Positions 1 to 64,000 of a stretch of DNA of 64,000 bases are shown one piece after another. The notes beneath the pieces are model-generated. The model was not told where the DNA came from and did no database searches. It saw only the letters and a list, made by a program, of their open reading frames with translations. Positions within the stretch are counted from its first letter, which is position 1. Each line of letters begins with the position of its first letter. Origin of the DNA: Cyanidioschyzon merolae. Lineage: Eukaryota. Both the position numbers and the translations under genes were made by a program. Location of the stretch: the NCBI GenBank assembly GCA_000091205.1, contig AP006502.2; one strand, written 5' to 3'.

Positions 1-349
1 TCGAACTTCACGATTTGGCCCAGATGGAAAGCACTGGGATTCCTCGTGACACCGTTCCGAAAATCGATTTGAAAGGCTTGCGTCGTTCGTTGGTATGCAA
101 AGCCCAATAGAGGCCAGCAACAGATGCGTCTGTGTCAATGTTAAACGGCTGTAAACCAGCCTTCGCCATATGCTTGCTCCTGCACATAACCAATTGCACC
201 AATATTCGAAGAATGCGCACTTCACCGCTGTAGCGCCGAAATGCGACTGTACCAGTCATCCGATGTGCGAGTCGAGGCTTTGGGGTAGCTTCGCTCGTGC
301 GTGCAAAGGCATGCGTCGAGACGATAGAGTGCGTATAACTAGTATGCCC

Positions 350-843
350 CTACTCACAGGCGCTTCCCAGCCTTTTTGATTGGCTCCCTGCTATCGTCTT
401 CAGTTTTTCCCTGTGCACTTCCAGCCTGAGAGGCTGTCCCACACATTTGGCTCGTGTCAACTCCGGGTGTGTCGTGTTCAGCACCGCACATATCCTTATA
501 ATGAAGACGGCGTTGGCGTCCCGGTTCTCGAACTCTATGAGTTTCTTGCCGATGCCTGTACGCACCCGTGCGAGGAGTCCTGGAGCTCGCGCCCTGTATA
601 CCATTTGCTGCTCAGTCAGCGCAATGTACTTTTCCATCTCCGAAGTGCTCCGCCGGATTTCCTCCATCGCGACCTTCTGAAGTGCGCAGCCCAGATCATA
701 GTGTATACATACGATGTTCGGATCTCATCTATCCGTACCGTTACGAAATGATGTGCGCACTCCTCGTTCAATCGCGTAGATGGAGCGAGCATGCTCCCTT
801 TTTTGGACGCCCGGCGTCTTGCTCCATCGACGAGAGCATACAA
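350..843 (-). pseudogene. TnpB/Fanzor-like 3' fragment (TSY block + RuvC-III + conserved right end). Left arm of a head-to-head pair.
   Basis: ORFs 616..843 ('RIDEIRTSYVYT') and 350..667 ('IEFENRDANAVFIIRIC...KLKTIAGSQSK'). 3' block 'AAAAAGGCTGGGAAGCGCCTGTGAG' at about 330-360. Confidence 0.6.
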
Positions 844-1254
844 GGAGTGCGCATATCACGTCAACGCGGTACCGATAGACGACTTCCGAACATCGTACGT
901 ATATACTATGATCTGGGCTGCGCACTTCAGAAGGTCGCGATGGAGGAAATCCGGCGGAGCACTTCGGAGATAGAAAAGTACATTGCGCTGACTGAGCAGC
1001 AAATGAAGAGGAGGGCGAAAACTCGGGGACTGCTTGTATTGGTGAGTACAAGCGGCGGCAAGAAACGCATGGAGTTTGTGAACCGAGACTTTAATGCTGT
1101 TATCAATACCAGAAGATGTGCGGTACTGGAGAAGAGACCCCCAGCGTTGACACGAGCCAAATTTGTGGGAGAACCTCTCAAGGTCGAATTCTACGAGAAG
1201 AAGTTGAAAACAGTCGTAGGTGGCCGGTCCAAATAGAAGCGGAGGCGTCCGCAC
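791..1254 (+). pseudogene. TnpB/Fanzor-like 3' fragment. Right arm of the head-to-head pair.
   Basis: 'VPIDDFRTSYVYT' (791..973 frame), then 'EEIRRSTSEIEKYIALTEQQMKRRAKTRGLLVLVSTSGGKKRMEFVNRDFNAVINTRRCAVL' (568..1236 frame). A hairpin GCGGA-GGCG-TCCGC lies 2 nt after the TAG stop (1239-1252). Confidence 0.6.
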
Positions 1255-1925
1255 GTTGGTGTATAGACACGTCGAGTCTACGGCGGACGGACGCGCGCTC
1301 TTCGCGAAGGCCTCCGATCAGCACACGCAATATGCCCTGCGCGTAGGGCTTGCTTGAGGTGCAGACGTCGTTTCGATACGCTCTCGCTTTCGTGAACAGG
1401 CGTTCCTGGTGACGTTCATCTGATAACTAGGGTCTTGCACAATGCACAAACCGGCTTTCCTACACATAGGTTCACTCAGCTTGAACTCGGGCACCAGTGT
1501 GCGCTGGTTAAGGCCGTGTGCGAAAACTCACGCGAGCTGTTGCCGAGTGCTTGTGACGCAGAACCCAGCGTTCCGTGTGGCGCGCACCGGGACGAGCAGC
1601 TCTCACCACTGCAGGCTACGGACTACGAAATCGAGACTTTTCATGGCTTCTGGGCAGGTAGGTATCTTTACGCCGGTCGTCATTGTTGCGCGGGCAATTC
1701 TAGGGAAACAACGCTTCGAGAAAATTCGAGGTAGGGGCATTGCGCTCCACTCGCAGGCTATCACGAACTTTTGTAAGTTTGCAGGTGTCGACAATAAAGT
1801 TCGCCAAGGTCTCATTCGCATGGCGAAAGCGAATGGTAGCAAACTGGGTTTCCTGTCATGAAATGCTCTCTTCATAGCGGGATGAGCGACTCGGCTGCTG
1901 CGCGTGAAGCGCAGCTTGTGGATCC

Positions 1926-2762
1926 CTAGGCGGACTCACGTGCCCACAAAGCGAGGCCGCCGCCGCGACCACGACCAGCAAGAATTCTTGAATCTACGAA
2001 GAAAAAAGTGAAGAACGGCAGACGACGTCGATCTTTCAAGTCAAGCGCTTCTAAAGATGTTGGCCACTTCTTGATGCGTATTCGGGGCAATGTCGCGCCC
2101 ATTAAATGCAAACGGAACTCGCAAAAGTCAAACATTAGGCGCCGCTGCTTCGGTTCGAACATCCATGGTCCAGCAAACTTGATGCCCGCGAGCCTGAACG
2201 GTAAGTGAGCCTCATTCGTAACGGCACGCGCTATGACGGACCCGTGGTTTTCAACGCTAAACTGTATCCTCGCTTCCAGTGGGAAATACAAGCCCGCCCT
2301 TAAGCTCGAAGGGAGTTCGCCTCGTCTCAGCCGCTCAGAGAGCGAGTTCTGTGCAGACTTTTGGATGCTATAGACCAGTCTCCAGCTTCCTTCGAGCTCC
2401 TTCTCTGTCCATAAGCCAGCAGGCTCTCCGCTCTGTCCCGACTTACCCGCTTTCACCCATCTCTCAAGAAAGAGAAGCGCTGTCCCGACTGAGGTGACGT
2501 CTGGAGCGGGCGCTCTGAAAACGGCGGGTGCTGCAGCCGACTCCGTGGTATTGTAGTGCAAGCTGCGAGAAAGCACAGAACCCGCTGCCGCGTGCAGTAC
2601 CTGCACAGCCTCTTTGGGTGCTTCAAAGCCAGCCCTTCTGGGACTTGCACGAACAGCCTTCCACGGCGTTCTTGAACTCGAACTCGCCCGCAGTAGCGCA
2701 ACGCTGAACATAGAGCCTAGCGAGATAGCGCTCGAACACGGGAACACAAGGCACAAACGCAC
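1926..2762 (-). CDS. Possible plastid-lipid-associated protein (PAP/fibrillin)-like ORF, 278 aa. Weak call.
   Basis: Long ORF with 'GLWTEKELEGSWRLVYS' (resembles the fibrillin 'G.W.L.Yt' block) and an S/R-rich N-terminus. Overlaps only the dubious 5' extension of the p44 ORF. Confidence 0.3.
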   Translation of the reverse strand: MRLCLVFPCSSAISLGSMFSVALLRASSSSRTPWKAVRASPRRAGFEAPKEAVQVLHAAAGSVLSRSLHYNTTESAAAPAVFRAPAPDVTSVGTALLFLERWVKAGKSGQSGEPAGLWTEKELEGSWRLVYSIQKSAQNSLSERLRRGELPSSLRAGLYFPLEARIQFSVENHGSVIARAVTNEAHLPFRLAGIKFAGPWMFEPKQRRLMFDFCEFRLHLMGATLPRIRIKKWPTSLEALDLKDRRRLPFFTFFFVDSRILAGRGRGGGLALWARESA

Positions 2763-4425
2763 ACCTGCCGCCTCAATGACGCAGCTGTGCGTCGAGCGTT
2801 CCGGGTCATGCCGCTTGCATCTGCAGCGCCCTGTTCAGCAGAGTGCACTCAGCGGCAGGCCTGAGGGCGTTAGACTCGAATGCACTTCTGCGTCTTTCAT
2901 CGTCAATGCACCGATGCACCTGCCATTTACACAGTTAGAAGAACCTGCACGAGACGCAAGCGAGCGATTACAGTGGGACGCCAGGGCGGCTGGTCTCCAG
3001 CCACGTGAACAAGTTGCACCCACATCGCGGCGAGAAGACGAAGCGAACTATGCCTGGGAGCGACGCTATGAACGTAGCTGGGAGGCCATAGGTGTCAGCG
3101 ATGCTGGCGGGGGTATCTTCCGTCGAGATGCTCTTGATCAACAGCGCCAACGGCACCGTGACTTGGAACGTGTTTTGCAGGACAGCGCTGCTTCCGCTGC
3201 ACGTCGCCGCGTTGGTCGTGCGCTAGGCCTCATTCGCTTTCTGGTGCTGGCGCTGGACCTCTCCGCTGCGGTGCGCTCGCGCTCGCGATCCAGCTTAAGT
3301 AGTAGTAGCCAAGACCTGAAACCTTCCCGCTGGTCGGCAATTCTGTCGGGCGCTCAGTATTTTGTTCAGGACTTTTTCAGCGAGAACGCCGTATCCCAGC
3401 TGGCGATTGTTATCCTCCAGGACGGCATTGCCGCGCAGGTAAGCGAGATGTCGGGTTCTGTGCGTCTGCATATTGATGCGCTGCGCAGTCTTCAGCGAGG
3501 CACAAACAAATTTCTCCACGACGGAGACGGCGGCCAGACCTCTCTCCAGAACTGTCTAGAGCTGGGGCTCCGGATTCATGCATCTGTCCCGAGATTCGGC
3601 ACCAGAGAGATGCTGATTGTCTACGGAGGGTTATCCACATGTGATCCAGGTGATATACATAAGACTATCCAGAACTGTGTCGACGCAAGTATTCGGGTGA
3701 GCGTGATCGGCTTAGGTGCCGAAGTTTACATCTTGCGGGCTACAGCGGAGCGAACACAGGGCACCTATCGTGTACCCATGGATAATGATCACTTCCATCA
3801 GCTGCTGCGACAACAGGTGCCACCACCGCCACCACCGCCTCAGGCTTCACGTTCCACGAAACACCTGGAACCATCCGAGGCACCGTGGACGGCCATGCAG
3901 ATGGTCATGGGCTTCCCCCCGAAACTCGCTAGAGATCGCGTAGTTGTCGCCATCGATACACGAAAGGCGTGCCGCCTCGGATTCGAATGCCCACGATGCC
4001 GGCAATGGCTGTCCGAAGTCCCCGGTAACTGCATCCTTTGCGGGCTCACGCTTACCAGCGTACTCCACCTGGCTCGCTCGTATCATCACATCTTTCCAGC
4101 ACCGCGTTTCGAGGAGCGTGAAGAGCCTTCCTCTTCGCGTGCGAGCGCGCTCATGAGCGATGAGGAAGGTTTCAGCGTATCTCCATCTTCGGTGCCTGAG
4201 CGTATGCCGGATGCGGCCGCACCACCCGTGAAATGGCAATGCAGCGGCTGTTCCCGCACTTTATCGACAAAGGATGATCTGCAGCTGCAGTGCACTGGTA
4301 TATGTCGACAGCTTTTTTGCATTGACTGCGATCAGCTCGTCCACGAGCGATTGCATACGTGCCCGGCCTGTCTGGCGATGAGCCTGAATATGCGGCAGCG
4401 CAGCATCCCGCGAACGATCACCTGA
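2614..4425 (+). CDS. GTF2H2: General transcription factor TFIIH subunit p44 (SSL1/GTF2H2 family: vWA-like domain + C-terminal C4 zinc finger). The true start is probably an internal Met (about 2776 or 2914). The first ~100 codons of the ORF look like 5' read-through.
   Basis: Motifs typical of p44: 'ANYAWERRYERSWEAI', 'REMLIVYGGLSTCDPGDIHKTIQNCVDASIRVSVIGLGAEVYILRATAERTQGTYRV', 'MGFP', 'CPRCRQWL..CILCGLTL..LARSYHHIFP', 'QLFCIDCDQLVHERLHTCPAC'. Recognised from memory of the family; no search run. Confidence 0.85.
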   Translation: MGASKPALLGLARTAFHGVLELELARSSATLNIEPSEIALEHGNTRHKRTPAASMTQLCVERSGSCRLHLQRPVQQSALSGRPEGVRLECTSASFIVNAPMHLPFTQLEEPARDASERLQWDARAAGLQPREQVAPTSRREDEANYAWERRYERSWEAIGVSDAGGGIFRRDALDQQRQRHRDLERVLQDSAASAARRRVGRALGLIRFLVLALDLSAAVRSRSRSSLSSSSQDLKPSRWSAILSGAQYFVQDFFSENAVSQLAIVILQDGIAAQVSEMSGSVRLHIDALRSLQRGTNKFLHDGDGGQTSLQNCLELGLRIHASVPRFGTREMLIVYGGLSTCDPGDIHKTIQNCVDASIRVSVIGLGAEVYILRATAERTQGTYRVPMDNDHFHQLLRQQVPPPPPPPQASRSTKHLEPSEAPWTAMQMVMGFPPKLARDRVVVAIDTRKACRLGFECPRCRQWLSEVPGNCILCGLTLTSVLHLARSYHHIFPAPRFEEREEPSSSRASALMSDEEGFSVSPSSVPERMPDAAAPPVKWQCSGCSRTLSTKDDLQLQCTGICRQLFCIDCDQLVHERLHTCPACLAMSLNMRQRSIPRTIT

Positions 4426-4453
4426 ATGGCAAAAGGAGCGCGTGCGTCACCGC

Positions 4454-5494
4454 TTATCGGAATTCATGAAAATCTGTATTGCTCTGCTCCGTAAGGATCG
4501 TTTTTCGCTCGAGTTCGCGAAACCTGGCAATCGACTGATCGCGTGCCTCATTTTCCATCATGTTTCCGAGCTCAGGTGGTGCATCATTTGGATCAATCTG
4601 CTGCTCGCGATTGAGCTCCTCCAGCACCGACTGCGCGACGTGTAGATCCCCGTAACCAAAGCACTGACTGCATCGCTCTTTGCGCAGTCCCCCGCAGAGC
4701 GGACATCGGAGCAAGTTCCCGTACGTCAAGCGTATGGGCAAGTAGACCATGATGCGATTGCTCTTAAAGTTCTGCTGGTACTCGCTCTCGTGTATGATGC
4801 CGCGGCCGCCGCAGTATTCACAGGTCTCCCAGCCGGAGCCATTACATGTGGGACAACAAGTTTTCTCCTCGAGCTCCTCTAAAGTTTGTTTCGTTTTCGG
4901 TGTTGACGAGTCCAGCTTGCGACTGAACAAGTTCTGCATGGCAAGCCGGAGCTGCTCTTCTATTTCACCGCTCGGCACCAGCGGGCTATTCTCATACGCC
5001 ACAAGACACCGTAGCACTCGCTCGGGCGCCTTCTTGACAACCGTATCGATTTCATTAATGCGACACTTTTGGCCGTTGAGCTCGCAGGCCGACCAATCCG
5101 GCTCGTCCGAAGGCGACGGGTCCGGCCCCGGCTCTACGATGCTACCGTGACGAAAAAACATGTCCAGCGTCGCCGGTGACAGCTGTTTCGACTGCGAGTT
5201 TCGACGTGCGACCAGGTCGGGGATAGTCTCAGCGTCTTCATACTTCGCCTTGCGGTTGGTCCTTTCGGTCGGTCTCGCATTCGAACGCTTCCGTGGCCGC
5301 GCGGCCTCGGGAGTTACACCTGACTGCGCAGGGTGCCGCGCACGGCGGACGTTTCTCACGTTCGCATCAGCGAGCTTCTTCTTCCCTGTCTGTGGTTTCG
5401 AAGCAGACGGCTCTGCGCAAGCTACCGCAAAGCAGCAAACACGAGTGCTTCCACGCCTGACATGGGGTTGGTATAACGCCAGTTCAGAAAACAT
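4454..5494 (-). CDS. DnaJ-type cysteine-rich (CxxCxGxG) zinc-finger domain protein without a J-domain. Basic, S/R-rich N-terminus (possible organellar targeting).
   Basis: Four CxxCxGxG-type repeats: 'CPTCNGSG', 'CEYCGGRG', 'CPLCGGLR', 'CSQCFGYG'. No HPD motif. 346-aa ORF. Confidence 0.5.
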   Translation of the reverse strand: MFSELALYQPHVRRGSTRVCCFAVACAEPSASKPQTGKKKLADANVRNVRRARHPAQSGVTPEAARPRKRSNARPTERTNRKAKYEDAETIPDLVARRNSQSKQLSPATLDMFFRHGSIVEPGPDPSPSDEPDWSACELNGQKCRINEIDTVVKKAPERVLRCLVAYENSPLVPSGEIEEQLRLAMQNLFSRKLDSSTPKTKQTLEELEEKTCCPTCNGSGWETCEYCGGRGIIHESEYQQNFKSNRIMVYLPIRLTYGNLLRCPLCGGLRKERCSQCFGYGDLHVAQSVLEELNREQQIDPNDAPPELGNMMENEARDQSIARFRELERKTILTEQSNTDFHEFR

Positions 5495-5559
5495 TGCACC
5501 ACGACCCCGACCACCACCACCACCTCCACCACCAACACCACCAAGAACAGAGACGAGTG

Positions 5560-6250
5560 ATTATGAAAACCGGAATAGGTGGTATGGATTCGGGTACGAA
5601 CGCGCTATGCGCGCTACGCCCGTGCGTAAGCTTGAATCCGAGTCCTGAGCGACTCGGTTTGCTCCGGTCTCCCCATGATTCATCGGTATTTCCATTCGAT
5701 TGTTTTCGATCTCCAAGTGCGTTGAATCAAATGCTTTTTCGTGGGTTGTAGCGGACGCGTTCGGAGTGCGTTCATTAGAAGAAATGAAAAATCAAAGGGA
5801 AAGGTACGGGCATGGAGGTCGCGGATGCTAGAGGGCGTTGATCGCCTGGTACCGAAAAGAAGAGGAAAAAATCCTCTGCTCGTCGACTGTCGCGCGATGA
5901 AGACCAAGTGACGAAGGCGAAGAAGAAGAGACAGAGAGGGAATCGTTTAGAAAACAGGTTTGTCTGACGGGATGATGGCGAGACTGTATTGGCACAGAGG
6001 GCACGAGTTCCAGCAATCCGTGCATTGGTGAGTTCCACTGGCGTCCATGCATGCAGGGTTCTCGTGAACGAAGACTTGAACGTCCGCATCCGTATCAGAC
6101 GATATCCGGTGCTGAAGAAAAGACCTGAGGAGACGATGCGATCCGAGTTCGTGGAGCAGCTTGTGACGCTTGTATTATGCAGGGAGAAATTGAAACCGAT
6201 AACAGTCTGCAGGTCGAAAAAGGCCGAGAAGCGCCTGCGAGGGGGTATCT
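5560..6250 (+). mobile_element. Short (~0.7 kb) internally deleted derivative of the TnpB-like family. It keeps 5'-end-like blocks and the RuvC-III remnant plus the 3' block.
   Basis: 'ctcgtgaacgaagacttgaacgtccgcatccgtatcagacg' (= FVNRDLNAAIHIRR, frameshifted). 3' block 'gaaattgaaaccgataacagtctgcaggtcgaaaaaggccgagaagcgcctgcgag'. Collinear with the 54040-54700 copy over its whole length. Carries the family-B-like 'ttttcgatct' and 'accggaat' blocks at its 5' side. Confidence 0.5.
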
Positions 6251-7698
6251 ATTTACCAACCACATTCGCACAGCGTTTTCCGTTTTATTCACGATATTCA
6301 TCGAACCTGCTTCACATGTACGGCCTCGAGATTCCAAGTGCACCAAATAGGGTTTACAGCTTCATACCGAGATCCTTGGTTCTCGGTCGTGTTTTTCGAG
6401 TGGCTTCTTCGAATCTCTGCATCTGGAATTCGTTGTGTTACTGGACTCAAGATGATTCGCGAAGCCCGCGAACAACCATTCGTAAAGCAACCGATATCAG
6501 TAAGCCATTGATCCATACAAACCTCCGGTCTGCTAATTTCCAAATGCAGAGCATTCTCGACTCATGCCTGCTTCGAGTTTTCGATGTTTATGGTTCAGGG
6601 CAACTCGTGAGCAAAGCGATTTGCGCCCTGGATTGACGACAAAAGCGGTCGACGTCATCCCGTGATGACTGGTTCACAAACTAGTATAGAGAGGTCACTG
6701 AAATTCTCCCGTCAAATAAACGATTCCGTTCGAAAGATGTATCCGCCTCTGTTTAGAGTATGGGCGCAACCGTTCTCAGATGCAGTTTGATATCTTTCAC
6801 GATGTATACTTCCCGTCGCACTTGTCTCTTGCGCTAGCAAGGAAACAGGTCCTGGACTCAGAATCGTAGTCGTCAGAGTGATCGCTTCCAGTGCAGACTG
6901 CGTCATTGTTTTGCGAGAAGAGCGCCTGGGCGGATTGAAGTTCCTTGCGTTGCTCTCCAGCCCAGATGCCCTTTCGGTGCTTGTTTCATCGTAAACAACA
7001 ACATGTTCCACGAAAACTCTGTCCTGTGGAACAGCGTGCGCTTGCTTACGCACCGGACAGGGTACTCGTCGAGTCGATGGATCGCAAGGAGTGCCTGGAC
7101 TTCAGGTACGGCACCGGGCCGCCGAAGCCGAGAAGGGCATCGACCGGAGCGTTCTGTCCTTGTTAAGAGTATGTACTCCGCGACGAAGCAAGTGTGCATG
7201 GGCCAAAGGTTTGCCTTCAGAAGAGCAGCAGGTATGGTGTACATTTTGGAATACCGGATCATAGCCGTGTCTCTCCGCTGCGAAGGGCGCATTGAACCTG
7301 CATACGCAGAAGATGAAAACGACAGGTAAAGCGTGGATCTCAAATAGCGGCTGCGGATGAAATGCGCCGACAGCTGCCGAATGCAGCTTGATCGGGACCC
7401 TAATGCTGCCGTCTGTATACCTCGGCTGCTTACAACGGCGCTCTACGAAATAGAGAGACCGGGATACTTCAGGCCGGAGATTAGAGAGAGCACAAAAGGA
7501 AGCAGCCATAGGAAACGCCCGCAATAGCTGGTGTTGATGAGACTGCACTGGGACCTAACCTATACTGTGTACGTCCGAGTTGGCGAACCGATTCCATTTC
7601 CGTCTGACATGGGTGTCGCGCATGCTTCACGCCGGCGATGAACATCTCCGACGTGCAATATCAGTACGTTTCAACAGCAGCTCCGAGTCGAGTACACT

Positions 7699-8994
7699 TT
7701 ACAATACAACGCTTCGAGATATTGAAGAATCTCGGTGGATAGACCAGATCTGTTCGCCCAGCAATGCGTCAATCGTGACGACGCGCAGCTGGGGAAACTG
7801 CTTCTCTCGAGGTACAGGTATGGTATCGGTCACGATGACTTCCTCGAAGAGACCCGGTTCGCTCAGACGCTCAATCGCAGGTCCACTGAAAACCGCATGC
7901 GTGGCCATCGCGAAAACACATGCTGCGCCTTTTTCGCGCAAGAGGCGCGCCGCCGCGCATATCGTGCCGGCGGTGTCGATCATGTCATCAACTAGGACTG
8001 CGATTTTCCCGTCTACCTCTCCGATCAGGTTCATCACTTCAGCGACATTGTGTCCGGATCGTCGCTTGTCGATAATCGCGAGCGGTGCATCACAAAGCGC
8101 CTTGGCAAAGGCCCGCGCGCGGGCAACACCGCCGACGTCAGGTGCGACAACAACAAGATCCGCGAGTTGTCGGGCTGCGCCATGATGATTCGTATCCGCC
8201 GAACTTTGCTCGATTCTCTCCATCAGGTACCTAACGAGTGCCGGTGACGCATACAGATGATCAACCGGAATGTCAAAGTAGCCGCAGGATTGCGGCGAAT
8301 GGATGTCGACCAGAATCATCCGATCCGCCCCGGCACGCGTAATCAAATTCGCCATGAGCTTCGACGAGAGCGCCTCGCGTTTCTCTACCAGCCGATCCGC
8401 TCGAGCATATCCGTAATAGGGTACGACGACGGTAACCTGAGCGGCGTGCGCCCTCTTGACTGCGTCGATTGTGATGAGCAGTTCCATGATAGAATCTGAG
8501 ATGCACGGCCCGCAGGTGCTGCAGATGAGAAACACATCACATCCTCGCACAGACTCGGGGAGTTTCACGTACAGTTCGCCGTCAGAAAAGCGCTTTCGAA
8601 TGATGCGATCGGTGCCTTCCTTGCCTAGATACCGCGCAACTCGGTCGGGCAGTTCTCCGGTGCTACTGCCGCCGAATATCCGCAAGCGCGACGTACCAAA
8701 GTTCAGTCCAGAACGAATAACCGTATCGGATTGCCGCACAAACGGTTCATAGACGGACACGTAAACGCCCTCTCCCCGACGCTCCTGCTTTTTCTCCGGT
8801 GGTTCTGCGATCGCCTCAGGGATACGGACTCGGGAGCAGCTGCCCGGTGCCCAGCTCGCTTCACGTCTTCTACGTCGGAAACCCGTGATCGACGGCCGCC
8901 ACCGCGAGCAGTTCTTCAGTGAAACACTTCTCTGCGGATGGCTCAGTGTCGGACGCAACGCAACGAACTGGGGGCAGGCGTGCATCGCGCGCAA
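7699..8994 (-). CDS. PRPS: Ribose-phosphate pyrophosphokinase (PRPP synthetase) with a ~95-aa R/S-rich N-terminal extension.
   Basis: 'LRIFGGSSTGELP', 'VVVPYYGYARADR', 'DLVVVAPDVGGVARARAFA', 'VLVDDMIDTAGTICAAARLL' are classic PRS motifs. Confidence 0.9.
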   Translation of the reverse strand: MRAMHACPQFVALRPTLSHPQRSVSLKNCSRWRPSITGFRRRRREASWAPGSCSRVRIPEAIAEPPEKKQERRGEGVYVSVYEPFVRQSDTVIRSGLNFGTSRLRIFGGSSTGELPDRVARYLGKEGTDRIIRKRFSDGELYVKLPESVRGCDVFLICSTCGPCISDSIMELLITIDAVKRAHAAQVTVVVPYYGYARADRLVEKREALSSKLMANLITRAGADRMILVDIHSPQSCGYFDIPVDHLYASPALVRYLMERIEQSSADTNHHGAARQLADLVVVAPDVGGVARARAFAKALCDAPLAIIDKRRSGHNVAEVMNLIGEVDGKIAVLVDDMIDTAGTICAAARLLREKGAACVFAMATHAVFSGPAIERLSEPGLFEEVIVTDTIPVPREKQFPQLRVVTIDALLGEQIWSIHRDSSISRSVVL

Positions 8995-9375
8995 AGAAGC
9001 ACAAAACTACCGAGCTTTCCGCACGCGTTTCGCGTTCTACAAAGCGGCTTCGGAACGAGTGATCCAACACCGCAAAAGTTGCTGTGTTATGCGTTGACGA
9101 AACCGAAGCAGGGTCGCAAGGCAGGGCCCAAAAGGCGCGACTCTATGGACAACGCTTCTAGGGTCCTCGAAAGGCACTAGAGGCGGTACACGCGCTCAAG
9201 CTGTTTCAACGTGTCCGGTACAGCACCGTGTCGTGCGTCAAGCGAGCACAGCACCGGCTACTAGACGGCATCGCGAACGCGGGTGGCGCGCAAAGCTGTT
9301 TCGCGATGCGCGGCGGCGGGACGACGGCGATCGCTGGGCCATTCAGCCGCGCAGGGACACAGGCACCAGCGCATT

Positions 9376-9680
9376 TTTTCATGGACAAAACGTTAACTGG
9401 GGCCAGCGCTCTCCGATTATGCGCATTTTTCTTTTCTTACTTTTTTTTTGTGTTTATTTTTCAGTGCACGGTAAAGTATTCATCAACTCCTACCTCCAAG
9501 TTACATTACCCAGACTTTTTTCTCGGATACGCTGGTCGTTTCATACGTCCTATCGTGTGAGCCTAGTACCTGCCGAAAGCGACCGCTATGGCGCCTATAG
9601 CGCCGGTGCGGTCGCTGCACGGAGACAGAACGGCGTTGCCGTAGCACACACAGAGGGCGTCGGCTCGAGGAGCAGCGCCT
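9376..9680 (+). repeat. Family C dispersed repeat (about 300 bp), copy 1.
   Basis: 'catggacaaaacgttaactggggccagcgctctccgattatgcgcatttttcttttcttactttttttttgtgtttatttttcag...' and 'cacggagacagaacggcgttgccgtagcacacacagagggcgtcggctcgag'. Confidence 0.6.
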
Positions 9681-10527
9681 GGACGCCGCGCACAAAGGTG
9701 CGCGGATCTCCACCAAATGAGCGCTCGGCATGCAACATGACGCAACTGCCTTGAACGAATGCCTCCACGGATCGATGAAAATCGTGTTATCTCTGCTTGA
9801 CGTGTACCATGGGCGTTGCACTCTGAGCGTTGCGGGATCGATCAAGCGTGTAGCGTTACGGGGAATACGGGTCCAGGGTTCAGATACGCAAAAACGTCTG
9901 GATGAGCGCATCGATTTCATTTCCGATTACCGATGGCAATCTGGTTCAGTACATCGACCATGTACCATAAAAGCAGGGTGCAATCGGGGTAGCGCTTCGT
10001 TGTGTGCGTCACGGCAATTCAATAGCTTTGCCAAGTCTTAGAGAAATATCTTGGGGTTGACGCGTTCGAGTCGCTTCGCCGAAGAGATGCGAGGCACCAC
10101 GGGTGCCGGCGTTAGAGCGCACCGCTTCGCCTGCTCCGAAACGGACCCGCATCGTCGCCTGGCCGTATTGAGGATGCCAATTCCCGGTACTGATGATACG
10201 GTCGAAGATGCTGGGGATTGCGTGACGGGCGCCTGCTACCTGTCGCATGTGCGGCCAAGTCTCTGTTGCACGCGGAGGCACCGCAGGAGCAGAGAGACTT
10301 CTCCAGTTCTGGAACTCGTCGCCCAGAGCGATGAACGCGCCTGCGAGGCTGCCGAATACCCAGTCCAATTTCGACTTGCGGAACGTACGCTGACTCCTCT
10401 TATTGTATGGATGCCGTTTCGTGAACAGCGGTTTATGCCAGCCGAGCGTTAGATTGGAATGGGATACTGCACTGCACGCGCTGGCCCTGCCTTTCGATTT
10501 TTTTCCCCGGCATTTTCCTAGATATAC

Positions 10528-11810
10528 GGTCTAGACACTCAAAGTGCAACAATCAGGGCTTGGGAATTCATGCGCAGTTTCCGGATTCCCGGTCCGCGTT
10601 ACTGCGTGCCACTTTCGACGCGTTGCCCCTGTAACTCGATACGTCACCGGGATCGAGATGCTTCTCGACGCCGCCAAACAAAGGTTTGTAAAATAGCCGA
10701 TTTTATGAACCAATTTGTAGGCACAAGCCTCTACCGCTATCGCGTTCCTTGTGTATAGCATGCGCAAATCATGCATGCTTCATGTTTTCGATCTTTCTGT
10801 TTCAAGGCAACCCGTGGGCACAGCAATGCTCGCCACTGGACTGGCGCGGCATGGAGCCCGACGTCGCTCCTTGACGACGTGTTCACACGCTCACGCCCAA
10901 GCCTCATCGTGCTTCTCGTATCAAATGATCGAATCCTTTCGAAAGACAAATCCTTGTGTCCCTGTGGTCATCCGCGAGACAGGGAATTCGACAGCTGCAT
11001 CGTACGTTACACGGGGATTCGCGCCCAGATGCACTCGCCTCTTCTGGTTGCATGGAATAAAGTCCCTGACTATAGTCGTCGCAGCGATCGCCTCTGGTGC
11101 AGACTGGATCACCGCTTCGCTGTAGAACAGCGTGGACGGATCGAAATCACTCGACTGGTTCTCCTATGGGCGTTATCATTCGCTCGATTGTTCCACCAAG
11201 GCCAATATCGCATTCCACGAATCCCTTCTCAAACGGGACAGCGTATGCTTGCTTTTGCACCATACAGCGCACTCGCAAAGGGAATCGCCCAGAAGAAGCC
11301 CGTCATCGTACGGTACGGCATTGGGCATGCAAACAAAGAATGGATTCGACGAGCGCCTTCTACGTCAGTCGCGGACATGCATCGAGCGCTGAAGTAAGCC
11401 TTCGCATGCCACCGAGCGGCGCTCGGTCCAGGAAGAGCTGCGGCAGACGCATATGCGAGCGTCTGATCAGAGTCCAGTCTCAGCGCTGCGGAAGACACAC
11501 CGAAGCTGTGTACACAGAAGACGAACATGGCGAACGACGTGCGGACCGCAACTTGCCCCTACGCGTGGGACGCGTTACCAAGAGCGGGAAGCGGCGAAGT
11601 CGGAACTTGAACGTTGCCATCGACATCTCTCGACTGCTTACACGGGAGCTTCAAGGACAAGACAGACCGGCATATGTACATTCGGAGCTAAGAGAGCGGC
11701 AAAGGAAGCAGTCGCAGAAAGAGCGTTCAAAAGCGAATGTCCATGACAGAGAGAAAACCGCGATTTTAACCTGTACGTTCGTGTCTGGGGACCTATTCTC
11801 TTCCATTACG
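10528..11810 (+). mobile_element. Family B dispersed element (about 1.25 kb), copy B1. Degenerate ORFs.
   Basis: 5' blocks 'ttcgacgcgttgcccctg...caccgggatcgagatgc' and 'ttttcgatctttctgtttcaaggcaacccgtggg'. Internal 'AQKKPVIVRYGIG'. 3' tail 'aaaggaagcagtcgcagaaag...ctattctcttccattacgac'. Confidence 0.6.
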
Positions 11811-12188
11811 ACTTGGTTGTAAGCGCAACATGCGAATGCTTGGAATCAGAGTTGACATTTCTCGTTCATAAGCATGGTCTGGCGTACGTGGAGGCCGATT
11901 GCCCGTATGCACAATACGCACATCGTGTGGCATTCATGAAGAATGTGCATGGCCCCTGTGAGCGAGCGGAAACTCCACATGTGCTACGAGCAGCGCGAGT
12001 CCACGGGAAGCAGCGTCGCGAAGCGCTCCATGAATAGCCTACCCTCGTACCCAGAAAAGGTGTTTTCTCCCCCCAGTACCTAATTCAAGGCATAACCAAA
12101 CGTGCTCGGGCACGCTCGCTCTAGACAGCGTTGCGAACAACCGCACCGAGTTTTGGGGGAGAACGCTCCCTGGTACCGCTCCGCGCGC

Positions 12189-12626
12189 TTAAAAACGCCG
12201 ATTATCAAACTCATCTGTGTCGGGCGTGGTGCCTTCCAGAGCTACAACTTCGATGCACTCTGGGATTCGGTCCCTAATAAACTTGTCCAGTCGTTGCAAA
12301 ACGACAACTCTCTGGTGCCAAAACTGGCCCTTTAGGGCTAACACAACGGTTGCACCGTCGATGCCTACCAAGGAAACCTCCCCGGTTATACCGACCTGAC
12401 GGTTTTCCTCACTCCCAAAGACAGTCGAGAACGTCTCCTTCGCCTCATGGAGAACAGCCTGGACGTTCTCTTCAGTGAGGACGCGTTGAAACTCGGCGCG
12501 AACAGCAAGGAGACCTGGTACCGGTCGTCGCATTTGCTTAGCATAACGACGACATTGGCACCGGCCAACTGTGTCTCGCCTTGGTCGTGAGAAATTTCTG
12601 GGCTCGAACACACTGATTAAAAACAT
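12189..12626 (-). CDS. Possible NFU/NifU-C-terminal-like domain protein. The CxxC is not conserved, as in the degenerate second NFU domain of plant NFU proteins.
   Basis: 'VQAVLHEAKETFSTVFGS..VGITGEVSLVGIDGATVVLALKGQ...IRDRIPECIEVVALEG' follows the NifU_C pattern. Weak. Confidence 0.3.
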   Translation of the reverse strand: MFLISVFEPRNFSRPRRDTVGRCQCRRYAKQMRRPVPGLLAVRAEFQRVLTEENVQAVLHEAKETFSTVFGSEENRQVGITGEVSLVGIDGATVVLALKGQFWHQRVVVLQRLDKFIRDRIPECIEVVALEGTTPDTDEFDNRRF

Positions 12627-12670
12627 GCGTGAGGTTTATGCGACCGTGCTTTCGAGCGGAAAACTCCAGT

Positions 12671-12726
12671 CAGCCAGCTAGCCAGCTAGCCAGCTAGCCA
12701 GCTAGCCAGCTAGCCAGCCAGCCAGG
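12671..12726. repeat. Microsatellite (CCAGCTAG)n, about 6 units.
   Basis: 'cagccagctagccagctagccagctagccagctagccagctagccagcc'. Confidence 0.95.
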
Positions 12727-12868
12727 GTTGCTTGTGCGCGCACGTGCACCAAGCCGTGGGGAGCGGCGCCGAAACAAAAACCTGCAGCCCCAGCGCGCTG
12801 CCTCGAGAATAAACCCGCGTACCCTGAAGACAACGCTGAGAACCCTAACGATGCCAATTAGAAAACGT

Positions 12869-13228
12869 TCAACCAACAAAGTTCACGGCTGTGAGAAACA
12901 GCACCAGGTGACCCAGAAGCCAGCCTACGTACGCACTCTCGAACGATCGGTGCTCCCAGCGGTTCAATTTGGTTCGGTTACGGGCGTTGATCTGCATCCG
13001 TAAACCGACGGTTAACACAGCGCTCCCGATGAGACAAAAAGCAGCCGCTAGTAACGAGTTGAACGGATAGGTGCCTACGACCGCTGCAAAACTCGTGATA
13101 ACACCCAGTACAACTGCTAGGAAAGCAACGTACGAATCAAGAAGTTGCAGCTCCGACGGAACCTTTGACCGATACCCTTCCTTGAGGGACCTCCAAACGC
13201 TGCGTATGGTCAGGTCCGTAGAAGCCAT
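12869..13228 (-). CDS. DAD1: DAD1/OST2 subunit of oligosaccharyltransferase (119 aa).
   Basis: 'FNSLLAAAFCLIGSAVLTVGLRMQINARN...LLGHLVLFLTAVNFVG' matches the DAD1 C-terminal consensus (FPFNSFLSGF..CLRIQIN...VMNFVG). Size is typical. Confidence 0.8.
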   Translation of the reverse strand: MASTDLTIRSVWRSLKEGYRSKVPSELQLLDSYVAFLAVVLGVITSFAAVVGTYPFNSLLAAAFCLIGSAVLTVGLRMQINARNRTKLNRWEHRSFESAYVGWLLGHLVLFLTAVNFVG

Positions 13229-13834
13229 ACCTGGATGATGACGTATAGCTGCGGAAGCGTTCGTAGGTGCAGCGTCATCTCCTGTACAGCGATCGTCGAG
13301 GGCGTGCGCGCTCCACCAGAGCGCGCTGTAAGCGGCGCTTCACTCGAGACGGTCGATTCGGGCGATGAGCGGCGCTTGCGCGTTCCACTGGTGCCCGCGA
13401 CAGATCGCAGACGGCTTTCTTTTTCGAGCTTGTGTCGTATCCGGACTACACATTTGAGGTGCTGGCTATGATAAGATTGCTCTTGATGACGCAAGTAATC
13501 GCAGGCATCCTGTTTGTGCTCATGGGTACACTGCAGCTCGTAGGCTGGGTTCGGGCGAAGCATCCGCAGTATCTGAAGGAATTCAGAACGCTATATCCCC
13601 GGGCGAGGAAATGCATGTTTCCTTTCATTTGATGAAAGCACGGAAGGCTCAGGAAATTTGTTTGCACGCCAATGGGCACATCCTGACTTGGATGTGCGAG
13701 GCCGGTGCGCATGTGACTTTTCGTCACTTTTGGATGATGGTGGATTCGATGATCGTTGCAACCGGTGCATCGTGGTCGTGCCGATGCTGCCGCCGCACAT
13801 GCCGTGGAGCGTGCTCAGAGTCGTGATGATGCTC

Positions 13835-14045
13835 GATATTCGAGCTAGAAAAGCGCACTCGGATTGTTTTCCCAGATTACCGTAGCGGCGACTTGTCATC
13901 ATCCTGCATCTGAACGTTTTGGGCATCGTCATGATGCTCGATATTCAATCGACAAAAGTGCTCTCGGATTGTTTTCCCAGAATACCGCAGCGGCGACTTG
14001 TCATCATCCTGAATCTGAATGTTTCGGGTACGTCTTAAGTTTACG
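13835..14045. repeat. Tandem duplication, 2 x about 105 bp, about 90% identical.
   Basis: 'tgatgctcgatattc...ggattgttttcccaga(t/a)taccg(t/c)agcggcgacttgtcatcatcctg(c/a)atctgaa(c/t)gtt' appears twice. Confidence 0.8.
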
Positions 14046-14246
14046 CACTAGGAAACCGTGGCTTCCCGTGCGGCTTTGTCAAGCACTGTTCGCGACCAGC
14101 ATGCCATCACCAGAGCACCTGGCGCCGGCCGGAGCCTTCAGCTTCTTTTACCGATCGTTTGATAGCGTCAGTCAAGATGGATCGGTTCTGGACTTCAGCT
14201 CCATCACGAGTGTTTTAGACAAAACGCCATCAGTATCAGATGATGT

Positions 14247-14440
14247 ATGGTGATGGAGGTGCGACCTGCGGAGCTGGTGCGATCCAACTTTGGGCGGCAG
14301 CCTGCGAGGCTAGAGATATGCAAGGAGAGGCTGAAACCGATCGCAGTCGGCAGGTCAAAACAGGCGGGGAGGCGTCTGCAATTGGGTATCCCTTTACCCT
14401 ACATGCGCATAGGACATTTCTCGGTTTCATTGAGTATAAA
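14247..14440 (+). pseudogene. TnpB-like 3'-terminal remnant (tail only).
   Basis: 'RLEICKERLKPIAVGRSKQAGRRLQLG' with 'gaggctgaaaccgatcgcagtcggcaggtcaaaacaggcggggaggcgtctgcaa'. Abuts an inverted family-B copy. Confidence 0.45.
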
Positions 14441-14469
14441 TCCGAACGAGCCCCTCTGTTCTAACTTTG

Positions 14470-15700
14470 GAGTATGCACTTAATAAAGTGCCTCCTCCAA
14501 ACCTCATCAACACCAGCCTTCTAAGGCATTTCTTTGACCGCTTCTTTTACGCTTTCGTTTTTGCGGCTTTCAATACGCCAGTCTCTCCTTTTACTCTAGC
14601 TTCTTCTTCAACTGACACAGGATGCGGATCGCCGTACTCAAGTCATGATTTCGCTGCATGGGTTGTTGCCGATGTAGTCCAGGCACAGGCGCAAGTTGCG
14701 ATCTACGCTTCGCTTGCCGTTTTCATCTACTGCATATATGGTATGCGTGCGCTCTTCGCGGCTGTGACGCTTGACTGTGATCAGGTGTTCCCGTGCGCCA
14801 ACAACATCTCCACTTCCGATAACCGCTCTATCGCACGTGAACGCTCGCCTCATCGCTCGGTATATGCTCTTGACGGGTAGAGAGGTTCCCGTCGGTACCC
14901 GCCTCCGTTTCCGCGCTCTTTGTCGTACCCTGCGATCACGGGCTTCTTCGAGACGATTCTTGTGACAAGTACCTTGTACGCGGCACACGCACATACAGGC
15001 TGTTCTATTCGACAGAGAATTCGTGGAATACGAGATTGTCCATAACAAAACAAGAATCGGAAGGAATACCTAGGCTGAAGAACAAGCCGAGAAATCTCGT
15101 TCAGTCAACGTTCCCTGTATACAAAAAAGTAACGGACTCTTTCCTTGAAGCGATCGTTGCGATGACGCGGACCCATGTTCCAGGCTGTATTCCTTGCTGA
15201 CAGAAGAGACGAGAGTATCTCAGAAAATGTCACGTGCGACGCATCGCGCTGCTGTCGAATGAGGTTTCGTCAATGGCCACGAAGGCAAAATAGTGTGTTT
15301 TTCGATTCGAATGTATGATTTGACTTGAGCGATTCAATCAAGTTTCGGGGTTAGCTCGTGAACCAATCGGCAAGAGTCGACGTCATGGCACATCGCTCAT
15401 CGCCATTTCCGTGTCGCGAATTGCTGCGCCCATGAGTCGCAAGGCAAAAAGGTCTAAAACATGAAAAACGCGTGCTTTGTGCACACTACAGCTGAAGAAA
15501 CGAGAAGCGTGGGGCTCGCACGCATGAATTTTCTCATGTTACCGATTTTTTTCCGAACCACAGTTCGATCATTCCGCGAATGACCTCGTTTCCAATGATG
15601 TTTCGAATTCCAGCGGCAAAGCGTCGAAGGAGCTACGCCCAAAACCACGATCGAGTATCCACAACCCACGTCCGACTTGGTACGTACATGTTGCTTGCAA
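14470..15700 (-). mobile_element. Family B copy B8, inverted. It directly abuts the TnpB-like remnant at 14247-14440.
   Basis: Minus-strand ORFs 14638..15048 and 14850..15053 are homologous to B1 ORFs ('KKPVIAGYD', 'HTIYAVDENGKRSVDRNL'). The reverse-complement of the block-A motif lies at about 15600-15640. Confidence 0.5.
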
Positions 15701-16137
15701 CAGAAATCTAAAGCCTGCACACCTAAAAATCTCGGATAATATCGCTAGCCCCGAACAGAGTAACCTGTTCAATGCTCTATGCTGATCTGATCCAATTTTT
15801 TCGTAAGCAGCAACGCGCCTCCCAAAATCGCCACCTTGTCACATGGCGCGGGATGCGCTGTACACAGAGGCGCACGACACCGCCTGTCCTCTGTCACGGG
15901 GCGCCGCACGAACAACAGCGCCTGCGCTTCGGCGCCGAAGGCGATGGACCGCCGCCCGCCCGACGCGAGATCGCAGGGCCGTCTACGTACGGGCCAAAAT
16001 GGGGTAACCGGAAAATCGATCGCACCGTGTTTCCTCTACACCATGTTCCTCTCCGTGTATCCAACCTGGCTTTGTGTTATCTCGGAAGAATCAGCAGAAA
16101 AGACACTTGAAACTGAGGATCATTTTTTTAAGAAGGA

Positions 16138-16758
16138 ATGGTAGTGGAGCACGCAACCCAGATCGAGGCCTGGGCCGCGTGTCACTCATCCTTTATGGTG
16201 GGCGTGACTGTTGGCCTCGTGCTTGCGAGCCTGTGCACGCCTTTCGTTGGGTTGACGAACACCCTGCGTATGGTTTTACAGGCGCAGATTGGAAGTTTGG
16301 CAATTGCGTCCGCTGGACAATTTTTTAGCCTGATTTCGGCTTATAACAACGGGGTGTTTCACCTGGACGCTGACGGTGGGTTGTGGGCGCTCGAGTCCGC
16401 GCTCGGCGCGGGGTGCTTCAGTGTTGGCAACCTTTTCGGGGCATCCTGCGGTGGTCTTCTGGGTACTTTTCTCTCGATACGGTTCGGGTTCATAATTGCG
16501 AGTGATATTGAAGAAGAGTGGACGCTGCTGTCTCGGTGTGCTATCGAGGGCATCCAGCGACTGGCGATCATCGGGAATCCGAGTGTACTGAAGCGCATTG
16601 TAGCCATACGGACTTCAGCGCTGGCGGTGAATGCGCAAACAAGAGTTCCAGGGGAGCACGAACAGGAGGTCTTTCTTATCCGTGGCCTCGTTTCGCGTGC
16701 GAACCGAGATGGCTCGTCGACGCTGTCAGTGCGGGGCGACCAACGGACGCTAGCGTGA
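16138..16758 (+). CDS. Possible Tim17/Tim22/OEP16 (PRAT)-family membrane protein. Very tentative.
   Basis: Glycine-zipper-rich hydrophobic ORF ('GAGCFSVGNLFGASCGGLLGTFLSIRFG'). No strong motif. Confidence 0.2.
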   Translation: MVVEHATQIEAWAACHSSFMVGVTVGLVLASLCTPFVGLTNTLRMVLQAQIGSLAIASAGQFFSLISAYNNGVFHLDADGGLWALESALGAGCFSVGNLFGASCGGLLGTFLSIRFGFIIASDIEEEWTLLSRCAIEGIQRLAIIGNPSVLKRIVAIRTSALAVNAQTRVPGEHEQEVFLIRGLVSRANRDGSSTLSVRGDQRTLA

Positions 16759-17869
16759 ACGAACGAGGCGCTCTGGTGCCGGCGCATACGCTCTGCACAG
16801 ACCGGTTCCAATATTTTGAAGCACCCAGTTATGACCGTGTTCAGAAGATCCAATTGCATTTTACCTCTATGCACAGAACGAAGTTTGAATAGTGATAGCA
16901 ACTGGAGGCTAATCCGCATCAAAGACTGACTCAGTGCGCATCGCACTGGAGGCACTGCCCAGGAGAACTGTGTGTGTGTGTGTAGTGCTTCGACAGTCAC
17001 CAGGGAGCAACCGGAGAGCTCATTCCGGCGCGCTGCATTGTAGCGCAGCGCGGCAACAGGGTTTCGCAGTAGTTTCGCCGACGAGATACGTCCAACGGTT
17101 CCAGTCGCACCATTGCGCACAATGCGAAACTCGAGTCGCAGAGGCGAACAACTTGCTCTTCACGCCATGGCCTCCGTGACTATGTTACAGAAGGAGACCG
17201 TGTTTCGATCATTGCACCCGAAAACCGCTTAAAAGGCCATGTTTCTGCCACTGCACTGGACACACGCACATACACACACCACGCCCGGCCTGCCGTGATT
17301 CAGACTGCGGATGCAGCGATGGAAGACCAGGTGGGTACGCCGTCGTCGCCCGAAGCGTTTGCGTCCTCAAACGATACGTTGAAATCCAGTTATCGAGCAC
17401 GCGCCCCTCGGAGGATCGCGAGATAATCTTATTTCCGAGTAACGCGCTTAGTAGGTCCATCAGGTGAAAGGTCGCTGCATCCATTGAGCTACAGTTGCAC
17501 AGTTGCATACTGGATACAAATTTAGCAGGTACATCACCCGAAAGGTCTCAGCTTGAATCGAGCTACAGCACTGGAAACGCACACTGGACTCGACGTGGTG
17601 GAATGCGGTAGTGTTCGCGGAAGCATAGCGTGCTGCGCCCTGCGTATCTGGTAGATAGCGAACTCGATTCGTTGAGGCTACGTCCTGAAAAACGTACCCC
17701 CTCGAGAGCTCGTGCTCCGGCGCAGAGGTCAATGCAACAAAGCGATCTACCTCTCCAACGATTCCCGGTTAGTCGTTTTCGATGGCGGTTCATGCGCGCC
17801 AGTGCTCCGTCGGCGTCGCTAATTCAGCAACCACTGAGCGCTGCTACCACATGAACATGCTTCCATCTA

Positions 17870-19666
17870 TTACGGAGCTCGATCGTATTCAGCTCCGTCA
17901 ATGCTGAATATTTCGATGCCCTCCGATACGGCAATGCGTATATCCTCTAGGGCGTCGGCTACCTCACGGGCAGTGGAATCGCTTTCCGTTTCCAGATTGC
18001 GTCCACAGAAACGCGAGCTATCTCGCTCCGAGACAGAAGACGTCGACGAACTCAGTTTCACTTGATGATCGATCGGAAAGCTGCTATCATGGCCTCCTCT
18101 GGTGCGCCAGGCCTGGAGATACTCTCCAAAAGCATGCAGTGCGTGAGGAGCGACATAGGTATACGCTACAAGGTGTGTATCGGGGGCGCCTTCAGCCGGC
18201 ATCCAGTGCGGTGAATGGGGCGACACACTCCAGCTGTCGTCTCGGTGCGCTGTCGATGCGCTGGGGCTACCCATTCTCGAGCCAGAGTCCACAACCGGCG
18301 TGATCGGCGGGCGCTCCAGTCGCTCGCGGATTCGTTTCCAGGAAATTCCGCGGAACCAGCGATGGTGCTGTAAGCAGAGCGCATGACGAAGCCTCTCCTC
18401 CGGAGAGCGGCAGATTAACTGACGCACCAGCGACTGCGCCTCGGTGGAAACGTACGAGGGAAATTTGATTTTCGCTTTCATAATTCGCTTGTACAGAGCC
18501 ACGCGCGAGTGAACATTCTCTGGAGGCGCTTTACCGCCAGTCTTGTTATCGGCGGCTGCCTGGGCTGCAACTTTTGCTCGCCTTCCACGATCGCGTTTTC
18601 CAACCAGGCCTTGTGCTCGGACGGAAAAAGGCGGCTCCCCGGTAAGCATCTCGTATATTAAACATCCAAACGACCAGTAATCCGCTGCGAAAGAATGTCC
18701 CTCACGAGCGAGGAGCTCCGGAGCCATATAGTGCTCTGTACCGCACCAGGAATGGGTGAGAGAGCCGCTATCGACGAGATCAGATGCGTCTATCGACTCG
18801 AGCTGCGTCTGCATCGCACTGTCGTTTGGCGCTGATACGGCGTCTGCGTGGGCGGCCCCTGCGGTTCCACCGTTCCCTGGTGCACGGCGGAGGGATGCGT
18901 CGGCGCTCTGCGCCATGCCTGCACCTGTCTCAGTATCTAGGCGGCCCATGCCGGCTTTGCTGAGTCCAAAGTCGGTTAAGGCTACGTGGCCTTCATGGTC
19001 CAGGAGGACGTTCTCGGGCTTCAGATCCCGATGAACAATGCCGATTGAATGCAGGTGCTGTAAAGCAATGTACATTTCAGCTGCGTAGAAACGAGCAACT
19101 TCTTCACTGAAGAGCGCCTCCTTACGCAAATAATCCATAAGCGGGCCTCCTTGCAGATAATCCATGACCAGAAAAACTCTTGAAGACGTTTGAAATGCGC
19201 AATGCAGCCGTACAATAAATGGATGCACCGCACGCTGTTCGTTCCTCATATTGTTGTTCGTTCTTGGTGATCTACCGAGTCCCGGATTCAGCTCATAGCC
19301 GTGGTCCATTAAAAGCGCAAGGATGTCGCGCTCTACTCGAGCCTGAGCAGTGCCCCCGAAGCGGAGAAGCGCCTCTTTTTTCATCGATTTGATGGCGAAC
19401 AAACCACCCGTGGGTCGATATCGCGCCAGATAGACCTTGCCAAAGGCACCCGTTCCCAAGACGCTTAGGATCTGGAACAGCTCAAGGCGATGATGGTACA
19501 CTGCGGGGCCCGCGGTCCTATTCGATAGATTCGAAACAGCAGCAGCCGGCAGGTCACTCGATGCGGTCGTCGTCATCTGCAGCAGTGCACCTGCTGGGAT
19601 GAAGGCTGGCTCCTCATCTTCGCCAGCCTCGTGACGCTGCAGTGTCGCAATGGTCATGTGTGACAA
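17870..19666 (-). CDS. AGC-family Ser/Thr protein kinase (S6K/PKB-like) with a long insert between DFG and the activation loop.
   Basis: 'LGTGAFGKVYLAR', 'AIKSMKK', 'HRDLKPENVLLD', 'TDFGLSK', 'CGTEHYMAPELL', 'DYWSFGCLIYEMLTGEPPF', then a C-terminal AGC tail. Confidence 0.85.
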   Translation of the reverse strand: MSHMTIATLQRHEAGEDEEPAFIPAGALLQMTTTASSDLPAAAVSNLSNRTAGPAVYHHRLELFQILSVLGTGAFGKVYLARYRPTGGLFAIKSMKKEALLRFGGTAQARVERDILALLMDHGYELNPGLGRSPRTNNNMRNEQRAVHPFIVRLHCAFQTSSRVFLVMDYLQGGPLMDYLRKEALFSEEVARFYAAEMYIALQHLHSIGIVHRDLKPENVLLDHEGHVALTDFGLSKAGMGRLDTETGAGMAQSADASLRRAPGNGGTAGAAHADAVSAPNDSAMQTQLESIDASDLVDSGSLTHSWCGTEHYMAPELLAREGHSFAADYWSFGCLIYEMLTGEPPFSVRAQGLVGKRDRGRRAKVAAQAAADNKTGGKAPPENVHSRVALYKRIMKAKIKFPSYVSTEAQSLVRQLICRSPEERLRHALCLQHHRWFRGISWKRIRERLERPPITPVVDSGSRMGSPSASTAHRDDSWSVSPHSPHWMPAEGAPDTHLVAYTYVAPHALHAFGEYLQAWRTRGGHDSSFPIDHQVKLSSSTSSVSERDSSRFCGRNLETESDSTAREVADALEDIRIAVSEGIEIFSIDGAEYDRAP

Positions 19667-19896
19667 CCTGGGAAGCGCCTTGGTGCGCGAAGCGGCAACA
19701 AATGGTACTCGAAGCCGTCAACAAGTCTCAGAGGATGCTCGGGCACCTCCTCAACAAATAGTGACGAGGTAACGATCAAAAGTCGGGTGTGGCGGGTATG
19801 CAATCGCTATGATGCTGCACAGCACGCGTCAAAGAACCAGCTGTCGAAAAACCGAAACCTACCCGACGACGATACGCGTTACTGCTCTCTTTATGA

Positions 19897-20070
19897 GCAC
19901 TTGTCACCGGTGAGCGCTGGCACCAAAGTCCTCTGCACAGCGCGCTCCTCACAGCACCAGCTTGTCGCGTTCTATCCTCTAGCACAAGAGCTTCCCGTCC
20001 GAGCACTTGTCACCGGCGAGCGCTGGCACCAAAGTCCTCTGCCCAGCGCGCTCCTCACAGCACCAGCTTA
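19897..20070. repeat. Direct repeat, 2 x about 66 bp separated by ~43 bp. Lies in the bidirectional region between the AGC kinase (-) and the DUG-fusion gene (+).
   Basis: 'cacttgtcaccgg(t/c)gagcgctggcaccaaagtcctctgc(a/c)cagcgcgctcctcacagcaccagctt' occurs twice. Confidence 0.8.
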
Positions 20071-20528
20071 CCGCGTACCGTATACCGTAGGTGTCGTGCT
20101 TTGACGTCAGTACGCTCAGCAGCTCCCGATTTTATCAGGTCCGGTCTGATCCAGGAAAACGAAAAGACTCTCCACCGACACGTGAAAAGGACGCTATGTC
20201 CAAAGCACCGGGTAACGCTCGCGGACGTCGAACACAAGAACGCCACCGGCCTGAGAGGGCGAGTTTCGAACCCGCACCACCACCGTTTGGCTTCGCCCCC
20301 TGGAGCGCAGCGCTCAACGGTGACGTCGCACCGCAGTCGGTATGCAGGGGTCGCGTCTTTACGCAGGGGACTTCGTTTAGCGACACTTGGAAAGGTACAC
20401 TGCTACACAGTGAAGAACCGTGCTTGCACTTGTGGCAGCGAGTCTCGTGACTGTGACCAGAAACTCTATCATCGAGCGATTTTGCATTAGCTGCGCACCG
20501 CTGCCTCTCAACCGCACCGTACTTCAAC

Positions 20529-23500
20529 ATGTGTCGCATGGTTGCGTACTTTGGGCCGGCAATTTTAGCAGCGGACGTTGTGACGAGGCCGTCGCGCTCG
20601 ATCATTCGCCAATCGTACGATGCACGGGAGCGTCTTTGTTCCGCAGGCGAGTATGTGCCTGCCTCGCTAAACGGAGACGGCTATGGTATTGGTTGGTATA
20701 GCGACGACGGCGTACCTTGCGTCTACAAGTCCATCAGACCCGCTTGGAACGACGCAAACCTGCACCACCTTGCGGAAAAAGGTATCCGTTCGCACTTGCT
20801 GTTCGCGCACGTTCGCGCTGCCACGGCGGGAACTTCCGTTACCGAGGAATCCTGCCATCCCTTCGCCTATGGACGCTATTTATTCCAGCACAATGGAACT
20901 ATTGCAGGCTGGCATGACGGTCGAGTGCGTCGTGCGCTTCTCAATCAGCTGAATGATGAACTGTACGGTTACGCTGTTCGAAACGGTGCAAGCGATAGCA
21001 TCGTGGCCTTCGCGCTCTTCCTGAACCAGATGGATCGCGGCACATCTGAGCGCTATAGCGCTGCAGAGCTGCAGGAAATGCTGCTTCACACCATTGCACT
21101 GATTGTAGAGACCACGACGACGTGCCTGTTGGGGACAAACTCTCCGTGTTCGGATAGAACGCCCGCAAATCGGAAAAGCATGCCACGTGATGACGTGTTT
21201 CTTTTGAATTTCCTGGTAACGGACGGTGAGACGCTACTGGCAACCAAGTATGTACGTGGACTCCGGGACCTGGATGCTCCGGCAGCTAGTCTGTATTTCG
21301 GAGCAGCGTCGTCGTACGGGCCAGTCACGCATCACGTTGGAACCGGTGCCGAAGACTATGCCTTCTCGTATCGAGCAGCAACCTGGGCGGGGGTCGTTGT
21401 TGTAGCCAGTGAGCCGCTGACGTCGAACCCGTGCGACTGGGTCCCGCTCCCTCGCAACTCGATACTGGTGGCTACCGCAGATCGACATTTGCTTGTGGAA
21501 AAGATGCCCGATCTACTGATGGGCCGCGAATCACCGCGAGCGGGTTCGCGTTTGTCGCCCAAGTTGCTGCCCCAGTCTAGTGCGCTTGTGCAAGCGTTGC
21601 ACGCTTTCGCAGGATCCACAGCGACGCGTTCCATTGCTGATCGCGGGGATCCGTTGCCGCCTATGAGGAGCGCAACTGCTGCGGCTCACGTCAGCTGGAG
21701 CCGACAACAGCAACACCAGGAGCAAGAGCGGCGCAAGAAACCTCTCTTACGGAGCAGTCAACAGGAACTAAGTAGCGCTGGAAGTGGCGCAATATCCACC
21801 GATTTGATTGAAATCGATGAATCAGATCGCTTGTTCACGATCCGTAGCAGCCGAGTGCTTTGCATGACGACAGTGCCTGTGCAGGAGGATGCACTGCCAC
21901 AAATAGCGCAGGAGCTGGAAACGATGCCATTATCTGCAGCGACGGCAACGAGTAATCGGTCTGGATGCACCGGGTCGCAACGTCAAGCCCTGCTCGTATG
22001 CGGTACTGGTGATGGTCATATGTATGCACTGCACCAGATATCGGGTCTGCTGGCGTCGGATAGTTTCGTCTCTGCGGATGGACGTGATATTCTGGGGATC
22101 GCTCGCTGGCAATGCAACAACCTCGCTGCGTACTTTGAGCAGAAGGGCATGCAACCGTCGGCAACGTTCACGGTCTGTGCGGCAGCAGATAACACCGTTC
22201 GCATGCATCGTTGGACTGTGGACGGTATAGAGGAGATTGCGAACTTTTTCTGCGGTACTGCAACGGGACACCCACTCTGTCTGGTCACCGATCAAAGTGC
22301 CGTGTATCTTGGGTTTCAAGACTGTTCGGTTCGTCGCCTCGATATGCAGGGACTCCTCGGCACGGTGAAAGTGGAACCAGAGGCTCGTCCGGAGGGAGCG
22401 GCTCACGTGCCTGTACTATCCGAACAGGCGCTTTTTCGCCGTCTGGGTCAGCGCGGAGAGCATAGCGACTTGGCACGCGCAAGTCAGCACTGTGGACCTG
22501 TTTACTGTTTGGCGCTTCACTCGAAAACTCGCCGACTCTTTTCTGGTTCCGGTGATGGAACCATTGCGGTCTGGAATACTGAAAGTGAAGAGCACGAAGC
22601 AACCCTGCGTGGCCATTGCGGCGCGGTACTTGCACTGAAACTCGACGAAAATGTGGATATCCTCTTCTCTGGGGCCAGGGATCGACGGATTCGTGTTTGG
22701 GATGTCGCTCGGAGTGCGAATTATGTCTGCCGACGAATTCTTCTCAGTTGGGACTATCACTGCGATGATATCTGTGCCCTAGAACTGTCCGAGTCATTCC
22801 TGTTTTCTGCATCCACCGACGGCGTCGTGGTGCTGTGGAGTCGCCCGGACCTCGCGGCGTTGGCACTGTTGCGTCTGCCGTCCGGAACGCTGTTGACGTC
22901 GCTGTGCGTCACACCGGACGCCTCAGCGATGCGTCCTGCAGCTACTTCGGATGCTATGAGCACGTCCGGTATGCTGTTTGCGGCGACCAGCGACGGCAGT
23001 GTCTACGGTTGGCATCTAGGCGCTTCGGGGTCATTGTACGGACGCATTTACGGGACGGATGCCGCTGACCTGGAAGGTACATCGCGGGTGCCTACGAAAA
23101 CGCTGCCCACAACAGCGGCATCATCTTGCGCTGGCTCTCTCGAAGCCGCAACACCGAATTCCATGCTGTTTTCGCTCAGCTCGCCACGTATTCGACTTGG
23201 AGATCCCGAATGGTCGAGTGTTGCGGCATTTGAGAGAGCCCTACGGACAGCGATTCGTTTTCGATCCATCGCTGTGGATACGAAGCAGTCCAACTTCCGT
23301 GAAGAGTCTTTTCATTGTGCGCGCTGGTTCTCGCGTCTTCTGGAGAACCTCGGAGCCGACCTGCGCATCGCACAACCAGTGGATGGAAAGAATCCCGTCA
23401 TACTCGCTCGTTTTGTCGATATCATTGGATGCAAGGGGCACGCGTGTCGCCCCGGGCCTCCCGCTTTCCCGTCGTCGCTGGCTCGAGCGCGTGTCCAGCA

Positions 23501-25103
23501 TCGCCATACCGTAGACGCAGCGCATGACGGTGAGCGTGAACATCAGGCACAGCAAGTGCGACGGCAGCATTTCCGTCAAACCGTTGTATTCTACGGGCAC
23601 TACGATGTCGTTCCCGCCCACCGGGAAGACGGCTGGTCTCACGATCCCTTTGATCTGCAGGTTTCGAATGGCTACTTTTATGGCAGGGGATGCACAGACA
23701 ACAAGGGCCCGATCCTTGCGATGATCTTCGCGATTGTTGATTTGCTCCAGGAGCAGCAACAGTGGCGGCATCAGCAGCGAAACATTCCAGCTGATCACGA
23801 GTTGGCGCCTCGCACAGCAGCAAACACGCTGACGAGTTCGACGAGGACTGTTCCGCCGCCTGCGGAGAGCGTGCATGCGGCAGTCTCGGCAGGTGCCTGC
23901 GACAACATCCATGGAGCATGTGACGATTTCGAACGCTCAACGAACGTGGTCCTCTTACTCGACGGTGAAGGCGAGGCCTCTAGTGCCGGCTTCCGTGAGA
24001 CCATCGCTCTGTTTAGAGACTGGATCGTGGGCAAGGATCTCGATCAGCGGCAAGCGGGCCAGCAGCTCGTTCCGAATGGCGACCCGCGTCCCGCACCGAA
24101 CGAGCCTGTTCCCCAGGTGGTTTGCGTCCTGCACGCGAACAGTCTCTGGGTTGATGATGTGCGTCCCTGTATCACGTACGGAATGCGGGGCCAGATCCTG
24201 CTCTCTGTGGAAATAACCGGTCCTTCGGGGAACTTGCATTCCGGCTTCGATGGTGGTGCTGTTCTGGAGCCAGCCGCTGACCTGTTGGCGATTCTGGCTA
24301 CACTGAGCGATGCCGGAGGCACCGCGCGTGTACCCGGCTTCTACGATGATGTGCGAGAGCTCACGCCCAGCGAGCGCTCCTGGTTGTCCGCAGTCCATTT
24401 CGATCGGCAAGCTTACCTCCAGCACTTGGGTGTTTCCCGTCTCGCAGCGGATAACGACTTGGATTTGCTGCAGAAACGCTGGTGTCAGCCGTGTCTCTCG
24501 ATCACAGAGCTGTCAACGAGCGCGAACGCAGTTGCAAATGGAGCTGCTTCGGCTGCGAGAAGCAGCACTGGTCGACTGGGTGCGATCTCTGCGCTCATAC
24601 CGCAGCGCGCGCAGGCAACGGTGGCGATTCGGACGGTCCCGAATCAGAGCCCGGAAAAGCTCCGAGCTGCAGTGGAGCAGCATCTGCACTTCGAGTTTGC
24701 GAAAAGACGCTCTCCGAACCAGCTGCGGATCACATGCACCAAACAGGGTGACTGGTGGCTCGGCGATATTCACGGGGAACGGTACCCGTCGTCGTCGTCG
24801 TCGTCGTCGAGGCAAGTCGAACAGCGTACCGGCTGTGAACAGCGCGCGCGACAGCGAGTCTTCGCCGTCTCTGAACGTGCCATCGAGCGCGTCTGGGGCG
24901 TGCAGCCGCTCTATGTTCGAGAGGGCGGCAGCATGCCGCTAACAGCGTGGCTAGAGCAGACACTAGAGGCGCCTGCGATCCACTTGCCTCTGGGGCAGTC
25001 CAGTGATGCACCGCACCTGCCGAACGAGCGCATCCGGGTGTTGAACTTGTTCCACGGTCGCATGATTCTCGGTGATATTGTTCGTTCGCTGGCGGTGCAA
25101 TGA
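20529..25103 (+). CDS. 1524-aa three-domain fusion. N-terminal class-II (Ntn, Cys2) glutamine amidotransferase of DUG3/YafJ type. Central WD40 repeats. C-terminal M20A (CNDP/DUG-like) metallopeptidase. This looks like a DUG3-DUG2 Rosetta-stone fusion of the glutathione-degradation complex.
   Basis: N-terminus 'MCRMVAYFG...GDGYGIGWY' (Cys2 nucleophile, GATase-2). WD40 units such as 'GSGDGTIAVWNTESEEHEATLRGHCGAVLALK...IRVWDV'. M20 hallmark 'VVFYGHYDVVPAHREDGWSHDPFDLQVSNGYFYGRGCTDNKGPILAMIFAI'. Single uninterrupted ORF. Confidence 0.8.
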   Translation: MCRMVAYFGPAILAADVVTRPSRSIIRQSYDARERLCSAGEYVPASLNGDGYGIGWYSDDGVPCVYKSIRPAWNDANLHHLAEKGIRSHLLFAHVRAATAGTSVTEESCHPFAYGRYLFQHNGTIAGWHDGRVRRALLNQLNDELYGYAVRNGASDSIVAFALFLNQMDRGTSERYSAAELQEMLLHTIALIVETTTTCLLGTNSPCSDRTPANRKSMPRDDVFLLNFLVTDGETLLATKYVRGLRDLDAPAASLYFGAASSYGPVTHHVGTGAEDYAFSYRAATWAGVVVVASEPLTSNPCDWVPLPRNSILVATADRHLLVEKMPDLLMGRESPRAGSRLSPKLLPQSSALVQALHAFAGSTATRSIADRGDPLPPMRSATAAAHVSWSRQQQHQEQERRKKPLLRSSQQELSSAGSGAISTDLIEIDESDRLFTIRSSRVLCMTTVPVQEDALPQIAQELETMPLSAATATSNRSGCTGSQRQALLVCGTGDGHMYALHQISGLLASDSFVSADGRDILGIARWQCNNLAAYFEQKGMQPSATFTVCAAADNTVRMHRWTVDGIEEIANFFCGTATGHPLCLVTDQSAVYLGFQDCSVRRLDMQGLLGTVKVEPEARPEGAAHVPVLSEQALFRRLGQRGEHSDLARASQHCGPVYCLALHSKTRRLFSGSGDGTIAVWNTESEEHEATLRGHCGAVLALKLDENVDILFSGARDRRIRVWDVARSANYVCRRILLSWDYHCDDICALELSESFLFSASTDGVVVLWSRPDLAALALLRLPSGTLLTSLCVTPDASAMRPAATSDAMSTSGMLFAATSDGSVYGWHLGASGSLYGRIYGTDAADLEGTSRVPTKTLPTTAASSCAGSLEAATPNSMLFSLSSPRIRLGDPEWSSVAAFERALRTAIRFRSIAVDTKQSNFREESFHCARWFSRLLENLGADLRIAQPVDGKNPVILARFVDIIGCKGHACRPGPPAFPSSLARARVQHRHTVDAAHDGEREHQAQQVRRQHFRQTVVFYGHYDVVPAHREDGWSHDPFDLQVSNGYFYGRGCTDNKGPILAMIFAIVDLLQEQQQWRHQQRNIPADHELAPRTAANTLTSSTRTVPPPAESVHAAVSAGACDNIHGACDDFERSTNVVLLLDGEGEASSAGFRETIALFRDWIVGKDLDQRQAGQQLVPNGDPRPAPNEPVPQVVCVLHANSLWVDDVRPCITYGMRGQILLSVEITGPSGNLHSGFDGGAVLEPAADLLAILATLSDAGGTARVPGFYDDVRELTPSERSWLSAVHFDRQAYLQHLGVSRLAADNDLDLLQKRWCQPCLSITELSTSANAVANGAASAARSSTGRLGAISALIPQRAQATVAIRTVPNQSPEKLRAAVEQHLHFEFAKRRSPNQLRITCTKQGDWWLGDIHGERYPSSSSSSSRQVEQRTGCEQRARQRVFAVSERAIERVWGVQPLYVREGGSMPLTAWLEQTLEAPAIHLPLGQSSDAPHLPNERIRVLNLFHGRMILGDIVRSLAVQ

Positions 25104-25354
25104 TTTGCAGCAGTTGTCGCAGCGAGCCGAAAATCGTTTGCGTTCCCTTGTCCGCGGAAGCCGCAACCACGAGTTGGCGTCACCAGCGTCGCTCTGAACG
25201 AGTCCTGCTTGCGCGTGCGTGCACTGGCCAGGGTAGAGCCCTTCGTGGACGTCACCTGCAATGGCACGAAGACGCTCTGGTCCGTGCGTCACAGAGTCGT
25301 GCATACCGCGGCTGGTGCACCGCGCCAACACAGGTGTCCTCGTTTGGGTTCTCT

Positions 25355-25650
25355 CATGGATAAAACGTTTTCTTAGACCAGCGTTTTCCGATTGTGTGCT
25401 TTTTCTTTTCCTACTTTTTTCGTGTTTTTTCAGTGTGCTTTGAAATATCCATCAAACCCGCTACCTCCGAGTTACATTACCTATACTTCTTCTCGGATAT
25501 TTTCGTCGTTTCATGTGTTCTATCGCACACCTTATGCCTGCCCTAATCATCCGCAATAGCGTCTTTACCTTTGGTCCAGTTGCATCACGGAGACAGAACG
25601 GCGTTGCCGTACCACAGAGGGCGTCGGCTCGAGCTCGGTTGGGTGCAGGT
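25355..25650 (+). repeat. Family C copy 2, immediately upstream of ORC4.
   Basis: The same blocks in the same order ('...cacggagacagaacggcgttgccgtaccacagagggcgtcggctcgag'). Confidence 0.6.
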
Positions 25651-25781
25651 ATGCCGCCTGTTGCTGCACTCGGAGGCGTTTCCGCGCGGGATGCAGCACA
25701 GCGCGCCGTATGCCTGTTGCCAGCACGACGGTTATGTCTCATATAATATAACAAAAGACGTAAAAGTATATAATTGTTCTG

Positions 25782-27518
25782 GTGCATGCGACGATGCCGG
25801 CGCTGCACCCTCGCGTCCAGTGGCGGGAACGGAGTTCCTGGCGTGATGCCCCGCCTTGCGCCTATGGCGACGCGCTTACCTGGGAGACTATGCACGGGCC
25901 GCGGCGTCCAGCTTCTGCAACCGCGAAAGCATCTGCCTGTGACGAGCGAAGCGCGGATGTCGGAGCCCACGACGAGAGCGCTGCGCGTCGAGCTCGTACC
26001 CTAATCACCGAGCATCTTACAGGCCCCGTTCTGGGGGAAGGACTCTCGTTTACGCCAGGTTTGGAGGCTGTGTGTGAAAAGTTGGTGGAGTTCCTGGTAG
26101 CAGCGCTGGCTCCGGACTCCGAACAGCGGCGGCGAGCAGTCAAATCGCTTCTCATCGCTGGTCCTCAAGGCAGTGGCAAGTCGAGTGTCGTTGAGACTGC
26201 GCTTGCACGATATCGAAAACGAACGCCGCGTGCCCGCCCTGCTATTTTCTATCTTGACGGAGAGATTTTCGCAGACGGCGATCTCAGCGCGTATCGGAGC
26301 TTTGTGGCGCAGCTACGACGCGAGTTACGATTGTATGACGGGCGTTTTCCATCGCGTTTTGCGGGCTGGGAGTCTCCGTTACCGGAGACGAGCTCGATGC
26401 CCGACGAGGAAGTGCCCGCGAATGACGTTCCGCATCAAGCGAGCGCTTGTATCGAAGCGATTGTGGAACACGTTCAAACGTTGCTGCGATGGACGCTCGA
26501 GAGCGCTGAGCGAAGCATGTCTGATGCCGGTGTACATCGGATTGCGGGTATCGTGCTGGTACTGGATAACATCGACTACTTTGCGCGGCGGATGCAGCAT
26601 GTCAGGCAGCACTTGCTGTATAGCTTGTTCAACATGCTGGGGTTCGATGATGCTTCGCCCTTCGTAATTATAGGACTCACTCGTCGGTATGACGCGATGG
26701 ATCTATTTGAAAAGCGCGTCCGCTCCAGATTTTCACAGACGGTACTTCACGTACCCTTACCGGAAAGCAGTGATGCAGTACGGACGCATCTAGCGTCGAA
26801 GCTTGAGGCGTTTTCGAAACCCGAGGTGGTATCGATTTGCCCGAGACTGGCAGCGAGCGCACGTGCTCTGCAGCAAGTGCTCCTCGAGGACCAGCGCCTA
26901 GCGCGCAGCATTGCGGATCTCTTTCGTCACTGTCGAGTTATGCGATTATACCAGGGGGCCTTGAGCCACGCACTCGTTGCGCTGACGTACGCTGCGATGA
27001 TGAATACGTGCGAGGCGACCGCTTGCCTCGAGCAACATCTGGTGTCGCATGTGGCCCACCGAGACATACGACAGAGATTGCTCGGCCTCACTTCTGCTGA
27101 ACTGGCATTGCTGGTCGCGCACAGCAGAGCAGCTCAACTTAATGAGAACCGGTTTGCTTCATTTCAGCAGGCCTTTGCAGAATATCAGCGGTTCGTCGGC
27201 AAAAGCGCCATGCTCACCACGCATCATTCGCAGCGTGCGACTGGCCTTGTTGCATGCAAAACGTTGTCTCAGGTAGAGGTGGACGGTCAGCGTATCGGAG
27301 GTATCTTTCAGTCCGAGGCTGTAGCGCTGCGCATTTTCGAGCAGCTGCTCGACCTCGAACTTCTTGTTGTTCCTGACGGGGCGCGCTATGCATGTCCAAG
27401 CAAACTGCAAATGCCGCTCGTGCCTACGTTTCCCGAAGTCGTCCTAGTAGACGTCGTCCAGGAACATCCCCACGCGAGCACCAGTCTCAGAATCTGGTGC
27501 AAATCATGGCTCGAATAG
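25782..27518 (+). CDS. ORC4: Origin recognition complex subunit 4 (ORC4, AAA+) with an N-terminal extension.
   Basis: Walker A 'IAGPQGSGKSS'. ORC4-specific block 'LLYSLFNMLGFDDASPFVIIGLTRRYDAMDLFEKRVRSRFSQTVLHV' (compare human '[46 protein letters not shown]'). Confidence 0.7.
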   Translation: MHATMPALHPRVQWRERSSWRDAPPCAYGDALTWETMHGPRRPASATAKASACDERSADVGAHDESAARRARTLITEHLTGPVLGEGLSFTPGLEAVCEKLVEFLVAALAPDSEQRRRAVKSLLIAGPQGSGKSSVVETALARYRKRTPRARPAIFYLDGEIFADGDLSAYRSFVAQLRRELRLYDGRFPSRFAGWESPLPETSSMPDEEVPANDVPHQASACIEAIVEHVQTLLRWTLESAERSMSDAGVHRIAGIVLVLDNIDYFARRMQHVRQHLLYSLFNMLGFDDASPFVIIGLTRRYDAMDLFEKRVRSRFSQTVLHVPLPESSDAVRTHLASKLEAFSKPEVVSICPRLAASARALQQVLLEDQRLARSIADLFRHCRVMRLYQGALSHALVALTYAAMMNTCEATACLEQHLVSHVAHRDIRQRLLGLTSAELALLVAHSRAAQLNENRFASFQQAFAEYQRFVGKSAMLTTHHSQRATGLVACKTLSQVEVDGQRIGGIFQSEAVALRIFEQLLDLELLVVPDGARYACPSKLQMPLVPTFPEVVLVDVVQEHPHASTSLRIWCKSWLE

Positions 27519-27693
27519 CGCAGGCATCGACCTCAGAATCCTCATCGCAGCACCAGTGCAGCATCAACGCTCGCGAGCGACGACTTGCGCGCATGCTGCG
27601 GCGCGTGCACTCGTGCGATAATCGTGTGAGGTCAACACGAAGCACTTAACAGCGCGCCCCGTTGCTGCTTAGAGACTCGTTTCCGAACCCTTT

Positions 27694-28955
27694 TGTAGAT
27701 GTACAGCGTCCGCATTCAGCGTGATGCAACAAAGGTGTATGGATTCATGTGCAGTTTTAGGGTTCTGGATCTCGTTTTCTGGGTGACGCCTTCGACGCCC
27801 TGCCGCTGGAATTCGTTACGCCACCGGAATCGAGAAATCTGGGACGCTCTTGAACAACGGTTCTTACATTAAGTGATATTTTTTTATCCAATGCATACAT
27901 GGATGCAACCACTCGTCTTCTATGCTTACGCGTAGTGCGCTAACATTACGCATGTTCCAAGTTTACGGTCTCTTTGTTTCAAGGCAACTCGTGGACGCAG
28001 TAATACGAACCGCTGGATTGGCGATAACGCAAAGCCGACATCAACCCGTGACGAATGATTCACGAACTGGTGCCGAAAGTTTGCCGCGCTGCTCACGTCA
28101 AATAATCGGTTCCTTTCGAAAGTCAATTCGCCTCGCTTTGTAACCGCTGATGAGCTTGCATGCGATACCGGCATGATCGCTGTCGGGTGATGTGCTCCTA
28201 GCGTCTACCGTCTCTGTTGCTTGTATGAAAAGAAGGGTCATGGACACGGTCTTGGTACGCCGCAGCGATCGTTCCCAGTGCAGCGTTTGTCACCGCTTTT
28301 GCGCGAAGGAAGCGACAGCGGATCGACATTTCTCGGCTTGTTCTATGGCCTGGATTTTGCTTTCACCGATTGTTTCATTATGGACAACGTCGCGTGCCGC
28401 AAATCTTTGACCGAATGGAAAAGCGTTCGCTTGCGCGTGCACCGGAGAGCGTGCTTGCTGAAGCCACTGTTCAGAAAGAGCCTGTGATCATAGTGTACGG
28501 TGCCGGACTCGAAAACGGACGGGGACATCAACACTAGCCTTCTGTGCCCGTCAAAGGCATGTAGAGTCCGATGGTGCAAGCGTCCACGAGCCACAGACCG
28601 ACGTTTAGAATTGGCGTTGTGGTGGACGTAGACGAGCGTTTGATCATTGTCAAGTGCCGCTGCTGCGAATCGCGTACTGAGGCAGTACGTGTATGAAATG
28701 AAAAAGGCAAACGGAGCGTAAATCGGATTTCCCGCCTGTGCATCGAATGCGCCAACAACTACCGGAAGTAGCGAAATCGAGCCTTGAACCCTGCCACCAA
28801 CACCCTTCTACTAATGACCACAGAGGCCGGGGGAACAGACGCTACCAGTGCATTGAAAGCGCGAGATAAACAAGAGGAACAAGAATCAATCGCAGAGCAA
28901 GCCCGAAAAGACTCGTGTTGATGATCGTGTGAAGAGCCACAAACTTTAGTGCTTA
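27694..28955 (+). mobile_element. Family B copy B2.
   Basis: 5' 'tttgtagatgtacagcgtccgcattcag'. Blocks 'ttcgacgccctgccgctggaattcgttacgccaccggaatcgaga' and 'gtttcaaggcaactcgtggacgc'. 3' 'aaactttagtgctt...cttgttctattctggtatcaca'. Confidence 0.6.
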
Positions 28956-29394
28956 TATCCGAATCAGCTCGGAGTGCTTGTTCTATTCTGGTATCACATG
29001 GGTGCACGGCCGCCGTGGCGAACGCACGCAGCCGGCACTCGACACCCAGAGCGTCTCACGAGCGAACCAGGACTGCCCCCGCCGAACAAAAAAACGGAAG
29101 TATGACTGGTGCTGGCTGGTGGAACCTGCAGCCCAGGCGCCGCATAATGGACGCTCTCCCGAACACTGATAAGCGCCCCGAGATCGGGCATCCCCTGGCT
29201 CGTGGTGTCGGGCTGGCACCTCCATAAAAAAATGGCGCTCATGCACCCAACGCGGTACCGCTGATGCATATGACTCGATCCGCGGAATCGTCTTCATCGA
29301 ACGCATCGCGACCGTATCCTTCAGAAATCGCTGCACGATCATCAACACAGAGCAGCAGACGCGAGCATCAGCAGCGTACGCAATGCACCGGACC

Positions 29395-30501
29395 TCAAGG
29401 TCGACGCCGTTCCGCCCGCTCGCGCTTCTTCGGAGAGCGTTCGCTTTTCTGTTCACGCTTCTGTCCGTTTGACGAGGTGCCAAGCGCTGACAGCCCTGCA
29501 ACGAGCGCCGTTGCTCCAGTGACACGGCCGCCGCGATCAGGCATCTCGCCGATGCGCAGGTGCTTTATGGGGGCTGCCCTAACACCCGGTGCCGATCGTG
29601 GCAAGATGGACCGGTTCTGCTCAGTGTCTGTGCGTATCGCACGCACGTCATAGATATGGAAGTATGGTTGTACGGTCTCGCGAAATCGCTGTGTGATGAG
29701 TTGACACCAAAGGGTCAACGCACTCGATCGCTTCGCGGCGAGAAACACCTCTAGAGTGAGCTCGAATCGTTCTAAAAGCAATGCTCGACGTGCGGTATAC
29801 TCTGTGAATAGGTCATCGAACAGCGTCTGCAGCCGTTCGGCGTCCAACGCCTCTACGGATGCCAGGTGCGCGTGGGATGCGAGCATTCGCTGGGCGGAGA
29901 GAATCGACGGGTGCTGATGACGAAGGAGCCGCAGCCGTCGCACCGCTTCTAGAAAGAGCATTTTTCGAAGGGATGCGCCCTCAAGCTCGTCCTCAGGCAC
30001 AGCAAGCCCCATTTCCCGCAGTGCCGTTGCGTCGGGCACTGCGCTCGGCGCGGGCAGTCCCAGCGCATGGAACAGGCGCCTCTGTGACTGAACCACCTCC
30101 AAGTCTCCAGTGTTGTGCAGCTCTAGTCGCGACGCTTCGGTACTATCGGTCAAAGCATCGTCCAAGGATCGCATCCGGACTCGTTTTCGCTGCAGAAGGT
30201 ATATAGTTTTAACGAGGGTAAGCAGGATGTCGGTTAGCGCTTTCGCAGACGTGTTTGTCAAGTCCCGATTGAGCAGTGCCCCCAGCAGGGTGCGTGTTCT
30301 GTGCAGCGTTACCGTCCACTCGGTTGCTGGCAGCAACCAAGGCCATTCCGAGGCATTCGCAAAAGCAGTTCCGCTGAAGATAACCGGAAAGAACGCCGAA
30401 GTCGAGAGCGCCCACAGCAGAGACTCCAAACCGTATCTCTCTTGTTGTGCTTCCATTCGCGTGGCGTGCTCCGCAAATTCTACCCGCTCCCTGTTGAACA
30501 A
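29395..30501 (-). CDS. Hypothetical protein (368 aa) with a basic K/R/E-rich C-terminal tail.
   Basis: Long ORF in host-like codon usage. No motif recognised. Confidence 0.4.
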   Translation of the reverse strand: MFNRERVEFAEHATRMEAQQERYGLESLLWALSTSAFFPVIFSGTAFANASEWPWLLPATEWTVTLHRTRTLLGALLNRDLTNTSAKALTDILLTLVKTIYLLQRKRVRMRSLDDALTDSTEASRLELHNTGDLEVVQSQRRLFHALGLPAPSAVPDATALREMGLAVPEDELEGASLRKMLFLEAVRRLRLLRHQHPSILSAQRMLASHAHLASVEALDAERLQTLFDDLFTEYTARRALLLERFELTLEVFLAAKRSSALTLWCQLITQRFRETVQPYFHIYDVRAIRTDTEQNRSILPRSAPGVRAAPIKHLRIGEMPDRGGRVTGATALVAGLSALGTSSNGQKREQKSERSPKKRERAERRRP

Positions 30502-30727
30502 GTTGCTGGTTCGAAACTATATTCGCGATCGGCCTATGTTTGACAGTAAAGCTGTGCTCGATACGTCGGCACGTTATCGCAAGCACGCAGCAACCGCGAA
30601 AACGTGTCTCGCCCTGCGTCGAGCACTCGTCGGACCCGTGTCGCGTTCGAGCGCTGCAATGCGAGTCCGGTTGCTGCCGAGCGATTTTCTTCTCTAACTT
30701 CTTGAAAGGGGTAAAGCCCCAGCATTC

Positions 30728-31975
30728 CGGGTACAGCACAGAGGGGTTTCCGGACTCATATGTCGTTGTAGGATTCGCGGTTATTCATACAGAGTGGTGC
30801 CTTAGACGCGTTGACACTGGATTCCGGTACGTCACCGAGAGCAAGAGGTTTCACGACGCTCTTGGGCACGGGTTCGTAGGATAATCGGTACCATGGCACA
30901 GTTCATTCGCAGAAAGCACCGCTCTTCTCCTTTCCTACCGTCTATCACGCTCAAATCACGCATGGCCCAAGTTTTCGATCTTTATGTTTCGTGGCAACTC
31001 GTGGGCGCAACAATGCACGCCGCTGCATGGACGACGAAAAAACTCCACATCGTCCGTTGACGACGTTATCACAAGCGTATGTCGAGAGCTTACAGAACTT
31101 GTCGCGTCAAATAATGGATTCATTCGAAAGACGAATCCTCTACTTTCATGGTTATCTCCGATACGACATTCGCCGCACCGTGGTATCTCCAACGGGTTGA
31201 AGCTCGCGGAGGCTGGTGCCTCATCTGTTTGCATGGAATCGGATCTTGAATTCGGAATGGAGCCATCGCAACGATCGCTTCCAATGGAGACTGCCGCAGC
31301 GCTTTGCGAGAAGGAACCGAAGAAAGACTGAATTCTCTCGTATTGATCTCTAGCACGGGGGTTAATCCCTGGGCGTGCCTCATCACGAACAGCATTGTAT
31401 TCCAAAACAACCGCTCTCGGTTGGGAAATCGTGGATTGCCTTGCACAGCGAGCAGCGTACTCGCCAAGCGTACTGCCCAGAACAGGCCTGTGATCGTCGG
31501 GAACGGCACCGAGAGCCGGATCCGGAAGAGGATCGTGCGGAGCCCTCAGTACCAGTTATGGGCACGTAATGAGCACCGAAAATGGTGCTCTTGTGCAGGG
31601 CGGCTGCGCTGAGCGCAAGCGGCGAGCTGCGCGTTCGAAAACACCTGACCACAGCGAAGTAGCAGCTCGTCTTACGGGTCACCGAGTCTGTTTCCAGGAG
31701 TGACGAGAATGGCAAGCGAACCGAAAACCGCGACTGCTGTCTGTGCATGAAATCGAGCGACAGCATTCTTGAGCTGCGAAACTGAGACTTTCACGCTGCT
31801 ATGAACAGTGCTCGAATGCGGACAACGGGGCTGGATGGAAAGGAGAGACTGGCGTAGTGTAAGCGAGAGACAAGCGTGTAGAAAAGGAAGCAGCCGCAGA
31901 TAACCCCTGCAAAAAAGCCGATGTTGAAGACAGCAGGAACATGGACCGAATCATTAGTGTCTGCGCCCGAGTTAG
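30728..31975 (+). mobile_element. Family B copy B3.
   Basis: 'ttttcgatctttatgtttcgtggcaactcgtgggcgc', 'AQNRPVIVGNGTE' (ORF 31304..31612). Tail '...aaaaggaagcagccgcagataacc...gaccagttctatttattctgacgagg'. Confidence 0.6.
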
Positions 31976-32642
31976 AGGACCAGTTCTATTTATTCTGACG
32001 AGGTGGTGTCCTCAGCGAGTGAACGAGGCCAACGCTTTTCAGGTATGGCAACTACGGATCTTTCGTGTTGCATCTTTGCCATCGAGTCAGGCGCCGGTCT
32101 CGAAAACGATGTAGCCGTCGTTTTTGCTTGGATACCAAGTGCTGGTACCGGGCCCTGTAGCTTTGCGATCGAGCGAGAAGCCAGTCTCGAACGCGTTGCT
32201 GCCGTCGCGAAAACGTGACTTGCTCGAAGGTTGTTCTCGGGCTGGCGTTTGCAAGGCCAGGTGCAAGCCGGCTTGTCTCCTTATGGCGGTTGAAAAGTCG
32301 CTGCACTTGTAATCCCGAAGTTGCTGGCGCATCTGACAAAGAAACGAAGCGCCCGGCGCTACTGACTCGAACCTACACAAGGTCATGCTCTGTTGGCTTG
32401 CCAGTTAGTGTCCGGAACAAGGACTCACAGCTCAGCTATCACGTGACGCTGTTGCCTAGCACCAGCTCCGATGCGATATTTCACTGCATACTCGAACGGA
32501 AGGCTCCGGCTTTGCTCGACAAGACTTGAACAAGTGAGCTTCGGCACCAGTGCGTGTATCTTCGGATCAGACGCCCCGCACATAATGCTGGACAGGGATT
32601 GCACACCTTCAGACGCCACTTCAGAGCGTGCACCTGCCGCCT

Positions 32643-32868
32643 GTTACGACGGATGCAGCGTGGACCCGAACACGCGTGCGCTCCGAACGTACACCTGATG
32701 CAAGTTATAGCGTGCTTCCGCCTCGGCGGTCGGTGCATCGCGGAACTACGACGGATGCAGCGTGGACCCGAACACGCGTGCGCTCCGAACGTACACCTGA
32801 TGCAAGTTATAGCGTGCTTCCGCCTCGGCGGTCGGTGCATCGCGGAACTCGGTGTAGTGCTCTGTGGC
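32643..32868. repeat. Perfect tandem duplication, 2 x about 113 bp.
   Basis: 'ctacgacggatgcagcgtggacccgaacacgcgtgcgctccgaacgtacacctgatgcaagttatagcgtgcttccgcctcggcggtcggtgcatcgcggaa' occurs twice in succession. Confidence 0.9.
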
Positions 32869-33486
32869 AGCGAGTCCATCGGCGGGGTGTCGTTCAGCAC
32901 TGCAGCCGCATCAGTATAGGCCGCGGAGAACGGTTCGGGTGCGATGAGCCTCGCGGGAGTCAACCAGGGGCTCGCTTGATCCAGCGACCCAACGGTTGCC
33001 GCACGTAGAACAGACAACAACAGCATGGCGCTGCGGGCTTCTTTGGAGGTCGCCATGCGACATGTCGCCAAGGCACCTGGTCGCCCGCGGGAGCGAATGC
33101 TGTAGCGCTCGAGAAGAAGTGATCGAGCGAATCGATCCGACCGACGATCCGACGGATTTGACTCGTAGAGAAAGACTGCAAACGAGCTCGAGAACCTCGC
33201 TATTGACCTCAGGAAAGTTACAAGACCCGATGTGCATACACCCTAGCCTCACAGGGCTGTGAGCGGCGCCGCGGGTACACGCGGTGCGCTCAGAGAAGCG
33301 CTTCAACAAAACTGCATCAACCGAGCAGTGCTCGAGTGCTTTGTTTACGTATTCGAGCGCAAGCTTTGGATGCTGTCCGTGAGCTGTGCTCCTTCGATAC
33401 CAAACGTTCCAGATCCAGCAACTGTACCTGAATTTGTCCTCGAAAGGCGCATCTCGTCATCGTCAGGAAAATCGCATGCGTGAATC

Positions 33487-34809
33487 CTACACCCCCAGCG
33501 AAACATCGCGATAGCCACTGAGGTATACGTTGTTGATGTCGTCTTCCATGCTGTGATCCCAGCGTCCACTATCCTGTTTCGGATCGAATGCTGCAAGGTT
33601 TTCCCGTAACTGCTCCATACTGGTCGCCCCGATGATCGTGCTTGCAGTGAACCAACGCGATCGAACAAAAGAGAGCGCTAGCTGAGACGGAGTTTTCTTG
33701 TATTTGCGGGCGATCTCCGTGTAGCGTTCCACGGCAGCCATACAGGTCGGCGTCTGATACCGCTGCATATACCGTTTGAACAAGGTAAATCGCGCTCGTT
33801 CTCGCTGGCTCGGATCGCTGGACGGGAGATACTTTCCACTGAGTGCACCGCCCGCCAGAGGCGAGTACGCCAGCAACGGCACGTCGCAGTACGTACTTGC
33901 CTCGGCATGGGCGCCTTCAAATTGGCGATGAAGCAGCGAGTAGGAATTCTGAATGGAAACAACTCTTGGCAGGCCTAGAGTGGAAGCGATACGGGTGAAC
34001 TCCATGATACCCACAGGTGTCTCGTTGCTGAGCCCAACATACCGTACCTTGCCCTGGCGAATAAGGGCGTCCATGGCACGTAACTGTTCCTCCAGGGAAC
34101 GAGTGATGTTGTTACGGTCCGCTGCACTCAGCGGGCCTGGATATGCATGGCTCCCGAAAAGCGGCACCGGTCGAGCGGGCCAGTGAATTTGGTAAAGATC
34201 GATGTAGTCCGTTTGCAGCCGAGTGAGCGACCCGTTGCATGCCTCGATGATGGAGTCGTAGTCGAGTTTCGGTCCTCCGCGGATCCAGGAGATATCGCGC
34301 CCCGGGCCGCACACTTTCGTTGCCACGTAGATCCGCTCCCGCACGCCTGGATTCTTCTTAAACCAGTTCCCAATGTAGGTCTCGGTACGACCCTGCGTTT
34401 CGGGGTTCAACGGAACGGGATAGTTTTCAGCGCAATCGATGATGTTGATGCCTGCCTCGTGGATTGCGTAGTCGAGCTGCGCGTGTGCCTCTTCTTCGGT
34501 GTTCTGCTCTCCCCAGGTCATGGTGCCCAGCGTGCACGTTGTAACGATGAGATCGCTCTGGCCCAGGCGTCGGTATCCGCCGGGAAAGGGCGCCATACCA
34601 TGCGTTGGCTTCAGTTCGGTTGGCGCAGCGGCGCCTGCGCCTGACTTTGTCTGCGTGGACATGCAAAGCAGCCCGACTTTGGGTCGTTGGAGAAACAATC
34701 CGGCGCACTGCTTATGTCGGTTTGACTGCGTAGTATTCTTTTGGTACCACTGCGGCCGCTTCCAGGCGCCAAAAATGCGACAGTTGTGTTGCACCAGGAG
34801 CACAAACAT
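33487..34809 (-). CDS. Aldo-keto reductase (NADP-dependent oxidoreductase). The true start is probably an internal Met ('MSTQTK...').
   Basis: 'DLIVTTCTLGTMTWGEQNTEEEAHAQLDYAIHEAGINIIDCAENYPVP', 'ETYIGNWFKKNP', 'IDLYQIHWPARP'. Confidence 0.85.
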   Translation of the reverse strand: MFVLLVQHNCRIFGAWKRPQWYQKNTTQSNRHKQCAGLFLQRPKVGLLCMSTQTKSGAGAAAPTELKPTHGMAPFPGGYRRLGQSDLIVTTCTLGTMTWGEQNTEEEAHAQLDYAIHEAGINIIDCAENYPVPLNPETQGRTETYIGNWFKKNPGVRERIYVATKVCGPGRDISWIRGGPKLDYDSIIEACNGSLTRLQTDYIDLYQIHWPARPVPLFGSHAYPGPLSAADRNNITRSLEEQLRAMDALIRQGKVRYVGLSNETPVGIMEFTRIASTLGLPRVVSIQNSYSLLHRQFEGAHAEASTYCDVPLLAYSPLAGGALSGKYLPSSDPSQRERARFTLFKRYMQRYQTPTCMAAVERYTEIARKYKKTPSQLALSFVRSRWFTASTIIGATSMEQLRENLAAFDPKQDSGRWDHSMEDDINNVYLSGYRDVSLGV

Positions 34810-35317
34810 GCGCTCAGTAACTACAACGAGTTGCGTGGTAGTGCGACCTTAAACTCGACTGGAGTGCGCTGGCACCACGTGCTCTAGAAATGCACGTTTC
34901 AGCCACAGAGACGCGTAGTGACGCCTCAGTAGCGCGTACTAAAACTCCGCGGCAGCTTGAGCCTATGCGTAGCCAAGAGAGTCGGCGTGAGCAGCTTTCT
35001 CGATGAAACCGCTCCTGCAAGATCGTGCTCGATTTTGATTGCAGTGCAAAGCAACCCTTTGAAAAGTTAGGGAATAAGTCGGAGTCTGTGGTGTTGCACT
35101 CCCCAGAACTAAGCGTTATCTCTTGGTGGTCCAGCGGGTAGGCAGCGTGATTAACGCATCGGCGCACGCCTCTGTAGGCTGGACCAAAGGCTCCGCGCCG
35201 CGGACGTCGCCGTGCTGCACAGATCCCGCTGATCGATCTGCTTGATGACGCTCGATCGCTACGAGGCCGTGCGTGATGCGGTTTTTTCGGATATTGCCTT
35301 GTAGGATCGATATTTCC

Positions 35318-35870
35318 GACCTGGAAGTATTACTGCTTGCATAAGTACAGCTTAAATATGATTTCTGTATAGATCCTATCATTGTAAAAGACGGATGCAT
35401 CTGACCTGAAAGCATGACTGCTTGCATAAATACAGCGTATACATGATTTCGTTATAAATCCTATCATTGTACAAGACAAATGCATCTGACCTGGAATCAT
35501 GACTGCTTGCATAAATACAGCGTATACATGATTTCGTTGTAAATCCTGTTATTGTACAAGACCAATGCATCTGACCTGGAATCATGACTGCTTGCATAAA
35601 TACAGCTTAAATATGATTTCTGTATAGATCCTATCATTGTAAAAGATTGATGCATCTGACCTGAAAGCATGACTGCTTGCATAAATACAGCGTATACATG
35701 ATTTCGTTGTAAATCCTGTTATTGTACAAGACCAATGCATCTGACCTGGAATCATGACTGCTTGCATAAATACAGCTCAAATATGATTTCTGTATAGATC
35801 CTATCATTGTAAAAGATTGATGCATCTGACCTGAAAGCATGACTGCTTGCATAAATACTGCTCATATTGC
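35318..35870. repeat. AT-rich tandem repeat, about 6.5 units of ~85 bp. Two alternating variants give a ~170-bp higher-order period. Lies in the divergent AKR/ASS intergenic region.
   Basis: Units such as 'gactgcttgcataaatacagcgtatacatgatttcgttgtaaatcctgttattgtacaagaccaatgcatctgacctggaatcat' repeat head-to-tail. Overlapping identical small ORFs in the track (MQAVM...) reflect the periodicity. Confidence 0.9.
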
Positions 35871-36074
35871 TGCAAATCCGTACAGGCCGGAAGCGTACTG
35901 CCGCCGTCGCCTCGACTGCGGCGGCGGCGGAACATCGCAGCCATCCGCTGCTGCTCGTCCACGAACGAACGTGCTGCATTGATCAGGCATCCGTTGACTA
36001 TCGGCGAGTCGAGCGTTGTATCGACGTCGTTGCATTGGGTCTCCTGAGAGGCAAGTCGGCGTGCCACAGCATCC

Positions 36075-37418
36075 TTGACGCTGTATTTCGAAAGGTTTGC
36101 GTATCGATTCTCAATCATCATGTCGAAAGGGAAAGTAATTCTAGCTTACTCGGGGGGCTTGGACACCTCCGTGATCCTCAAGTACCTTCAGAACGAAGGC
36201 TACGAGGTGATCTGTTTTTGCGCCAACGTTGGCCAAGACGAAGACTTTGAAGCAGCGAAGCAGAAGGCGCTCGCGCTCGGGGCGTCCAAAGTCTATGTCG
36301 AAGATCTACGGGAAGACTTCCTCGTAAACTACATCTTCACGGCGGTGAAGGCGAACGCGATCTACGAGTCTCGGTACCTGCTGGGCACTTCGCTGGCGCG
36401 GCCCTGCATCGCCAAGAGGCAAATCGAAGTCGCCCACCTCGAACAGGCAGCGTATGTAGCTCACGGTGCAACAGCGAAAGGAAATGATCAAGTGAGGTTC
36501 GGACTCTGCTACTACGCGCTTGACCCGAACATCCAAGAGATTGCGCCGTGGCGAGACCCGGCCTTCCTGGCTCGCTTCAAGGGTCGCCAGGACCTCCTGA
36601 AGTACGCACGCGAAAACGGCATTCCAGTGCCGAGCGGCCCGAAGCCTCCCTATTCTATGGATGATAACATGATGCATATCTCTTACGAATCGGGTGAACT
36701 CGAGGATCCCTCGGTGCCCGCTGATGAGAGCATCTATACGAAAACCGGTCCAATGGATAAGTGGCCTGATCGCCCCCAGGTCGTGCGAATCCACTTCAAG
36801 GATGGTGTTCCGATCAAGGTTGAGGACGCTGCAACGGGATCTGTCTATGACAGCCCAATGGCTTTATTCGAGTTCCTTACACAGGTCGGAAGGAAGCACG
36901 GGATCGGTCGGATCGATATCGTCGAGGACCGCTTTATAGGCCTCAAATCTCGTGGCGTCTACGAGACACCGGCTGTTACGATTCTGCGCTGCGCCCACAT
37001 CGATATTGAGGGCATTGCCATGGACCGCGAGGTGATGCGGCTGCGGGATATGCTTTCGCCAGAATTTAGCAAACTCGCGTACAACGGGTTCTGGTTCTCC
37101 CCCGAGATGGATTTCCTCGTCTCTGCGATCAACAAGAGTCAGGAGCTCATCGACGGCTGGGTCGACGTACAATGCTTCAAAGGCTCCTGTTTGGCGATCG
37201 CCCGACAGTCGCCCACTAGCTTGTACGATGAACGGCTGGCATCGATGAACGAGGTGGATGCGTTCACCCCGTCAGATGCCGGTGGCTTTATTCGTATCAA
37301 CGCGATTCGACTCAAGGCACATCGCCGGATTCTCGAGAAGGTCGGAACAGATCGTCTCGCAGACCTGAAGCCGACACCGACACCAACATACGCAGCGCTT
37401 GGTACGACGGATCCCTGA
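36075..37418 (+). CDS. ASS1: Argininosuccinate synthase. The likely true start is the Met of 'MSKGKVILAYSGGLDTS' near 36120.
   Basis: 'KVILAYSGGLDTSVILKYL', 'SRYLLGTSLARP', 'AHGATAKGNDQVRF', 'DDNMMHISYESGELEDP'. Full-length and collinear. Confidence 0.95.
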   Translation: MTLYFERFAYRFSIIMSKGKVILAYSGGLDTSVILKYLQNEGYEVICFCANVGQDEDFEAAKQKALALGASKVYVEDLREDFLVNYIFTAVKANAIYESRYLLGTSLARPCIAKRQIEVAHLEQAAYVAHGATAKGNDQVRFGLCYYALDPNIQEIAPWRDPAFLARFKGRQDLLKYARENGIPVPSGPKPPYSMDDNMMHISYESGELEDPSVPADESIYTKTGPMDKWPDRPQVVRIHFKDGVPIKVEDAATGSVYDSPMALFEFLTQVGRKHGIGRIDIVEDRFIGLKSRGVYETPAVTILRCAHIDIEGIAMDREVMRLRDMLSPEFSKLAYNGFWFSPEMDFLVSAINKSQELIDGWVDVQCFKGSCLAIARQSPTSLYDERLASMNEVDAFTPSDAGGFIRINAIRLKAHRRILEKVGTDRLADLKPTPTPTYAALGTTDP

Positions 37419-38059
37419 GCGCCAGCGAAAGAGACAAGGCACGAATTGCAGTAGAGACTGCTGCTAGCTCCATGGCGTGGCCTTGCTCGCGGAGTGAATT
37501 TAAAGTACCGTTTAAAATTGTTGAATTCTCAAACAGTTCTCGCTGTGTTGGCTGGGAAAGGACGCTGGTGACACCAGGGTGTCGCCCAGATGCTCATCCC
37601 CAAGAAAGCAACCTTTACAGTCGATGATCGTGTGCGAGCATCGCCTCGAATGCCGAGTTTTAACAGCGGGTCACGTCGAACGCTACCCGCAGCTGTGATG
37701 CGTATGACTTGCGCCCTCCTAGGCTGTGGTACTGCATTCTGTGAGGCCCGTTGTGGCGGTTAGAGTTAAGTCGTGTCCATGATTACCACCGGAAACATTG
37801 CTTCCGAGCAAACGCCAATTCGAGTCGATCAACCAGATGCAGGTCGGTCAGAGTGCTTCGAGTACCTGCTTTCGAGCGTCCTTCGAACAGGATTTGCATC
37901 AGCACCTGTGTTCCATATCAGAGGAAACGAATGGCCTTCCGAGGTCGTCACTCGTTGTTCTACCGTTGCTAGTCCGGCGGTAGGTAAACACGGGACCAGG
38001 AACTGCTCGCCCTGTTCCCGCTTTTCGATTTGCTTACGAACCTTTTTAAAATCGCAGTC

Positions 38060-39305
38060 TCAATATTCGAAGCACATCGGTAAGGGTTCTCGTGTTCGTA
38101 TGAAGGCTAAGAATTGTCGGTCGTTTTCTCATAGTGACTTTTTAGACGCTTTGTCGCTGGAACTCGCAAATTCACCGGAATCGAGATGCTTCGCGACGCA
38201 AACCGACACGTTTCCTAAACTAACCGATAACATGATCCGATTCATGAGTACAAGCCGCAAAGCTTCTCTGTTCCCGAAATTTAGCACCTTCGAATCACGT
38301 AAAGTTTTGGATCACCCTGTTTCAAGGTCAAAGGTGGCGCGCAGCAAAACGCGCTGCTCTCTCGACGAGGAGACAAGCTGAACGTCGTCTTTTGACGACT
38401 TTTTCGGAAGCCCGTGCTGAAAGTCCGATGAACTTTCACGTAAAAAAATCGATTGCTTTTGAAACGCAATTCTTCTGCTCTTTTTTGCGATCAATGGTAC
38501 AGTCTTCGACCACGGTACGATACCTCCGGCAGGGGGGGTACGCTCCCAGAGACTCGCGTCTCAACTGTTTGCGTGGAAAATGCTCCTGGATTCGGACTCT
38601 AGTCAATGCGACGACCGTGTCCAATGGAAATAGCGCCACTTGTTTGCATGAAGCGATCCTAGACAATTCGGAAACTCTCGGCTTCTTTTCCAGCGTGACT
38701 TTTCTTACCGATACTTGTAGCACCAGGGAAAACGACGGGTTCCACTGGTCCTTTTTCGAAAGGAGCGACGTTTGCGTACGTCCGCAGCGGACAGCGTACG
38801 CACAGAGGAAATCGCTTTGACCAAGCCCGTGATCGTTGGGTACTTCGCCGGCTACCGCAACCGGGTGAGGCATCCAAGGTAGCCTTGTGTGCCGGTCAAG
38901 GGCTTGTGCCAAACGATGAGGCACCATTCGCGCGTCACCGGTCGGTTTTCGGAGCAAGAGGCGTGCTGTACATGTGGAAGCACTCGACCACAGCCATATA
39001 TGTCAGCGCTGTGACGGGCGCACCAGGACTGTTTACAAAGAAGATTCGTAGATCGCAACATCCGTCTGTCCATGGGATGCGTAAATACCAGTGGGAAGCC
39101 GCAAAACGGGAATTGAACGCTTCCATGAACATCATCGGACTGCTGAACATGAAACTTGAGAAAGAGGAGAGATGGACGTATTGCAAGCCGGAGACGACAG
39201 AGAGGAGCAGAAAGCAGTCCCAGAAGAGCCCGCAAAGTCCAGTGCTGATAATAGCGGGAACAGGTCCGAGCTTCAGTGCGCACGCGAGTGATCGCGGACC
39301 TGTTC
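38060..39305 (+). mobile_element. Family B copy B4.
   Basis: 'ttagacgctttgtcgctggaactcgcaaattcaccggaatcgagatgcttcgcgacgc', 'ctgtttcaaggtcaaaggtgg'. Tail 'gagcagaaagcagtcccagaagagcccgcaaagtcc...ggacctgttctattctattctgacatgg'. Confidence 0.6.
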
Positions 39306-39480
39306 TATTCTATTCTGACATGGATTTCGTCGTGCTTTTCCACCCGTCCAGCGAGCCTTGATGCGTTTATGACGTCGTGTCTTGAGGCGCAGACAGGGCA
39401 TCTGACAGAGCGCGATCTACCACCAGGCATTCTAGACTCTTGACGCCCTATGCATCGCGTTGATCCCGAGGTCAATGCGC

Positions 39481-41802
39481 TCAAGCGAATGACATCGGCG
39501 GCTCCGCTGACTTGCTGTCCGGTGCCTCGCCGCGCTGTTCGCAGGACTGGAGCCAATTTACGAGAATTTCATTCACTTGCTCCGGGACTTCATCGTGTGG
39601 ACAATGGCCAGCACGGAGCTGCACAACCTGCACTTCCGGATGAATCGCCGCAATCTGCTCTGCCCGCTTACGGGCGTCATTCAGCGGATCCAGGATGCCC
39701 TGGATCAACAGCACCGGCACTGAATCAAGGGCACGCAGGAGCTCCGGTATCGGACGCGACGGGGGCAGGCGGAAGCCCGACGCGATCACACTGGAAGCAC
39801 CTGGATCCAGACTGTGGCGATATATGATCGACTCCATGTGCAGGGCAGCATCCGGTCGCACAGGGTACACTTTCAGCAGCGTGCTCCGGATACCAAACTG
39901 CAAGTATCGGAGTAGAACCTCACCAACAATGCGGGAGGCTAGTGGTTGGGCCAGCAACCGCCGTAACCTGGAATCGTTGGATGCACGGTCGGCGTTTTTA
40001 ACCGGCTCGAGTGGCCCCGCCGGGTTGATCAGGACGATGCCTTTGCAGAGCGTCGTTGGACGAGGCGAGGCCGAAGCCTGTACCAATTCCATCCGGTGAT
40101 CTGCGGCAAAACTGAGACTCACGTACGCTCCGATCGAGTTGCCGACAATGAACACAGGTCGACGCACAATCTGCAGCACAAAATCCCGGACCTGCCGCTC
40201 CCAGAGCTCCTGTGTGTAGCGCGTAATCGGTTTGGTGCTTCGTCCAAAACCAAGAAGGTCCAAACAGAACACCTGGTACCCTTGATCTGCGAGAAAAGAT
40301 ACATTTCGCTCCCAGTGCTCTATGGACGCTCCAAAACCATGAATAAACAGGACTGCGGGAGCATCCCGCGTGCTCGATCCGCTCTGTGAGAAACGCACCG
40401 GTAAGCCGTTCCATCGCCAATAGTGCCAGGGCCGCTGGCTCGCCTTGTCGTACTGCGACAGAAACAGGTGCCAGCTGAGACTACGGATAAGAGCGCGCGC
40501 CTCCCGGTGTCGCGGTGAGTCCGTCCAGAGCGCCAGCATCCGGCGCCGATACCGCCGCGCTGCATCAATTTCCGCCAGCACTTTTCGTGGAGAAACGCAG
40601 CCAAAATGCAGGGCATACGCAAAACTGCGAAGAAAATCGCTCTCCTGATGCGCGTCAGGGCCTCGTAGGTAACGCCGCAGGAAATCGATTGCAGCAGTTT
40701 CACCGCCAGCGTCCAGCGACGTCGCAACACACATTCGCTTATCCTCTTCGATGCGTTGCAGAAAAGGATAGTCAGCATATTCAAGCGGAAACCAGCTGGG
40801 ACTGGTTTCCCACAGGTGATCGCTCGGGGCATCGAGCTCGTAACTTGCGACGAATCTCGTCTCCGGTGCGTTCTCCCTCGCGCAGTCCCAAAGCGCTAAC
40901 AGATCATTTTCAGTGGGCCTGTGCATCATGGGGCGCCAATGCTCGCGCTGCAAAATGCTGAACGTATCTCGCCCGAGAAACGTAGATGTTGATGGCGATC
41001 GCGAGCCTCTTGTGTTTTCACGAGTGGTACGATGCGGGGCGCCTAGACTCCAGAAACGAAATCTAATACCCAAGCGTTCGCATTCTCGGAAGCATCGCTG
41101 ACTCGATATGCACCAGTCGTCTTCGACGAGTACTTGTGCATTCGCAAAGCGACCGCAGAGCACGGCGAGCTCCCGAGGCGCCGGACCGTTCAGGAGCAGC
41201 AGATCGGCCTGGCCTTGCGTCGCTGAGCGGATCGTCTCACGCAGCGCTGCAACGGATTCGCGGAGATATTTTTGCTCCTCTGGCGTGTACGTCTCGAGTT
41301 CGCGTTTGTCCATGATGTAAACGAACGCAATTCGCAACGAGTTTTCCATGCCATGTCTGTCGTCTGAGCGGCGTGCCGGTGCAGTTTTCTGGGAGGCGAT
41401 ATGCGTTCGCAGGTACTGCAACCCGGGGTGATCATGAACCCGAAGGTCTCTGCGAAACCATACAATCCAATTGACAGTCATTTCAGCAGCAATTGGACGC
41501 TTCTCGTCTTCGAGTGCATGGTCCGGAGCGAGTTGCTGGGGACGACTCCCGTGCCCGCGAGCTGGCGAATCTCCGAGCCCGTGCACGCACGACAACAAGT
41601 CAAGAAGTTTGGACTTTGGCCCGATAATGTTGCACGCTCGGGAGCAGTGCCAAGTCTTCCACGGTTTGTGAGCAAAGTGCGTTGGCGCAACCTGGCTACA
41701 ACGCTGTGTGCTCGCTGTGTGCGCTGGCGTCGCGTGCTGCCAAATTCTCGAACGCCCTAGGCTACAGCCTGCAAACATGCTTCCCGAAGCACACAGACCC
41801 AA
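39481..41802 (-). CDS. Photolyase/cryptochrome N-terminal (alpha/beta) domain plus a truncated FAD-binding region, fused to a C-terminal alpha/beta-hydrolase-fold domain (773 aa).
   Basis: 'NWIVWFRRDLRVHDHPGLQ' (photolyase N-terminal domain). 'GGETAAIDFLRRYL..FAYALHFGCVSPRKV' (start of the FAD domain). Then 'VLFIHGFGASIEHWERNV...VFCLDLLGFGRS...FIVGNSIGAYVSL' (GxSxG nucleophile elbow). Confidence 0.8.
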   Translation of the reverse strand: MGLCASGSMFAGCSLGRSRIWQHATPAHTASTQRCSQVAPTHFAHKPWKTWHCSRACNIIGPKSKLLDLLSCVHGLGDSPARGHGSRPQQLAPDHALEDEKRPIAAEMTVNWIVWFRRDLRVHDHPGLQYLRTHIASQKTAPARRSDDRHGMENSLRIAFVYIMDKRELETYTPEEQKYLRESVAALRETIRSATQGQADLLLLNGPAPRELAVLCGRFANAQVLVEDDWCISSQRCFRECERLGIRFRFWSLGAPHRTTRENTRGSRSPSTSTFLGRDTFSILQREHWRPMMHRPTENDLLALWDCARENAPETRFVASYELDAPSDHLWETSPSWFPLEYADYPFLQRIEEDKRMCVATSLDAGGETAAIDFLRRYLRGPDAHQESDFLRSFAYALHFGCVSPRKVLAEIDAARRYRRRMLALWTDSPRHREARALIRSLSWHLFLSQYDKASQRPWHYWRWNGLPVRFSQSGSSTRDAPAVLFIHGFGASIEHWERNVSFLADQGYQVFCLDLLGFGRSTKPITRYTQELWERQVRDFVLQIVRRPVFIVGNSIGAYVSLSFAADHRMELVQASASPRPTTLCKGIVLINPAGPLEPVKNADRASNDSRLRRLLAQPLASRIVGEVLLRYLQFGIRSTLLKVYPVRPDAALHMESIIYRHSLDPGASSVIASGFRLPPSRPIPELLRALDSVPVLLIQGILDPLNDARKRAEQIAAIHPEVQVVQLRAGHCPHDEVPEQVNEILVNWLQSCEQRGEAPDSKSAEPPMSFA

Positions 41803-41878
41803 GACTCGTACCCTCTTGTAAGCAAGCCGTTCTGTAAAGTTCCAGGTAGATGTTTCCTGGTTAGACCCTTCGAGTTAC

Positions 41879-43546
41879 GTGGGCTTAAGCAGTAACATGC
41901 GCAACCCACAGGCTTGCGCTTCCGCAGAGGCGACAACGGATCACTCTGTGCCGTTCGGTGGCATTTCATCGCGAAAGGAAGCGCGAATGTACGGTGCCTG
42001 CCGGTGGCACTGCTGCGTCGCTCACGCTGCGATTGTATTTCGAAGAATGTTTTCGAATTTCGGGATCGTGGCGCAGATATATTCGATTTCGGCTTCTGTT
42101 GTAGGGTGCCAGCGTGGCTATCCCATAGAGTCCTTCAGGGTGCGACGAACGATGACGGCTACTGGGGAGAGCCAGTTTGTCGCGGTATCTGAACTCGCTC
42201 AAGGCGATAATCCTGTTGTACACGTTGAATCACTTTGTTTGCGATGCGAGAAACAGGGCGAAACGCGGCTTCTCCTTGTGCGCATACCGCACTTTCGGGA
42301 AGTACTTGTGTCCTCTTTCAACTGTCCAAACTGTGGCTGGCGAGACAGCGGCGTTCAAGAAACTGCGGAAATAGGTGAAACTGGGGTTTGCTACGAACTG
42401 GCGGTACGGACGCCAGCTGATCTTCAACGAACAGTAGTGTTGTCGGCGTACGCTTCGGTGCGCGTGCCCGAACTGGAGCTCGAGGCACCAGCTAGCGGCC
42501 GTGGGCGTTTTACCACTGTCGAGGGCCTGGTTACCCAGATGGTAGACGATCTTAGAAGTTATGTGAACGAGTGTGACAAGTTAAGCGAGGACGAAGCAGG
42601 GAAACTCCGCGTCGTCGTTTCCAGACTTGAAGCGTTCGCCGTCGACGGCGAGGGTTTCCACATCATCGTCGACGACCCCGCAGGCAACTCGTTTTTGGAT
42701 ATTCTGGACGCAGATGGCAAACCCTGTAGCTCTGGGACTATGAGGCGGTACCCACGGACGCATGAAATGAATGTTCGTTTGGGTCTCAGTGTGGATGAGG
42801 ATGCTGAACTCAATGGACGGACCTCGCGCACCTTCGATCAAGCCAGCGCGGACGGCCAGCTCACGGCAGTGGACGATGCAGCAAGTACACGCGACGCCGC
42901 ACCTGATTTCTCTCGAAGAGAAGTGCTTCGAATCTCCACAGAATGTCCCGCTTGCGGAAAAATGGGAGAAAATCGCATTCACGAAACCAACATTCCACAT
43001 TTCCGCGATATTCTACTCATTGCATTTACCTGTGAGCACTGTGGGTTCAAATCTACAGAAGTGAAACCGAGCGGCCATTGTGCTGAAAAGGGTCAACGGA
43101 TCACGCTGCATGTGCAGAGTCGCGAGGACTTTTCGCGAGATCTCATCAAGTCAGACACGGCGCGACTGGTGATACCGCAAGTGCATCTCGAATTAGAGCC
43201 GGGCACACTGGGCTCCAAATTCACCACCGTAGAGGGCATTGTGCGAGACGCACGGGAGGCTCTCGGGGACTTGCGTCGATTTGTACAGAGCGAGGACTTC
43301 AAGCCCGACGAGGTTCGACAGCAGCAGGAGCGCTTCCAAGATTTTCTTCGTCAGCTTGATATGCTGCTCGACGCACCGAATCCTCAGTTCGATCTCATTT
43401 TAGACGATCCGCTCGGTAATAGTTACATTCAGAATCCTTGTGCTCCGAATGTTGATCCCCAGCTAGAAATCGAGGAGTATGAACGCACACCGGAGATGAA
43501 CGAGGCACTCGGGATTGTTGCTCCTGCCGAAGGAGCCGGCCGCTAA
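41879..43546 (+). CDS. ZPR1: Zinc-finger protein ZPR1 (two ZPR1-type zinc-finger/A-domain modules). The true start is likely the internal Met 'MTATGESQ' (~42150).
   Basis: 'ESLCLRCEKQGETRLLLVRIPHFREVLVSSFNCPNCGWRDSGVQ' and a second module 'STECPACGKMGENRIHETNIPHFRDILLIAFTCEHCGFKSTEVK'. 'TTVEGLV' and 'IIVDDPAGNSF' blocks. Confidence 0.9.
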   Translation: MGLSSNMRNPQACASAEATTDHSVPFGGISSRKEARMYGACRWHCCVAHAAIVFRRMFSNFGIVAQIYSISASVVGCQRGYPIESFRVRRTMTATGESQFVAVSELAQGDNPVVHVESLCLRCEKQGETRLLLVRIPHFREVLVSSFNCPNCGWRDSGVQETAEIGETGVCYELAVRTPADLQRTVVLSAYASVRVPELELEAPASGRGRFTTVEGLVTQMVDDLRSYVNECDKLSEDEAGKLRVVVSRLEAFAVDGEGFHIIVDDPAGNSFLDILDADGKPCSSGTMRRYPRTHEMNVRLGLSVDEDAELNGRTSRTFDQASADGQLTAVDDAASTRDAAPDFSRREVLRISTECPACGKMGENRIHETNIPHFRDILLIAFTCEHCGFKSTEVKPSGHCAEKGQRITLHVQSREDFSRDLIKSDTARLVIPQVHLELEPGTLGSKFTTVEGIVRDAREALGDLRRFVQSEDFKPDEVRQQQERFQDFLRQLDMLLDAPNPQFDLILDDPLGNSYIQNPCAPNVDPQLEIEEYERTPEMNEALGIVAPAEGAGR

Positions 43547-43837
43547 TGCACCCAGAGGTTTTGGTTTTCGATGGAGCATCGCAGGACATGGATGATCGTC
43601 TGAATCGAACAGTGCCTTTTGCGCCATCGAGAAGAATCATGGAACGCAGCCCACACGACCTTGATATCATAGAGTTCCCGCGCCCGATCAGTTCTCTGAA
43701 ATTGCCGCTGCCGCCGGGTTATGCGCGCGGCAGCAGTCAGCCGTTTTATTTGGTATACACGAAGGTGGGTCGATCCGGTGAGGCGCGAGCGCTTCCATCC
43801 AGCGTGTAGAGGCCTGGAGCTCGATACATGGATTGGA

Positions 43838-44985
43838 TGTCATATATAGAACTGGGGCAAACCTAGCTGCACCGCTGTCGGAATGAAGCGGAAAAGGCCT
43901 GTACAACAAGTGCGCAAACTAGTGTTCTGCACTGTGTTCCAATTATCATTTAAACCAGTCTTTACGGTTTGTGTTCCTTGGCTGGTTCCTTTTACACGCT
44001 CTCATCTCGGGGTTTAAAAATGATGGCATGCCCTTTCACATCAGATTCGTTGTCAATATTCGGAGGATAATGAAGGCAGCACTCAAGTCCCGATTTCCCT
44101 GTTTCCGGCAATTGCAAACGCGTTTCGTGTAAAGGCAAATGTTGCGATCTACGACTCTTTCTCGTATACAGCCTTGGTGCATCCTTTACAGCAGCGACAC
44201 TATGGCATGGTCAGGTGTTCCCGTATGTCCTTCAAACCTATTCCTCCGATCGCCGCCCGGTGGCGCGACAAACGCTTAGTTCGTCGCCCGGTACATGCGC
44301 TTAATGGACACAGCGGCTACCAAGATGCTCTCCTCTGTTTAAGCGCCCAGTGCCGCAGCCCACGATCACGGGCTCTTTCGGGGCCACGCACTCGGCGCGT
44401 ACGCTGTCCGCTACACACGCAAGCACACGTTGCTCCATTCGATAGAGATTTTCTGGAACGCGCTGCTGTCCATCATAGAGCAATGCTCGGAAGCGGAAAT
44501 CCACGCTGCATATCAAGTCGAGAAACGTCGTTCTGTCCAGGCTTGGCTCTGACAGAGCTCTGACGCAGTTGCCACCGAGAGCGATCGCTGCGGTGACGCA
44601 AGCCCCAGTACGAGACACGTTTCCACGCAAACGGAAGAGATGGAAGCCTCTGGCTGCATGCCCGGCAGGATGCATCAAGCTGATGTGGAATGCGGTCTCA
44701 CCGTGGGCCACACTGAGAATAGGATTTGCGTTTCGAACGGCTCGAGTATTTGAAGCGACAGTCTCAGTGACCTTGGGGCATGAGCTTGTGAACCAGTGGT
44801 TCAGAGACGACGTCGGGTATTTCTCCTGCTCAATACGACGCTGGCGATTGCTGGGCGCTCGAGCTGCCTTGAAACCGGAGATCGAAACGTGAAAAAAGCG
44901 TGATTGTAGCATGCTACGCGGGAAGAGAGAAGAAAAGCAGCGGCTTGGACGTGCGCATTGGACAATGATGCCAGATGGCTTAAAA
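43838..44985 (-). mobile_element. Family B copy B5 (inverted), with an intact 203/224-aa ORF (44301..44912).
   Basis: The ORF is near-identical to those at 59828..60502 and 62545..63219. The reverse-complement terminus 'tgtcatatatagaactgg' is at about 43838. Confidence 0.6.
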
Positions 44986-45245
44986 ACGTTTATATGAACT
45001 CGCCGAGAATCGCCTTGATTCCAGTGACGGGACGCTTTCCAGCTGCAAAGAATCGAAACAGCGACTTTTAAAAGATAACCGATAATTAAAAAGTTCCAAA
45101 CGGATGTGTAAACCCCTCATGTTGGAATTCGAATATCGAAAGTGCATATCTGACATCTCGTTCAGAAAAGCATCGAGAGACACCACCGCCTCTCGAAAGT
45201 CGAACGACGTCGCCGGCAGTGTACAGTAGTGGCAAGTGACCCGCC

Positions 45246-47383
45246 CTAGACGAAACGTCTCCGACTGACGTGCAGACGCCTGCCCGTCTTTTTGGACCGG
45301 CCATCTACTACTGCTTCCATCTTCTTCTCATATAATTCAACTTTGAGAGGTTGTCCAATAAAGTTTTCTCTTGTCAGCTCTGGAGGTCTCTTCTCCAGCA
45401 CCGCACATCTCCTTATATTGATTGCGGCGATAAAATCTCGGTTCACAAACTCCATACGTTTCTTGCCATCATTCCTTGTACTCACCAGTGCAAGCAATCC
45501 TCGAACATTCTCCCTCCTTTCCATTTCCTCTTCCGTCAGCGGCCCGTACTTTTTTATGTTCCCAGGGCTCTATTGGCAATTTTCTATCTCCACTCTCTGA
45601 AGTACGCACCCCAGTTCATGGTGTGTATACGAGGTTCGAAACTCATCAACAGGTATCGTGGCGAAACGCCTTGCGCATTCCCTGTACGTTCTTGTCGTTG
45701 GAGTTGGCGTACAACCTTTTTTAGGCGCCAAGCACCCTGCCCCGTACGCTACTACGAGCCTTTGAGTCTTGTCCTCTTTGACGGCACTCAACTAATTGAA
45801 AAAGTTGGCAAACGCCCGCTGCCTCCCACCGTATAGATTCATTCGCAAACGAGCCCACCAGGGCTTGGTATACTCCTCCCACAGCGCATCCCAATGGGCA
45901 ACACGAACTTGCATGAATTTCAGAAAAGCTTCAAAGTCCGCTCCGCGGCTCGTCACCTCGCTCAAAGCTTCCAGGTGATCCTTCATTCCTGCATTCCGTA
46001 TCTCAATTTTCTTCCTCGCATTCGTTATACCCGATTCTCGATAATATATCGCTCTCGAGAGCCTCATCAGACGCATGTCTTTCTGACGTAAGTTGCCGTC
46101 AGCACCATCTTCCGCACGCTTCGGTGCTGCGATGGTTATGATATTCGTATTCCCGGGGCCCGCGCCAACGACAAGGTCGTTATCCTGCACTTTCTGTGTA
46201 TCAGGGCCCGCCTTCTTGTTTTCTTCATGCTTCGCCGCGCCAACCATAAAGGCGTTATCCTGCACCTCCTGCATCACAGGATCCGCTTCCTTCCCATCTT
46301 CATCCTTCGTCACGTCAACGACAAGGTCGTTATCCGGCATCATCTGCGTCGCATGATCCTCCTCTTTGTTTTCTTCATGCTTCGCCGCGTCAACGACAAG
46401 GTCGTCATCCTGCACTTCCAGTGTGGCAGGTTCGGCGTCCTTCTCATCTTCATGCTTCGCCGAGGGCGGGACCAAACGATCTGCCTTCAATCGCCGATTG
46501 TGTGCACACAAGTCTACTCCATCGGTTTCGATCATCCCAGTGAATACATTTTGTTTGCTCTTTTTGAGACGTTTGAAATCGAAGATATTCTTCCAGTGCG
46601 TCTCCCGGTTTTCGCCAGTGAAGTCCTCCCTGCGAACATTGAACTCCGGACAGATCTCCCTCATGATGCCATGAGGGACGCCAGAGTCGATAGTCACAAA
46701 ATGTGACTTGGTGTTGCATAATGGAACAACGTCGAAGCGCTTCCCCATTAGGAGAGCCTTCCGTCTCTCCCATTCTTCATTTTTTCCTCACTCAGCTTTA
46801 TTTCCGCCTTGCGTTCGAGCTCTCGGTCCAGAAACGCGAACTAACATAGGATGAGGCGATAGTATCTTTCCTTACCTTTTTTCAACTTTGATATCTTGTC
46901 TGTTGGATTCACCAGCCCCATGACTGCACGGTCTTCTTGTATAAGCGCACGGATTACAGAAGCTTCATTCGTGCTCTCTTTTGACGCCTTCTTGTCGACA
47001 AATTCGACCTCATCTTCATGCTTGCGATCGTTCGTGATGCCATTGATAATCGCCCATTTTCCTTTGCAAGAGATGCCCGAGTAGAGTGCAAACACGGCGC
47101 GTATCATGAAACGTTCGAGGTTCATTGTCAAATAGTTCTTCAGATTCGTGAGGTACTTCATCGCCCCATAGTCGTAAATATCCCGGTCACACTTGTATCG
47201 AGTACCGTTGAAGCTGTAAAAGGGATGTTTTTCGTGCAAGGCATGCACTAGCACATTTTCCCCCTGCGCTTCCGCTGTACCAAGTATCAGGTGAGGAATA
47301 AAGGTCTTATCGAAAAACACGTCCGGAATCTCGACCGTTTCCATGTACGTCACGTCTTTGTAGATCTCCCTCGCCAAATGCAT
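45246..47383 (-). mobile_element. Near full-length TnpB/Fanzor-like (OMEGA-family RuvC nuclease) element. The coding region (~690 codons) is disrupted by one frameshift (about 46841/46748) and two in-frame TAG codons. Best treated as a recently inactivated copy, or an intron-containing one.
   Basis: Minus-strand reading 47383->45246 gives, in order: RuvC-I-like '[11 protein letters not shown]'; an acidic tandem-repeat insertion; RuvC-II-like 'LSEVTSRGA'; 'ALWEEY...LRMNLYGG...RLVVAYGAG'; 'IPVDEFRTSYTHHELGC' (TnpB 'VdpxyTSqxCsxCG' position, zinc finger degenerate); RuvC-III 'KKRMEFVNRDFIAAINI'. The whole region is AT-richer than the flanking host genes. Confidence 0.6.
46100..46450 (-). repeat. 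Coding tandem repeat (about 75-78 bp / 25 aa, about 4 units) inside the Fanzor-like ORF.
   Basis: Protein repeats '[21 protein letters not shown]', '[59 protein letters not shown]'. The + strand ORF track shows the same periodicity (HKGVILH... / NDKVVI...). Confidence 0.7.
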
Positions 47384-48829
47384 CAGTCCCGACGACGCCT
47401 TGACGATACTCTTAGAGTACGAGTCGACACGTTATTTTTATAGCATCTCGCAACTTTTCCCTGTAGGGATCCTTGATATGTTCAAGAAAACAGGTCTTCA
47501 CCACCATCTCGTCGTAGAGTTGTCTTCCCCGCGCAGCCTTCGACTTAGGGCATCCCCCTTTCGGTTCTTCTCCTCTTCCATTTCTTCTGGACTCGGCACT
47601 GTTCTTTGTTTATTTTTATGGCAGCTGGAGACCCTGAGCCTCCAAGATCGTGGACTTGCTTTTTCATAACTTTCCTTTTTTTAGTTTTTTTTTGAAAAAG
47701 AACACTCTTTGAACGCTTCTGTTATATTCTGCGAATAAACACTCGAGTGTTTTTACTTGAGGTTTGAAACACGACTGAGATGAAACAATATATTTTGTTA
47801 CGATTCCAATGCAAATACAAGTCTTACGTTAGAACAAAACGCTACTGATTACGATCGCGTTTCCCTTCAACGGCGACATGCGCGTCGCGTCAGTTGACTG
47901 CCTGATCTCCTTGGTGCGCTCACCGAGCGGGATGCAAACTAGTCACAAACTTTTTATCAAAGATCAACTATCTTAAAAGCCCCACACACCACGCCCGCCT
48001 AAGTGGTCCAATTTTTCCGGAGAAGCTCTGAAAGTGGGTTAACACGAATGTTTGGGCGACGAGGAAGGAAGCCCACTCCAGGGACCTTGACCGCAACGAA
48101 CGGAGGGGCAGAGGCAGTAGCAGAGAATGATGACGAGAATTCGAAGTAGTTATCCGCTGCTCTCGAAACAAGGCTGCAGGTTCGGGCGCAAATCCTGGAT
48201 CCATCCTTGAATTCGGGCTCAGTTTTATGGTCTATCTTGGTTTCTACCTCAACTTTGGAAACAATCTCGGCGGATACTTTGGAAGACGGCTGACAGCATG
48301 TTCGCCGTCGAAGCTGACATAAGCGACTTGCCCGCCTATGTGTTTGGGGAGCGGATACGAAACCGCTGAAAGGGTGGTTTGTAGACTGTTCCCAATGGTT
48401 TAGGGTGGCTTCACGCGTCCGGCAAGATAAAGGTCGCATTTGAATCGACCTTGACTAATGTACTTTTGATTCTATGCTAGCGCTGCGGCAGATACGCAAT
48501 GAACGACTGGAATGCAGGAGGCAATGGTGGCTTGTGCGCTCACATACCCCGTGGAGGGTGCATCTAAATCGACCTTCTAGTCGGAAGGTCCAGCGAATCG
48601 GATACGCACACTGGCACATTGCGCTTTCTGCGCTTACCCACTGTGGTGGGTGTCAAGCACAAACCCGCATTGCCAACCGACAACAACGCATTCCATGCAT
48701 GATCACGAAGGAGAGAGGCGGCTCCCAGAATGTATCCTAACAGCCAAGTTTCTCCAGCGTGTCGTGCAGCGAAGGCAAGCTTGCATCCGCAGACTGTCCA
48801 AGCACAAACTGACGACGAGATCCGATTCT

Positions 48830-49140
48830 ACGTCGGGTGAAGCACACCTCGAGCCGACGCCCTCTGTGGTATAGAAAAGCTGTTCCAGCTCCATGAACTA
48901 TCTGCTCCAGCATTTAAGGTGCAAAGGCGGACACGGAAAGGCAGGTAGTAGGCACACAAAATATGACGTGTGAAACGACCAGAATATCCGAGAATAAAGT
49001 CTGGGTAATGGAGCTTGGAGGCAGGGCGTTTGATGGATACTTTACAGTGCACTGAAAAAACACAAGAAAAGTAAGAAGAAAAATGTACATAATCGGAGAA
49101 CGCTGGCCTAAGTAAACGTTTTGTCGATGAAAAAAATACG
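48830..49140 (-). repeat. Family C copy 3 (inverted), just upstream of the 49203 gene.
   Basis: The reverse complement carries 'catcgacaaaacgtttacttaggccagcgttctccgattatgtacatttttcttcttac...' and 'ctataccacagagggcgtcggctcgag'. Confidence 0.55.
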
Positions 49141-49202
49141 ATACAACGCCAACTGGGCATACGGTTGTATCTCGGGGACGGAGACTTTCGGCGCAGATTC
49201 CC

Positions 49203-51428
49203 TTGCGAAAAAGCACCGCTCTCCGTACTTTTCCGGAAACTCTGGTTGGACAGATGATGAACGGGGCGTGGTGGCAAGAGGCTGTGCTGGACCATAACAG
49301 GGGAGCAGCCGCGCTTGAAGAGCTCTTCGATCGGGGCACCACAAGGACACCAGGGGTCGTGCTTGCGCATGAGCGTAGGCTTCGCGAGCTCAATAGCACC
49401 TTGCACACCTGTTTGCAAAAGTTGCACGCTTTTCGTAAGGCAGCAGAGCAGCTTCCCGCAGAAGAGAGGCGTCGCTTGCTGGTAACGCTTTGGCGACAAA
49501 CCTCAATCATCCACTTTAACCGAGCACTTTTAAGGCTGTTCAACGGGGACGTGTTCGAAAGTCGCCTCGAAGCGCAGACGTCCTTTCGTTGTGCGAGAAG
49601 CGCTGCAGAGCTCCGTCTGGTCGGAATGCTAGAACCGACACCGACCATCGAGATAGAGCAGCCGCATACTCGTTTTGGTGACGACGCCGACATGATGTTT
49701 TCAACAACTTTGCCGGCGGACCTTGGTTGGTCCACTGCAGATGCCGCCCTTGCCCTGGAGCCAGCACTTTTGTTGGTATCTTTATGGATGTGTTCTGGAA
49801 ACAGCGAGGATCTAGTATCTGCGGAGATGTACTGGGAATGCAATGTAGCGCCACTGGTGAGTCTGCTGCAGAAGGCAACACCCCTATCTGACGAGCAGCT
49901 CTCAGCCAAACTTGGGAAAGTCCAAATCCTCCAGACGTTGCTAGAGTGGCGCAGAGGTTGCCGCTCCGCAGAGCACTTCAAGAAACTCTCGGGATCTCCT
50001 CAGGCGGCATACTTGAAAATGATAGGCGCATTCTTGCTTGGTGATCGGCGTGTAGCCGCTTCCACAATTGAGACATACGGGTCTGGTTACCGCCACGAGG
50101 ACGCGCTGCGGCTCGCAGAACGTGTCGACACTCGATCGCACTGCGCGAGGACAGGGTACACACCCAGGAACGGTGCACCGCGAGGTGATGCCCACGTGCT
50201 CTACCAGTCAAAGGCATTGATGCAGCGAGGTGACTGGAATGCTGCCATTCGTCTACTGAGAGCCCTCAACGAGAAAATGCTGTCAACTGTGGGTCACGTG
50301 AACGCGTCACTGGCTAGCGATCGACATGCGAGGCGAGAAATATCAGTGACGTCTCCAGATGACCCCGAGGTGCGATCACGGGGTCTCGACGAGGTGCGCG
50401 CGTCGAGCAAACCCCTCGATGAGAGCGCGAACGAGAGGCTGCCCACTAATCGACATGAATTCGTCCAAACGACATGCACGGAAGCTCGAGCACCCTCGAG
50501 CTTGATAATGACAAAGCTGGGATTTACCCAAGGAGATCGTGGCGTGGTCTGGGCATGGAAAACAGCGCCCTCCGAGGCACGTGCTCTGCTCTGTGCATCT
50601 GCATTAGCGACTGCCCTAGCGTGTGTTCGTCGATGGGATGATTGTTGGTCGGTTTATCACGAATTTCGACGCCGCTGTGGATGGAATTTATGGGCCGACA
50701 CGAGTATCAGCTTCCTACGGGGACTGGTGGATGACTGGCGGCGTACACTGCAGACCGCTCACGCACAGATGCTGCTTAGCTACAGCGAAGCGCTGTTGCA
50801 TCTGGGATTTCGAGAGCAAGCTTTGAAAGTTCTTCGCAAGTTCTGGTCACAATACGGGGAAATCGATTGGGATCCAGCGGTGCACATGCACTTGCGAACA
50901 CGCCACGCCATTCTCCAGGCAGAGTGCGCTATTCACGGTGGTGAAGCGCCTGAGACGATACGCGCCTGCCTCACTGAAGCGCGAATGCATCTGGCTGCCG
51001 GTGCCGCATCGTTGCCAGCTGCGACGCAGGGTATGCATGAATACCTTGTAGGGATGATTACGAATGCGGAGGCCTTGATTGCACTCACCAGCGGCACCGC
51101 ATGCAGTCAGTCGATCCTGGGTCTGCTGGAGACGGCCGCCAAAAAGTCTCGTTATCATACTGCCGTGGTTTACAACTTGACGCTCTTTATTTGGGCAAGA
51201 ATGGGTCACATTACGCGAGCGCTACGCTTATGGCTCCATCACCGAGGTATCGATCCGGATCACCCCAATGCCGCAGACAACGACAAGCTCAGGGCGGACG
51301 CCGCTCCAGACGCGCAGCTGGAGCCCTTCGAAACACTGACACGAGCTTGCATCGCACTGCGACAGCAGCAAATCGCCGACGAGCAGGCGCTCCAGAATCT
51401 CGACTTCCTCGAACAGATCATCAACTGA
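49203..51428 (+). CDS. Hypothetical helical-repeat protein (741 aa), possibly PPR/TPR-like.
   Basis: Long ORF. Degenerate ~35-aa helical repeats (e.g. 'LYQSKALMQRGDWNAAIRLLRALNEKM', 'IWARMGHITRALRLW'). The antisense 355-aa ORF 48914..49981 is judged spurious. Confidence 0.45.
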   Translation: MRKSTALRTFPETLVGQMMNGAWWQEAVLDHNRGAAALEELFDRGTTRTPGVVLAHERRLRELNSTLHTCLQKLHAFRKAAEQLPAEERRRLLVTLWRQTSIIHFNRALLRLFNGDVFESRLEAQTSFRCARSAAELRLVGMLEPTPTIEIEQPHTRFGDDADMMFSTTLPADLGWSTADAALALEPALLLVSLWMCSGNSEDLVSAEMYWECNVAPLVSLLQKATPLSDEQLSAKLGKVQILQTLLEWRRGCRSAEHFKKLSGSPQAAYLKMIGAFLLGDRRVAASTIETYGSGYRHEDALRLAERVDTRSHCARTGYTPRNGAPRGDAHVLYQSKALMQRGDWNAAIRLLRALNEKMLSTVGHVNASLASDRHARREISVTSPDDPEVRSRGLDEVRASSKPLDESANERLPTNRHEFVQTTCTEARAPSSLIMTKLGFTQGDRGVVWAWKTAPSEARALLCASALATALACVRRWDDCWSVYHEFRRRCGWNLWADTSISFLRGLVDDWRRTLQTAHAQMLLSYSEALLHLGFREQALKVLRKFWSQYGEIDWDPAVHMHLRTRHAILQAECAIHGGEAPETIRACLTEARMHLAAGAASLPAATQGMHEYLVGMITNAEALIALTSGTACSQSILGLLETAAKKSRYHTAVVYNLTLFIWARMGHITRALRLWLHHRGIDPDHPNAADNDKLRADAAPDAQLEPFETLTRACIALRQQQIADEQALQNLDFLEQIIN

Positions 51429-51803
51429 TCGCAGCGAAATATCGACGTCGCCCTGCCCGGACAATGTGCTGTGTTTCCGAAAGGCATCCGAAACCGCGTC
51501 GTCGAAGTCGGCACAGCGTGTCGAGCCCGACGAGAGCATTCCCACGAGACAAGACCTGCGTGATATCTCCGCATCTAGACTAGGCAATACGGCAGACGTT
51601 GTTGAACGACAACTGCTGTGCTGAACGCGCGGCTCGATCGATCGGCGATTCGACTCGGGCACGCGTACGTCATGCCCCCCGCCGTGTTGACCCGCTCGCA
51701 TTTATATATGTACTTACATAGCGACAGCTCGCGGTTCGCTCGGCTCCTGGCGTCTGCCACGCAGACTTGTACACCGAGTCGTTCGGTGTGGCGGCAAAGG
51801 CAC

Positions 51804-53792
51804 TCAGAGCGCCGCGCGCAAATGCTCTTTGCGGGCCGCTCCCGCGGAAAGTTTCTCGGCAATATGGCTGAATTGTTTCGTGTTCTGCTCAATATACTTT
51901 CGGGTAACTTGTACGAGTTCCTCTAGCTTTTCTATCCGGGACTCGTCCATACTCAGCGGCGCTACATCGGGGTTCAGACGGAAATACATATCGCGTCCAT
52001 GCGTCAGATCCAGGATCGCGTGGTGCACAGCCTCGGTATCGGTCGCGCTGCTCAACAGGGTGCGCGCCAACTCAAAGATGCTATCACCACTGGAGCCGGC
52101 AGTGGCTACTCGCTGGTTTGGCTCGCTCACGAGACGCGGATCGCAACGCCCGGTTCCAACACTTACCAACACATCAATCGGTAGGTCTGGCCAGAGCAGC
52201 TTGGCCTCGTGGCACGCAATAGCCGTCGGGTTGTTCACCAGGATTGCTCCGTCACAGAACGTTTCGCTGCCGCAGCGGAAAGCGTCGAAGTAGGTCGGTG
52301 CTGCTGATGTCGCGCGCAAGGCCTCGTACACGCGATGGTGGGCTGCATATCGATACCTCGGCTTCGATTCGGGTGGCGGGGCGTAATTTGTATGAAGAAA
52401 CGGGGCCGCGGGATTCTCACTTACAATCGTCGAGACACAGAATACGCACGGCGGATCGTCAGCGATATGCGCTACTGCCCGCGAATCAATGAGGTTCATT
52501 TCACCGGCGAACGCTCGAAAGAAGCGCTCGAGCGCCGCGCTGTCGTAGTAGCCACGACTGAAAAGGAGGCGACCCATGCCCAACCAGCGAACAGCTCGAC
52601 TGGTGGGCGTGCTGAAAACCTTGCCACAAAACTCCCTGTAGAGAAGTTCGCACTCTGCGAGGGATTTGCGAGCGATGCAGAGGGCCACGGCCAAGATACC
52701 GCCGGCTGAGGTACCAGCAACGAGGTCGAATAGCTGGTGGATAGGTTGTCCGGTGCGTCGTTCCAGCTCTTTGAGGATTTCAATCGAGACAAGAGCTCGG
52801 GCGCCGCCGCCGTCCAGCGTGAGTATCCGGATACCGTGCGGGCGAGGTCGTCGGAACAAGTTCGGGAGCCTGCCGAAGATGCGCTCGCGCGCCGCTCGTC
52901 CATGATCACCGTAGCGACGCTCGAGGCCAAGTGCTGCTACCAGCCGTCGACAAGCAGCAGTTACACGATGTGCACCGAGCAACTTCAGTTTCGGTGTTGG
53001 CGCGTCCGTGCCCGATGCATTTCGATGCGCTGCCGTTGGCTTGACCAGGAACTCTTTTGACGGAGTTTCCTGAAGGATGCGATCCAAACGCTGAACAATA
53101 CCACTCGTTGCGACGATGAGCAACGCAAACTCTCGATCACATGCGGCAATCGTGCCGAGACAGAGGGCGCTGCTCTCGACGCAGTTTGCGTCAGCGGCAG
53201 CGGCGAATATCCTGCAGAACTGTTGGAGCAGGGCACTGCGACCCACCTGATGCAACGTATCCGATTGGCACCAGTTGAGAATCGTGTGCGCGTGGCTCAA
53301 AGCCGGCGCCAGGAGCCTTTCATGGATACGAGACTGGGTACCTCCAAGTGGTCGGCGTTCGTGGGTAAGGTTTGGAGGAATGCCGTCCCCCGCGTGTCCA
53401 ATAAGAGCAGAAAAGCAGCGATCAAGCAACGCGAAACCGCAAGAGCTGACGAAAGCAGCTAGTAAGCTCCTATCCCCGCCGACCACAAGCTGTGCCGTAT
53501 CCGAGAGCACTGTTAAAAACTGGCGAACTGTTTCTATATGCCACTCTGGTGTGTCGCGAAGTCGCGAGAGCTCCCGCCGCACACGCCTGCAATCGTTGCC
53601 CGGCATTTTCTGCCCGCAGAACGAGGAACTCACACGGCCTACTACCAGCTGCCGTTTACATAGCGCAACTGGTAACCCAGCAAAGGCTCTTGAGTGCAGT
53701 GGTCGACCAAACTGCGCAGTGTGCAAAAGTCTCAACAACCCGTTCAGCCAGTAAAACGGGTATGCTAATGTGCCGAAGCCAAACTTTCCCAA
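51804..53792 (-). CDS. Patatin-like phospholipase (iPLA2-like) with a ~290-aa helical N-terminal region.
   Basis: 'ILTLDGGGARALVSIEIL' (oxyanion GGGxR), 'VAGTSAGGILAVAL' (GxSxG), 'DGAILVNNP' (catalytic Asp). Confidence 0.85.
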   Translation of the reverse strand: MGKFGFGTLAYPFYWLNGLLRLLHTAQFGRPLHSRAFAGLPVALCKRQLVVGRVSSSFCGQKMPGNDCRRVRRELSRLRDTPEWHIETVRQFLTVLSDTAQLVVGGDRSLLAAFVSSCGFALLDRCFSALIGHAGDGIPPNLTHERRPLGGTQSRIHERLLAPALSHAHTILNWCQSDTLHQVGRSALLQQFCRIFAAAADANCVESSALCLGTIAACDREFALLIVATSGIVQRLDRILQETPSKEFLVKPTAAHRNASGTDAPTPKLKLLGAHRVTAACRRLVAALGLERRYGDHGRAARERIFGRLPNLFRRPRPHGIRILTLDGGGARALVSIEILKELERRTGQPIHQLFDLVAGTSAGGILAVALCIARKSLAECELLYREFCGKVFSTPTSRAVRWLGMGRLLFSRGYYDSAALERFFRAFAGEMNLIDSRAVAHIADDPPCVFCVSTIVSENPAAPFLHTNYAPPPESKPRYRYAAHHRVYEALRATSAAPTYFDAFRCGSETFCDGAILVNNPTAIACHEAKLLWPDLPIDVLVSVGTGRCDPRLVSEPNQRVATAGSSGDSIFELARTLLSSATDTEAVHHAILDLTHGRDMYFRLNPDVAPLSMDESRIEKLEELVQVTRKYIEQNTKQFSHIAEKLSAGAARKEHLRAAL

Positions 53793-53923
53793 GTGACGTT
53801 CGTGGATATATTCCCACTGGTAGCCGGTGGTCGACCACGCGCGCTAAACTTGGTACCCGAGGTCCTGTGGCGTTCCGAAGTACTCGCGTCGTCGTCGTCG
53901 TCAACGGAACCCAGTACACTTGT

Positions 53924-53992
53924 GCCTGCCTGCCTGCCTGCCTGCCTGCCTGCTTGCCTGCCTGCTTGCCTGCCTGCCTGCCTGCCTGCCTG
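53924..53992. repeat. Microsatellite (CCTG)n, about 16 units with two T variants.
   Basis: 'gcctgcctgcctgcctgcctgcctgcttgcctgcctgcttgcctgcctgcctgcctgcctg'. Sits just 3' of the patatin gene and just 5' of the short TnpB-like derivative. Confidence 0.95.
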
Positions 53993-54039
53993 TCGCAGTG
54001 CTTTCGATAGGATATTGCTGGCCGAAAAAGCGCCTCCGT

Positions 54040-54700
54040 TGCAGAAAATGTGCCATCCCGCGCAATCTCGCACCGGATCGCGCTCGATCGTTGAAGCATG
54101 CTGGTGATTCACGTCAATGATGTGCCACATTCAGGTGCATCTCATTGTATGCTTTTTCGCAACTTTTAGCAGATACGGTCAAAGTGCGTCCACTTGAAGC
54201 AATAAAAAATCCAAGGGAAAGGTATGGACATGCAATTCGAGGATCCTGGAGGCTCGGTGTCGCCGAGTACCGGAGAAGAAACGGAAAAAACGTCTTCTCG
54301 CTGATCATCGAGCGAAGAAGAGCAAGCGAAGAAGAAACGGGAGATAGGCGAGAAAAAATGCGTTTGCCCGACTGAACGATAATGAGACGCTAGTGGCACT
54401 GGGGACATGAGTCCGAGCAATACTTGCAATGGTGCGTTCCACCAGAGGCAACAAACGCATGGAATTCGTGAACCGAGACTTGAATGCCGCCATCCATATC
54501 AGACGAGGAGTGGTGCTGAAGACGAGACTCGCACAGCTGATGTAATCCAGCTCTGGGGCGCAGCTTCTCAGGCTCGAAGTGTGCCCGGATCAATCGAATC
54601 CGATCGCAGGCGACCAGTCAGAAAAGGCTGGGAGTCGTTTGTAAGTGGAAAAGTGTTTACCCTCCGTGATCGTGGGACGTTTTCCGTTCTACTGGCGATA
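54040..54700 (+). mobile_element. Second short deletion derivative of the TnpB-like family. It starts immediately after the (CCTG)n microsatellite.
   Basis: 'GAFHQRQQTHGIREPRLECRHPYQTRS' overlaps the frame encoding 'NKRMEFVNRDLNAAIHIRRGVVLKTRL' (54440-54540). 3' block '...aatcgaatccgatcgcaggcgaccagtcagaaaaggctgggagtcg'. Homologous to 5700-6250 throughout. Confidence 0.5.
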
Positions 54701-55837
54701 TGTGGCAGCTCTGACTGACATCTTCTTGACTCAAAAGGGTCTGTATGCGTTGATGGCGTTGGAGCAGGCGCGCTCGCCTGGTATTTGATATCCGGGGGAT
54801 CGAGTGACGAATATCTCTGGGGGGAAGCATGCCTGTTGGCTGGTGAGCCCCTTGAAGCGATGCTGCGGAACGACAGACGATCTCCCGGATGCCGATATCC
54901 AACGCGCAACTGGGCATCCCTTGTGGCTGTGAACGATTAAGCGCCCAAAAAATTTGAATGAATCCAGGATGCAATCTTTGATGCATGGGGTAGTGATATG
55001 GACGCTATGTACATCGGAGCTAGACCAAGGACTAGGGATTGTGCAGGTCGCGAAGATGCCTTGTAGAGCTGCTGAGTCGTTCCGGTGCTGGTGGTCTACA
55101 CAGAGATGCACGCCGTGCAGGACCTGAGCGCAAGCACCCGAAGCACATTTCTTCTACCTTATTAGTCGTATGGAACCTGCTTCCAATGGTGTTACGGAAT
55201 CCATGGACAGGACCTGTTCCCGGATGTGGCATTCGCCGGCTATTGGGAGAAGCGCTGCAGCGCTGCGCTTTGGGCGCGTTGCTGCGTTCTGCATCGTGCA
55301 GCGGCATTTGGGCGGGCTTCGAGCATGCTCCGACTTCCGCTGCACGAAACTCACTTGTCAAGGGTTGCCATAATTTTTTTAGTACTTCCTTGCATCTGTT
55401 ACGTCACGGTGAGTCTCGACGCAAACGTTGCCGGTGCGTCTTCCAGCCGTTGGAAGCGGCTTCGGGCTTGCCGATCGTCCGAAACGACTCCCGCCCGACA
55501 AGTCGTTTGAAGTTTTGCTCGCAAACCAATTCGCCAGAGCGATCCGTTGCTGGTTTCAGCTCGCAGAACGAGCCAGCGGATAGCGACTTGGTCGACAAGT
55601 GGCCTCGTTTTGAGCGTACCAGCGTTGGCTTTGACACACCCGTCCATGCACGTGCCATTCGCTTTCTCACGATGAAAATCTATGTACTCGTCGTTGACGC
55701 GGCCATAGACCATCATCTGGACTGCGCGTTGGTTCGGGCGTATCACTGTGGAGAAGCCTTCAAGATACACCCGATGGCGATTTTATTGCTTTTCCTACTT
55801 GGAAACTGCGAGACCAAGCGATACGACCTTTGTTCAT

Positions 55838-57007
55838 TTAGGTTTCAACCTCGACGGCCACCATGTTGTACGCCTCCTCACGTTGCTTGTCGAAGAGCGC
55901 CGAGGTCAAGTAGCGTTCACCGAACGATGGAATGATGACGACGATATTCTTGCCTTTCATCTCGGGTCGCCGACCAAGCTCGAGCGCCGCAACCACAGCA
56001 GCCCCACTGGAGATACCACACAGAAGACCTTCTTCAACTGCGAGACGTCGTGCCATTTCAATTGAATCCATGCTCGTAACCTGTTTCACCTCGTTGTATA
56101 TCTTGGTGTCCAAAATTCCTGGAACGAAACCAGCTCCAATGCCTTGTATTTTGTGCGGGCCCGGTCGGCCGCCACTGAGCACCGGTGACTCCGCCGGCTC
56201 TACCGCCATGATATAGACATGCGGGTTTTGCTCGCGCAGGTAACGGCCAGCACCAGTAACCGTGCCACCGGTCCCGACTCCAGCGACAAAAGCATCCACC
56301 TTGCCACCGGTTGCGGCCCATATCTCAGGCCCAGTTGTCTCGTAGTGCGCCTTCGGGTTATCCGGATTATTGAATTGTTGAAGCATGTACGCATTTGGAG
56401 TGGTGTGAAACAACTGCTCGGCTTTGGCAACAGCTCCTTTCATTCCTTTGGCGGCTGGCGTGAGTACCACTTCGGCGCCGAAAGCGCGCAGCACCATTCG
56501 CCGCTCTATGGACATAGAGTCTGGCATCGTCAGAATCAGACGGTAACCACGAGCTGCAGCGAGATATGCCAGGGCAATTCCCGTATTGCCTGATGTTGGT
56601 TCGATGAGCACCGTTTTTCCGGGCTGGATGTCGCCCCGCTTTTCAGCCTCGACGATCATGTACTTGCCGATCCGATCTTTTACGGACGAGCAGGGCTCCA
56701 TGGACTCCAGCTTACATAGTATATGCGCTTGGACCCCCTCCTCTTCCGGAATTTTCTTGAGCTCCACAATCGGTGTATTCCCGACTAGATCGGACACGTC
56801 GCGAGCCAACGCGACCGAGGGTGGCGCAGTCAAGGCCAGCTGCACGCGCTGGCGAGCACGCGGTGAACGACGAGCGTATCCGAGAATCCTGGTCTGCTCG
56901 GGCTTCGCCCGCACAAACGTACTATTCTTTTTTCGATTCCGGAGAGTAGCTTGCGCAGCTTTGAGTGAACACGGCACCAGAACGTACATTGCGTTAGACA
57001 CAAGCAT
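55838..57007 (-). CDS. OASTL: Cysteine synthase / O-acetylserine (thiol) lyase (PLP-dependent) with a ~60-aa N-terminal presequence.
   Basis: '[10 protein letters not shown]', PLP lysine in 'CSSVKDRIG', '[12 protein letters not shown]', '[15 protein letters not shown]', '[10 protein letters not shown]'. Confidence 0.95.
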
Positions 57008-57714
57008 ATAACACCCGGAAATCCATGGACGATGCGCGAGCCGAGATTCTCAACGAGAGCGCAGCTCGAGGGGTCGCCGCCTGCGCTCGAGCGAAGCGCT
57101 CAAAAAGCTGTACGCAAATACGCAGTTCATGAGGCGTTCTTTAGTGGGCCTTGATGCGGACTGTCAAGGTATTCGGTTCCCTATTTGTTTCGTGTGCAGG
57201 GCCAATGTACATGATTTTTTCTAAAACGACTGTTGCTCGCTTTTCTGGTCAGAGCTTCCATATGCTGCTTACACTGGAGAAGCGAGCACTTTTGTAACCA
57301 GGTTCAACTGGAGCGACCCGCTCGCCGTGAACCTGGAAATATCTCCAGCTTTAGCCTAGTACTTTTCGGCGGTTGAATGGCATGGTTTCTGTATACTTTC
57401 GCTGAAGTTAAAGAGGCGGACTGCTTACCCATGCTTTGTCTGCAATAACAAGTTGGATCTTTTCAGGAGTTTCGCGCTGGAATCCATCTGCTTCTTTCCG
57501 TATTCGGCATGCCGCCACATAACCGGAGGCAACGTCATGTCGACCGTTTTAGAGTTTGTGTAAAAGAAGTCGCATGAGATCGCAACCATGGATGTGGTTC
57601 CATTGGAACCGGCAGAGAAGATACCGAGGTGTCTCAGCGACGCGCATACGATCCACACGTCGATATCGTCGGTGAAACAAACAATGCCCCACGACCATGG
57701 AGGGTCAATATATG

Positions 57715-57830
57715 AACATTCACAGGCGCTTCCCAGCCTTTTTCACGGTTGGCCTGCTATCGGTTTCAATTTCTCACTGCGCACTTGGAGCTTGTGAGGC
57801 TGTACCACGAAGTTAGATCGCGTCGACTCC
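57715..57830 (-). ncRNA. Candidate right-end / omega-RNA-like scaffold of the TnpB-like family. Example copy; equivalents at about 325-440 (-), 1150-1262 (+), 6150-6250 (+), 14300-14400 (+), 45205-45330 (-).
   Basis: A conserved ~60-nt block overlaps the last codons and stop of every copy. A stem-loop differs in sequence between subfamilies but stays paired. Flanks diverge 10-25 nt downstream. Confidence 0.3.
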
Positions 57831-58075
57831 TCGAGTCTCGTCTTCAGCACCCTACATCTCCTGATTTTGATGGAAATGTTGAAGTCTCGGTTTTCGAACT
57901 CCAAGCTTGTCTTGCCGCTGGTTCTACTTGCCAATGCATGGTGTCCTCGAATACGTGCCCTCGGTGCCATTTGCTGTTCTGTCAGCTCTCCGTGCTTTTC
58001 TATCGTCGAAGCGCTCCGCTGCCTTCTCTTCTATCCCAAACCTCTGAAGTGTAAACCACAGCTCATCCCGTATTT
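57715..58075 (-). pseudogene. TnpB/Fanzor-like 3' fragment (about 360 bp), 5'-truncated.
   Basis: ORF 57743..57970 'LEFENRDFNISIKIRRCRVLKTRLEESTRSNFVVQPHKLQVRSEKLKPIAGQP*'. 3' block 'ccgtgaaaaaggctgggaagcgcctgtga' immediately after the TGA stop. Homology to the 350 copy ends about 10 nt later. Confidence 0.6.
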
Positions 58076-59579
58076 GTTTCTAAAATGAACCCACTTCCTA
58101 GTGCCCTTTGGTGTGGACCTTCCCTGAGGGGGACACGCTTGCGGCACAAAGGCGGAATAGACACCGTCCTGGTCGCGTGCCGAAAGCTTCTGTGAGTCGC
58201 CCAGTGGCGCGATCATTACGTTTCAGGATACAGAACGCTCCTTCGGTGACGTTGAACCACGGAGAGTATGGAGCAATGGAAAGCAACTCTACCTCCCAAT
58301 AGCATCGGCAAAAGCTTGCACGCAATAAAAATGGTGAAATGGCGCGTTGTCGTCTGGAAAGACGTCTCCAGACGTGGGGAGAAGGGTCTTCAATGATTCG
58401 GCAAAGTGGGTGTTGTTGTATGAGCCTTCCCTACGAGCGAAACTGAGGCCGTCAAATATATCCACTGCAGCTGGAGCCGATGATGATGCCTTAGCTCTTT
58501 TCGAGTTCGATCGTACATACAACGGACCCCCTGCTCCGCGAGTACCCATATACGCCCCGACCGTATCGCTCGGACGAAGTCTCACTGACTGGCAAAACAA
58601 ACTGACGTCACTTTGCTTCATATCGATCGTGACATTCCAGGAATTCTCCAGTCGTAATTTCGGTGGAAGATAGCCGTGATTGAACTAGGACGCTTTTGTG
58701 CCAGGCTCCTAGAGTTTACAGGTCCACACGGACAAGCGGTTGAATAACAGAGACGCCCATGATGGCTTCTATACTCGCTTCAGCTTTCCATAAGCTCATC
58801 AACGGTTCGTTTTCTATCATTGACCTCAATCGCGCTTTGAGAATATCGGTTTCTGGCGCGGAACGCATAGCCTTCTTCTTGTCGGTGTTCCTCGAGTATC
58901 TGATTACTATGGTATGACGGACCTGAAGCAGGAATGCAGTCCTCCTTCCATTGTCCAGTAAAGAGCAAATATCCAATAGGCAAGTGCTCTACGATCTATA
59001 CGATATACTGCTTTGTGATTTCGATCTCCTGCTGGAGACTGCGAAAAAGCATGTGATGCCATGCAGCGGGGCGACGGAACAGAGTTGAGTTGGAAGACTA
59101 TTCGATGGACGGGCGTTCAATCTCCAAAGGCTTTTTGCTGCATATCCCAGCAGCTAGCTCATAGACTTGGATCTGTATCGAAGTTTTGGAGGGTTTCACG
59201 GAGAACGCTTGAACGCTGCAGGCACAGAGCGGGCATAGAACTCCACGAGAGAGACTATCGAGACGAGGTGTGATAAATCGCGTAGCGCCGCTCTTCCACA
59301 ACATCGGCAATATCATTTTGCAACACAGCGAACGGCAATTGAGGCAGTTTTTTGTGTCAGTCGTGTATCTTCCATGTAAAGCCTTTGCAGGATATCGGTT
59401 TGCCATGAGTCGCTAGCACGGGGCGTTGTCCACGACGGCCGAGCTTGACTTGAGGCGCGCCGGCTCTCGTTTGCTGGCCCTTGATTAATACTGAAGCGCG
59501 GTCAACTCGCAATCATCGTGCAAGCATAAAATCCACCCGTGAATTGATAGCGCTGTTCCTGAATTGAGATATTTTCCGA

Positions 59580-60835
59580 ACGTTTCATAAAATGGACAGC
59601 GACGAATTCATGTTGCATCAATATGGGCTTACGGGTGAAAAAGATTTTTTAGGATTCTTTCTCGTCTCTTTGAGATATGGCGCCTTCGACGCTTTGCGGC
59701 TGGAATTCGTTCGGTCGTCGGAATCTGGATGATTTGCGACCTCATTGAGAGGATTCGTTAAGGAACCAAAATCATCATCCAATGCATACGTACAATCCTC
59801 TACTCTTCCTCTTTCGTACCGCGTAGCATGCTACAATCACGCTTTTTCCACGTTTCGATCTCCGGTTTCAAGGCAGCTCGAGCGCCCAGCAATCGCCAGC
59901 GTCGTATTGAGCAGGAGAAATACCCGACGTCGTCTCTGAACCACTGGTTCACAAGCTCATGCCCCAAGGTCACTGAGACTGTCGCTTCAAATACTCGAGC
60001 CGTTCGAAACGCAAATCCTATTCTCAGTGTGGCCCACGGTGAGACCGCATTCCACATCAGCTTGATGCATCCTGCCGGGCATGCAGCCAGAGGCTTCCAT
60101 CTCTTCCGTTTGCGTGGAAACGTGTCTCGTACTGGGGCTTGCGTCACCGCAGCGATCGCTCTCGGTGGCAACTGCGTCAGAGCTCTGCCAGAGCCAAGCC
60201 TGGACAGAACGACGTTTCTCGACTTGATATGCAGCGTGGATTTCCGCTTCCGAGCATTGCTCTATGATGGACAGCAGCGCGTTCCAGAAACTCTCTATCG
60301 AATGGAGCAACGTGTGCTTGCGTGTGTAGCGGACAGCGTACGCGCCGAGTGCGTGGCCCCGAAAGAGCCCGTGATCGTGGGCTGCGGCACTGGGCGCTTA
60401 AACAGAGGAGAGCATCATGGTAGCCGCTGTGTCCATCAAGCGCATGTACCGGGCGACGAACTAAGCGTTTGTCGCGCCACCGGGCGGCGATCGGAGGAAT
60501 AGGTTTGAAGGACATACGGGAACACCTGACCATGCCATAGTGTCGCTGCTGTAAAGGATGCACCAAGGCTGTATACGAGAAAGAGTCGTAGATCGCAACT
60601 TTTGCCTTTACACGAAACGCATTTGCAACAGCCGGAAACAGGGAAATCGGGACTTGAGTGCTGCCTTCATCCTCCTCCGAATACTGACAACGGCATTGGA
60701 GGAACTGAGAAGAGTGGCGAATTTACACCCGGAGATAAACGAGAGGAAAAGGAAGCAGCCGCAGAACAACCCGCAAAGTGTGATGTAATTGATAATGGGA
60801 AGAGGCCCAAACCTTAGATTGTGTATCAGTGTTTG
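59580..60835 (+). mobile_element. Family B copy B6 with an intact 224-aa ORF (59828..60502). Directly upstream (3' side) of the PMM gene.
   Basis: 'ccttcgacgctttgcggctggaattcgttcgg', 'tttcgatctccggtttcaaggcagctcgagcgcc'. Tail '...gaggaaaaggaagcagccgcagaacaacccgcaaagtg...aaaccttagattgtg...ggtccggttacttttctttctgacatgag'. Confidence 0.65.
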
Positions 60836-61337
60836 TGGTCCGGTTACTTTTCTTTCTGACATGAGCGTACACGGCCGGTCCGATGCGAGTATTCGATGCC
60901 TTCCAACGATCGAGTACAGCGATGTTGCGTTTCGGGATTCCAGCTGGGTAGCGCCGACGGCATGGCACTTCCGCATCGATGCACCATCTCGTGAAGCATC
61001 AAAGAACAGATGCCTCCTTGTTCGGACAGATCTCATCACTTATTCGTTCGCTTTGACGAACACCCTCAAGGAATATGGCGGATGCCCGTCACATGCCAAC
61101 AGCTCTTGGCAGACAACAAGTCGTAGATCACGGCGGAAGTGCAGAGCATCGGAATACCACGAGCAACGCCAGTTGCTATGGTACATTGCGGACTCGCACC
61201 TCCGCTACGACGTTGCCCTATGTGCGCCAATGCCGCTGATTCGCCTCGAGCACTGCTGATATGGAAGCCTGCTACATTGCTCAGCGAGTTACGCGACAAA
61301 ATCATATCGAAACACAAAGCGGAGCCAGAGGCGACGA

Positions 61338-62123
61338 TCACGCAGCCAGCACCGCCGGATCCAACAGAGTCTCTATCTGCGGAAAGAGCTTCCGCAACAC
61401 TACGATGGTTTCCCCTGGATTCTGAACAGCGTACCCCTCAACTCTTGGATGCGAGAATATTTCCCAGTCGTTGCCCCCCTCAAAGCACTTGTCACCGATG
61501 AAAACAATCCGAGAATATTCCTTTTCAGGTAGGAACCGCAGCGCGTACTCTTTGGTCCATCCCTGTGGCATCACATCAAATGATATCTGGCCACCTATCG
61601 AGTATACGAAATTCAAGTGCTTGAAACGCTCCCGAAGATGCTCGATCATCTGCTCTCGTATGTGGTGTTCTTTGTCGTAGGCCTCGAACTCGTCTCGTTC
61701 CGCCTGAGAACAGTTCCGTCCAATCGGGCTTATATTAAGCATCCCGGTACGAAACTCGATAAACGTGCCTCTTTTCTGTGGAATCTTCAAGTCAGCTATA
61801 TAGTGCAGGCAAAAGTTGATAAACTCTTGCAGCTTCGCCTCGCCCACGGCCTCAAGCAGCGACGTCGACGCTAACAGCTCTCCGTGTTGGAACGTTTTCA
61901 GCCCGTTTTCTGCAAAAACATAGTCCACTTCTTTAAGAATTTCAGCGCCCAACTGCTCTTCGATCAGCCCTATTCGAGAGCCGCCAATGAAACCTACCGC
62001 AACCACCTGCAACAGCGCTCGGAGCACTGCGAGCACTTTCGTCGTTACTCGGTTCCGCGGTTTCGTGAGCGTTCCATCCACGTCAAAGAGTACTATCGTT
62101 CGAGAATCTTTGACTGTGGACAT
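61338..62123 (-). CDS. PMM: Phosphomannomutase (eukaryotic PMM, HAD superfamily).
   Basis: 'LFDVDGTLT', 'GGSRIGLIEEQLG', 'KRGTFIEFRTGMLNISPIGR', 'SIGGQISFDV', 'GDKCFEGGNDWEIF'. Collinear with human PMM1/2. Confidence 0.95.
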   Translation of the reverse strand: MSTVKDSRTIVLFDVDGTLTKPRNRVTTKVLAVLRALLQVVAVGFIGGSRIGLIEEQLGAEILKEVDYVFAENGLKTFQHGELLASTSLLEAVGEAKLQEFINFCLHYIADLKIPQKRGTFIEFRTGMLNISPIGRNCSQAERDEFEAYDKEHHIREQMIEHLRERFKHLNFVYSIGGQISFDVMPQGWTKEYALRFLPEKEYSRIVFIGDKCFEGGNDWEIFSHPRVEGYAVQNPGETIVVLRKLFPQIETLLDPAVLAA

Positions 62124-62299
62124 TGGACTCTGATGACCTCGCGGTGCAACGGAGTTGTGTATAATGGTTTAAACAACTTGGTGCTAAAGACCAAGGTGAA
62201 TGGCTGAGCGCAATAGCCGGTGTCCTTCTAGGACCGTGCCGGATGAAAATGGAATAGTGAACTGCTGGTTCTAATCATGCATTTCAATTTTTCCGAAAT

Positions 62300-63565
62300 T
62301 TTTAGATGTACAGCCTGGGCATTCAAAGTTCAGCAATGAGTGCTTGAGGATTCATACGTCGATTTAGGTTTCTCGGTCGACTTCTTCAGGTGGCTGCTCT
62401 GATTCTTTGCCGCTGCGCTCTGTTGCGGCACTGCAGTCAAGATGATTCGATCCGCGCTTTAGAGGAAGGGTTCGTTAAATAACTGAAATCATCATCCAAT
62501 GCATACGTACAATCCTCTACTCTTCCTCTTTCGTACCGCGTAGCATGCTACAATCACGCTTTTTTCACGTTTCGATCTCCGGTTTCAAGGCAGCTCGAGC
62601 GCCCAGCAATCGCCAGCGTCGTATTGAGCAGGAGAAATACCCGACGTCGTCTCTGAACCACTGGTTCACAAGCTCATGCCCCAAGGTCACTGAGACTGTC
62701 GCTTCAAATACTCGAGCCGTTCGAAACGCAAATCCTATTCTCAGTGTGGCCCACGGTGAGACCGCATTCCACATCAGCTTGATGCATCCTGCCGGGCATG
62801 CAGCCAGAGGCTTCCATCTCTTCCGTTTGCGTGGAAACGTGTCTCGTACTGGGGCTTGCGTCACCGCAGCGATCGCTCTCGGTGGCAACTGCGTCAGAGC
62901 TCTGCCGGAGCCAAGCCTGGACAGAACGACGTTTCTCGACTTGATATGCAGCGTGGATTTCCGCTTCCGAGCATTGCTCCATGATCGACAGCAGCGCGTT
63001 CCAGAGAATCTCTATCGAATGGAGCAACGTGTGCTTGCGTGTGTAGCGGACAGCGTACGCGCCGAGTGCGTGGCCCCGAAAGAGCCCGTGATCGTGGGCT
63101 GCGGCACTGGGCGCTTAAACAGAGGAGAGCATCATGGTAGCCGCTGTGTCCATCAAGCGCATGTACCGGGCGACGAACTAAGCGTTTGTCGCGCCACCGG
63201 GCGGCGATCGGAGGAATAGGTTTGAAGGACATACGGGAACACCTGACCATGCCATAGTGTCGCTGCTGTAAAGGATGCACCAAGGCTGTATACGACACAG
63301 AGTCGTAGATGGCAACTTTTTCCTTTCGATCCTTAGCGTTGGCAAGAACCTGAAGTAGCTGAGTCTGCACTTGAACGCTGCCATCATTATCCTTCGACTG
63401 CTGCCTTCGGAAAATGAGGGAACAGAGAAACCAGCGGATTCAAACTCGGAGGTAAGAAAGAGGAATAGGAAGCAGACGCATAAAAATTCATCAATAGCCG
63501 GTATTTATGATAGTGGGAAGAGAGCCAAACTTTAGCATCTACCCGGGAGTTAGGTAAGTCGATCC
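62300..63565 (+). mobile_element. Family B copy B7, near-identical to B6, with an intact 224-aa ORF (62545..63219). Lies on the other side of the PMM gene.
   Basis: Same blocks as B6. Terminus 'gatccgttctattctattctggcacgag' at about 63545-63570. Confidence 0.65.
62545..63219 (+). CDS. Family-B element-encoded ORF (224 aa), function unknown. It contains a 'KEPVIVGCGTG' block that aligns with the TnpB RuvC-I 'vvGIDLG' position, but the catalytic Asp is missing.
   Basis: Intact in three copies (also 59828..60502 and 44301..44912). In degenerate copies the 'PVIV(G/R).G' block changes mostly at third codon positions (cccgtgatcgtg / cccgtcatcgta / cctgtgatcgtc). Confidence 0.4.
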   Translation: MLQSRFFHVSISGFKAARAPSNRQRRIEQEKYPTSSLNHWFTSSCPKVTETVASNTRAVRNANPILSVAHGETAFHISLMHPAGHAARGFHLFRLRGNVSRTGACVTAAIALGGNCVRALPEPSLDRTTFLDLICSVDFRFRALLHDRQQRVPENLYRMEQRVLACVADSVRAECVAPKEPVIVGCGTGRLNRGEHHGSRCVHQAHVPGDELSVCRATGRRSEE

Positions 63566-63697
63566 GTTCTATTCTATTCTGGCACGAGTGTCGATCTGGC
63601 TTAGCTGTGCGCAGAGCCGCTGGCAACGCCTGTGCGGACACGGCTGCTTTGCGCGACGGTCTACAGGGCAGGTGCTTGGCTTCGCGTTGCGTTCAAC

Positions 63698-64000
63698 AAT
63701 GGCACTCGTTGATCCCATTGTTTGGATTGACTGCGAAATGACAGGGCTAGACCCTGAGAAGGACGCCTTGCTAGAAGTTGCCTGCATAGTCACGTCGGGC
63801 GACCTGAACACGACTGTGATAGAGGGTCCGAGCTTCATCCTGCAAGCACCGGCTGCCGCTCTCGCCGGCATGAGCGACAAAGTTCGAGCGATGCATTCGA
63901 ACTCAGGATTAATTGACGAAGTATATCAGGCGACACTGTCAGCAGAAAGCGCCGAGTTAAAGATTTTGGAGTTCTTAGAGGCAGTAGGTGTCGGACCGCA
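63698..64000 (+). CDS. REXO2: Oligoribonuclease (REXO2/Orn, DEDDh 3'-5' exonuclease). 5' part only; runs off the window. Not in the ORF track because no stop lies inside the window.
   Basis: Starts 'MALVDPIVWIDCEMTGLDPEKDALLEVACIVTSGDLN...MSDKVRAMHSNSGL' (DEDD motif I 'WIDCEMTGL'; 'H.NSGL' block). Confidence 0.75.

Follow-up and report, generated by a model that had tools for sequence, protein, structure and literature searches.

Arm-to-arm gene conversion was reportedly described by Rozen et al. in 2003 for the human Y-chromosome palindromes P1-P8. Fold-back duplications, which carry a short asymmetric spacer and microhomology, arise from intrastrand annealing or template switching, as seen in yeast and in cancer genomes. 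Among the eukaryotic relatives of TnpB, CMe-1A is the Fanzor1 family of Cyanidioschyzon merolae, with ~150 copies that are ~80% identical to the consensus (Bao & Jurka 2013, PMC3627910); the element is ~3 kb long, has no TIRs and is unclassified. The Chlamydomonas Fanzor1 elements CRe-1/2/3 are of Helitron2 type, 5'-truncated and overabundant in their 3' parts, a pattern described as 'one-ended transposition' (PMC3627910). Neither a head-to-head palindromic arrangement nor two tail lineages are mentioned in that paper.

Here we analyse a 64,000-nt stretch of the C. merolae genome (contig AP006502.2; hereafter the window), in which an imperfect palindrome of ~945 bp occupies positions 343-1287. 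It is very probably a non-functional nuclear relic composed of two dead CMe-1A Fanzor1 3' pieces arranged head-to-head, with one block homogenised by gene conversion. The features discussed below are the following:

343-817, minus strand: left arm, derived from the 3' part of a CMe-1A Fanzor1 gene, 5'-truncated and frameshifted (tblastn, alignments, tail classification, permutation test)
818-1287, plus strand: right arm, a frameshifted 3' piece from another CMe-1A lineage, likewise truncated at its 5' end (tblastn, alignments, tail classification, permutation test)
602-727, minus strand: near-identical core as found in the left arm, probably the donor, at least in the latest tract (alignment, strain comparison)
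880-1005, plus strand: right copy of the core, a putative conversion block that includes the shared +2-nt frameshift (alignments, family distances)
961-993, plus strand: putative most recent conversion tract (comparison with ten other assemblies)
1134-1173, plus strand: possible older conversion tract, mirrored at about 434-473 (shared rare states)
45165-47599, minus strand: c45k, the nearest long copy within the window, a CMe-1A Fanzor1 pseudogene of almost full length that has a type-B tail
57625-58087, minus strand: c57k, the type-A 3' fragment to which the outer ~120 nt of the left arm are most closely related
5989-6342, plus strand: further type-A fragment (c6k)
14226-14467, plus strand: further type-A fragment (c14k)
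54411-54745, plus strand: further type-A fragment (c54k)

Structure and family membership of the palindrome

An inverted-repeat search returned two arms of 416 nt each (374-789 and 818-1233) that are 78% complementary and lie 28 nt apart, and the gapped arm-to-arm alignment places the symmetry centre at 803/804, in agreement with the position near 800 given by an earlier note on this DNA. The near-perfect inverted match that the note had seen between 596-720 and 885-1010 was recovered by alignment with an offset of about 5-7 nt. It corresponds to a core (880-1005 against 602-727) of ~120 nt in which the arms are ~97% identical, compared with ~65-75% elsewhere. The longest run with at most three mismatches spans 120 nt (885-1004, mirrored at about 603-722); the core block has 4 mismatches or indels in 121 columns versus 65% identity in the remaining 356 columns (P about 1e-14, corrected for start positions), and the longest comparable run in 5000 column shuffles reached only 61 nt. 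The near-identity of the central arms thus stands as an internal ~120-nt block that begins about 80 nt from the palindrome centre. The '~900-bp perfect core' claimed earlier does not exist, and neither does a simple outward decay of identity, the innermost 60 nt (818-879) being only about 75% identical between the arms.

The earlier description of the arms as head-to-head 'TnpB-like' 3' fragments is correct and can be made more exact: they belong to Fanzor1, the eukaryotic TnpB homologue. A profile of 13 family proteins matches Parasitella parasitica Fanzor 1 (PDB 9cf0-9cf3, E=6.8e-9), with a second, weak stretch spanning DEFRTS...NRD. The Pfam TnpB models PF07282 (TNB) and PF01385 (OrfB_IS605) gave no match at cut-off in the arms, c45k or six of seven full-length homologues (P0120 scored 15.3 bits against PF07282, under its cut-off of 26.3), and the Fanzor1 assignment therefore rests on the profile-to-PDB match. 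Residues D484-P485 (..DPG..), D655-E656-F657-R658, N723, D725, N727 and A729 are invariant RuvC positions in the family alignment, and the split RuvC motifs I (D), II (E) and III (D) are all present at the family level. The long copy, whose ORF and tail together span ~2.4 kb, has 131 homologues; at least 496 matching stretches were found across metagenomes, with pairwise distances of 0.17-0.33, and no terminal inverted copy was seen near full-length family members. Host, Fanzor1 coding capacity, copy number, divergence and lack of TIRs all agree with CMe-1A as described in print.

We used c45k as the reference for the gene segment represented by each arm. In tblastn searches with the family protein P0003, residues 623-663 map to 825->703 and residues 663-752 to 703->437 of the left arm, which is thus equivalent to about residues 623-752 followed by ~40 nt of a type-A post-stop tail. 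The right arm covers about residues 636-752 and ~54 nt of a type-B-like tail, the last letters of which are GTCTACGGCGGACGG. Each arm therefore comprises only ~390 nt from the end of the ORF, followed by 40-54 nt of tail, and the 5' part is missing. The 28-nt 'spacer' at 790-817 was assigned to the left arm because it continues the left reading frame with S-K-K-G (AAAAAAGG), corresponding to PKKG in c45k. As the earlier note had read, both arms carry the TSY block and RuvC-III with the 3' block facing outward (...DE(F/I)RTSY..., NRDxNA(V)... and the post-stop block are recognisable). The RuvC-II glutamate is replaced by D in the right arm (IDDFRTS), both arms share a +2-nt frameshift after the TSY codons, and RuvC-I falls outside the tblastn coverage of either arm (P0003 residues ~623/636-752 only), leaving neither with a complete ORF that contains all three RuvC segments. 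Because RuvC-I is absent and the +2 frameshift is shared, neither arm is able to encode a nuclease; and because nuclease coding and the 3' terminus are missing from both, the palindrome is now neither a gene nor a mobile element.

The outer ends differ in type, the left being type A (AAAAAGGCTGGGAAGCGCCTGTGA) and the right type-B-like (...GCGGAGGCGTCCGCACGT). Within AAAAAGGCTGGGAAGCGCCTGTGA, c57k and the left arm agree at 24/24 positions. Distances over the final ~80 nt are 0.22 between the left arm and c57k, 0.43 between the two arms, and 0.17-0.20 between the right arm and type-B copies (100% bootstrap). This bears out the proposal that the two outer ends (~120 nt) belong to different terminal subfamilies. 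In the right arm, the family 3' terminus is missing its final ~65-80 nt, and a tail-end permutation test indicates that the terminal ~60-80 nt are absent from both arms. Continuation of the left arm into a full type-A tail was rejected, and so was a rearranged terminal hairpin kept in the right arm (permutation z about 0 versus 13-15 in controls). In the Fanzor1/TnpB superfamily, a guide (omega) RNA is encoded at the 3' end of the transposon, the part of the tail that is incomplete in both arms. Three sequence-conserved hairpins were recognised in the type-B tail, with 79% of cells paired versus 29-54% in shifted controls. Compensatory changes in these hairpins were considered and rejected, covariation by pair counting being no higher than in shuffles.

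The palindrome was found in ten other assemblies (eight plus two; JGI and ENA), at 98.4-99.3% identity and with the same junction. The worry that it is an assembly fold-back or collapse artefact can practically be dismissed. Two short-read contigs do stop inside it (L013 at 1065 and L097 at 745), as might be expected of a region that is hard to assemble, but a fold-back chimera cannot give arms that are only 78% alike, and the ten assemblies, made from different samples with different assemblers, reproduce the whole structure. The window also agrees with the chromosome-scale record of C. merolae 10D, two of its proteins being exactly BAM83278.1 and BAM83265.1. An exact-sequence look-up with the ATG-start form of PRPP synthetase also gave a match. 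The predicted single-stranded DNA fold is strong (-326 kcal/mol, z=-27), yet all 11 full-length versions are collinear and differ by at most one indel; the fragile or cruciform site postulated earlier is thus not indicated.

The palindrome occupies the spacer that separates a PGR5-like gene from a conserved upstream gene, and its flanks are unique on both sides. Synteny is kept in Cyanidiococcus and in a metagenomic relative, and no Fanzor sequence was found at the syntenic spacer of either. This spacer measures 705 or 1003 nt in the two relatives versus ~1650 nt in C. merolae, and the extra length relative to Cyanidiococcus equals that of the palindrome (945 nt). The outgroup intergenic DNA is too diverged for alignment, and neither the exact insertion site nor a target-site duplication can be defined. 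Judged by these spacer comparisons, the palindrome is an evident lineage-specific insertion of ~945 bp.

Probable gene conversion between the arms

Within the core, the arm-to-arm distance is 0.05 and the distance to each of 46 non-redundant family copies is at least 0.23, both core copies diverging by ~23-27% from all other family members. Outside the core, the arms are no nearer to each other than to unrelated copies (~25-35% apart). The elevated arm identity is thus not explained by family-wide conservation, and because the near-identity is specific to this pair, the core would reflect arm-to-arm gene conversion.

Comparison among strains points in the same direction. The window sequence has A at 961, CATT at 981-984 and T at 993, and all six are left-arm states; the ten other assemblies have TGGA at 981-984 and A at 993. 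Five of these right-arm changes (981-984 and 993) are private to the window strain, and the sixth is common to two other assemblies, position 961 being A in 3 of the 11 versions. Block acquisition of partner-arm states is therefore visible among strains, in a single haplotype represented by one sequence. On this evidence, a recent tract of 13 nt or more (33 nt if 961 is counted) has apparently been copied from the left arm to the right in the sequenced strain. We infer that gene conversion is at work here: the inverted arms would recombine non-reciprocally, which would have homogenised the ~120-nt block and would still be enlarging it, with the left arm as the likely donor, at least in the latest tract. 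Pair-specific identity and the strain-private tract of left-arm states together uphold the gene conversion that the earlier note proposed for the central part; its alternative, template switching during replication of that part, is not needed to explain the core. A possible older conversion tract lies at 1134-1173, where the arms share states that are rare in the family at 1140, 1153, 1157, 1158, 1161 and 1167 and where local arm identity is ~82%.

A different reading of the near-identical core is that it has been kept by selection on a functional sequence, such as an RNA element or a family-silencing hairpin RNA. Inverted transposon fragments can yield silencing hairpin RNAs, as in the case of maize Mu killer, and the region would fold strongly. 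However, the core sequence is not conserved elsewhere (23-30% divergence in the 46 copies and c57k), an Rfam scan of positions 1-2000 gave no match to any family, and in the strain-private tract the partner's states have been taken over as a block, which is the signature of conversion. In addition, silencing of this kind needs RNA interference, the machinery for which is reported to be absent from C. merolae (PMC11376382). We regard a functional core as very improbable.

Origin of the head-to-head arrangement

A larger head-to-head CMe-1A palindrome of ~2 kb, with one shared centre junction, is present at no fewer than three sites (L057/L065, L083/L080 and L092). The L057-type copies are ~90% identical, their homology stops at the element 3' terminus, and their downstream flanks are unrelated. 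The L057 and L083 palindromes also contain short stretches of high identity; a reading of these as conversion tracts was rejected, because they correspond to the G.TPAPTTR..KECA segment, which is conserved at the DNA level throughout the family. A fixed two-end architecture, in which type A and type B would be the ends of one element, was also rejected: the tail on the minus arm of L057 is type-B-like, and no inverted type-A piece lies upstream of full-length copies.

Mobile foldback or MITE-like elements are expected to have several copies, a shared junction and intact termini. The L057-type unit provides the multi-site, shared-junction part of this definition; the window palindrome falls outside it. 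That the latter is, or once was, a mobile non-autonomous 'double-3'-end' CMe-1A derivative inserted as a unit appears improbable to us. Such a unit could account for the occurrence of L057-type palindromes with one junction at three or more sites, for the exact 15-mer shared by the right-arm tail and the L057 minus-arm tail, and for the match between 945 nt and the extra spacer length relative to Cyanidiococcus, which fits a one-piece insertion. However, a search with the left-arm ORF returned only the same locus and no paralogue, the terminal ~60-80 nt are missing from both arms, and no target-site duplication or ends can be defined; moreover, the mobility of the L057-type palindrome is itself putative, being deduced from its downstream flanks. 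More generally, head-to-head 'double-3'-end' dimers might be a recurrent product of CMe-1A replication, for example by copy-back strand switching from the 3' end, with at least one dimer able to spread and the window palindrome as a decayed, end-trimmed case. We consider this unlikely, if worth stating: were it true, the dimers would offer a handle on the transposition mechanism of a transposase-less, TIR-less Fanzor1 element. Palindromic dimers of the family do recur, and one of them has multiplied, a lead that could help to explain how an old family of this kind reached ~150 copies.

For the window palindrome itself, we tentatively prefer an origin in one inverted duplication, by fold-back or copy-back, of a fragment that had already been truncated. 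This preference follows from the short asymmetric spacer, which comes from the left copy, and from arm boundaries that are symmetric within about 25-35 nt, the inner truncation points agreeing within ~30 nt and the outer ends within ~25 nt. A possible GCTCC/GGAGC microhomology is located at 818-825; the one-arm spacer and the microhomology are as expected of a fold-back, although modest, the sequences being short. In such a scenario, an already truncated CMe-1A fragment would have been duplicated head-to-head, and the mosaic seen today would be the outcome of later patchy conversion, some of it arm-to-arm and some with other family copies as donors. In neighbour-joining trees, the two arms are sisters when set against the 46 type-B copies (86% and 97% bootstrap). 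When type-A fragments are added, the left arm joins them to the exclusion of the right arm (96-100% bootstrap, with long-branch attraction possible). Rare shared states number 18 in the outer part (~4 expected) and 8 in the inner part (1.5 expected), but many of them are also type-A or polymorphic family states, which weakens the count as a sign of single origin. Private differences from the consensus in the outer part (56 in the left arm versus 18 in the right, P=1e-5) count against a simple duplication, and the tails differ in type right up to the arm ends, a pattern that ectopic conversion would produce only with difficulty.

The main competing scenario assumes two independent CMe-1A-family fragments, type A on the left and type-B-like on the right, that came to lie head-to-head, were symmetrically trimmed and were then partly homogenised by conversion. 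It is plausible, though short of probable, and is consistent with the different tail lineages (the left arm being akin to the type-A copies c57k, c54k and c6k), with the unequal divergence of the outer parts from the family (0.33 versus 0.16) and with a non-core arm similarity no greater than that to unrelated copies. The coincidence of the inner (~30 nt) and outer (~25 nt) ends demands special trimming at both ends. Repeated cleavage and rejoining of a hairpin or cruciform tip ('centre-break' deletions) could conceivably supply it, and the region does make a long predicted hairpin as single-stranded DNA. On the other hand, the family 3' terminus expected in a transposed copy is missing from both arms, and the joint placement of the arms against the 46 type-B copies also speaks for the preferred fold-back duplication.

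Comparison with known systems

The window palindrome is, overall, a tidy but ordinary relic of a known family. In annotation, 343-1287 should be recorded as a dead CMe-1A pair: it is neither a gene nor an RNA, nor does it stem from an assembly error. The knowledge of Fanzor function is left unchanged. The family in the window resembles the published CMe-1A in its host, its Fanzor1 class and its high-copy, old population of copies that are ~75-85% alike, some with intact ORFs, whereas the two arms differ from the element in being frameshifted and in having lost the 5' part and the 3' terminus. Similarly to CRe-1/2/3 of Chlamydomonas, many copies in the window are short 3' pieces whose 5' ends vary (c6k, c14k, c54k, c57k and both arms). 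However, one-ended copies keep the 3' terminus that both arms lack, and for CMe-1A, which is unclassified, no Helitron features or target-site duplications emerged from the analysis.

With fold-back duplications, the locus shares arms that start at nearly the same position, a 28-nt spacer derived from one arm and a possible microhomology. Fresh fold-backs have identical arms, whereas here the arms are ~25-35% diverged and the outer lineages differ, making the signature old and blurred at best; the unique flanks and the lack of a chromosome-scale palindrome set the locus apart as well.

The closest parallel for the homogenised core is found in the human Y-chromosome palindromes, with which the locus has in common the inverted arms, a short spacer, the apparent non-reciprocal transfer and a polymorphism in which the states of one arm appear in the other. 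The scale is different, with arms of 9 kb-1.45 Mb there versus ~0.5 kb here, where only a ~120-nt patch is homogenised, and the Y palindromes carry genes under selection whereas the window palindrome carries dead transposon sequence. It thus provides a compact natural case of conversion in a haploid and very small eukaryotic genome, acting on inverted repeats that are short (~0.5 kb) and strongly diverged, with a putative conversion tract caught as a polymorphism among strains.

The palindrome and its genomic setting

The palindrome at window 343-1287 is a real, independently confirmed and lineage-specific structure, comprised of two dead 3' fragments of the CMe-1A Fanzor1 family in head-to-head orientation. 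The earlier note on this region was largely correct. A repeat search of the first 3 kb gave one dominant inverted repeat (416-nt arms at 374-789 and 818-1233, 78% complementary, 28 nt apart). When the left half was reverse-complemented and aligned with gaps to the right half, the symmetry axis fell at 803/804, and the near-identical block lay only a few bases from its first description. The features discussed here are listed below.

Fanzor1-related features and the neighboring gene in the window
343-789, (-), left arm; near-identical block at 602-727
818-1287, (+), right arm; near-identical block at 880-1005
1640-1861, (+), PGR5-like ORF, ~350 nt from the right arm
5989-6342, (+), c6k, short 5'-truncated type-A 3' fragment
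14226-14467, (+), short 5'-truncated type-A 3' fragment
54411-54745, (+), c54k, short 5'-truncated type-A 3' fragment
57625-58087, (-), c57k, short 5'-truncated type-A 3' fragment
about 45165-47599, (-), c45k, the longest copy related to the arms, a single reading frame interrupted by two in-frame stops and a frame change
45165-45285, (-), type-B tail, also at L018:3425-3545 and 20 other metagenome loci

Ten independent assemblies (JGI, ENA/MEGAHIT, Logan) were recovered with PRPP synthetase as anchor. The entire palindrome is present in eight of them at 99.0-99.3% identity to window 1-2000 with zero gaps, and in two further strains, found later, at 98.4-98.9%. Two short-read metagenome contigs break within it (L013 at 1065, L097 at 745), so that the structure is awkward to assemble; these ends are probably caused by the ~100-nt exact inverted repeat. 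Since the arms differ by 22%, a fold-back chimera is impossible, and the assembly artefact considered previously can be dismissed. As single-stranded DNA, 340-1290 has a predicted fold of -326 kcal/mol (z=-27), by which a hairpin or cruciform would be physically possible. Despite this strong fold, collinearity is kept across eleven versions of the locus, which gives no sign of instability at the proposed fragile site. C. merolae reportedly has no RNAi machinery (PMC11376382), which makes a role as a silencing hairpin unlikely.

The cysteine synthase and PRPP synthetase of the window exactly match C. merolae 10D BAM83278.1 and BAM83265.1. The local arrangement of genes (a 367-aa gene upstream, then the PGR5-like gene, a 261-aa gene, Ssl1/TFIIH p44 and PRPP synthetase) is kept in Cyanidiococcus yangmingshanensis and in a metagenomic relative, where the spacer contains no Fanzor-like sequence. 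The PGR5-like ORF is 85-86% identical to its syntenic counterparts, thus the palindrome occupies the spacer upstream of a conserved photosynthesis gene. In C. merolae this spacer is about 1650 nt long, compared with 705 nt in Cyanidiococcus and 1003 nt in the metagenomic relative. The excess over Cyanidiococcus, 945 nt, equals the palindrome length, as would be expected if the palindrome was inserted in one piece. Since the spacers could not be aligned, the match suggests such an insertion but is no proof of it.

The "TnpB-like" character of the arms was borne out, in its eukaryotic form. Pfam gave no match in the arm pieces or in c45k, and Rfam gave no family match in window 1-2000. For the conceptual protein of c45k, 131 homologues were found (40-97% identity), some intact at 600-750 aa; six of seven examined in Pfam had no match and the seventh had a sub-threshold match to PF07282 only. 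In an alignment of 13 family proteins, the invariant motifs ..D.PG.., ..DEFR.. and ..N.D.N.A.. correspond to RuvC-I, -II and -III, and its profile matches a single experimental structure, that of Parasitella parasitica Fanzor 1 (PDB 9cf0-9cf3, E=6.8e-9), which identifies the family as Fanzor1. The right arm translates as ...APSTRAYKECAYHVNAVPIDDFRTSYV / (frame change) / YDLGCALQKVAMEEIRRSTSEIEKYIALTEQQMKRRAKTRGLLVLVSTSGGKKRMEFVNRDFNAVINTRRC...GGRSK*, and the left arm as a more decayed form of it. Both arms are dead fragments: they cover only residues about 623/636-752 of P0003, a 752-aa homologue, lack RuvC-I, and have in common a +2-nt frameshift just past the TSY codons; the right arm has D at the RuvC-II glutamate position.

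Near-identical core and divergent tails

The earlier description of a ~900-bp perfect core decaying outward from the center does not hold: the near-identical block measures about 120 nt and is internal, with lower identity on either side.

Identity between the arms, in right-arm coordinates (gapped alignment)
818-879: about 75%
about 885-1004: 95-100%
1005 to about 1240: 65-80%
past about 1250: random level

Taking 343-789 and 818-1287 as the arms, 4 mismatches or indels fall within the 121 columns of the core, whereas the other 356 columns are 65% identical. If up to 3 mismatches are allowed, the longest run extends over 120 nt, compared with a maximum of 61 across 5000 column shuffles (P about 1e-14 for a core-like run, corrected for start positions). 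Over this segment both arms lie 23-27% from all 46 non-redundant copies of the family and 30% from c57k, yet only about 5% from each other. Core identity is therefore not due to segment conservation, and the pattern is that expected of arm-to-arm sequence transfer.

Comparison with other strains shows such a transfer directly, as a newer tract. At 961, 981-984 and 993 the right arm of the window reads A, CATT and T, whereas the bases found in the other full-length assemblies are TGGA (981-984) and A (993) in 10/10, and G (961) in 8/10. All six window states are the complement of their left-arm partners (646, 626-623 and 614), which are invariant across assemblies. A tract of at least 13 nt (33 nt if 961 is counted) was thus copied from the left to the right arm in the lineage leading to the sequenced strain, extending the identical block at its outer edge. 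Of the 11 private window differences in 2 kb, 5 fall within the 13-nt stretch. The tract at 981-993 is known from one sequence at assembly level; its origin by assembly error is unlikely, as a double path switch within 25 nt would be required. Rare states common to the arms at 1140-1167 (local identity about 82%) may mark an older tract. The central gene conversion proposed earlier is thus supported by the pair-specific core (~5% versus at least 23%) and by the left-arm states in the right arm: on sequence grounds, the ~120-nt core was homogenized by conversion between the arms, and the newer tract represents a strain polymorphism.

The outer ends do belong to different terminal subfamilies. 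Directly past the GRSK codons the left arm has AAAAAGGCTGGGAAGCGCCTGTGA, of which 24 nt are identical to c57k and near c54k and c6k (type A). The right-arm tail, ...GCGGAGGCGTCCGCACGT..., is like c45k and most of the family (type B).

Tail distances (last 80 nt of the ORF plus tail) and neighbor-joining (NJ) bootstrap
Left-arm tail: 0.22 to c57k, 0.43 to the right arm, at least 0.365 to any type-B copy
Right-arm tail: 0.17-0.20 to type-B copies, 0.43-0.48 to type-A copies
Left arm with type A, to the exclusion of the right arm: 100% (tail segment), 96% (1006-1180)
Right arm just outside the left-arm/type-A clade: 90%
Two arms as sisters, type-A fragments omitted: 86-97%
Long-branch attraction among decayed sequences may influence these NJ groupings.

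Neither arm extends to the true 3' terminus of the family, as the terminal 60-80 nt of the respective tail type found no similarity past about 343 or 1287 (z about 0; controls 13-15). The type-B tail (~135 nt past the GRSK codons) is well conserved and has three hairpin-forming inverted repeats, with 79% pairing versus 29-54% in shifted controls; covariation by pair counting was not above shuffles. Fanzor guide RNAs derive from the transposon 3' end and may overlap the ORF end (Saito et al. 2023, PMC10432273). The type-B tail is a candidate for the omega-RNA of CMe-1A or for a scaffold at its right end; its hairpin-bearing part is absent from both arms. The four short type-A fragments share a ~105-nt tail, ..GGCTGGGAAGCGCCTGTGA..TTTACCCTCC..TCGTGGGAC..CGATAT, unlike the majority type-B tail. 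Of these, c6k and c54k have a further ~290 nt in common upstream (5731-6020 and 54149-54420), and c54k and c57k are convergent and flank the cysteine synthase gene.

Origin of the palindrome

We tentatively favor a fold-back or copy-back inverted duplication of one already truncated fragment, followed by mosaic conversion, as a plausible origin. The arms start within about 30 nt of each other in the gene and end within about 25 nt in the tail, neither contains a transposon terminus, and the 28-nt spacer keeps the left copy's frame (S-K-K-G, AAAAAAGG; P-K-K-G in c45k), with possible GCTCC/GGAGC microhomology. States common to the arms and off consensus are also in excess (outer 18 versus about 4 expected; inner 8 versus 1.5). 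The unequal private changes of the arms (56 versus 18, P=1e-5) and tail lineages distinct up to the arm ends speak against a single duplication, and many of the arm-shared states also occur in type A or are polymorphic in the family. If instead two different copies were joined head-to-head and then trimmed symmetrically, the differing tails would be accounted for, but the missing termini and the double symmetry would not; we regard this origin as possible but somewhat less likely. Insertion of a pre-formed unit, or something else, is unlikely.

Palindromic dimers of CMe-1A and other repeats

A scan of 80 family loci for second fragments revealed a larger palindrome of ~2 kb (L057:1545-3560), in which a (-) copy (P0003 442-752) and a (+) copy (460-752) stand head-to-head. 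Its arms, 73-80% complementary, are cut near residue 433-460, in the acidic repeat region. L065 represents this same locus, at 98.9% identity that continues through the flank; L083/L080 and L092 carry the same unit, about 90% identical and collinear through the same center junction, with homology ending at the element's 3' terminus and unrelated downstream flanks. This palindrome was thus formed once and is now at at least three sites; it appears to behave like a multiplied palindromic unit. Across sites its (-) arms are ~95% alike, the (+) arms just 87-88%. Its short high-identity stretches were rejected as conversion tracts because they map to a segment conserved family-wide. For the window palindrome, a left-arm ORF search recovered only its own locus. 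A second kind of inverted pairing is found at L081:3001-3866, where a (+) type-B copy meets a (-) type-A fragment tail-to-tail and their 3' termini come within ~10-20 nt of each other.

The acidic repeats are 75-nt (25-aa) tandem units between the N-terminal part and RuvC-I of the Fanzor1 ORF, located at window 46160-46462 (inside c45k) and at the center of the L057/L083 palindromes. Their number differs among copies (P0001 versus P0004), and L057 has one unit fewer than L065, L083 and L092. Other repeats were also observed.

Other repeats in the window
43937-45065, 59685-60817, 62390-63535: ~1.1-kb dispersed repeat, three copies, 91-92% identical; older relatives at 14778-15106 and 38756-39238
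9374-9670, 25354-25633, 48847-49135: short dispersed family 1, 70-76% identical
6576-6749, 27938-28134, 30948-31139: short dispersed family 2, 70-76% identical
35315-35867: tandem array, ~85-nt period
32645-32849: perfect 2 x 103-nt duplication
13821-14028, 19895-20076: two smaller tandem repeats
~53.85-53.95 kb: CTGC-type microsatellite, translating as ACLPACLP...

The ~1.1-kb repeat encodes an ORF of 203-224 aa (MLQSRFFHVSISGF...) and might be another C. merolae TE; its copy at 43937-45065 adjoins the c45k 3' end, in the opposite orientation to the two other copies.

CMe-1A was described as one Fanzor1 family in C. merolae, represented by about 150 copies that each match a consensus of about 3 kb at about 80% identity, with no TIRs, class unknown and some copies still intact (Bao & Jurka 2013, PMC3627910). 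In the metagenome collection, relatives of the C-terminal segment are encoded by at least 496 stretches, and non-redundant copies are about 17-33% from one another and from the arms; these data fit the published description. The same paper makes no mention of palindromes. The family, TE-derived inverted repeats and conversion between arms are already known, and the recurring, multiplied palindromic dimer of CMe-1A is a better lead than the window palindrome.

Follow-up and report, generated by a model that had tools for sequence, protein, structure and literature searches.

Fanzor1 relics in a 64-kb stretch of eukaryotic nuclear DNA and a probable omega-RNA scaffold region at their 3′ ends

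Introduction

In the TnpB superfamily, the scaffold of the guide RNA is encoded by the stretch that begins at the 3′ end of the ORF and reaches the right end of the transposon (Saito 2023, PMC10432273; Jiang 2023, PMC10530073). [quoted passage not shown] Fanzor guide RNAs (fRNAs) derive from the 3′ non-coding region and abut or overlap the right end (Jiang 2023, PMC10530073). As for the carrier, Fanzor1c associates with Mariner/Tc1 (Jiang 2023, PMC10530073), and Fanzor1 has been described on Mariner/Tc1 transposons (Bao & Jurka 2013, PMC3627910).

The DNA analysed here, the window, is a 64-kb stretch of eukaryotic nuclear DNA (54% GC) with long ORFs for Ssl1/TFIIH, WD40, protein kinase and patatin. 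An initial annotation reported seven copies of a TnpB-like gene that end in one common block, at positions 1150-1262 among others, and read this block as the right end of an IS200/IS605-type element with an omega-RNA scaffold. Its observations were confirmed in part and its interpretation was right in spirit; the family label, the boundary and the weight placed on a hairpin in the block were wrong. The block is probably the 3′ end of dead Fanzor1 copies, with the stretch from stop codon to right end a relic omega-RNA scaffold region; the system is of a known kind and survives in the window as pseudogenes.

Seven pseudogene copies and their subfamilies

When the last 55 residues encoded by the 1069-1233 copy served as query, tblastn matched 45455-45291 (-; 76% identity), 538-374 (-; 56%), 57904-57752 (-; 47%), 6061-6219 (+; 40%) and 54459-54623 (+; 36%), and blastn added a copy at 14229-14380 (+). 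The common 3′ block is thus carried by seven copies within the window, as had been annotated. Searching the window with full-length relatives returned no fragment that is without the C-terminal end. The copies are as follows:

818..1285, + strand: c1254p, A-type Fanzor1 pseudogene fragment of about the last 138 codons, truncated at both ends; contains 1150-1262
291..789, - strand: c350m, Fanzor fragment with a B-like tail; right end at ~291
45181..47908, - strand: c45246m, near full-length A-type Fanzor element core of 2.7 kb
5731..6296, + strand: c6250p, B-type Fanzor 3′ fragment plus 3′ UTR; terminus ...CACGA, then TA
14225..14437, + strand: c14400p, B-type 3′ fragment; terminus ...GAGTA, then TA
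54149..54700, + strand: c54650p, B-type 3′ fragment; terminus ...GGCGA, then TA
57666..58030, - strand: c57715m, B-type 3′ fragment; terminus ...GACGA, then TA

Two subfamilies are present: the copies at 1254 and 45246 are A-type, those at 57715, 6250, 54650 and 14400 are B-type, and the 350 copy combines a B-like 3′ tail with a body nearest to that of 1254. All copies in the window are pseudogenes, which makes activity here unlikely, and c45246m is the sole long one among the seven (~2.7 kb).

The 350 and 1254 copies form a head-to-head palindrome, whose arms (374-789 and 818-1233) are 78% complementary and separated by a 28-nt spacer. The two bodies are each other's nearest among the copies and their 3′ tails differ, one being B-like and the other A-like. 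An ORF at 568-1236 runs through the centre of this palindrome, between the two gene fragments, and was rejected as an artefact. The 1150-1262 interval comprises the last 28 ORF codons (...AKFVGEPLKVEFYEKKLKTVVGGRSK, then stop), the TAG at 1234-1236, which is a mutated AAG, and an inverted repeat at 1239-1252.

A Fanzor1 family filed under DUF8286

The conceptual protein of c45246m has 178 homologues at E <= 1e-3, all metagenomic, and homologues are tagged PF26935 (DUF8286) in Pfam. The family profile covers 1800 representative clusters among 1.8 billion proteins, and related metagenome contigs contain at least 394 matches. Pfam searches with the window ORFs and with the relatives gave no match above threshold, and a PDB sequence search returned nothing relevant; sub-threshold Cas12f1-like TNB matches recur in several relatives at the correct position.

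The fold was modelled with AlphaFold2 for an intact relative, P0117, which is 46% identical to the c45246m conceptual protein (alignment A4, 129 sequences; pLDDT 92.5, pTM 0.89). The model matches SpuFz (9ceu_P) with E 6.5e-18 and TM 0.66/0.72 over 674 aligned columns and also matches PpFz and GtFz over the full length; Cas12f structures match at E ~1e-4 only. It has the WED/REC/RuvC/NUC fold of solved Fanzors, and the RuvC D-E-D triad is near-invariant in the 129 relatives: D398 (GxDPG), E569 (VDEFRT) and D636 (NRDxNAAxNI). Judged by this modelled full-length fold and by the triad, the family is Fanzor1, the eukaryotic homologue of TnpB, and the clade corresponds to DUF8286. A Pfam family of unknown function with at least 1800 sequence clusters is thereby assigned to Fanzor1 by fold, and the annotated TnpB-like gene indeed belongs to a nuclease of the TnpB superfamily. 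The host is eukaryotic and the gene a multicopy transposon passenger, with 7 copies in 64 kb.

The triad is incomplete in c45246m, which has two in-frame stops and a replaced first Asp (RuvC-I; VVGAGPGNT, GAGPGN), so that even the longest copy of the window is dead. Its ORF also contains in-frame 75-nt tandem repeats (46163-46459, - strand) in an acidic KHEE..-rich linker ahead of the RuvC-I motif, and the repeat number of this linker varies among relatives (P0003 versus P0004). A separate peculiarity concerns codon 27 after MEFVNRDF (loci L002-L080; window equivalent 45377-45375), the middle base of which is hypervariable: counts among 49 non-redundant copies include TAG (12), TGG (9), TTG (8), CTG (7) and TCG (6), so an in-frame TAG is seen repeatedly where the C-terminal frame is open apart from it.

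The common block is coding sequence

The common block is the last ~20 codons of the Fanzor gene. Its conservation is ordinary, as 39 related copies keep it no better than the rest of the gene: the gene's last 840 nt have an identity of 0.84-0.92, the block with its hairpin 0.86-0.89 and the 3′ UTR 0.76-0.83. The block looks special only because the 5′ part is missing from all fragments.

The hairpin that had been highlighted in the block takes two forms in the A-type copies of the window:

1239..1252, + strand: GCGGA-GGCG-TCCGC in c1254p; copy-specific, out of register with the other copies
45274..45289, - strand: AGACG-GGCAGG-CGTCT in c45246m; within the ORF, encodes K-T-G-R-R-L

This hairpin was said to lie at or just after the stop codon. 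It is inside the ORF of intact relatives, where the reading frame continues through it (...GGRSKKTGRRLHVSWRRFV, then stop); many homologues end in ...GGRSKK[T/A]GRRLHVSWRRFV and a stop, and the TAG at 1234-1236 is the pseudogene mutation of AAG already mentioned. Nor does the pairing hold in all copies in the way that was proposed. In register, AG[A/G]C-N8-G[C/U]CU is present in 6 of the 7 window copies. The 1254 stem is offset from the others, its 5′ arm by 4 columns and its 3′ arm by 2; since it occupies other columns, it cannot count as the same helix with covarying pairs.

Covariation had been taken as evidence for selection on structure, and here the aligned 3′ ends give the hairpin no statistical support. 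The 4-bp stem of the seven window copies contains one covarying pair (GC in 3, AU in 2, GU in 2), which gives a covariation score that is equalled or exceeded in 134 of 500 shuffles. In 50 A-type copies (alignment A5), the hairpin is 77.7% paired with one double change; 11/50 copies have pair 2 disrupted, at least 8 of these through AAA in place of the AAG codon, and 28/50 have pair 5 disrupted. Two mutually exclusive alternatives, CCGGUC/GACUGG and AGGCGUCU/AGACGUUU, fit just as well (81%; 79-83% paired), also without covariation. RNAalifold did not pick the annotated hairpin in the 50 A-type copies, and in the B-type copies it found only the annotated 4-bp stem, at ~0 kcal/mol and with a covariation penalty; its input was decayed copies, poor material for structure inference. 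The helix may or may not belong to the scaffold, as an upstream part or as its first helix; nothing in the data marks it out.

Where the elements end

Right ends were mapped with 79 related loci from metagenome contigs, reduced to 49 non-redundant 3′ ends. Identity to the consensus is ~0.9 in the ORF and 0.73-0.86 over the 60-75 nt past the intact stop, a stretch in which A-type copies stay at about 0.8-0.9, and beyond it identity collapses to 0.3-0.4 (background); coverage by other copies stops just as sharply. The A-type tail consists, in order, of TAG, GGCG..CGCC (H2), ACTACTGTACAC and a long hairpin ending ...GGCGTT(GAT)GGTG. The c45246m copy follows this consensus to 45181, and c1254p loses it at 1285; c1254p is without a true right end, so the 1150-1262 interval does not qualify as one.

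The B-type copies, four in the window and three more in the related loci, are alignable for 60-75 nt past TGA, reaching ...CGA or ...AGTA followed by TA at 57666, 6296, 54700 and 14437, and the 350 and 57715 copies are still alignable downstream, the former to ~291. Right-end termini take the form ...GAGTA in DDE_3-linked elements (e.g. L081) or ...GGCGTTGATGGTG. A sharp edge therefore exists in both subfamilies, as had been claimed, but it had been placed too far in: homology was said to stop 10-25 nt past the hairpin and continues for 40-65 nt beyond the ends given then (to 45181, 57666, 6296, 54700, 14437 and ~291); over all copies the boundary had been misplaced by 31-65 nt.

The initial annotation had suggested a check of whether the 16-20 nt just outside each boundary match other genomic sites. 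For the 20 nt outside each right end, no second match was found with up to 3 mismatches in the window and 80 related loci, a result that is uninformative, as expected. In one related locus (L058, 631-773), the terminal ~50 nt of the A-type element (ACTACTGTACAC...GGCGTT) are tandemly duplicated.

A Tc1/mariner-type carrier in intact relatives

In 5/7 fetched lineages (L081-L084, L087, L089, L091, L092), a DDE_3 gene (PF13358) lies directly upstream of the Fanzor gene, and in one of them the transposase has a faint Tc3 HTH match. These DDE_3-linked intact relatives are 56-64% identical to P0117. The L081 element is bounded by terminal inverted repeats (TIRs) of 30 nt (143-172 / 3754-3783), and the flanks of independent copies with the same protein diverge immediately after ...CATGAGTA and TA (...GAGTA, then TA). 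Intact DUF8286 members thus ride in Tc1/mariner-type elements. A remnant of the same type of gene lies in the window:

58179..58976, - strand: pseudogene of a DDE_3 (Tc1/mariner-IS630) transposase with several stops, adjoining c57715m on its upstream side; tblastn E 2e-22

Transposase and Fanzor follow each other here as in the intact relatives, and with the DDE_3 pseudogene upstream of it, c57715m looks like what an internal deletion has left of a transposase-Fanzor element. Right ends of the B-type are similar to the TIR tip of the relatives and finish in TA; a search for a left TIR of c57715m found none. For A-type elements, no TIR, transposase or TA was found, and neither HUH nor Y1 TnpA genes were seen among the neighbours of the intact relatives or in the window.

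The 5′ side of A-type elements is a mosaic: at one and the same core boundary, several kinds of repeated module adjoin the core, including one that is found both ways round. A module of 300-650 nt that begins with TTTTTTC(A/G)(A)TGGACAAAACG occurs in the window (9374-9650, 25402-25633, 48848-49135) and in related loci (L027, 2275-2946; L009, 2337-2986, inverted). In related contigs it adjoins the A-type Fanzor core in either orientation and may be a promoter module, a separate element or a preferred target.

A further repeat family of ~1.2 kb has nine copies in the window, three of them 97% identical: 6316-7524, 10522-11730, 27783-28280, 30794-31912, 38134-38839, 59677-60777 and 62467-63494 (+), and 44048-44974 and 14661-15645 (-). 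This repeat follows three of the Fanzor right ends at a distance of 20-220 nt; the ORFs in it (200-224 aa) have no Pfam match, and weak DDE_3 similarity (E 0.003) was seen in the family at 15286-15011. Unrelated tandem arrays lie at 35230-35909 (85 nt x ~8), 32645-32848 (an exact 102-nt duplication), 13821-14028 (103-105 nt x 2) and 19895-20076 (106 nt x 2).

Folding of the 3′ non-coding tail

The better-supported structures lie downstream of the annotated hairpin. Intact relatives have a 3′ UTR of 170-225 nt between stop and right end, for which a consensus structure was derived from six lineages. Compensatory changes occur in 5 of its 19 predicted pairs and span lineages at 62-64% protein identity. 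Helix P1 appears as CCGGCG/CGUCGG, CGGUG/CACCG or CAGUG/CACUG, with GC exchanged for AU and UA for CG, and P3 shows swaps between GC and AU and among UA, AU and CG; one helix of the consensus pairs the TIR tip with an internal UAUAUAC. P2 is a hairpin in the individual folds (AAGGG..CCCUU, AAGGGG..CCCCUU, GGAAAA..UUUUCC); its length is strongly variable among the six lineages, and the A-type has no clear 5′ arm of P1.

Two hairpins were located in the tail of c45246m:

45231..45245, - strand: hairpin H2, GGCGGG-TCA-CTTGCC, directly 3′ of the stop TAG at 45246-45248
45181..45221, - strand: terminal G·U-rich hairpin, its base coinciding with the right edge of A-type homology

H2 is the only helix that RNAalifold recovered in 50 A-type copies. 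It is 94% paired, and its pair 74-81 is CG in 20 copies and GC in 16, a change that probably goes back to a single evolutionary event. Apart from this pair, the A family shows weak covariation, and shuffle controls overstate significance given the relatedness of the copies. The A-type order H2/ACTGTA/GGCGTCG may be equivalent to P2/ACTGTA/GGCGTCGG of the relatives (L081), a correspondence proposed from short motifs.

The terminal hairpin of A-type elements has 15-19 bp with ~6 G·U pairs, and its base is the element edge. It exists in two variants that differ in register and both pair, one sub-variant carrying a clean swap of G-C for U-A. In 26 V1-type copies the inner 10 bp are 89.6% paired, with covariation not clearly above shuffles (28/500). 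The A-type consensus tails are more stable than shuffled sequences (z -3.23, 0/200, and z -2.11), while the individual window copies (z +0.57 to -1.46) and the c1254p 3′ region (z -0.03) fold no better than shuffles. Sense and antisense strands differ markedly, with -55.2 versus -37.0 and -46.9 versus -30.0 kcal/mol; a sense strand that is 10-18 kcal/mol more stable favours RNA. Rfam gave no match, whether the window was searched at the gathering threshold or the 3′ regions at E <= 1. A covarying 3′ UTR that is absent from Rfam is a good candidate for the omega-RNA of this clade, and the window copies retain a shortened form of the tail (65-85 nt) with the covarying hairpin and the long G·U-rich terminal hairpin.

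Origin of the relics and alternative explanations

The results can be combined into a model. An intact element would measure ~3.6 kb and carry a DDE_3 Tc1/mariner transposase followed by the nuclease gene between 30-nt inverted repeats, inserting at TA. Deletion derivatives that move by cut-and-paste would have to keep their ends, so that the surviving piece would adjoin the right end; such retention would account for the statement that every copy ends with the same block. This logic is demonstrated only for the B-type copy c57715m, and the A-type right end is unlike a Tc1/mariner TIR. In the tail, which starts near the stop codon and reaches the right end, the sense strand is predicted to fold into the conserved helices; transcription of this tail in an active element would yield the omega-RNA (fRNA) scaffold, and the adjoining 15-20 nt of flank would act as guide, by analogy with other Fanzors. 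The window copies retain the shortened tail and have no intact nuclease, which makes them relics. Since the layout is like that of experimentally shown Fanzors, the stop-to-right-end stretch is read as a relic scaffold region. Alongside the observed family, fold, transposon context, boundaries and covariation in relatives, we infer that the omega-RNA of these elements would be transcribed, bound and used for guiding.

The common block may also reflect nothing beyond shared ancestry and coding constraint: recently amplified copies would share a basic C-terminal tail (GGRSKK[T/A]GRRL...), and the hairpins, both in the block and in the short UTRs of the window copies, would be incidental and play no part as RNA. 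Much of what was found in the block itself fits this explanation, namely the in-frame position of the hairpin in intact relatives, the flat identity along the gene, covariation that does not exceed shuffles, AAG-codon changes (AAA in at least 8 copies) that break the hairpin in 11/50, rival pairings that fit as well, and fold z-scores near 0 in the window copies. It leaves unexplained what lies downstream, where both subfamilies keep non-coding DNA 3′ of the stop up to a sharp edge, H2 has a compensatory change between CG and GC, intact relatives have compensatory UTR pairs across lineages at 62-64% protein identity, and sense and antisense strands are strongly asymmetric. As an account of the whole we consider it unlikely. 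The omega-RNA right end proposed by the initial annotation is plausible in so far as the gene is of the TnpB superfamily and its relatives show compensatory 3′ UTR pairs; the hairpin and the boundary cited for it do not.

Terminal structures could instead act at the level of DNA as signals for transposition, be it a TIR bound by the transposase or a single-stranded hairpin of the kind found in IS200/IS605 or at the 3′ end of Helitrons. The right end of the relatives is the 30-nt TIR of a DDE_3 element, so that the conserved tail certainly includes a DNA signal, and the A-type right edge, where no TIR was found, is the base of a long palindrome-like hairpin. That this is the whole function seems distinctly improbable to us: the ~6 G·U pairs in 19 bp of the A-type hairpin and an opposite strand 10-18 kcal/mol less stable favour a sense-strand RNA, the covarying P1 and P3 helices of the relatives are internal to the TIR, and no HUH or Y1 gene was seen. 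It is important to point out that a DNA signal and an omega-RNA are not mutually exclusive. The case for a genuine IS200/IS605 element (TnpA and TnpB, with hairpins at left and right end) consists of the distant TnpB/Cas12f-like signature and of a hairpin near the 3′ end. The host is eukaryotic, the nearest structures are Fanzor1, with Cas12f at E ~1e-4 only, and the linked transposase is a DDE_3 with 30-nt TIRs (L081) and TA, with no Y1 TnpA; in the A-type a hairpin is present at the right end only. The IS200/IS605 architecture of the initial annotation is refuted by these features, and we assign it next to no probability.

The omega-RNA scaffold remains the preferred reading of the tail. A-type elements have a ~2.7-kb Fanzor-only core without TIR, transposase or TA, hundreds of copies in related genomes, interchangeable 5′ modules and a right edge at the base of the 15-19-bp G·U-rich hairpin, traits that raise the very doubtful idea of movement by a mechanism other than Tc1/mariner cut-and-paste. 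Such a mechanism may be homing by break repair driven by Fanzor and omega-RNA, or a hairpin-dependent single-strand process; if A-type elements did move otherwise, their mobility would depend above all on the terminal hairpin as cis element. For the window itself the outcome is mostly corrective: its copies are relics, the boundary had been misplaced and the highlighted hairpin is not the evidence.

Comparison with known systems

Among described systems, Fanzor1 (SpuFz1, GtFz1; 8GKH, 9CEU) shares with the family studied here the full-length fold, the D-E-D RuvC triad and the life of a multicopy eukaryotic transposon passenger; a scaffold that overlaps the last codons, as in GtFz1, may be a further likeness. 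The family differs from the solved Fanzors in that sequence identity is only 11-16%, without a sequence-level PDB match, and the clade is filed as DUF8286 in Pfam. Also unlike the Fanzor1 systems, the window copies are pseudogenes, c45246m being without the RuvC-I Asp, and the omega-RNA is a predicted one.

Fanzor1 borne by Mariner/Tc1 is resembled by the relatives, with their upstream DDE_3, 30-nt TIRs and TA, and by the DDE_3 remnant beside c57715m in the window (58976-58179). The A-type, which is the majority family in related metagenome contigs, differs in having no DDE_3 or other transposase, TIR or TA and in ending with a long hairpin. ISDra2, an IS200/IS605 TnpB system, belongs to the same superfamily and likewise has its scaffold at the 3′ end of the gene and takes its guide from the flank; its prokaryotic host, Y1 TnpA and subterminal single-stranded DNA hairpins without TIR or target-site duplication set it apart from the Fanzor1 elements described here.

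Follow-up and report, generated by a model that had tools for sequence, protein, structure and literature searches.

Among the Fanzor1 systems described so far, the closest to the locus considered here is CMe-1A, the sole Fanzor1 family reported for the red alga Cyanidioschyzon merolae, with ~150 old copies that are ~80% identical to a ~3-kb consensus (Bao and Jurka 2013, Mobile DNA 4:12; PMC3627910). CMe-1A has no obvious terminal inverted repeats or target-site duplications, its class is unknown, and the sole non-autonomous relative described, TE-N2_CMe, comprises the 5' 635 bp (PMC3627910). Elsewhere, the Fanzor1 elements CRe-1/2/3 of Chlamydomonas are Helitron2-like, with ‘one-ended transposition’ and duplications of 7-19 bp, and Mariner/IS630-type transposons carrying a Fanzor1 passenger have also been described (PMC3627910). 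Characterised Fanzor1/TnpB guide RNA maps to the right end of the element, combining a ~120-nt scaffold with ~20 nt of flank (bioRxiv 10.1101/2023.08.09.552727).

Here, we analyse a 64,000-nt stretch of nuclear DNA from C. merolae 10D (the window), in which two intergenic segments, copies A and B, had been read from the sequence alone as short, internally deleted derivatives of a TnpB-like element that keep both element ends and are tied to a second repeat, family B. We conclude that A and B are quite probably dead relics of one internally deleted derivative of the CMe-1A Fanzor1 transposon family. The genes of the window are closely spaced and have few introns, several repeat families occupy its intergenic DNA, and hot-spring metagenomes contain contigs near-identical to it. 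The features discussed below are located in Table 1.

Table 1. Location of the features discussed (window positions unless an L-numbered contig is named)
Feature	Position	Strand	Remarks
Short copy A, whole unit	5687-6297	+	~610 bp; collinear with B; profile mapping
A, 5' segment	5687-5978	+	~125 nt upstream/5'UTR, start codon 5812, first ~55 codons
Deletion junction GAGAC, TGTATTGGCAC	5975-5990	+	common to A, B, S3 and S4
A, 3' segment	5985-6297	+	last ~85 codons and ~60-nt non-coding tail
Short copy B, whole unit	54105-54701	+	~600 bp; collinear with A; profile mapping
B, 5' segment	54105-54390	+	ATG at 54224/54230
B, 3' segment	54395-54701	+	carries FVNRDLNAAIHIRR; stop near 54642
Short copy S3	L034 5047-4506 (also L032, L036)		same junction as A/B; profile screen
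Short copy S4	L069 7079-7509 (also L078)		same junction as A/B; profile screen
Recurrences of the A/B 3' block	356-827 (-), 820-1286 (+), 14225-14438 (+), 45181-45729 (-), 57663-58066 (-)		window blastn/profile
E1/F1, two 3'-end fragments head to head	827-356 and 820-1286	- and +	profile mapping
D14, 5'-truncated 3'-end fragment	14225-14438	+	tail type as in A/B
G45, near-full-length parent-type Fanzor1 element	45181-48573	-	pseudogene; alignment, translation
C57, composite relic	57663-59000	-	decayed DDE_3 module, Fanzor 5'UTR, different internal deletion, Fanzor 3' end
Module M loci	57663-59000 (-); L034 4990-5953; L069 6167-7138; L019 13-598
Family-B copies 1-5	6280-7544, 10447-11760, 14489-15791 (-), 27618-28945, 30648-31945
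Family-B copies 6-9	37980-39271, 43928-45188 (-), 59513-60812, 62231-63531
Family-B copy directly after the 3' end of A	6280-7544	+	starts at family-B profile position 42; nhmmer E 6e-223
Family-B copy directly after G45	43928-45188	-	starts at family-B profile position 43; pairwise alignment, nhmmer
Cysteine synthase	55838-57007	-	exact match to C. merolae 10D BAM83278.1
Phosphomannomutase	61338-62123	-	exact match to C. merolae 10D BAM83279.1

The parents of A and B belong to the CMe-1A Fanzor1 family and are matched by its published description. Besides coming from the same organism, both the parent-type copy in the window, G45, and the metagenome copies fit that description (PMC3627910). 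G45 is 83% identical to elements on contigs L005 and L006, and its conceptual protein has 88 homologues, nearly all from the same kind of metagenome. The copy is dead, carrying 3 stops/frameshift, and its RuvC-I motif reads GAGPGNTN, with a D -> G change in the first motif. Single-sequence PDB and Pfam searches with the window Fanzor pseudogene gave no match and a profile was needed; one built from 12 homologues matches the PDB Fanzor1 chains 9cf0 (Parasitella, E 5.3e-13), 8gkh (Spizellomyces, E 1.5e-7) and 9cer (Guillardia, E 1.3e-4). Pfam searches of the family yielded a sub-threshold PF07282 match only, for the distant homologues P0085 and P0087. The split RuvC motifs of the family, D (G.DPG), E (DEFRTS) and D (NRD.NAA.NI), show little or no variation in the alignment, and are visible in homologues P0001, P0050 and others. 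Additionally, the Fanzor ORF in the window contains 75-bp tandem repeats (46160-46462) that encode acidic repeats, the number of which differs between elements, giving a gap at profile positions ~2137-2357.

Copies A and B align with each other in blastn over 5731-6297 and 54149-54701 (67.8% identity over 572 columns, E 5e-47), and a profile made from the pair widens the homology to 5687-6297 and 54105-54701. The collinearity recognized in the sequence-only reading is real within these limits. It had been claimed for the whole length of two longer segments, the outer parts of which (5560-5686 and 54040-54104) are unlike each other and unlike full-length elements. The strings quoted for the segments, ‘AAAAATC(A/C)AAGGGAAAGGTA(C/T)GG’ and the block ‘GAGT.C.AGCAAT.C.TGCA.TGGTG.GTTCC’, are indeed present, as is FVNRDLNAAIHIRR, in one frame of copy B. 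The similarity between the copies ends sharply at both sides, the flanks of A are unrelated to those of B, and the 3' block (the last ~250 nt) is found at five more window sites. Just upstream of A lies a (CCA)n-like microsatellite-type run (5505-5545), and just upstream of B a (CCTG)n run of the same type (53915-53990).

When mapped on a 3440-position element profile of full-length copies, A covers positions 815-995 (window 5689-5869) and 3073-3324 (5990-6238), and B covers positions 815-1036 and 3085-3334. Both are thus collinear with the parent on either side of a single gap. The 5' piece comprises ~125 nt of upstream/5'UTR sequence followed by ~55 N-terminal codons; it runs straight into a 3' piece made up of the final ~85-100 codons and a ~60-nt tail, and ~2 kb of the full-length element is absent between the two. 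The 5' segment of A aligns with the 5' regions of G45 and of the L005 and L006 elements, and its codons translate into a basic sequence with an NLS-like KKRKK stretch; the N-terminal part of B reads ‘..FEDPGGSVSP..’ and matches residues 16-40 of homologue P0017. At the other end, BLASTP aligns the C-terminal part of A to P0006 (residues 334-413, E 4e-14), with the RuvC-III ‘NRD.NAA’ motif decayed to VNEDLNVRI, also given as VNEDLNVRIRIRR. Neither copy holds a complete catalytic domain; the last motif region alone is retained, and RuvC-I and RuvC-II fall in the deleted part. The junction is in frame in A, in which the whole reading frame contains two stops. The native sequence of the 3' breakpoint is visible in C57, and comparison of the full-length 5' sequence with C57 suggests that the junction may sit in a short GA(A/G)AC-type microhomology.

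The same short form exists beyond the window. Profile screening, which covered 0.73 Mb of sequence, detected two further copies, S3 and S4, and the junction is free of indels when these are aligned with A and B; a protein-guided scan of metagenome contigs, restricted to the best 80 C-terminal matches (79 loci), disfavours short forms. One identical junction is therefore found at four loci, and the earlier view that internally deleted derivatives of the TnpB-like (Fanzor1) element occur at more than one place is borne out. One deletion derivative was copied to at least four loci (A, B, S3 and S4). S4 has a further ~75-nt loss, and S3 and S4 share ~900 nt of upstream sequence (module M, see below) with each other; these two may be one event copied within a larger unit, giving three clearly independent insertions, not four. 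Moreover, over their first ~78 nt A and B look like the main-type 5' region, but in S3 and S4 this place is taken by module M, so that the history of the short form is not a simple tree. Pairwise identity among the short forms is 62-72%, and they are no closer mutually than to other old fragments of the same tail type, which fits an old burst followed by neutral decay.

Other rearranged copies accompany these. L016 (2658-4428) and L017 (2658-4482) carry an internally deleted Fanzor copy without profile positions ~1063-1762; with its canonical 5' start (position 671) and its 3' end both preserved, it is a true both-ends derivative, unlike A and B. Head-to-head pairs of Fanzor 3' fragments such as E1/F1 also occur on L068 (2372-3428 and 3432-4495), L087, L088, L073, L083 and L032/L034, and these palindromic pairs are centred at differing element positions. 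Furthermore, solo copies of the ~100-nt Fanzor 3' tail (L015 1144-1255, L026 830-947, L040 761-862, L064 796-872) lie ~700 nt upstream of full-length elements, and the sequence that comes after them also comes after the L019 fragment, a layout that points to a conserved tandem or nested arrangement.

The claim that the short copies keep both element ends holds for the 3' end and fails for the 5' end, at which about 150-160 nt of conserved sequence are missing. This conserved 5' block (~160 nt, 5'-profile positions ~100-258) is found in all copies of a 22-copy full-length alignment; on the profile from that alignment, A begins at position 259 and B at 270, corresponding to element-profile position 815. 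A maximum-sensitivity search recovered neither the ~160-nt block nor any upstream module in A or B, and a hidden 5' terminus seen by eye in their upstream flanks was unsupported by the 22-copy profile at maximum sensitivity. At the opposite side, the tail homology of A to B, C57 and D14 stops at 6296-6297, and that of B at 54701. Every A-type 3' end finishes in ...GATA, and the GATA may be part of the element itself. Family-wide, the 3' end is constant and the 5' end variable: at least four distinct 5' heads are seen among full-length copies, the 3' end persists in many 5'-truncated fragments located within contigs, and no clearly 3'-truncated fragment was seen inside a profile-screened contig. 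This suggests a 3'-end-anchored copying process for the family.

Signs of a target site are faint. A candidate target-site duplication, weakly supported, is the exact 8-mer ATTCATCG at 5678-5685 (+), with a second copy at 6296-6303; both lie within 3 nt of the homology boundaries of A. Four 8-mer repeat families, ATTCATCG included, occur in the same 700 nt, and B has a degenerate counterpart only. No clear terminal inverted repeats were found for the short copies. Both copies are fixed, in the sense that every strain contig examined with the exact query neighbour protein carries them; because no empty site or insertion polymorphism was found at either copy, their mobility is inferred only from the unrelated flanks. 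The syntenic locus of Cyanidiococcus (L007) offers no alignable intergenic DNA. A long duplication between the two ends of A was considered and proved not significant. A retro-copy of mRNA was also rejected, as the copies start ~70 nt upstream of a TATATAA-like box (recognised by eye) and lack a poly(A) tail.

Some Fanzor copies are preceded by a module, termed M, of ~900 nt. In C57, S3, S4 and L019 it immediately precedes the Fanzor 5'UTR and is oriented alike; neither A nor B has it. Translated conceptually, the module matches Pfam DDE_3 (PF13358; E 3.9e-8, 33.7 bits, cut-off 28.6). C57 ends in the Fanzor 3' end from element-profile position 2977 onwards, and the internal deletion in C57 and L019 differs from the A/B junction. 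Our searches for an intact partner transposase found none, the one homologue of module M being 142 aa long, and no convincing inverted repeat was visible by eye between the module M 5' end and the 3' end. Judging from this arrangement of decayed sequences, at least part of the Fanzor family may once have travelled behind an IS630/mariner-type transposase gene, and the adjacency of DDE_3 and Fanzor hints at an IS630/mariner-type carrier for the C. merolae Fanzor1 elements and is a possible clue to their class.

Nine copies of family B, an interspersed repeat of 1.3 kb, take up ~18% of the 64-kb window; the 21-kb syntenic Cyanidiococcus locus yielded none. Identity among old copies is ~62-65%, whereas three young copies share a ~780-bp core at 98-100% identity with edges of only ~80%, a pattern that suggests gene conversion or recent spread. 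The core contains a 224-aa ORF with no Pfam match. The sequence-only reading had linked the TnpB-like family to family B through shared blocks at the 5' sides of A and B, a link that we correct here. In a proper local alignment, family B matches the 5' sides of A and B no better than chance (z ~0 against shuffles), and the similarity is not significant. Profiles applied in both directions (24 family-B copies, 27 Fanzor 5' regions) gave no match at E<=10, and in searches with the 24-copy and 22-copy profiles, again in both directions, the reversed control scored higher; a 9-copy profile of the family-B head likewise had no significant similarity to the A and B 5' sides. The best family-B head match upstream of A (5624-5668, E 0.25-0.5) did not recur when the 24-copy profile was used, and the insertion of A into a family-B copy, proposed from that match, was rejected accordingly. 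The 12-mer TTTTCGATCTCC, one of the alleged 5' blocks, is exact only in A; its one-mismatch matches in family B are internal (59852, 62569, 44877), and similar ones also occur inside Fanzor coding sequence on the opposite strand. The other block, AAACCGGAATAGG, has no family-B match.

The real contact between Fanzor copies and family B is on the 3' side, where a complete family-B copy abuts both A and G45. These two Fanzor copies belong to different tail subfamilies, and both are joined at their 3' ends to family-B position 42/43; no family-B junction was found at the other ~60 non-redundant Fanzor 3' ends. A family-B head was not found upstream of A or G45, so neither is a simple insertion into family B.

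How the short form came to lie at several loci, and why it was kept, could be explained in more than one way. A and B could derive from DNA-level duplication of one relic (segmental, or through ectopic recombination or gene conversion) rather than from transposition. In its favour, S3 and S4 sit inside a longer unit (at least 1.3 kb) that both have in common, the family has reticulate features, its head-to-head palindromes are suggestive of break repair, and neither terminal inverted repeats nor convincing target-site duplications were found. However, the similarity of A and B stops sharply and their flanks are unrelated, though flanks 68% identical would be detectable, and on the 3' side the two copies stop where the family as a whole ends; we regard duplication as unlikely. 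Repeated origin of the same deletion in different full-length copies, at a microhomology hotspot, would be consistent with the location of the junction in a short GA(A/G)AC-like repeat and with the other internal deletions that did occur (C57, L019). It is at odds with four copies that are collinear base for base across the junction and have a minority tail type in common, and seems extremely improbable. Internally deleted P elements make repressors, and by analogy the in-frame fusion in the short form might speculatively have encoded a regulatory mini-protein of ~165 aa, with a basic N-terminus and the Fanzor C-terminus, explaining its spread. The in-frame junction of A, with two stops only, would suit such a protein, but all four copies are now disrupted, leaving this explanation with next to no likelihood.

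A further explanation concerns RNA. The short copies might have been retained as guide-RNA (omega/reRNA) genes, the 3' ~310 nt acting as scaffold with the flank as guide, in trans with Fanzor from intact copies. The retained 3' region of A and B would include any guide-RNA scaffold, the 3' end is present in every fragment and in each of the four short forms, and the right end is where characterised Fanzor1/TnpB guide RNA lies (bioRxiv 10.1101/2023.08.09.552727). Main-type 3' ends also contain hairpin-capable palindromes, the specified structure pairing in 74.6% of cells compared with 34-52% for slid partners. Yet covariation in that structure is no better than in shuffles, RNAalifold on 42 main-type 3' ends returned no consensus structure, the covariation term for six A-type tails is +1.67 (positive being unfavourable), and Rfam has no match in the window. 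The 3' regions of the short forms are only 62-72% identical, and it is there that S4 lost 75 nt. Strain variation points the same way: B carries 18.5 variable sites per kb among eleven strain sequences, in which neighbouring intergenic DNA has 11-22 per kb and flanking coding sequence 1.5-2.6 per kb, so that B evolves as unconstrained sequence, at the variability of neutral intergenic DNA. In four strain contigs, B is 99.4-99.9% identical in blastn, and in most other strain contigs it was detected by profile. The present RNA function entertained in the earlier reading is thus unsupported, and retention as guide-RNA genes is very unlikely. A broader form of the idea holds that the short form spread or was kept because the Fanzor right end is functional, either as a trans-acting guide-RNA module or through flank-directed, RNA-guided homing into a repeated target. 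Homing is raised by A and G45, which share the join to family-B position 42/43 despite their different subfamilies, and the chance that this idea is right appears very slim.

We therefore favour the reading of A and B as relics of one amplified deletion derivative. A single ~2-kb deletion, possibly arising at microhomology, would have removed codons ~60-690, including the RuvC-I and RuvC-II motifs, and left an in-frame fusion. The derivative would later have been copied, presumably by transposition, to at least four loci. Fanzor is not a transposase, and the derivative encodes no nuclease in any case; its spread would therefore have been that of a non-autonomous passenger, carried by whichever machinery moves the family. 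The moving process would keep the 3' end and tolerate variable 5' ends, consistent with a 3'-anchored mechanism, and all short copies would then have decayed neutrally, as may be seen in the stops or frameshifts that both A and B carry.

Compared with the known systems, A and B are ordinary decayed relics of a known transposon family. They differ from what has been described for CMe-1A in that the ~0.6-kb internally deleted form is not described there and in that A and B are without the 5' module of TE-N2_CMe (PMC3627910). The constant 3' end, the many 5'-truncated or internally deleted copies and the hairpin-capable palindrome near the 3' terminus recall CRe-1/2/3, and the weak candidate 8-bp duplication of A falls within the 7-19 bp range; by contrast, no Helitron ends, Rep/helicase partner or TTTT target were found here. 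The decayed DDE_3 module directly upstream of the Fanzor 5'UTR in C57, S3, S4 and L019 resembles the Mariner/IS630-type transposons with a Fanzor1 passenger, whereas the module is missing from A and B, an intact transposase was not found, and neither terminal inverted repeats nor a clear TA duplication were established. With Ds (from Ac) and KP (from P), the short form has in common one internal deletion, later amplification and the loss of coding capacity; those derivatives keep both functional termini, whereas A and B keep the parent's 3' terminus only. What is gained is the annotation of two relics in the intergenic DNA of a model red alga, with little at stake for wider biology. New for CMe-1A are the amplified deletion derivative, the invariant 3' and variable 5' ends, and the presence of some copies behind a decayed DDE_3 module.

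Some further observations concern the neighbouring DNA. The metagenome contig L001 (ENA k141_259616), compared with window 43500-57100, has ZPR1 and a family-B copy abutting the cysteine synthase-patatin block, and its block order is inverted relative to both the window and Cyanidiococcus; the contig is either a chimeric assembly or the product of an inversion between family-B copies lying in opposite orientations. The window has further tandem repeats at 35315-35867, 13821-14028, 32645-32849 and 19895-20076, their unit types including an 85-bp unit (several copies), a 103-bp unit (two copies) and a 76-bp pair, and the two copies of the 103-bp unit at 32645 are 100% identical.

Follow-up and report, generated by a model that had tools for sequence, protein, structure and literature searches.

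Family B of Cyanidioschyzon merolae, a probable deletion derivative of a mariner-type Fanzor1 transposon

Copies and ends of family B

The stretch of DNA analysed here, 64,000 nt from chromosome 20 of Cyanidioschyzon merolae 10D (hereafter the window), holds nine copies of a repeat, family B, each ~1.38 kb long and situated between genes, that together fill ~19% of its length. The copies are 72-79% identical to a 1377-bp consensus (72-75% in local BLAST alignments, 74-79% when all nine are compared end to end). The focal copy, c10 (10441-11819, +), is full-length and decayed, with ~75% identity to this consensus. Further copies lie at 14420-15800 (c14, -), 27619-29004 (c27, +), 30630-32006 (c30, +), 59511-60867 (c59, +) and 62232-63590 (c62, +), and another at 37970-39326 (c38, +) has the best-preserved 3' inverted repeat of the family, at 39301-39320. 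Copy c44 (43870 to ~45186, -) is truncated at its 5' end, where the 3' end of a CMe-1A Fanzor1 element stands in place of the first ~46 nt, inverted repeat included. The original prediction listed eight copies, all of which exist in the orientations given; the ninth, c06 (~6236-7615, +), is supported by BLAST over 6316-7615, with an ill-defined 5' 80 nt, and adjoins a CMe-1-type fragment. At c06 and c44, sequence upstream of the CMe-1 fragments was scanned for the missing family B repeat, and scores did not exceed background.

In an alignment of 16 copies, every copy turned out longer than originally delimited. The motifs by which the family was first described are present (TAGATGTACAGC, the 'ttttcgatct..gtttcaaggcaac' block, GGAAAAGGAAGCAGCCGCAGA, AAACTTTAG and GTTCTATTCTATTCTGACA), and a conserved-block pattern matched six times in the window where no match was expected. 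The pattern taken to metagenomes was drawn from a single conserved block, which inflates the apparent conservation of that block, and was too degenerate, returning 120 loci that were mostly chance matches; from these, ~25 true copies on Cyanidioschyzon-like contigs were picked out by BLAST. Because these additional copies lie outside the window, local segmental duplication does not account for family B, and its description as a dispersed mobile-element family is borne out. The consensus is built on 16 non-redundant copies, a depth that was needed, as an earlier consensus of seven yielded only sub-threshold matches.

Conservation in the 16-copy alignment rises ~75-90 nt upstream of 'TAGATG' and drops ~10 nt past 'CTGACA', and the copies have common, sharp boundaries at inverted repeats, beyond which their flanks are unrelated. 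The consensus ends, of the form (T/C)ACC...GGGTG, make up a 29-bp terminal inverted repeat with 25 of 29 positions matching, so that terminal inverted repeats, originally held to be absent, are found once the true ends are used. The score of this repeat, 21, was reached by none of 5000 shuffles (mean 6.7, maximum 16). In c10 both repeats are decayed; the 5' repeat lies at 10441-10469 (+; consensus TACCAGTGTCAGATTAAAATGGAACAC, with its outer 5 nt poorly conserved across the family) and the 3' repeat at 11791-11819 (+; consensus ..GTTCCATTTTATTCTGACATGGGTG, then TA). TA is the majority dinucleotide on both flanks of the consensus (5' T in 6/15 and A in 8/15, 3' T in 8/15 and A in 10/15), and both the exact termini and the TA duplication are read from a consensus of decayed individual copies, in which TA is intact at just ~40-65% of aligned flanks. 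Apart from TA, no conserved 4-5-nt motif was found 5' of the true end.

Remnants of a transposase gene and a Fanzor1 gene

Positions 10522-11223 (+) of c10 hold the remnant of an IS630/Tc1-mariner transposase gene, with its helix-turn-helix motifs and its first and second catalytic Asp, the third catalytic residue being deleted. From the ATG within TAGATGTACAGC the consensus codes for the N-terminal ~235 residues of such a DDE transposase, and it matches both Pfam DDE_3 (38.7 bits, E 1.1e-9, curated cut-off 28.6) and the NCBIfam IS630 profile (E 4.7e-17, profile positions 20-240 of 299). The first Asp lies in 'IDETAF' and the second in 'MDNIAFHKSS', and these catalytic D-E and D-N motifs align with those of intact transposases. 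Coding stops after 'MDNIAFHKSS', before the 'YSPxxNPIE' that contains the third residue. The catalytic triad is therefore incomplete and family B non-autonomous, a status that had been suspected from the start. The 5' 'block A' and the 'ttttcgatct' block, formerly taken for RNA or cis elements, are both helix-turn-helix coding parts of the transposase gene.

The C-terminal remnant of a Fanzor1 gene follows at 11224-11769 (+), in a frame other than that of the transposase, and ends at a stop codon. This part of the consensus, out of frame with the transposase, codes for the C-terminal ~180 residues of a Fanzor1/TnpB protein, with the motifs 'LYRMEQRALA..KKPVIVGYGTG..VVDIWEHLTTVKCHRC..CMKC..NRDLNAAINILRLL..' in order. 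Profile matches are to Pfam Cas12f1-like_TNB (31.2 bits, E 2.5e-7, cut-off 26.3) and NCBIfam guided_TnpB (E 2e-3); a sequence search of the PDB with the consensus found nothing. The RuvC-II Glu and [TS][TS]-x-x-C are present (consensus 'VVDIWEHLTTVKCHRC'), as are a C4 zinc ribbon (CHRC...CMKC, or CxxC...CxxC) and the RuvC-III motif 'NRDLNAAINIL'. The RuvC-II Glu, 'TT..C..C', the second CxxC and the R-D motif all align with published Fanzor1 proteins, E78 and T81 being invariant in the alignment with CMe-1, CVu-1, CRe-1, PUl-1 and P0033, and R126 and D127 invariant in the Fanzor1 alignment.

The Fanzor part corresponds to aa 551-754 of P0052, a full-length 756-aa Fanzor1 of the family B lineage (43% identity, E 1e-37). 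In P0052 the RuvC-I motif 'GLDPGR' stands at ~aa 445, a region deleted in family B. The block 'KEPVIVGCGTG', read in the original prediction as a RuvC-I with its catalytic Asp lost, aligns instead with Fanzor1 'VVAYGAG / VVVGWG / PVIIGYGTG', between RuvC-I and RuvC-II, and the region of the RuvC-I Asp has been deleted rather than mutated. What was kept is the C-terminal part (~aa 551-754 of the 756-aa relative) and not, as proposed, the N-terminal half, which in TnpB-type nucleases holds the guide-RNA and target-binding domains. Family B thus carries a fragment of a Fanzor gene, not a Fanzor. The suggested link to TnpB-like genes holds in that family B is related to Fanzor genes, but it is no derivative of CMe-1A, the TnpB-like family in the window.

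Neutral decay and gene conversion

The copies have decayed neutrally to ~75% identity with the consensus, and all of them are dead. Divergence from the consensus at codon positions 1, 2 and 3 is.249/.248/.254 (p = 0.81) in one coding part and.263/.252/.269 (p = 0.35) in the other, equal at all three positions and at odds with the reported third-codon-position drift. The blocks thought to be under special nucleotide-level constraint stand just 1.5-2.3 SD above mean window identity. Nor was any consensus RNA structure detected in block A (RNAalifold energy 0.0, fold z-score +1.2), which speaks against constraint on an RNA there, and Rfam searches were empty both at E <= 1 and at the gathering threshold. 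For the 3' 277 nt of the consensus, where an associated guide RNA (fRNA or omega RNA) would be sought, the fold z-score is a marginal -1.77, 9 of 200 shuffles folding as well.

Three copies depart from this picture in an internal core, at 59766-60694 (+), 62483-63411 and 44046-44974 (-). The core, ~0.8-0.9 kb in length, is 97-100% identical among them, while the element ends of the same copies are 33-68% identical. The end-points of the homogenised tract vary from pair to pair, as expected for gene conversion. Ectopic gene conversion among these three copies, all within 20 kb, has later swapped the internal ~0.8-0.9-kb tract, which is why they look 'young' and share a 224-aa ORF.

That ORF (59828-60502, +, in c59) is a pseudogene ORF pieced together from stretches in the transposase frame, in the Fanzor frame and in neither. 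It crosses three ancestral frames, lacks every catalytic motif, and reads 'GETAF' at the first Asp. Said to survive intact in three copies, it does so in two, the third having a stop after 203 codons; as an ORF of 224-237 aa it is open in both of these and in 18 variants from metagenomes, and its end differs among relatives through a 1-nt indel. No protein-level constraint is detectable, since the variation amounts to five synonymous and eight non-synonymous changes (dN/dS ~0.5), too few sites to separate from neutral change. A Pfam search with the ORF gave no match at E <= 0.01, and a comparison with 5.8 billion proteins returned only its own cluster; both searches are uninformative, given the mixed frames of the ORF.

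Origin and relation to known Fanzor1 elements

Relatives with intact genes occur in metagenomes. A 3273-bp contig of ERZ1426603 carries, on one strand, first a 307-aa transposase (P0051) that starts MYSLDLR, as does family B, and then a 636-aa protein with a Cas12f1-like_TNB domain, which we infer to be of the same lineage as the Fanzor part of family B. At another locus (L131), an intact 317-aa transposase (P0047) is preceded by a homologous 5' inverted repeat, TA|CACCAGTGGCAGCTCAAAATGACAACA. Both transposases are 31-33% identical to family B over the whole of its transposase part and have the N-terminus MYSLD in common with it. A third locus (L127) holds a longer Fanzor fragment, with RuvC-I 'GLDPGR', that ends in the family B 3' inverted repeat and TA. 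The Fanzor1 relatives P0052 (756 aa) and P0062 (682 aa) are full-length. These metagenomic relatives (P0051, P0047, P0052 and P0062) are presumably autonomous; in the window, no full-length parent element was found.

We conclude that family B is very probably a ~1.38-kb non-autonomous IS630/Tc1-mariner transposon, derived by deletion from a mariner-type Fanzor1 element. Its parent would have been ~3.2 kb long, with an inverted repeat, a transposase gene (~310 aa), a Fanzor1 gene (~640-760 aa) and a second inverted repeat. A single internal deletion may have joined transposase codon ~235, just past the second catalytic Asp, out of frame to the last ~180 Fanzor1 codons; both ~29-bp terminal inverted repeats are retained in the derivative. 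To judge from the habits of the transposon family, the transposase of the full-length element, acting in trans, would have cut and pasted family B into TA sites.

The original prediction instead saw an IS200/605- or Helitron-like element, with an ORF that was the N-terminal half of TnpB, its RuvC-I inactivated, under protein and RNA constraints. TnpB/Fanzor-related sequence is indeed present, and with the boundaries then chosen the ends do look unrelated. The true ends are inverted repeats, however, flanked by TA in the consensus, and the repeat also precedes the intact IS630/Tc1-type transposase of L131; the 5' half is a transposase gene, the Fanzor part is C-terminal, the ORF is without a Pfam match, and neither codon-position bias, consensus RNA structure nor an Rfam match was found. 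We regard this reading as extremely unlikely, its defining features having been refuted. IS200/IS605-like elements lack inverted repeats, have subterminal hairpins and a Y1 TnpA, and insert 3' of a fixed tetra- or pentanucleotide; with inverted repeats and a DDE-type transposase remnant, family B was rejected as one of them. Helitrons have 5' TC ... CTRR 3' ends, a 3' hairpin and a RepHel protein, and this assignment too was rejected, family B having inverted-repeat ends, Pfam matches only to DDE_3, helix-turn-helix families and TNB, and no Rep/helicase remnant.

It is also improbable that family B is a chance composite, in which nested insertions joined unrelated transposase and Fanzor fragments into a 1.38-kb block that went on to spread through segmental duplication or some unknown mechanism. 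The different frames of the two coding parts would fit such a history, as would the frequent nesting or adjoining of transposable elements in the window, but both gene types occur elsewhere within single small contigs in the same order and on the same strand, an intact transposase accompanies the 5' inverted repeat and a same-lineage Fanzor gene the matching 3' repeat, and copies with unrelated flanks share their sharp boundaries at those repeats. Very unlikely as well is domestication of the homogenised core, or of its 224-237-aa ORF, as a functional gene or RNA, whose role would account for the near-identity of the three copies. The identity of the core and the openness of the ORF in the window and in metagenome variants speak for it; against it, the ORF mixes ancestral frames without a catalytic motif, its ends shift among relatives, its dN/dS is inseparable from neutral change, the tract ends vary by pair in the pattern of gene conversion, and short repeat-length contigs suggest assembly collapse and not transcripts.

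The derivative retained the final ~540 nt of its Fanzor gene together with the 3' untranslated region and inverted repeat, the stretch in which TnpB/Fanzor systems encode their guide RNA scaffold. It is tempting to speculate that copies of the active era were guide-RNA-only satellites, each making an fRNA with a guide from its own flank for Fanzor1 supplied in trans by the full-length element; we consider this a very slim prospect. Were it true, RNA-guided cleavage at many loci would have been tied to a cut-and-paste transposon of mariner type.

By this derivation family B falls within a class known since 2013, that of Fanzor1 genes carried by Tc/mariner elements that have inverted repeats and TA duplications (Bao & Jurka, PMC3627910). 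In PUl-1, PUl-2 and PUl-4 of Pythium ultimum and in PGv-1, a Tc/mariner-type transposase gene on the 5' side precedes a Fanzor1 gene of the same strand, the order seen in family B, within terminal inverted repeats of ~24-33 bp and TA flanks like those of the family B consensus (PMC3627910). The transposase part of family B aligns with the PUl-1 transposase (E 8.5e-6) and its Fanzor part with the PUl-1 Fanzor1 C-terminus (E 2e-6). Family B differs in being red-algal, only 22-27% identical to the Pythium proteins and much more decayed, and in being internally deleted and non-coding at 1.38 kb, whereas mariner-type Fanzor1 transposons measure ~3.4-3.8 kb. It also resembles the deletion derivatives of Tc1/mariner elements, MITE-like ones among them, in having kept its inverted repeats and lost catalysis, with transposase supplied in trans, but is larger than typical MITEs and has long recognisable coding remnants of two genes.

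The published Fanzor1 family of C. merolae, CMe-1A or TE-N2_CMe, shares its genome and a similar age with family B, copies of each being ~75-80% identical to their own consensus; both carry Fanzor1 sequence, and in the window they adjoin three times. CMe-1A has been reported to lack inverted repeats and a transposase (PMC3627910). Its Fanzor1 is 24% identical to the Fanzor part of family B, and no CMe-1A copy was matched when the window was searched by BLAST with family B sequences. Comparison of the 5' end of family B with the 3' end of CMe-1A scored 8 against a shuffle mean of 8.3, and homology between them was rejected. These three results speak against a derivation of family B from CMe-1A.

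As an element of a known kind, family B is ordinary and leaves the current understanding of such systems unchanged. Its recognition corrects the annotation of a repeat that fills about one-fifth of the window in a model 'minimal' eukaryotic genome, one usually called almost transposon-free. A survey of plant MITEs counted zero in C. merolae (PMC3964958). Rearrangements between Cyanidioschyzon strains could plausibly use the gene-converted copies as substrates; a c44-c62 junction seen at one further locus (L006) may be a true 17.5-kb inversion or else a chimera of assembly. The 756-aa Fanzor1 and the contig encoding a transposase and the 636-aa protein may interest collectors of Fanzor nucleases. 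Beyond this, family B indicates that C. merolae was once host to a second Fanzor1 lineage, separate from the published CMe-1A, and that this lineage rode in an IS630/Tc1-mariner transposon, as others do in oomycetes and algal viruses.

Copies and termini of family B

The long ORFs of the window encode eukaryotic housekeeping proteins (TFIIH Ssl1, ORC4, ZPR1, PRPP synthetase, argininosuccinate synthase and a BSD2-like protein), and its ZPR1 and phosphomannomutase match BAM83275 and BAM83279 of C. merolae 10D exactly; the window is nuclear DNA of this intron-poor red alga, most likely from chromosome 20. One 1524-aa ORF (20529-25103, plus strand) carries class-II glutamine amidotransferase, WD40 and M20 peptidase domains and represents an unusual multidomain gene or else neighbouring genes continuous in one frame. 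Intergenic DNA also holds a tandem array of about eight 85-bp units (35230-35909), an exact 102-bp duplication (32645-32848), a 105-bp duplication of 88% identity (13821-14028) and a 76-nt repeat at 106 bp spacing (95% identical, 19895-20076).

Self-comparison of the window recovered all eight family B copies of the original prediction in their predicted orientation. The quoted motifs are present, and a ninth copy (c06, plus strand) lies at ~6236-7615. A degenerate pattern built on the block with the strongest conservation matched the window six times, against 0.00 expected. In public metagenome contigs the pattern matched mostly by chance, and BLAST with the consensus sorted out ~25 true copies on Cyanidioschyzon-like contigs; family B is dispersed, and local duplication is ruled out. 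Overall identity is ~91% among c44 (43870-45186, minus strand), c59 (59511-60867, plus) and c62 (62232-63590, plus), and only 63-67% pairwise among the other copies.

While the repeat itself was largely real, the boundaries predicted for it were wrong. In an alignment of 16 non-redundant copies, metagenome and window together, column conservation rises from ~0.38 to ~0.70 at 75-90 nt upstream of the predicted 'TAGATGTACAGC' motif, and at the 3' side drops ~10 nt past 'CTGACA'. Between boundaries so set the consensus measures 1377 bp, with CTATACCAGTGTCAGATTAAAATGGAACA as its 5' terminus and CTACACCCATGTCAGAATAAAATGGAACA as the reverse complement of its 3' terminus. These form terminal inverted repeats matching at 25/29 positions, with a score of 21 (5000 shuffles: mean 6.7, SD 1.35, maximum 16). 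The majority dinucleotide directly outside both ends is TA. Its erosion in individual copies leaves a TA duplication consistent with these flanks but not proven.

Transposase and Fanzor parts

The majority consensus brings back long reading frames found in none of the individual copies. The transposase frame starts at the ATG within 'TAGATGTACAGC' and reads MYSLDIRS...FGVAPSTLCRW...FDLSVSRQLVGAAIRAAGLTRKE..RRRPL...LFVAIDETAF...GYAPRGSR...GSVDGSKFLDLF...FIMDNIAFHKSS. It matches Pfam DDE_3 (38.7 bits, cut-off 28.6) and NCBIfam IS630 (E 4.7e-17, profile positions 20-240 of 299). Aligned with intact relatives, it retains both the first and the second catalytic Asp motif and stops before the 'YSPxxNPIE' motif carrying the third catalytic residue, which is missing. 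Its two helix-turn-helix regions are encoded by 'block A' and the 'ttttcgatct...gtttcaaggcaac' block.

At consensus position 785 the frame switches, and a Fanzor part begins: LYRMEQRALAYAADSVLAEGIAQKKPVIVGYGTGRGNGGGH..PVKGMYRAMKQAF..VVDIWEHLTTVKCHRCEG..FRLCMKCV..NRDLNAAINILRLL...KRPKL*. This part matches Pfam Cas12f1-like_TNB (formerly OrfB_Zn_ribbon; 31.2 bits, cut-off 26.3) and published Fanzor1 proteins (CVu-1, E 2e-9; PUl-1, 2e-6; CRe-1, 3e-6; CMe-1, 2e-4 over aa 539-695). All sequences in that alignment share the RuvC-II Glu, the T of the [TS][TS] motif and the RuvC-III Arg-Asp. 'KEPVIVGCGTG', assigned in the original prediction to the RuvC-I position, instead corresponds to the Fanzor1 motif VVAYGAG / VVVGWG, which sits between RuvC-I and RuvC-II. 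The proposed link to TnpB is real, and the architecture proposed for it is not.

Homogenised cores and decay

The element ends of c44, c59 and c62 are 33-68% identical, diverged like any other pair, and a core of ~0.8-0.9 kb is 97-100% identical, with tract ends that vary by pair (c59 59766-60579 with c62; c59 59816-60694 with c44). Diverged ends, a near-identical core and pair-specific tract ends mark these copies as old paralogues, at most 20 kb apart, that have undergone ectopic gene conversion rather than recent transposition. Short metagenome contigs (~1 kb) stopping at the boundaries of the core probably represent collapsed repeats. A related-strain contig, L006 (1-9950), is 98-99% identical to window 36909-44969 and 60606-63397 and links the PMM side of c62 with the ZPR1 side of c44 via the homogenised core; either a real inversion of 17.5 kb between inverted family B copies or an assembly chimera would explain its junction. 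Upstream of c44, contig L002 and the window differ.

At codon positions 1/2/3 the copies diverge from the consensus by.249/.248/.254 (transposase part, p = 0.81) and.263/.252/.269 (Fanzor part, p = 0.35), the equality expected if dead copies of one master decay neutrally. When seven independent window copies are compared, the blocks originally singled out as conserved score best, yet lie only 1.5-2.3 SD above the mean. Block A yielded no consensus RNA structure (RNAalifold 0.0; single-sequence fold z = +1.2), a Rfam search gave no match for family B, and for the 3' 277 nt the fold has a marginal edge over shuffles (z = -1.77). The 224-aa ORF (59828-60502, in c59) runs partly in the transposase frame, partly in the Fanzor frame and partly out of frame; it has 203 codons in c44 and, because of a 1-nt indel, 237 in related strains, and its variable sites are 5 synonymous and 8 non-synonymous. 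No present function of family B was detected in these sequence tests.

CMe-1A and the proposed parent element

The only Fanzor family that Bao and Jurka (PMC3627910) give for C. merolae is CMe-1A, of 3169 bp and about 150 copies, without inverted repeats; it is the other, 'TnpB-like' family of the original prediction. A near-full-length, frameshifted CMe-1A element lies at ~45186-49110 (minus strand); it shares 64-83% identity with the CMe-1 protein of 734 aa and contains a 75-bp tandem repeat (46160-46460). Several fragments accompany it in the window, among them two 3' fragments in a tail-to-tail inverted pair at 365-1257 (arms 374-789 and 818-1233, 78% complementary, 28 nt apart) and 5'-region copies (consensus nt ~64-271, the TE-N2_CMe part) at 9374-9671, 25354-25633 and 48832-49135, two of the three standing alone in intergenic DNA. 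The CMe-1A protein is only distantly similar to the family B Fanzor part (24% identical), family B sequences matched no CMe-1A copies in BLAST of the window, and similarity of the family B 5' end to the CMe-1A 3' end is not above chance. The two families are separate lineages. Three of the window's ~7 CMe-1-type 3' ends directly adjoin a family B terminus, at the 5' end of c06 (6150-6370), the 3' end of c14 (a minus-strand copy at 14420-15800; junction 14330-14480) and the 5' end of c44 (45080-45300), by either chance nesting or insertion preference. The c06 and c14 junctions have in common a variant 3' tail of ~46 nt, 'GGGTATC..TTTACC..', which the CMe-1A consensus lacks; in c06 and c44 family B begins at consensus position ~47-50.

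Relatives of the parent type occur in public metagenomes. On one 3273-bp contig (ENA ERZ1426603), a 307-aa transposase (P0051) that starts MYSLDLR and is 31% identical across the whole family B transposase part lies ahead of a 636-aa TNB-domain protein encoded on the same strand, the two forming an intact unit. A second transposase (P0047, 317 aa, 33% identical) is preceded on contig L131 by TA|CACCAGTGGCAGCTCAAAATGACAACA, clearly the family B inverted repeat. On contig L127 a longer Fanzor fragment of the lineage, RuvC-I 'GLDPGR' included, terminates in GTTCCATTTTTTCCTAACAAAGGTG|TA, the 3' inverted repeat of family B. An exhaustive search with P0033 yielded P0052 (756 aa) and P0062 (682 aa), both full-length and apparently intact Fanzor1 proteins of this lineage; over its aa 551-754, P0052 is 43% identical to the family B Fanzor part (E 1e-37). 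Given these relatives, family B is best read as the derivative of a mariner-type Fanzor1 transposon by a single internal deletion, which would have run from transposase codon ~235 to around Fanzor codon 550.

Bao and Jurka (PMC3627910) described this class, in which Tc/mariner elements that have inverted repeats and TA duplications 'captured' Fanzor1. Family B, an ancient and non-autonomous IS630/Tc1-mariner element with a Fanzor1 gene fragment, is an ordinary member of it.

Follow-up and report, generated by a model that had tools for sequence, protein, structure and literature searches.

The window, a stretch of 64,000 nucleotides from Cyanidioschyzon merolae (contig AP006502.2), contains on its + strand, at 20529–25103, a single complete, intronless ORF of 1524 aa plus stop. 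The flanking genes encode TFIIH Ssl1, PRPP synthetase, a kinase, ORC4, an aldo-keto reductase, argininosuccinate synthase, ZPR1, a patatin and a PALP enzyme; no functional link to the ORF was found in this neighbourhood, which is no surprise in a eukaryotic genome. The ATG at 20529 is preceded by stop codons 25 and 27 codons away, and since no in-frame ATG was found upstream, the protein begins with Met1-Cys2 ('MCRMVAYFG'). The ATG-TGT at 20529–20534 thus places the nucleophile Cys directly after the initiator Met, as in Dug3-type glutamine amidotransferases (GATases). The uninterrupted reading frame and the N-terminal sequence given in the original prediction were both confirmed from the raw DNA. 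The following features were assigned:

20529–25103, + strand: ORF of 1524 aa, with ATG at 20529 and TGA at 25101–25103
20529–21533, + strand: class-II (Ntn) GATase-fold domain of the Dug3/EgtC type (aa 1–335), from Pfam, residues, model and fold match
20532–20534, 20814–20816, 20892–20897 and 20994–20996, + strand: GATase catalytic codons for Cys2, Arg96, Asn122-Gly123 and Asp156, respectively
21534–21794, + strand: linker (aa 336–422), with a helix at aa 352–371 followed by disordered low-complexity sequence (pLDDT <50 at aa 368–422)
21795–23033, + strand: WD40 beta-propeller (aa 423–835) of about 28 strands and about seven blades
23034–23198, + strand: disordered linker (aa 836–890) between propeller and M20 domain, pLDDT <50
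23199–25100, + strand: M20A domain of the CNDP2/Dug1/Dug2 type (aa 891–1524), including the lid/dimerisation subdomain, from structure matches, Pfam and model
23970–23972, + strand: codon GGC for Gly1148, at the position of the M20 general-base Glu (CNDP2 Glu166), from alignments
24138–24140, + strand: codon AAC for Asn1204, at the position of a metal-ligand Asp (CNDP2 Asp195), from alignments

The order of the three modules, a class-II Ntn GATase (aa 1–335), a WD40 propeller (aa 423–835) and an M20A domain (aa 891–1524), agrees with that originally proposed, and each was recovered by Pfam above its cutoff: GATase_4 (aa 48–193; 49.0 bits, cutoff 23), GATase_6 (32.1 bits, cutoff 27), WD40 (59.9 bits, cutoff 27) and Peptidase_M20 (aa 1020–1078; 52.3 bits, cutoff 24.6). 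Only the blades at aa 650–780 are canonical enough for Pfam WD40; together with the roughly seven blades of the predicted model, this match upholds the earlier reading of several WD units. An AlphaFold model of aa 1–935, covering GATase and propeller, reached a pTM of 0.82 despite about 150 disordered residues, and the two domains are therefore predicted to be compactly and well placed relative to each other; the pTM by itself suggests an interface between them. A model of the WD40 and M20 parts had a pTM of 0.60 and contains a folded M20 domain behind the approximately 28-strand propeller, which is the architecture of Dug2, with predicted disordered inserts at about aa 971–1002, 1091–1132, 1343–1350 and 1422–1427. 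The fold search returned single-domain matches only, and no structure of a GATase-WD40-M20 assembly was found in the PDB.

A long ORF of this kind could be an artefact of gene modelling or assembly that merges adjacent Dug3-like and Dug2-like genes, and the 87-residue, largely disordered linker between GATase and propeller is what such a merger might leave. Against this, the frame is open in the raw DNA, the translation is identical over 1524/1524 residues (100%) to C. merolae 10D XP_005539305.1/BAM83269.1 in RefSeq, near-identical proteins are encoded on many independent metagenome contigs, and dozens of distant eukaryotes have the same fused order, in transcriptomes as well; the artefact is thereby effectively refuted. 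As the three-domain order recurs in homologs and the protein is identical to the RefSeq entry, the ORF is a real, conserved gene, neither a chance ORF nor a merged gene model. The existing product name of XP_005539305.1 is 'large fused protein of putative glutamine amidotransferase and glutamate carboxypeptidase'.

The catalytic set of the GATase domain, for which the model has mostly high pLDDT, is intact: besides Cys2, the glutamyl-binding and oxyanion residues that were checked (Arg96, Asn122-Gly123 and Asp156) are all present, and the Arg ('HVRA'), Asn-Gly ('HNG') and Asp ('SDS/TDS') columns are conserved in its relatives, whether fused, fungal or bacterial. Among named stand-alone proteins, those most similar to it are fungal 'glutamine amidotransferase subunit'/DUG3 proteins (188–216 bits). 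Bacterial homologs are nearly as similar (35–39% identity), and the bootstrap separating the fused and fungal proteins from bacterial class-II GATases is weak (61–67%; here and below, trees were built by vectorised Kimura-distance neighbour joining). With both GATase families above cutoff, the catalytic residues kept and no different Ntn family indicated, the earlier assignment of the N-terminus to Dug3-type Ntn amidotransferases is supported.

The nearest solved fold to this domain is EgtC (target TM 0.85–0.89, with 0.89 for 4zfk), and among NCBIfam models, too, the N-terminus matches EgtC (TIGR03442) best. Membership in that family was rejected, the score of 157.8 bits lying below the equivalog cutoff of 218.65 and the characterised, solved EgtC reaching 64 bits. 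A gamma-glutamyl hydrolase acting on something other than glutathione, such as an EgtC-like gamma-glutamyl-cysteinyl-histidine intermediate, phytochelatin-type compounds or other gamma-Glu conjugates, would be compatible with these matches, and yeast Dug2/3 is itself known to take further gamma-Glu peptides (PMC7617739, PMC6508711). The 64 bits to EgtC compare with 188–216 bits to the fungal Dug3-type proteins, however, and the Dug2-type WD40-M20 module covalently attached to the GATase speaks for the DUG system. Moreover, ergothioneine synthesis in eukaryotes by the Egt1/Egt2 route is not known to require an EgtC step. We therefore regard a substrate other than glutathione as unlikely.

The M20 domain presents a different picture. 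Its hallmark motif, 'YGHYDVVPA...GYFYGRGCTDNKGP', is present at aa 1022–1061 as had been claimed, but a check of the Zn/Mn ligands revealed that the general base and one ligand are missing. Direct HMMER alignment to 4ruh and a multiple alignment place Gly1148 at the general-base Glu and Asn1204 at the CNDP2 Asp195-equivalent ligand, so that the active M20A set (five metal ligands plus the general-base Glu) is incomplete. We found that the latter position is Asp in 29 canonical free M20 proteins, Asn in 11 of 11 WD-M20 proteins, and Asn or rarely Ser, never Asp, in all 72 fused proteins tabulated; this Asp-to-Asn signature was derived in the present analysis from fungal Dug2-like proteins. The general-base Glu is lost in about two-thirds of the fused homologs and kept by the fungal Dug2-like proteins.

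These substitutions bear on whether the protein is a bifunctional enzyme, in which the GATase removes glutamate and the M20 domain hydrolyses Cys-Gly as a built-in Dug1. Such a reading draws on the similarity of the M20 domain to CN1, CNDP2 and yeast Dug1, its closest relatives among solved structures (E about 1e-46), on the retention of His1024, Asp1026, Asp1057, Glu1149, His1237 and His1496, and on the label 'Cys-Gly metallodipeptidase DUG1' that some databases attach to fused homologs. It is nevertheless very unlikely: apart from Gly1148 and Asn1204 (fungal Dug2-like proteins also have the Asn, and most fused homologs likewise lack the Glu), the NCBIfam dipeptidase equivalog PRK08201 scored only 160.2 bits where its cutoff is 441, and yeast Dug2p is reportedly devoid of peptidase activity, a finding attributed to Kaur et al. 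in 2012. Membership among active dipeptidases was accordingly rejected, on the family cutoff and on the two residues at catalytic positions. With the general base and one ligand replaced, the M20 domain is not an intact peptidase and most likely lacks peptidase activity, being probably a non-catalytic scaffold. Residual binding of metal or another ligand is conceivable, since Asn can coordinate metal and four of the five ligands are left.

The M20 domain scores 206–252 bits against fungal WD40+M20 proteins and at most 169 bits against free dipeptidases. In both taxon sets analysed, the eukaryotic WD40-linked M20 proteins form a clade apart from the free dipeptidases with 100/100 bootstrap support. 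The C-terminus, claimed earlier to be of DUG type, thus lies within the WD40-associated clade that has the fungal Dug2 architecture and not in a non-DUG M20 clade. Fused homologs also carry automatic DUG2 and KEGG K14262 labels. The reading of the ORF as Dug3 plus Dug2 (YNL191W and YBR281C in S. cerevisiae) is supported by these similarities, orthology having been judged by comparison with named fungal homologs and their architecture. The fusion had been taken as support for a functional link between the modules; modules and clade do match DUG, but since the Dug2-Dug3 interaction is already established experimentally, no new link is added.

We consider it probable that the gene product is the equivalent, on one chain, of the (Dug2p-Dug3p)2 enzyme that degrades glutathione in yeast, and that it works as follows: i) Met1 would be removed, leaving Cys2 of the N-terminal Ntn domain as the nucleophile, ii) Cys2 would attack glutathione, and probably other gamma-Glu peptides as well, at the gamma-glutamyl bond to release glutamate and Cys-Gly, iii) the WD40 propeller would pack on the GATase of the same chain, in the role of the Dug2p WD40 in Dug3p binding and activation, iv) the M20A domain, having lost the general base and one metal ligand, would most likely serve as a non-catalytic dimerisation scaffold, v) with the M20 domain in that role, two chains would pair to give the active enzyme, a homodimer corresponding to (Dug2-Dug3)2, and vi) Cys-Gly would then be split by a separate dipeptidase of the Dug1/CNDP2 type. 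In yeast, Dug3p is said to be bound through the WD40 part of Dug2p and Dug2p to dimerise through its M20 domain, again according to work ascribed to Kaur et al. in 2012. The function would most likely be that of a gamma-glutamyl hydrolase on glutathione or gamma-Glu peptides in the cytosol, a location suggested by the N-terminal Cys nucleophile, with which a cleavable targeting peptide would be incompatible. Cleavage of glutathione and gamma-Glu-Met by Dug2p/Dug3p has been described (PMC7617739), as has the transfer of gamma-glutamyl groups by the pair (PMC6508711); without bound Dug2p, Dug3p is inactive (bioRxiv 10.1101/2023.02.02.526638).

The fusion is not peculiar to C. merolae and proved to be pan-eukaryotic when its distribution was checked. 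Homologs clustered at 90% identity include 35 clusters with the GATase-WD40-M20 order, and of the best 150 representatives at 50% identity about 43 show it. Fused forms occur in red, green and streptophyte algae, chromerids, coccidia (the parasites Eimeria, Cyclospora and Besnoitia), a dinoflagellate, diplonemids, a euglenid, an amoebozoan, an apusomonad and a choanoflagellate; judging by the matches examined, animals and land plants appear to lack them. As for literature on the fused form or on DUG outside the fungi, only a Euglena paper naming a single transcript contig for a 'GSH degradosome' was found.

In a first tree the fused proteins formed an exclusive clade (99/100). When Salpingoeca, Thecamonas, Soliformovum and Entosiphon were added, support for that clade fell to 1.5% and the fungal proteins nested among the fused ones; the reading of a single derived fusion clade was dropped on this wider taxon set. 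Because of this nesting, a gene split in the fungi has the same likelihood as a fusion in the other groups. The polarity may therefore run opposite to that of a classic Rosetta stone, the separate fungal genes being derived. Even chances may be given to the fuller proposal that the fused gene is the ancestral eukaryotic form of DUG, present in LECA or close to it, that fungal DUG3 and DUG2 arose from it by fission, and that the pathway is pan-eukaryotic.

Glutathione turnover in algae and many protists is usually credited to gamma-glutamyl transpeptidase and to ChaC/GGCT enzymes. The DUG route has been called fungus-restricted (PMC7340319, PMC9012958, PMC6508711); judging from the homologs recovered, it is probably widespread among eukaryotes. 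If the proposed function is correct, single-chain Dug3-Dug2 proteins across most supergroups would provide a third, cytosolic route of glutathione degradation there, and DUG-type degradation would be active in algae, alveolates including coccidian parasites, euglenozoans, amoebozoans and choanoflagellates. The single-chain form of this thermo-acidophilic alga could also lend itself well to solving a first GATase-WD40-M20 assembly structure. It is no new kind of system, as the interaction of the subunits is known experimentally and the gene was already annotated as a fusion.

Among known systems, Cgc1 of Francisella is a functional analogue, being a cytoplasmic GATase-family enzyme that converts glutathione to Glu and Cys-Gly, but its fold is class-I (triad), unrelated to the class-II Ntn fold, and it has no WD40 or M20 partner. 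Mycobacterial EgtC, the gamma-glutamyl-hercynylcysteine sulfoxide hydrolase (4zfj/4zfk/4zfl), has the closest fold, with 25% identity, and shares the Ntn Cys nucleophile; it too is a gamma-glutamyl-cleaving hydrolase and no biosynthetic amidotransferase. Unlike the C. merolae protein it stands alone, with about 230 aa and no WD40 or M20 partner, its sequence similarity is low, and the NCBIfam EgtC cutoff was missed. To Dug1p, CNDP2 and CN1 (4g1p, 4ruh and 3dlj, respectively) the M20 domain aligns across both the catalytic and the lid subdomains and, in addition to four of the five metal ligands, keeps the dimer-partner HSG histidine, whereas it is fused behind a WD40 propeller and carries Gly1148 and Asn1204; because the general-base Glu and the Asp195 equivalent are missing, it was not classed as an active dipeptidase.

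The closest counterpart is the S. cerevisiae (Dug2p-Dug3p)2 complex, reportedly the subject of the DUG pathway studies of Ganguli in 2007 and Kaur in 2012. In contrast to the yeast complex, the C. merolae modules are on one polypeptide, Dug3 followed by Dug2 across a largely disordered linker, and several long disordered inserts interrupt the M20 domain; the missing general-base Glu (Gly1148) further distinguishes it from fungal Dug2-like proteins. It shares with fungal Dug2 the WD40+M20 clade and the same Asp-to-Asn ligand change, and with (Dug2p-Dug3p)2 all three modules, namely the class-II Ntn GATase whose nucleophile is Cys2, the WD40 propeller and the M20A domain, so that by analogy hydrolysis of the gamma-glutamyl bond would be the expected chemistry.

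The ORF at 20529..25103 (+), read from the raw DNA, comprises 1524 codons from ATG to TGA without interruption, as originally predicted, and its product is 100% identical (1524/1524) to the C. merolae 10D protein BAM83269.1/XP_005539305.1, encoded on a 1.62-Mb chromosome. The window (GC ~55%) therefore comes from the nuclear genome of a red alga poor in introns, and the fusion is already annotated in the C. merolae genome, where the depositors named the product 'large fused protein of putative glutamine amidotransferase and glutamate carboxypeptidase'. Since no in-frame ATG was found in the upstream DNA checked 5' of 20529, and stops occur 25 and 27 codons ahead of the start, the product begins with Met-Cys, the N-terminus that had been proposed and that a class-II Ntn amidotransferase requires.

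The flanking genes (TFIIH Ssl1, PRPP synthetase, protein kinase, ORC4, aldo-keto reductase, argininosuccinate synthase, ZPR1, patatin and a PALP enzyme) are housekeeping genes unrelated to the DUG-like gene. Other features observed in the window were:
17870-19666 (-): upstream neighbour, a 598-aa protein kinase with its Pkinase match in two separate stretches
39481-41802 (-): 773-aa ORF with DNA_photolyase (aa 113-236) and alpha/beta-hydrolase (aa 482-745), a second multi-domain fusion
45792-46748 (-): 318-aa ORF without a Pfam match
46160-46462, inside the 318-aa ORF: tandem repeat of 75 bp (25 codons), 4 copies, 73% matches
51804-53792 (-): patatin-like phospholipase
55838-57007 (-): PALP-family PLP enzyme, 389 aa, 263 bits
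The split Pkinase match suggests a long insert within the kinase domain. The repeat falls inside the 46-48 kb stretch, which has the lowest GC (0.476) and is the most strand-skewed of the window (GC skew -0.16, AT skew -0.18). Cysteine synthase, cystathionine beta-synthase and threonine dehydratase are among the members of the PALP family; the patatin and PALP genes lie ~27-32 kb downstream of the DUG-like gene, with no link implied.

The predicted domain order, GATase-WD40-M20, was recovered both by Pfam, with GATase_4 and GATase_6 (N-terminal), WD40 repeats (~aa 640-800) and Peptidase_M20 (from aa 1020) each above the gathering score, and by two AlphaFold2 models (GATase plus propeller, 935 residues; propeller plus M20), from which the boundaries were drawn:
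aa 1-335: GATase fold
aa 336-422: linker, with a helix at aa 352-371, then disorder (pLDDT <50 at aa 368-422)
aa 423-835: WD40 propeller, ~28 beta-strands in the model, i.e. about seven blades
aa 836-890: disordered linker
aa 891-1524: M20 domain, with disordered inserts at ~aa 971-1002, 1091-1132, 1343-1350 and 1422-1427
The GATase-propeller model reached a pTM of 0.82 despite ~150 disordered residues among its 935, which is only possible if the two domains are confidently positioned against each other in a compact predicted unit, whereas the pTM of 0.60 for the propeller-M20 model indicates a looser tether. Against solved structures, the C-terminal part matched CN1, CNDP2 and yeast Dug1 (E ~1e-46) over both catalytic and lid subdomains, and the N-terminus matched class-II GATases, EgtC among them. 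Foldseek matches in the PDB were to single domains only, namely propellers and EgtC (target TM 0.85-0.89), with no Dug2-Dug3-like assembly among them.

With the GATase domain alone as query, the top matches were partial Nannochloropsis and Guillardia proteins, which span this domain only and are thus no more than candidates for the fused architecture, followed by fungal proteins of ~300 aa named 'glutamine amidotransferase subunit' or DUG3 (188-216 bits, 37-41% identity), with bacterial class-II GATases close behind. The M20 domain alone retrieved fused-protein fragments first and then fungal WD40+M20 proteins (812-943 aa; 206-252 bits), which have the Dug2 architecture; free bacterial dipeptidases scored far lower (<=169 bits). 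In NJ trees, eukaryotic WD40-linked M20 domains were split from free dipeptidases in 100/100 replicates, and eukaryotic GATase domains were grouped against bacterial ones with only 61-67% support. Since neither end was placed in another Ntn family or in a non-DUG M20 clade, the reading of a Dug3-type N-terminus joined to a Dug2-type C-terminus is supported by these comparisons. A gamma-glutamyl hydrolase for substrates other than glutathione, EgtC-like (EgtC being among the structures matched) or otherwise, seems unlikely, as the NCBIfam EgtC equivalog cutoff was not reached (157.8 vs 218.65), characterised EgtC scored only 64 bits against this protein and the partner is of Dug2 type.

The amidotransferase-fold domain retains Cys2, Arg96 ('HVRA'), Asn122-Gly123 ('HNG') and Asp156 ('SDS'), in alignment columns conserved across fused, fungal and bacterial relatives. 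The M20 hallmark noted in the original prediction is only partly intact: His1024, Asp1026, Asp1057, Glu1149, His1237 and His1496 are present, but direct HMMER alignment with human CNDP2 (4ruh) showed that the general base Glu166 is replaced by Gly1148 and the metal ligand Asp195 by Asn1204. Because of these two replacements, the domain looks like a Dug2-type pseudo-peptidase rather than an intact M20 enzyme. A bifunctional chain combining GATase and Cys-Gly dipeptidase activities, for which the six retained residues might speak, is improbable given Gly1148 and Asn1204. Among 120 M20 domains surveyed, the Asp195-equivalent was Asn (rarely Ser), never Asp, in 72/72 fused and 11/11 WD40-M20 proteins; the 29 canonical free dipeptidases carry Asp there. 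Fungal-type WD40-M20 proteins, one fused-type fragment aside, keep the general-base Glu, but about two-thirds of the fused proteins have a replacement (mostly Gly, also Gln, His, Ala, Val or Asn), which suggests that active-site constraint was relaxed repeatedly, later than the shared Asp-to-Asn change.

The fusion is pan-eukaryotic rather than particular to this organism: the three-domain order recurred in 35 clusters in the full-length search. Named members from the searches as a whole range from red algae (Cyanidium, Porphyridium, Gracilaria, Agarophyton and, as a fragment, Hildenbrandia) to green and streptophyte algae (Cymbomonas, Volvox, Picochlorum, Chlorokybus, Mesostigma), chromerids (Vitrella, Chromera), coccidia (Eimeria, Cyclospora, Besnoitia), a dinoflagellate (Gymnodinium), diplonemids (Diplonema, Rhynchopus, Lacrimia, Namystynia), a euglenid (Entosiphon), an amoebozoan (Soliformovum), an apusomonad (Thecamonas) and a choanoflagellate (Salpingoeca). 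A merged gene model is thus excluded for practical purposes, by this conserved architecture and by the raw DNA. An exhaustive HMMER scan found 3135 GATase-domain relatives (E up to 0.001); of the 150 highest-ranking 50%-identity representatives, 28 had GATase-WD40-M20, 7 were truncated GATase-WD40 and 8 were GATase-M20 proteins, the last carrying a propeller too divergent for detection. Alveolate versions are 2-3 times the algal length (Besnoitia P0305, 3500 aa; Chromera P0255, 2084 aa; Eimeria P0288, 1967 aa; also P0330, 3089 aa, and P0337, 3013 aa). Some fused members are automatically labelled 'putative di- and tripeptidase DUG2', K14262/DUG2 or, misleadingly, 'Cys-Gly metallodipeptidase DUG1', the public-record name of P0240, P0241 and P0386 (a cyanidiophyte relative, Diplonema papillatum and Picochlorum). 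Since every fused M20 domain examined has Asn or Ser at the Asp195-equivalent, the DUG1 label is probably an annotation error inherited from M20 similarity. The Dug2p/Dug3p system has been termed 'restricted to fungi', 'fungus-specific' or 'fungal-specific' (PMC7340319, PMC9012958, PMC6508711), and a Euglena study assigned one transcript contig to the 'GSH degradosome' (PMC6351624); no published description of the fused form was found in the literature searched.

In the NJ tree from a small taxon set, one exclusive clade united the fused GATase domains (99/100), but this clade was dropped when choanoflagellate, apusomonad, amoebozoan and euglenid proteins were added, as support for fused monophyly fell to 1.5% (GATase) and 13% (M20). 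These are rough distance trees, which do not settle the deep branching order. Because fungal Dug3-like and Dug2-like proteins nest among the fused ones in both trees of the enlarged set, and the nearest outgroups of fungi also carry the fused gene, the view that the gene was ancestrally fused and was split on the fungal stem lineage is at least as probable as independent fusion. The new value is modest: DUG enzymes are evidently not confined to fungi, and the two-gene arrangement of fungi may be derived.

We consider it probable that the fused protein is a gamma-glutamyl hydrolase acting as a homodimer equivalent to (Dug2-Dug3)2, in which i) Met1 would be removed first, exposing Cys2, ii) Cys2 would attack the presumed substrates, glutathione or other gamma-Glu peptides, at the gamma-glutamyl bond, yielding glutamate and Cys-Gly, iii) the propeller would dock onto the GATase domain of the same chain and activate it, iv) the degenerate M20 domain would dimerise the protein, and v) a separate canonical dipeptidase would complete the breakdown; the location would be cytosolic. 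Yeast Dug3p is inactive without Dug2p, i.e. activation there occurs between subunits (bioRxiv 10.1101/2023.02.02.526638). Since yeast Dug2/3 also cleaves gamma-Glu-Met (PMC7617739) and transfers gamma-glutamyl groups (PMC6508711), the fused protein may plausibly accept a wider set of gamma-Glu substrates. The fusion, originally taken to support a functional link, adds none, as the Dug2-Dug3 interaction was already known experimentally. Yeast Dug2p, reportedly (Kaur et al. in 2012), has no peptidase activity and uses its M20 domain for homodimerisation, in line with the pseudo-peptidase look of the C. merolae domain. Whereas Dug2 and Dug3 are separate subunits in yeast, the C. merolae version is a single chain.
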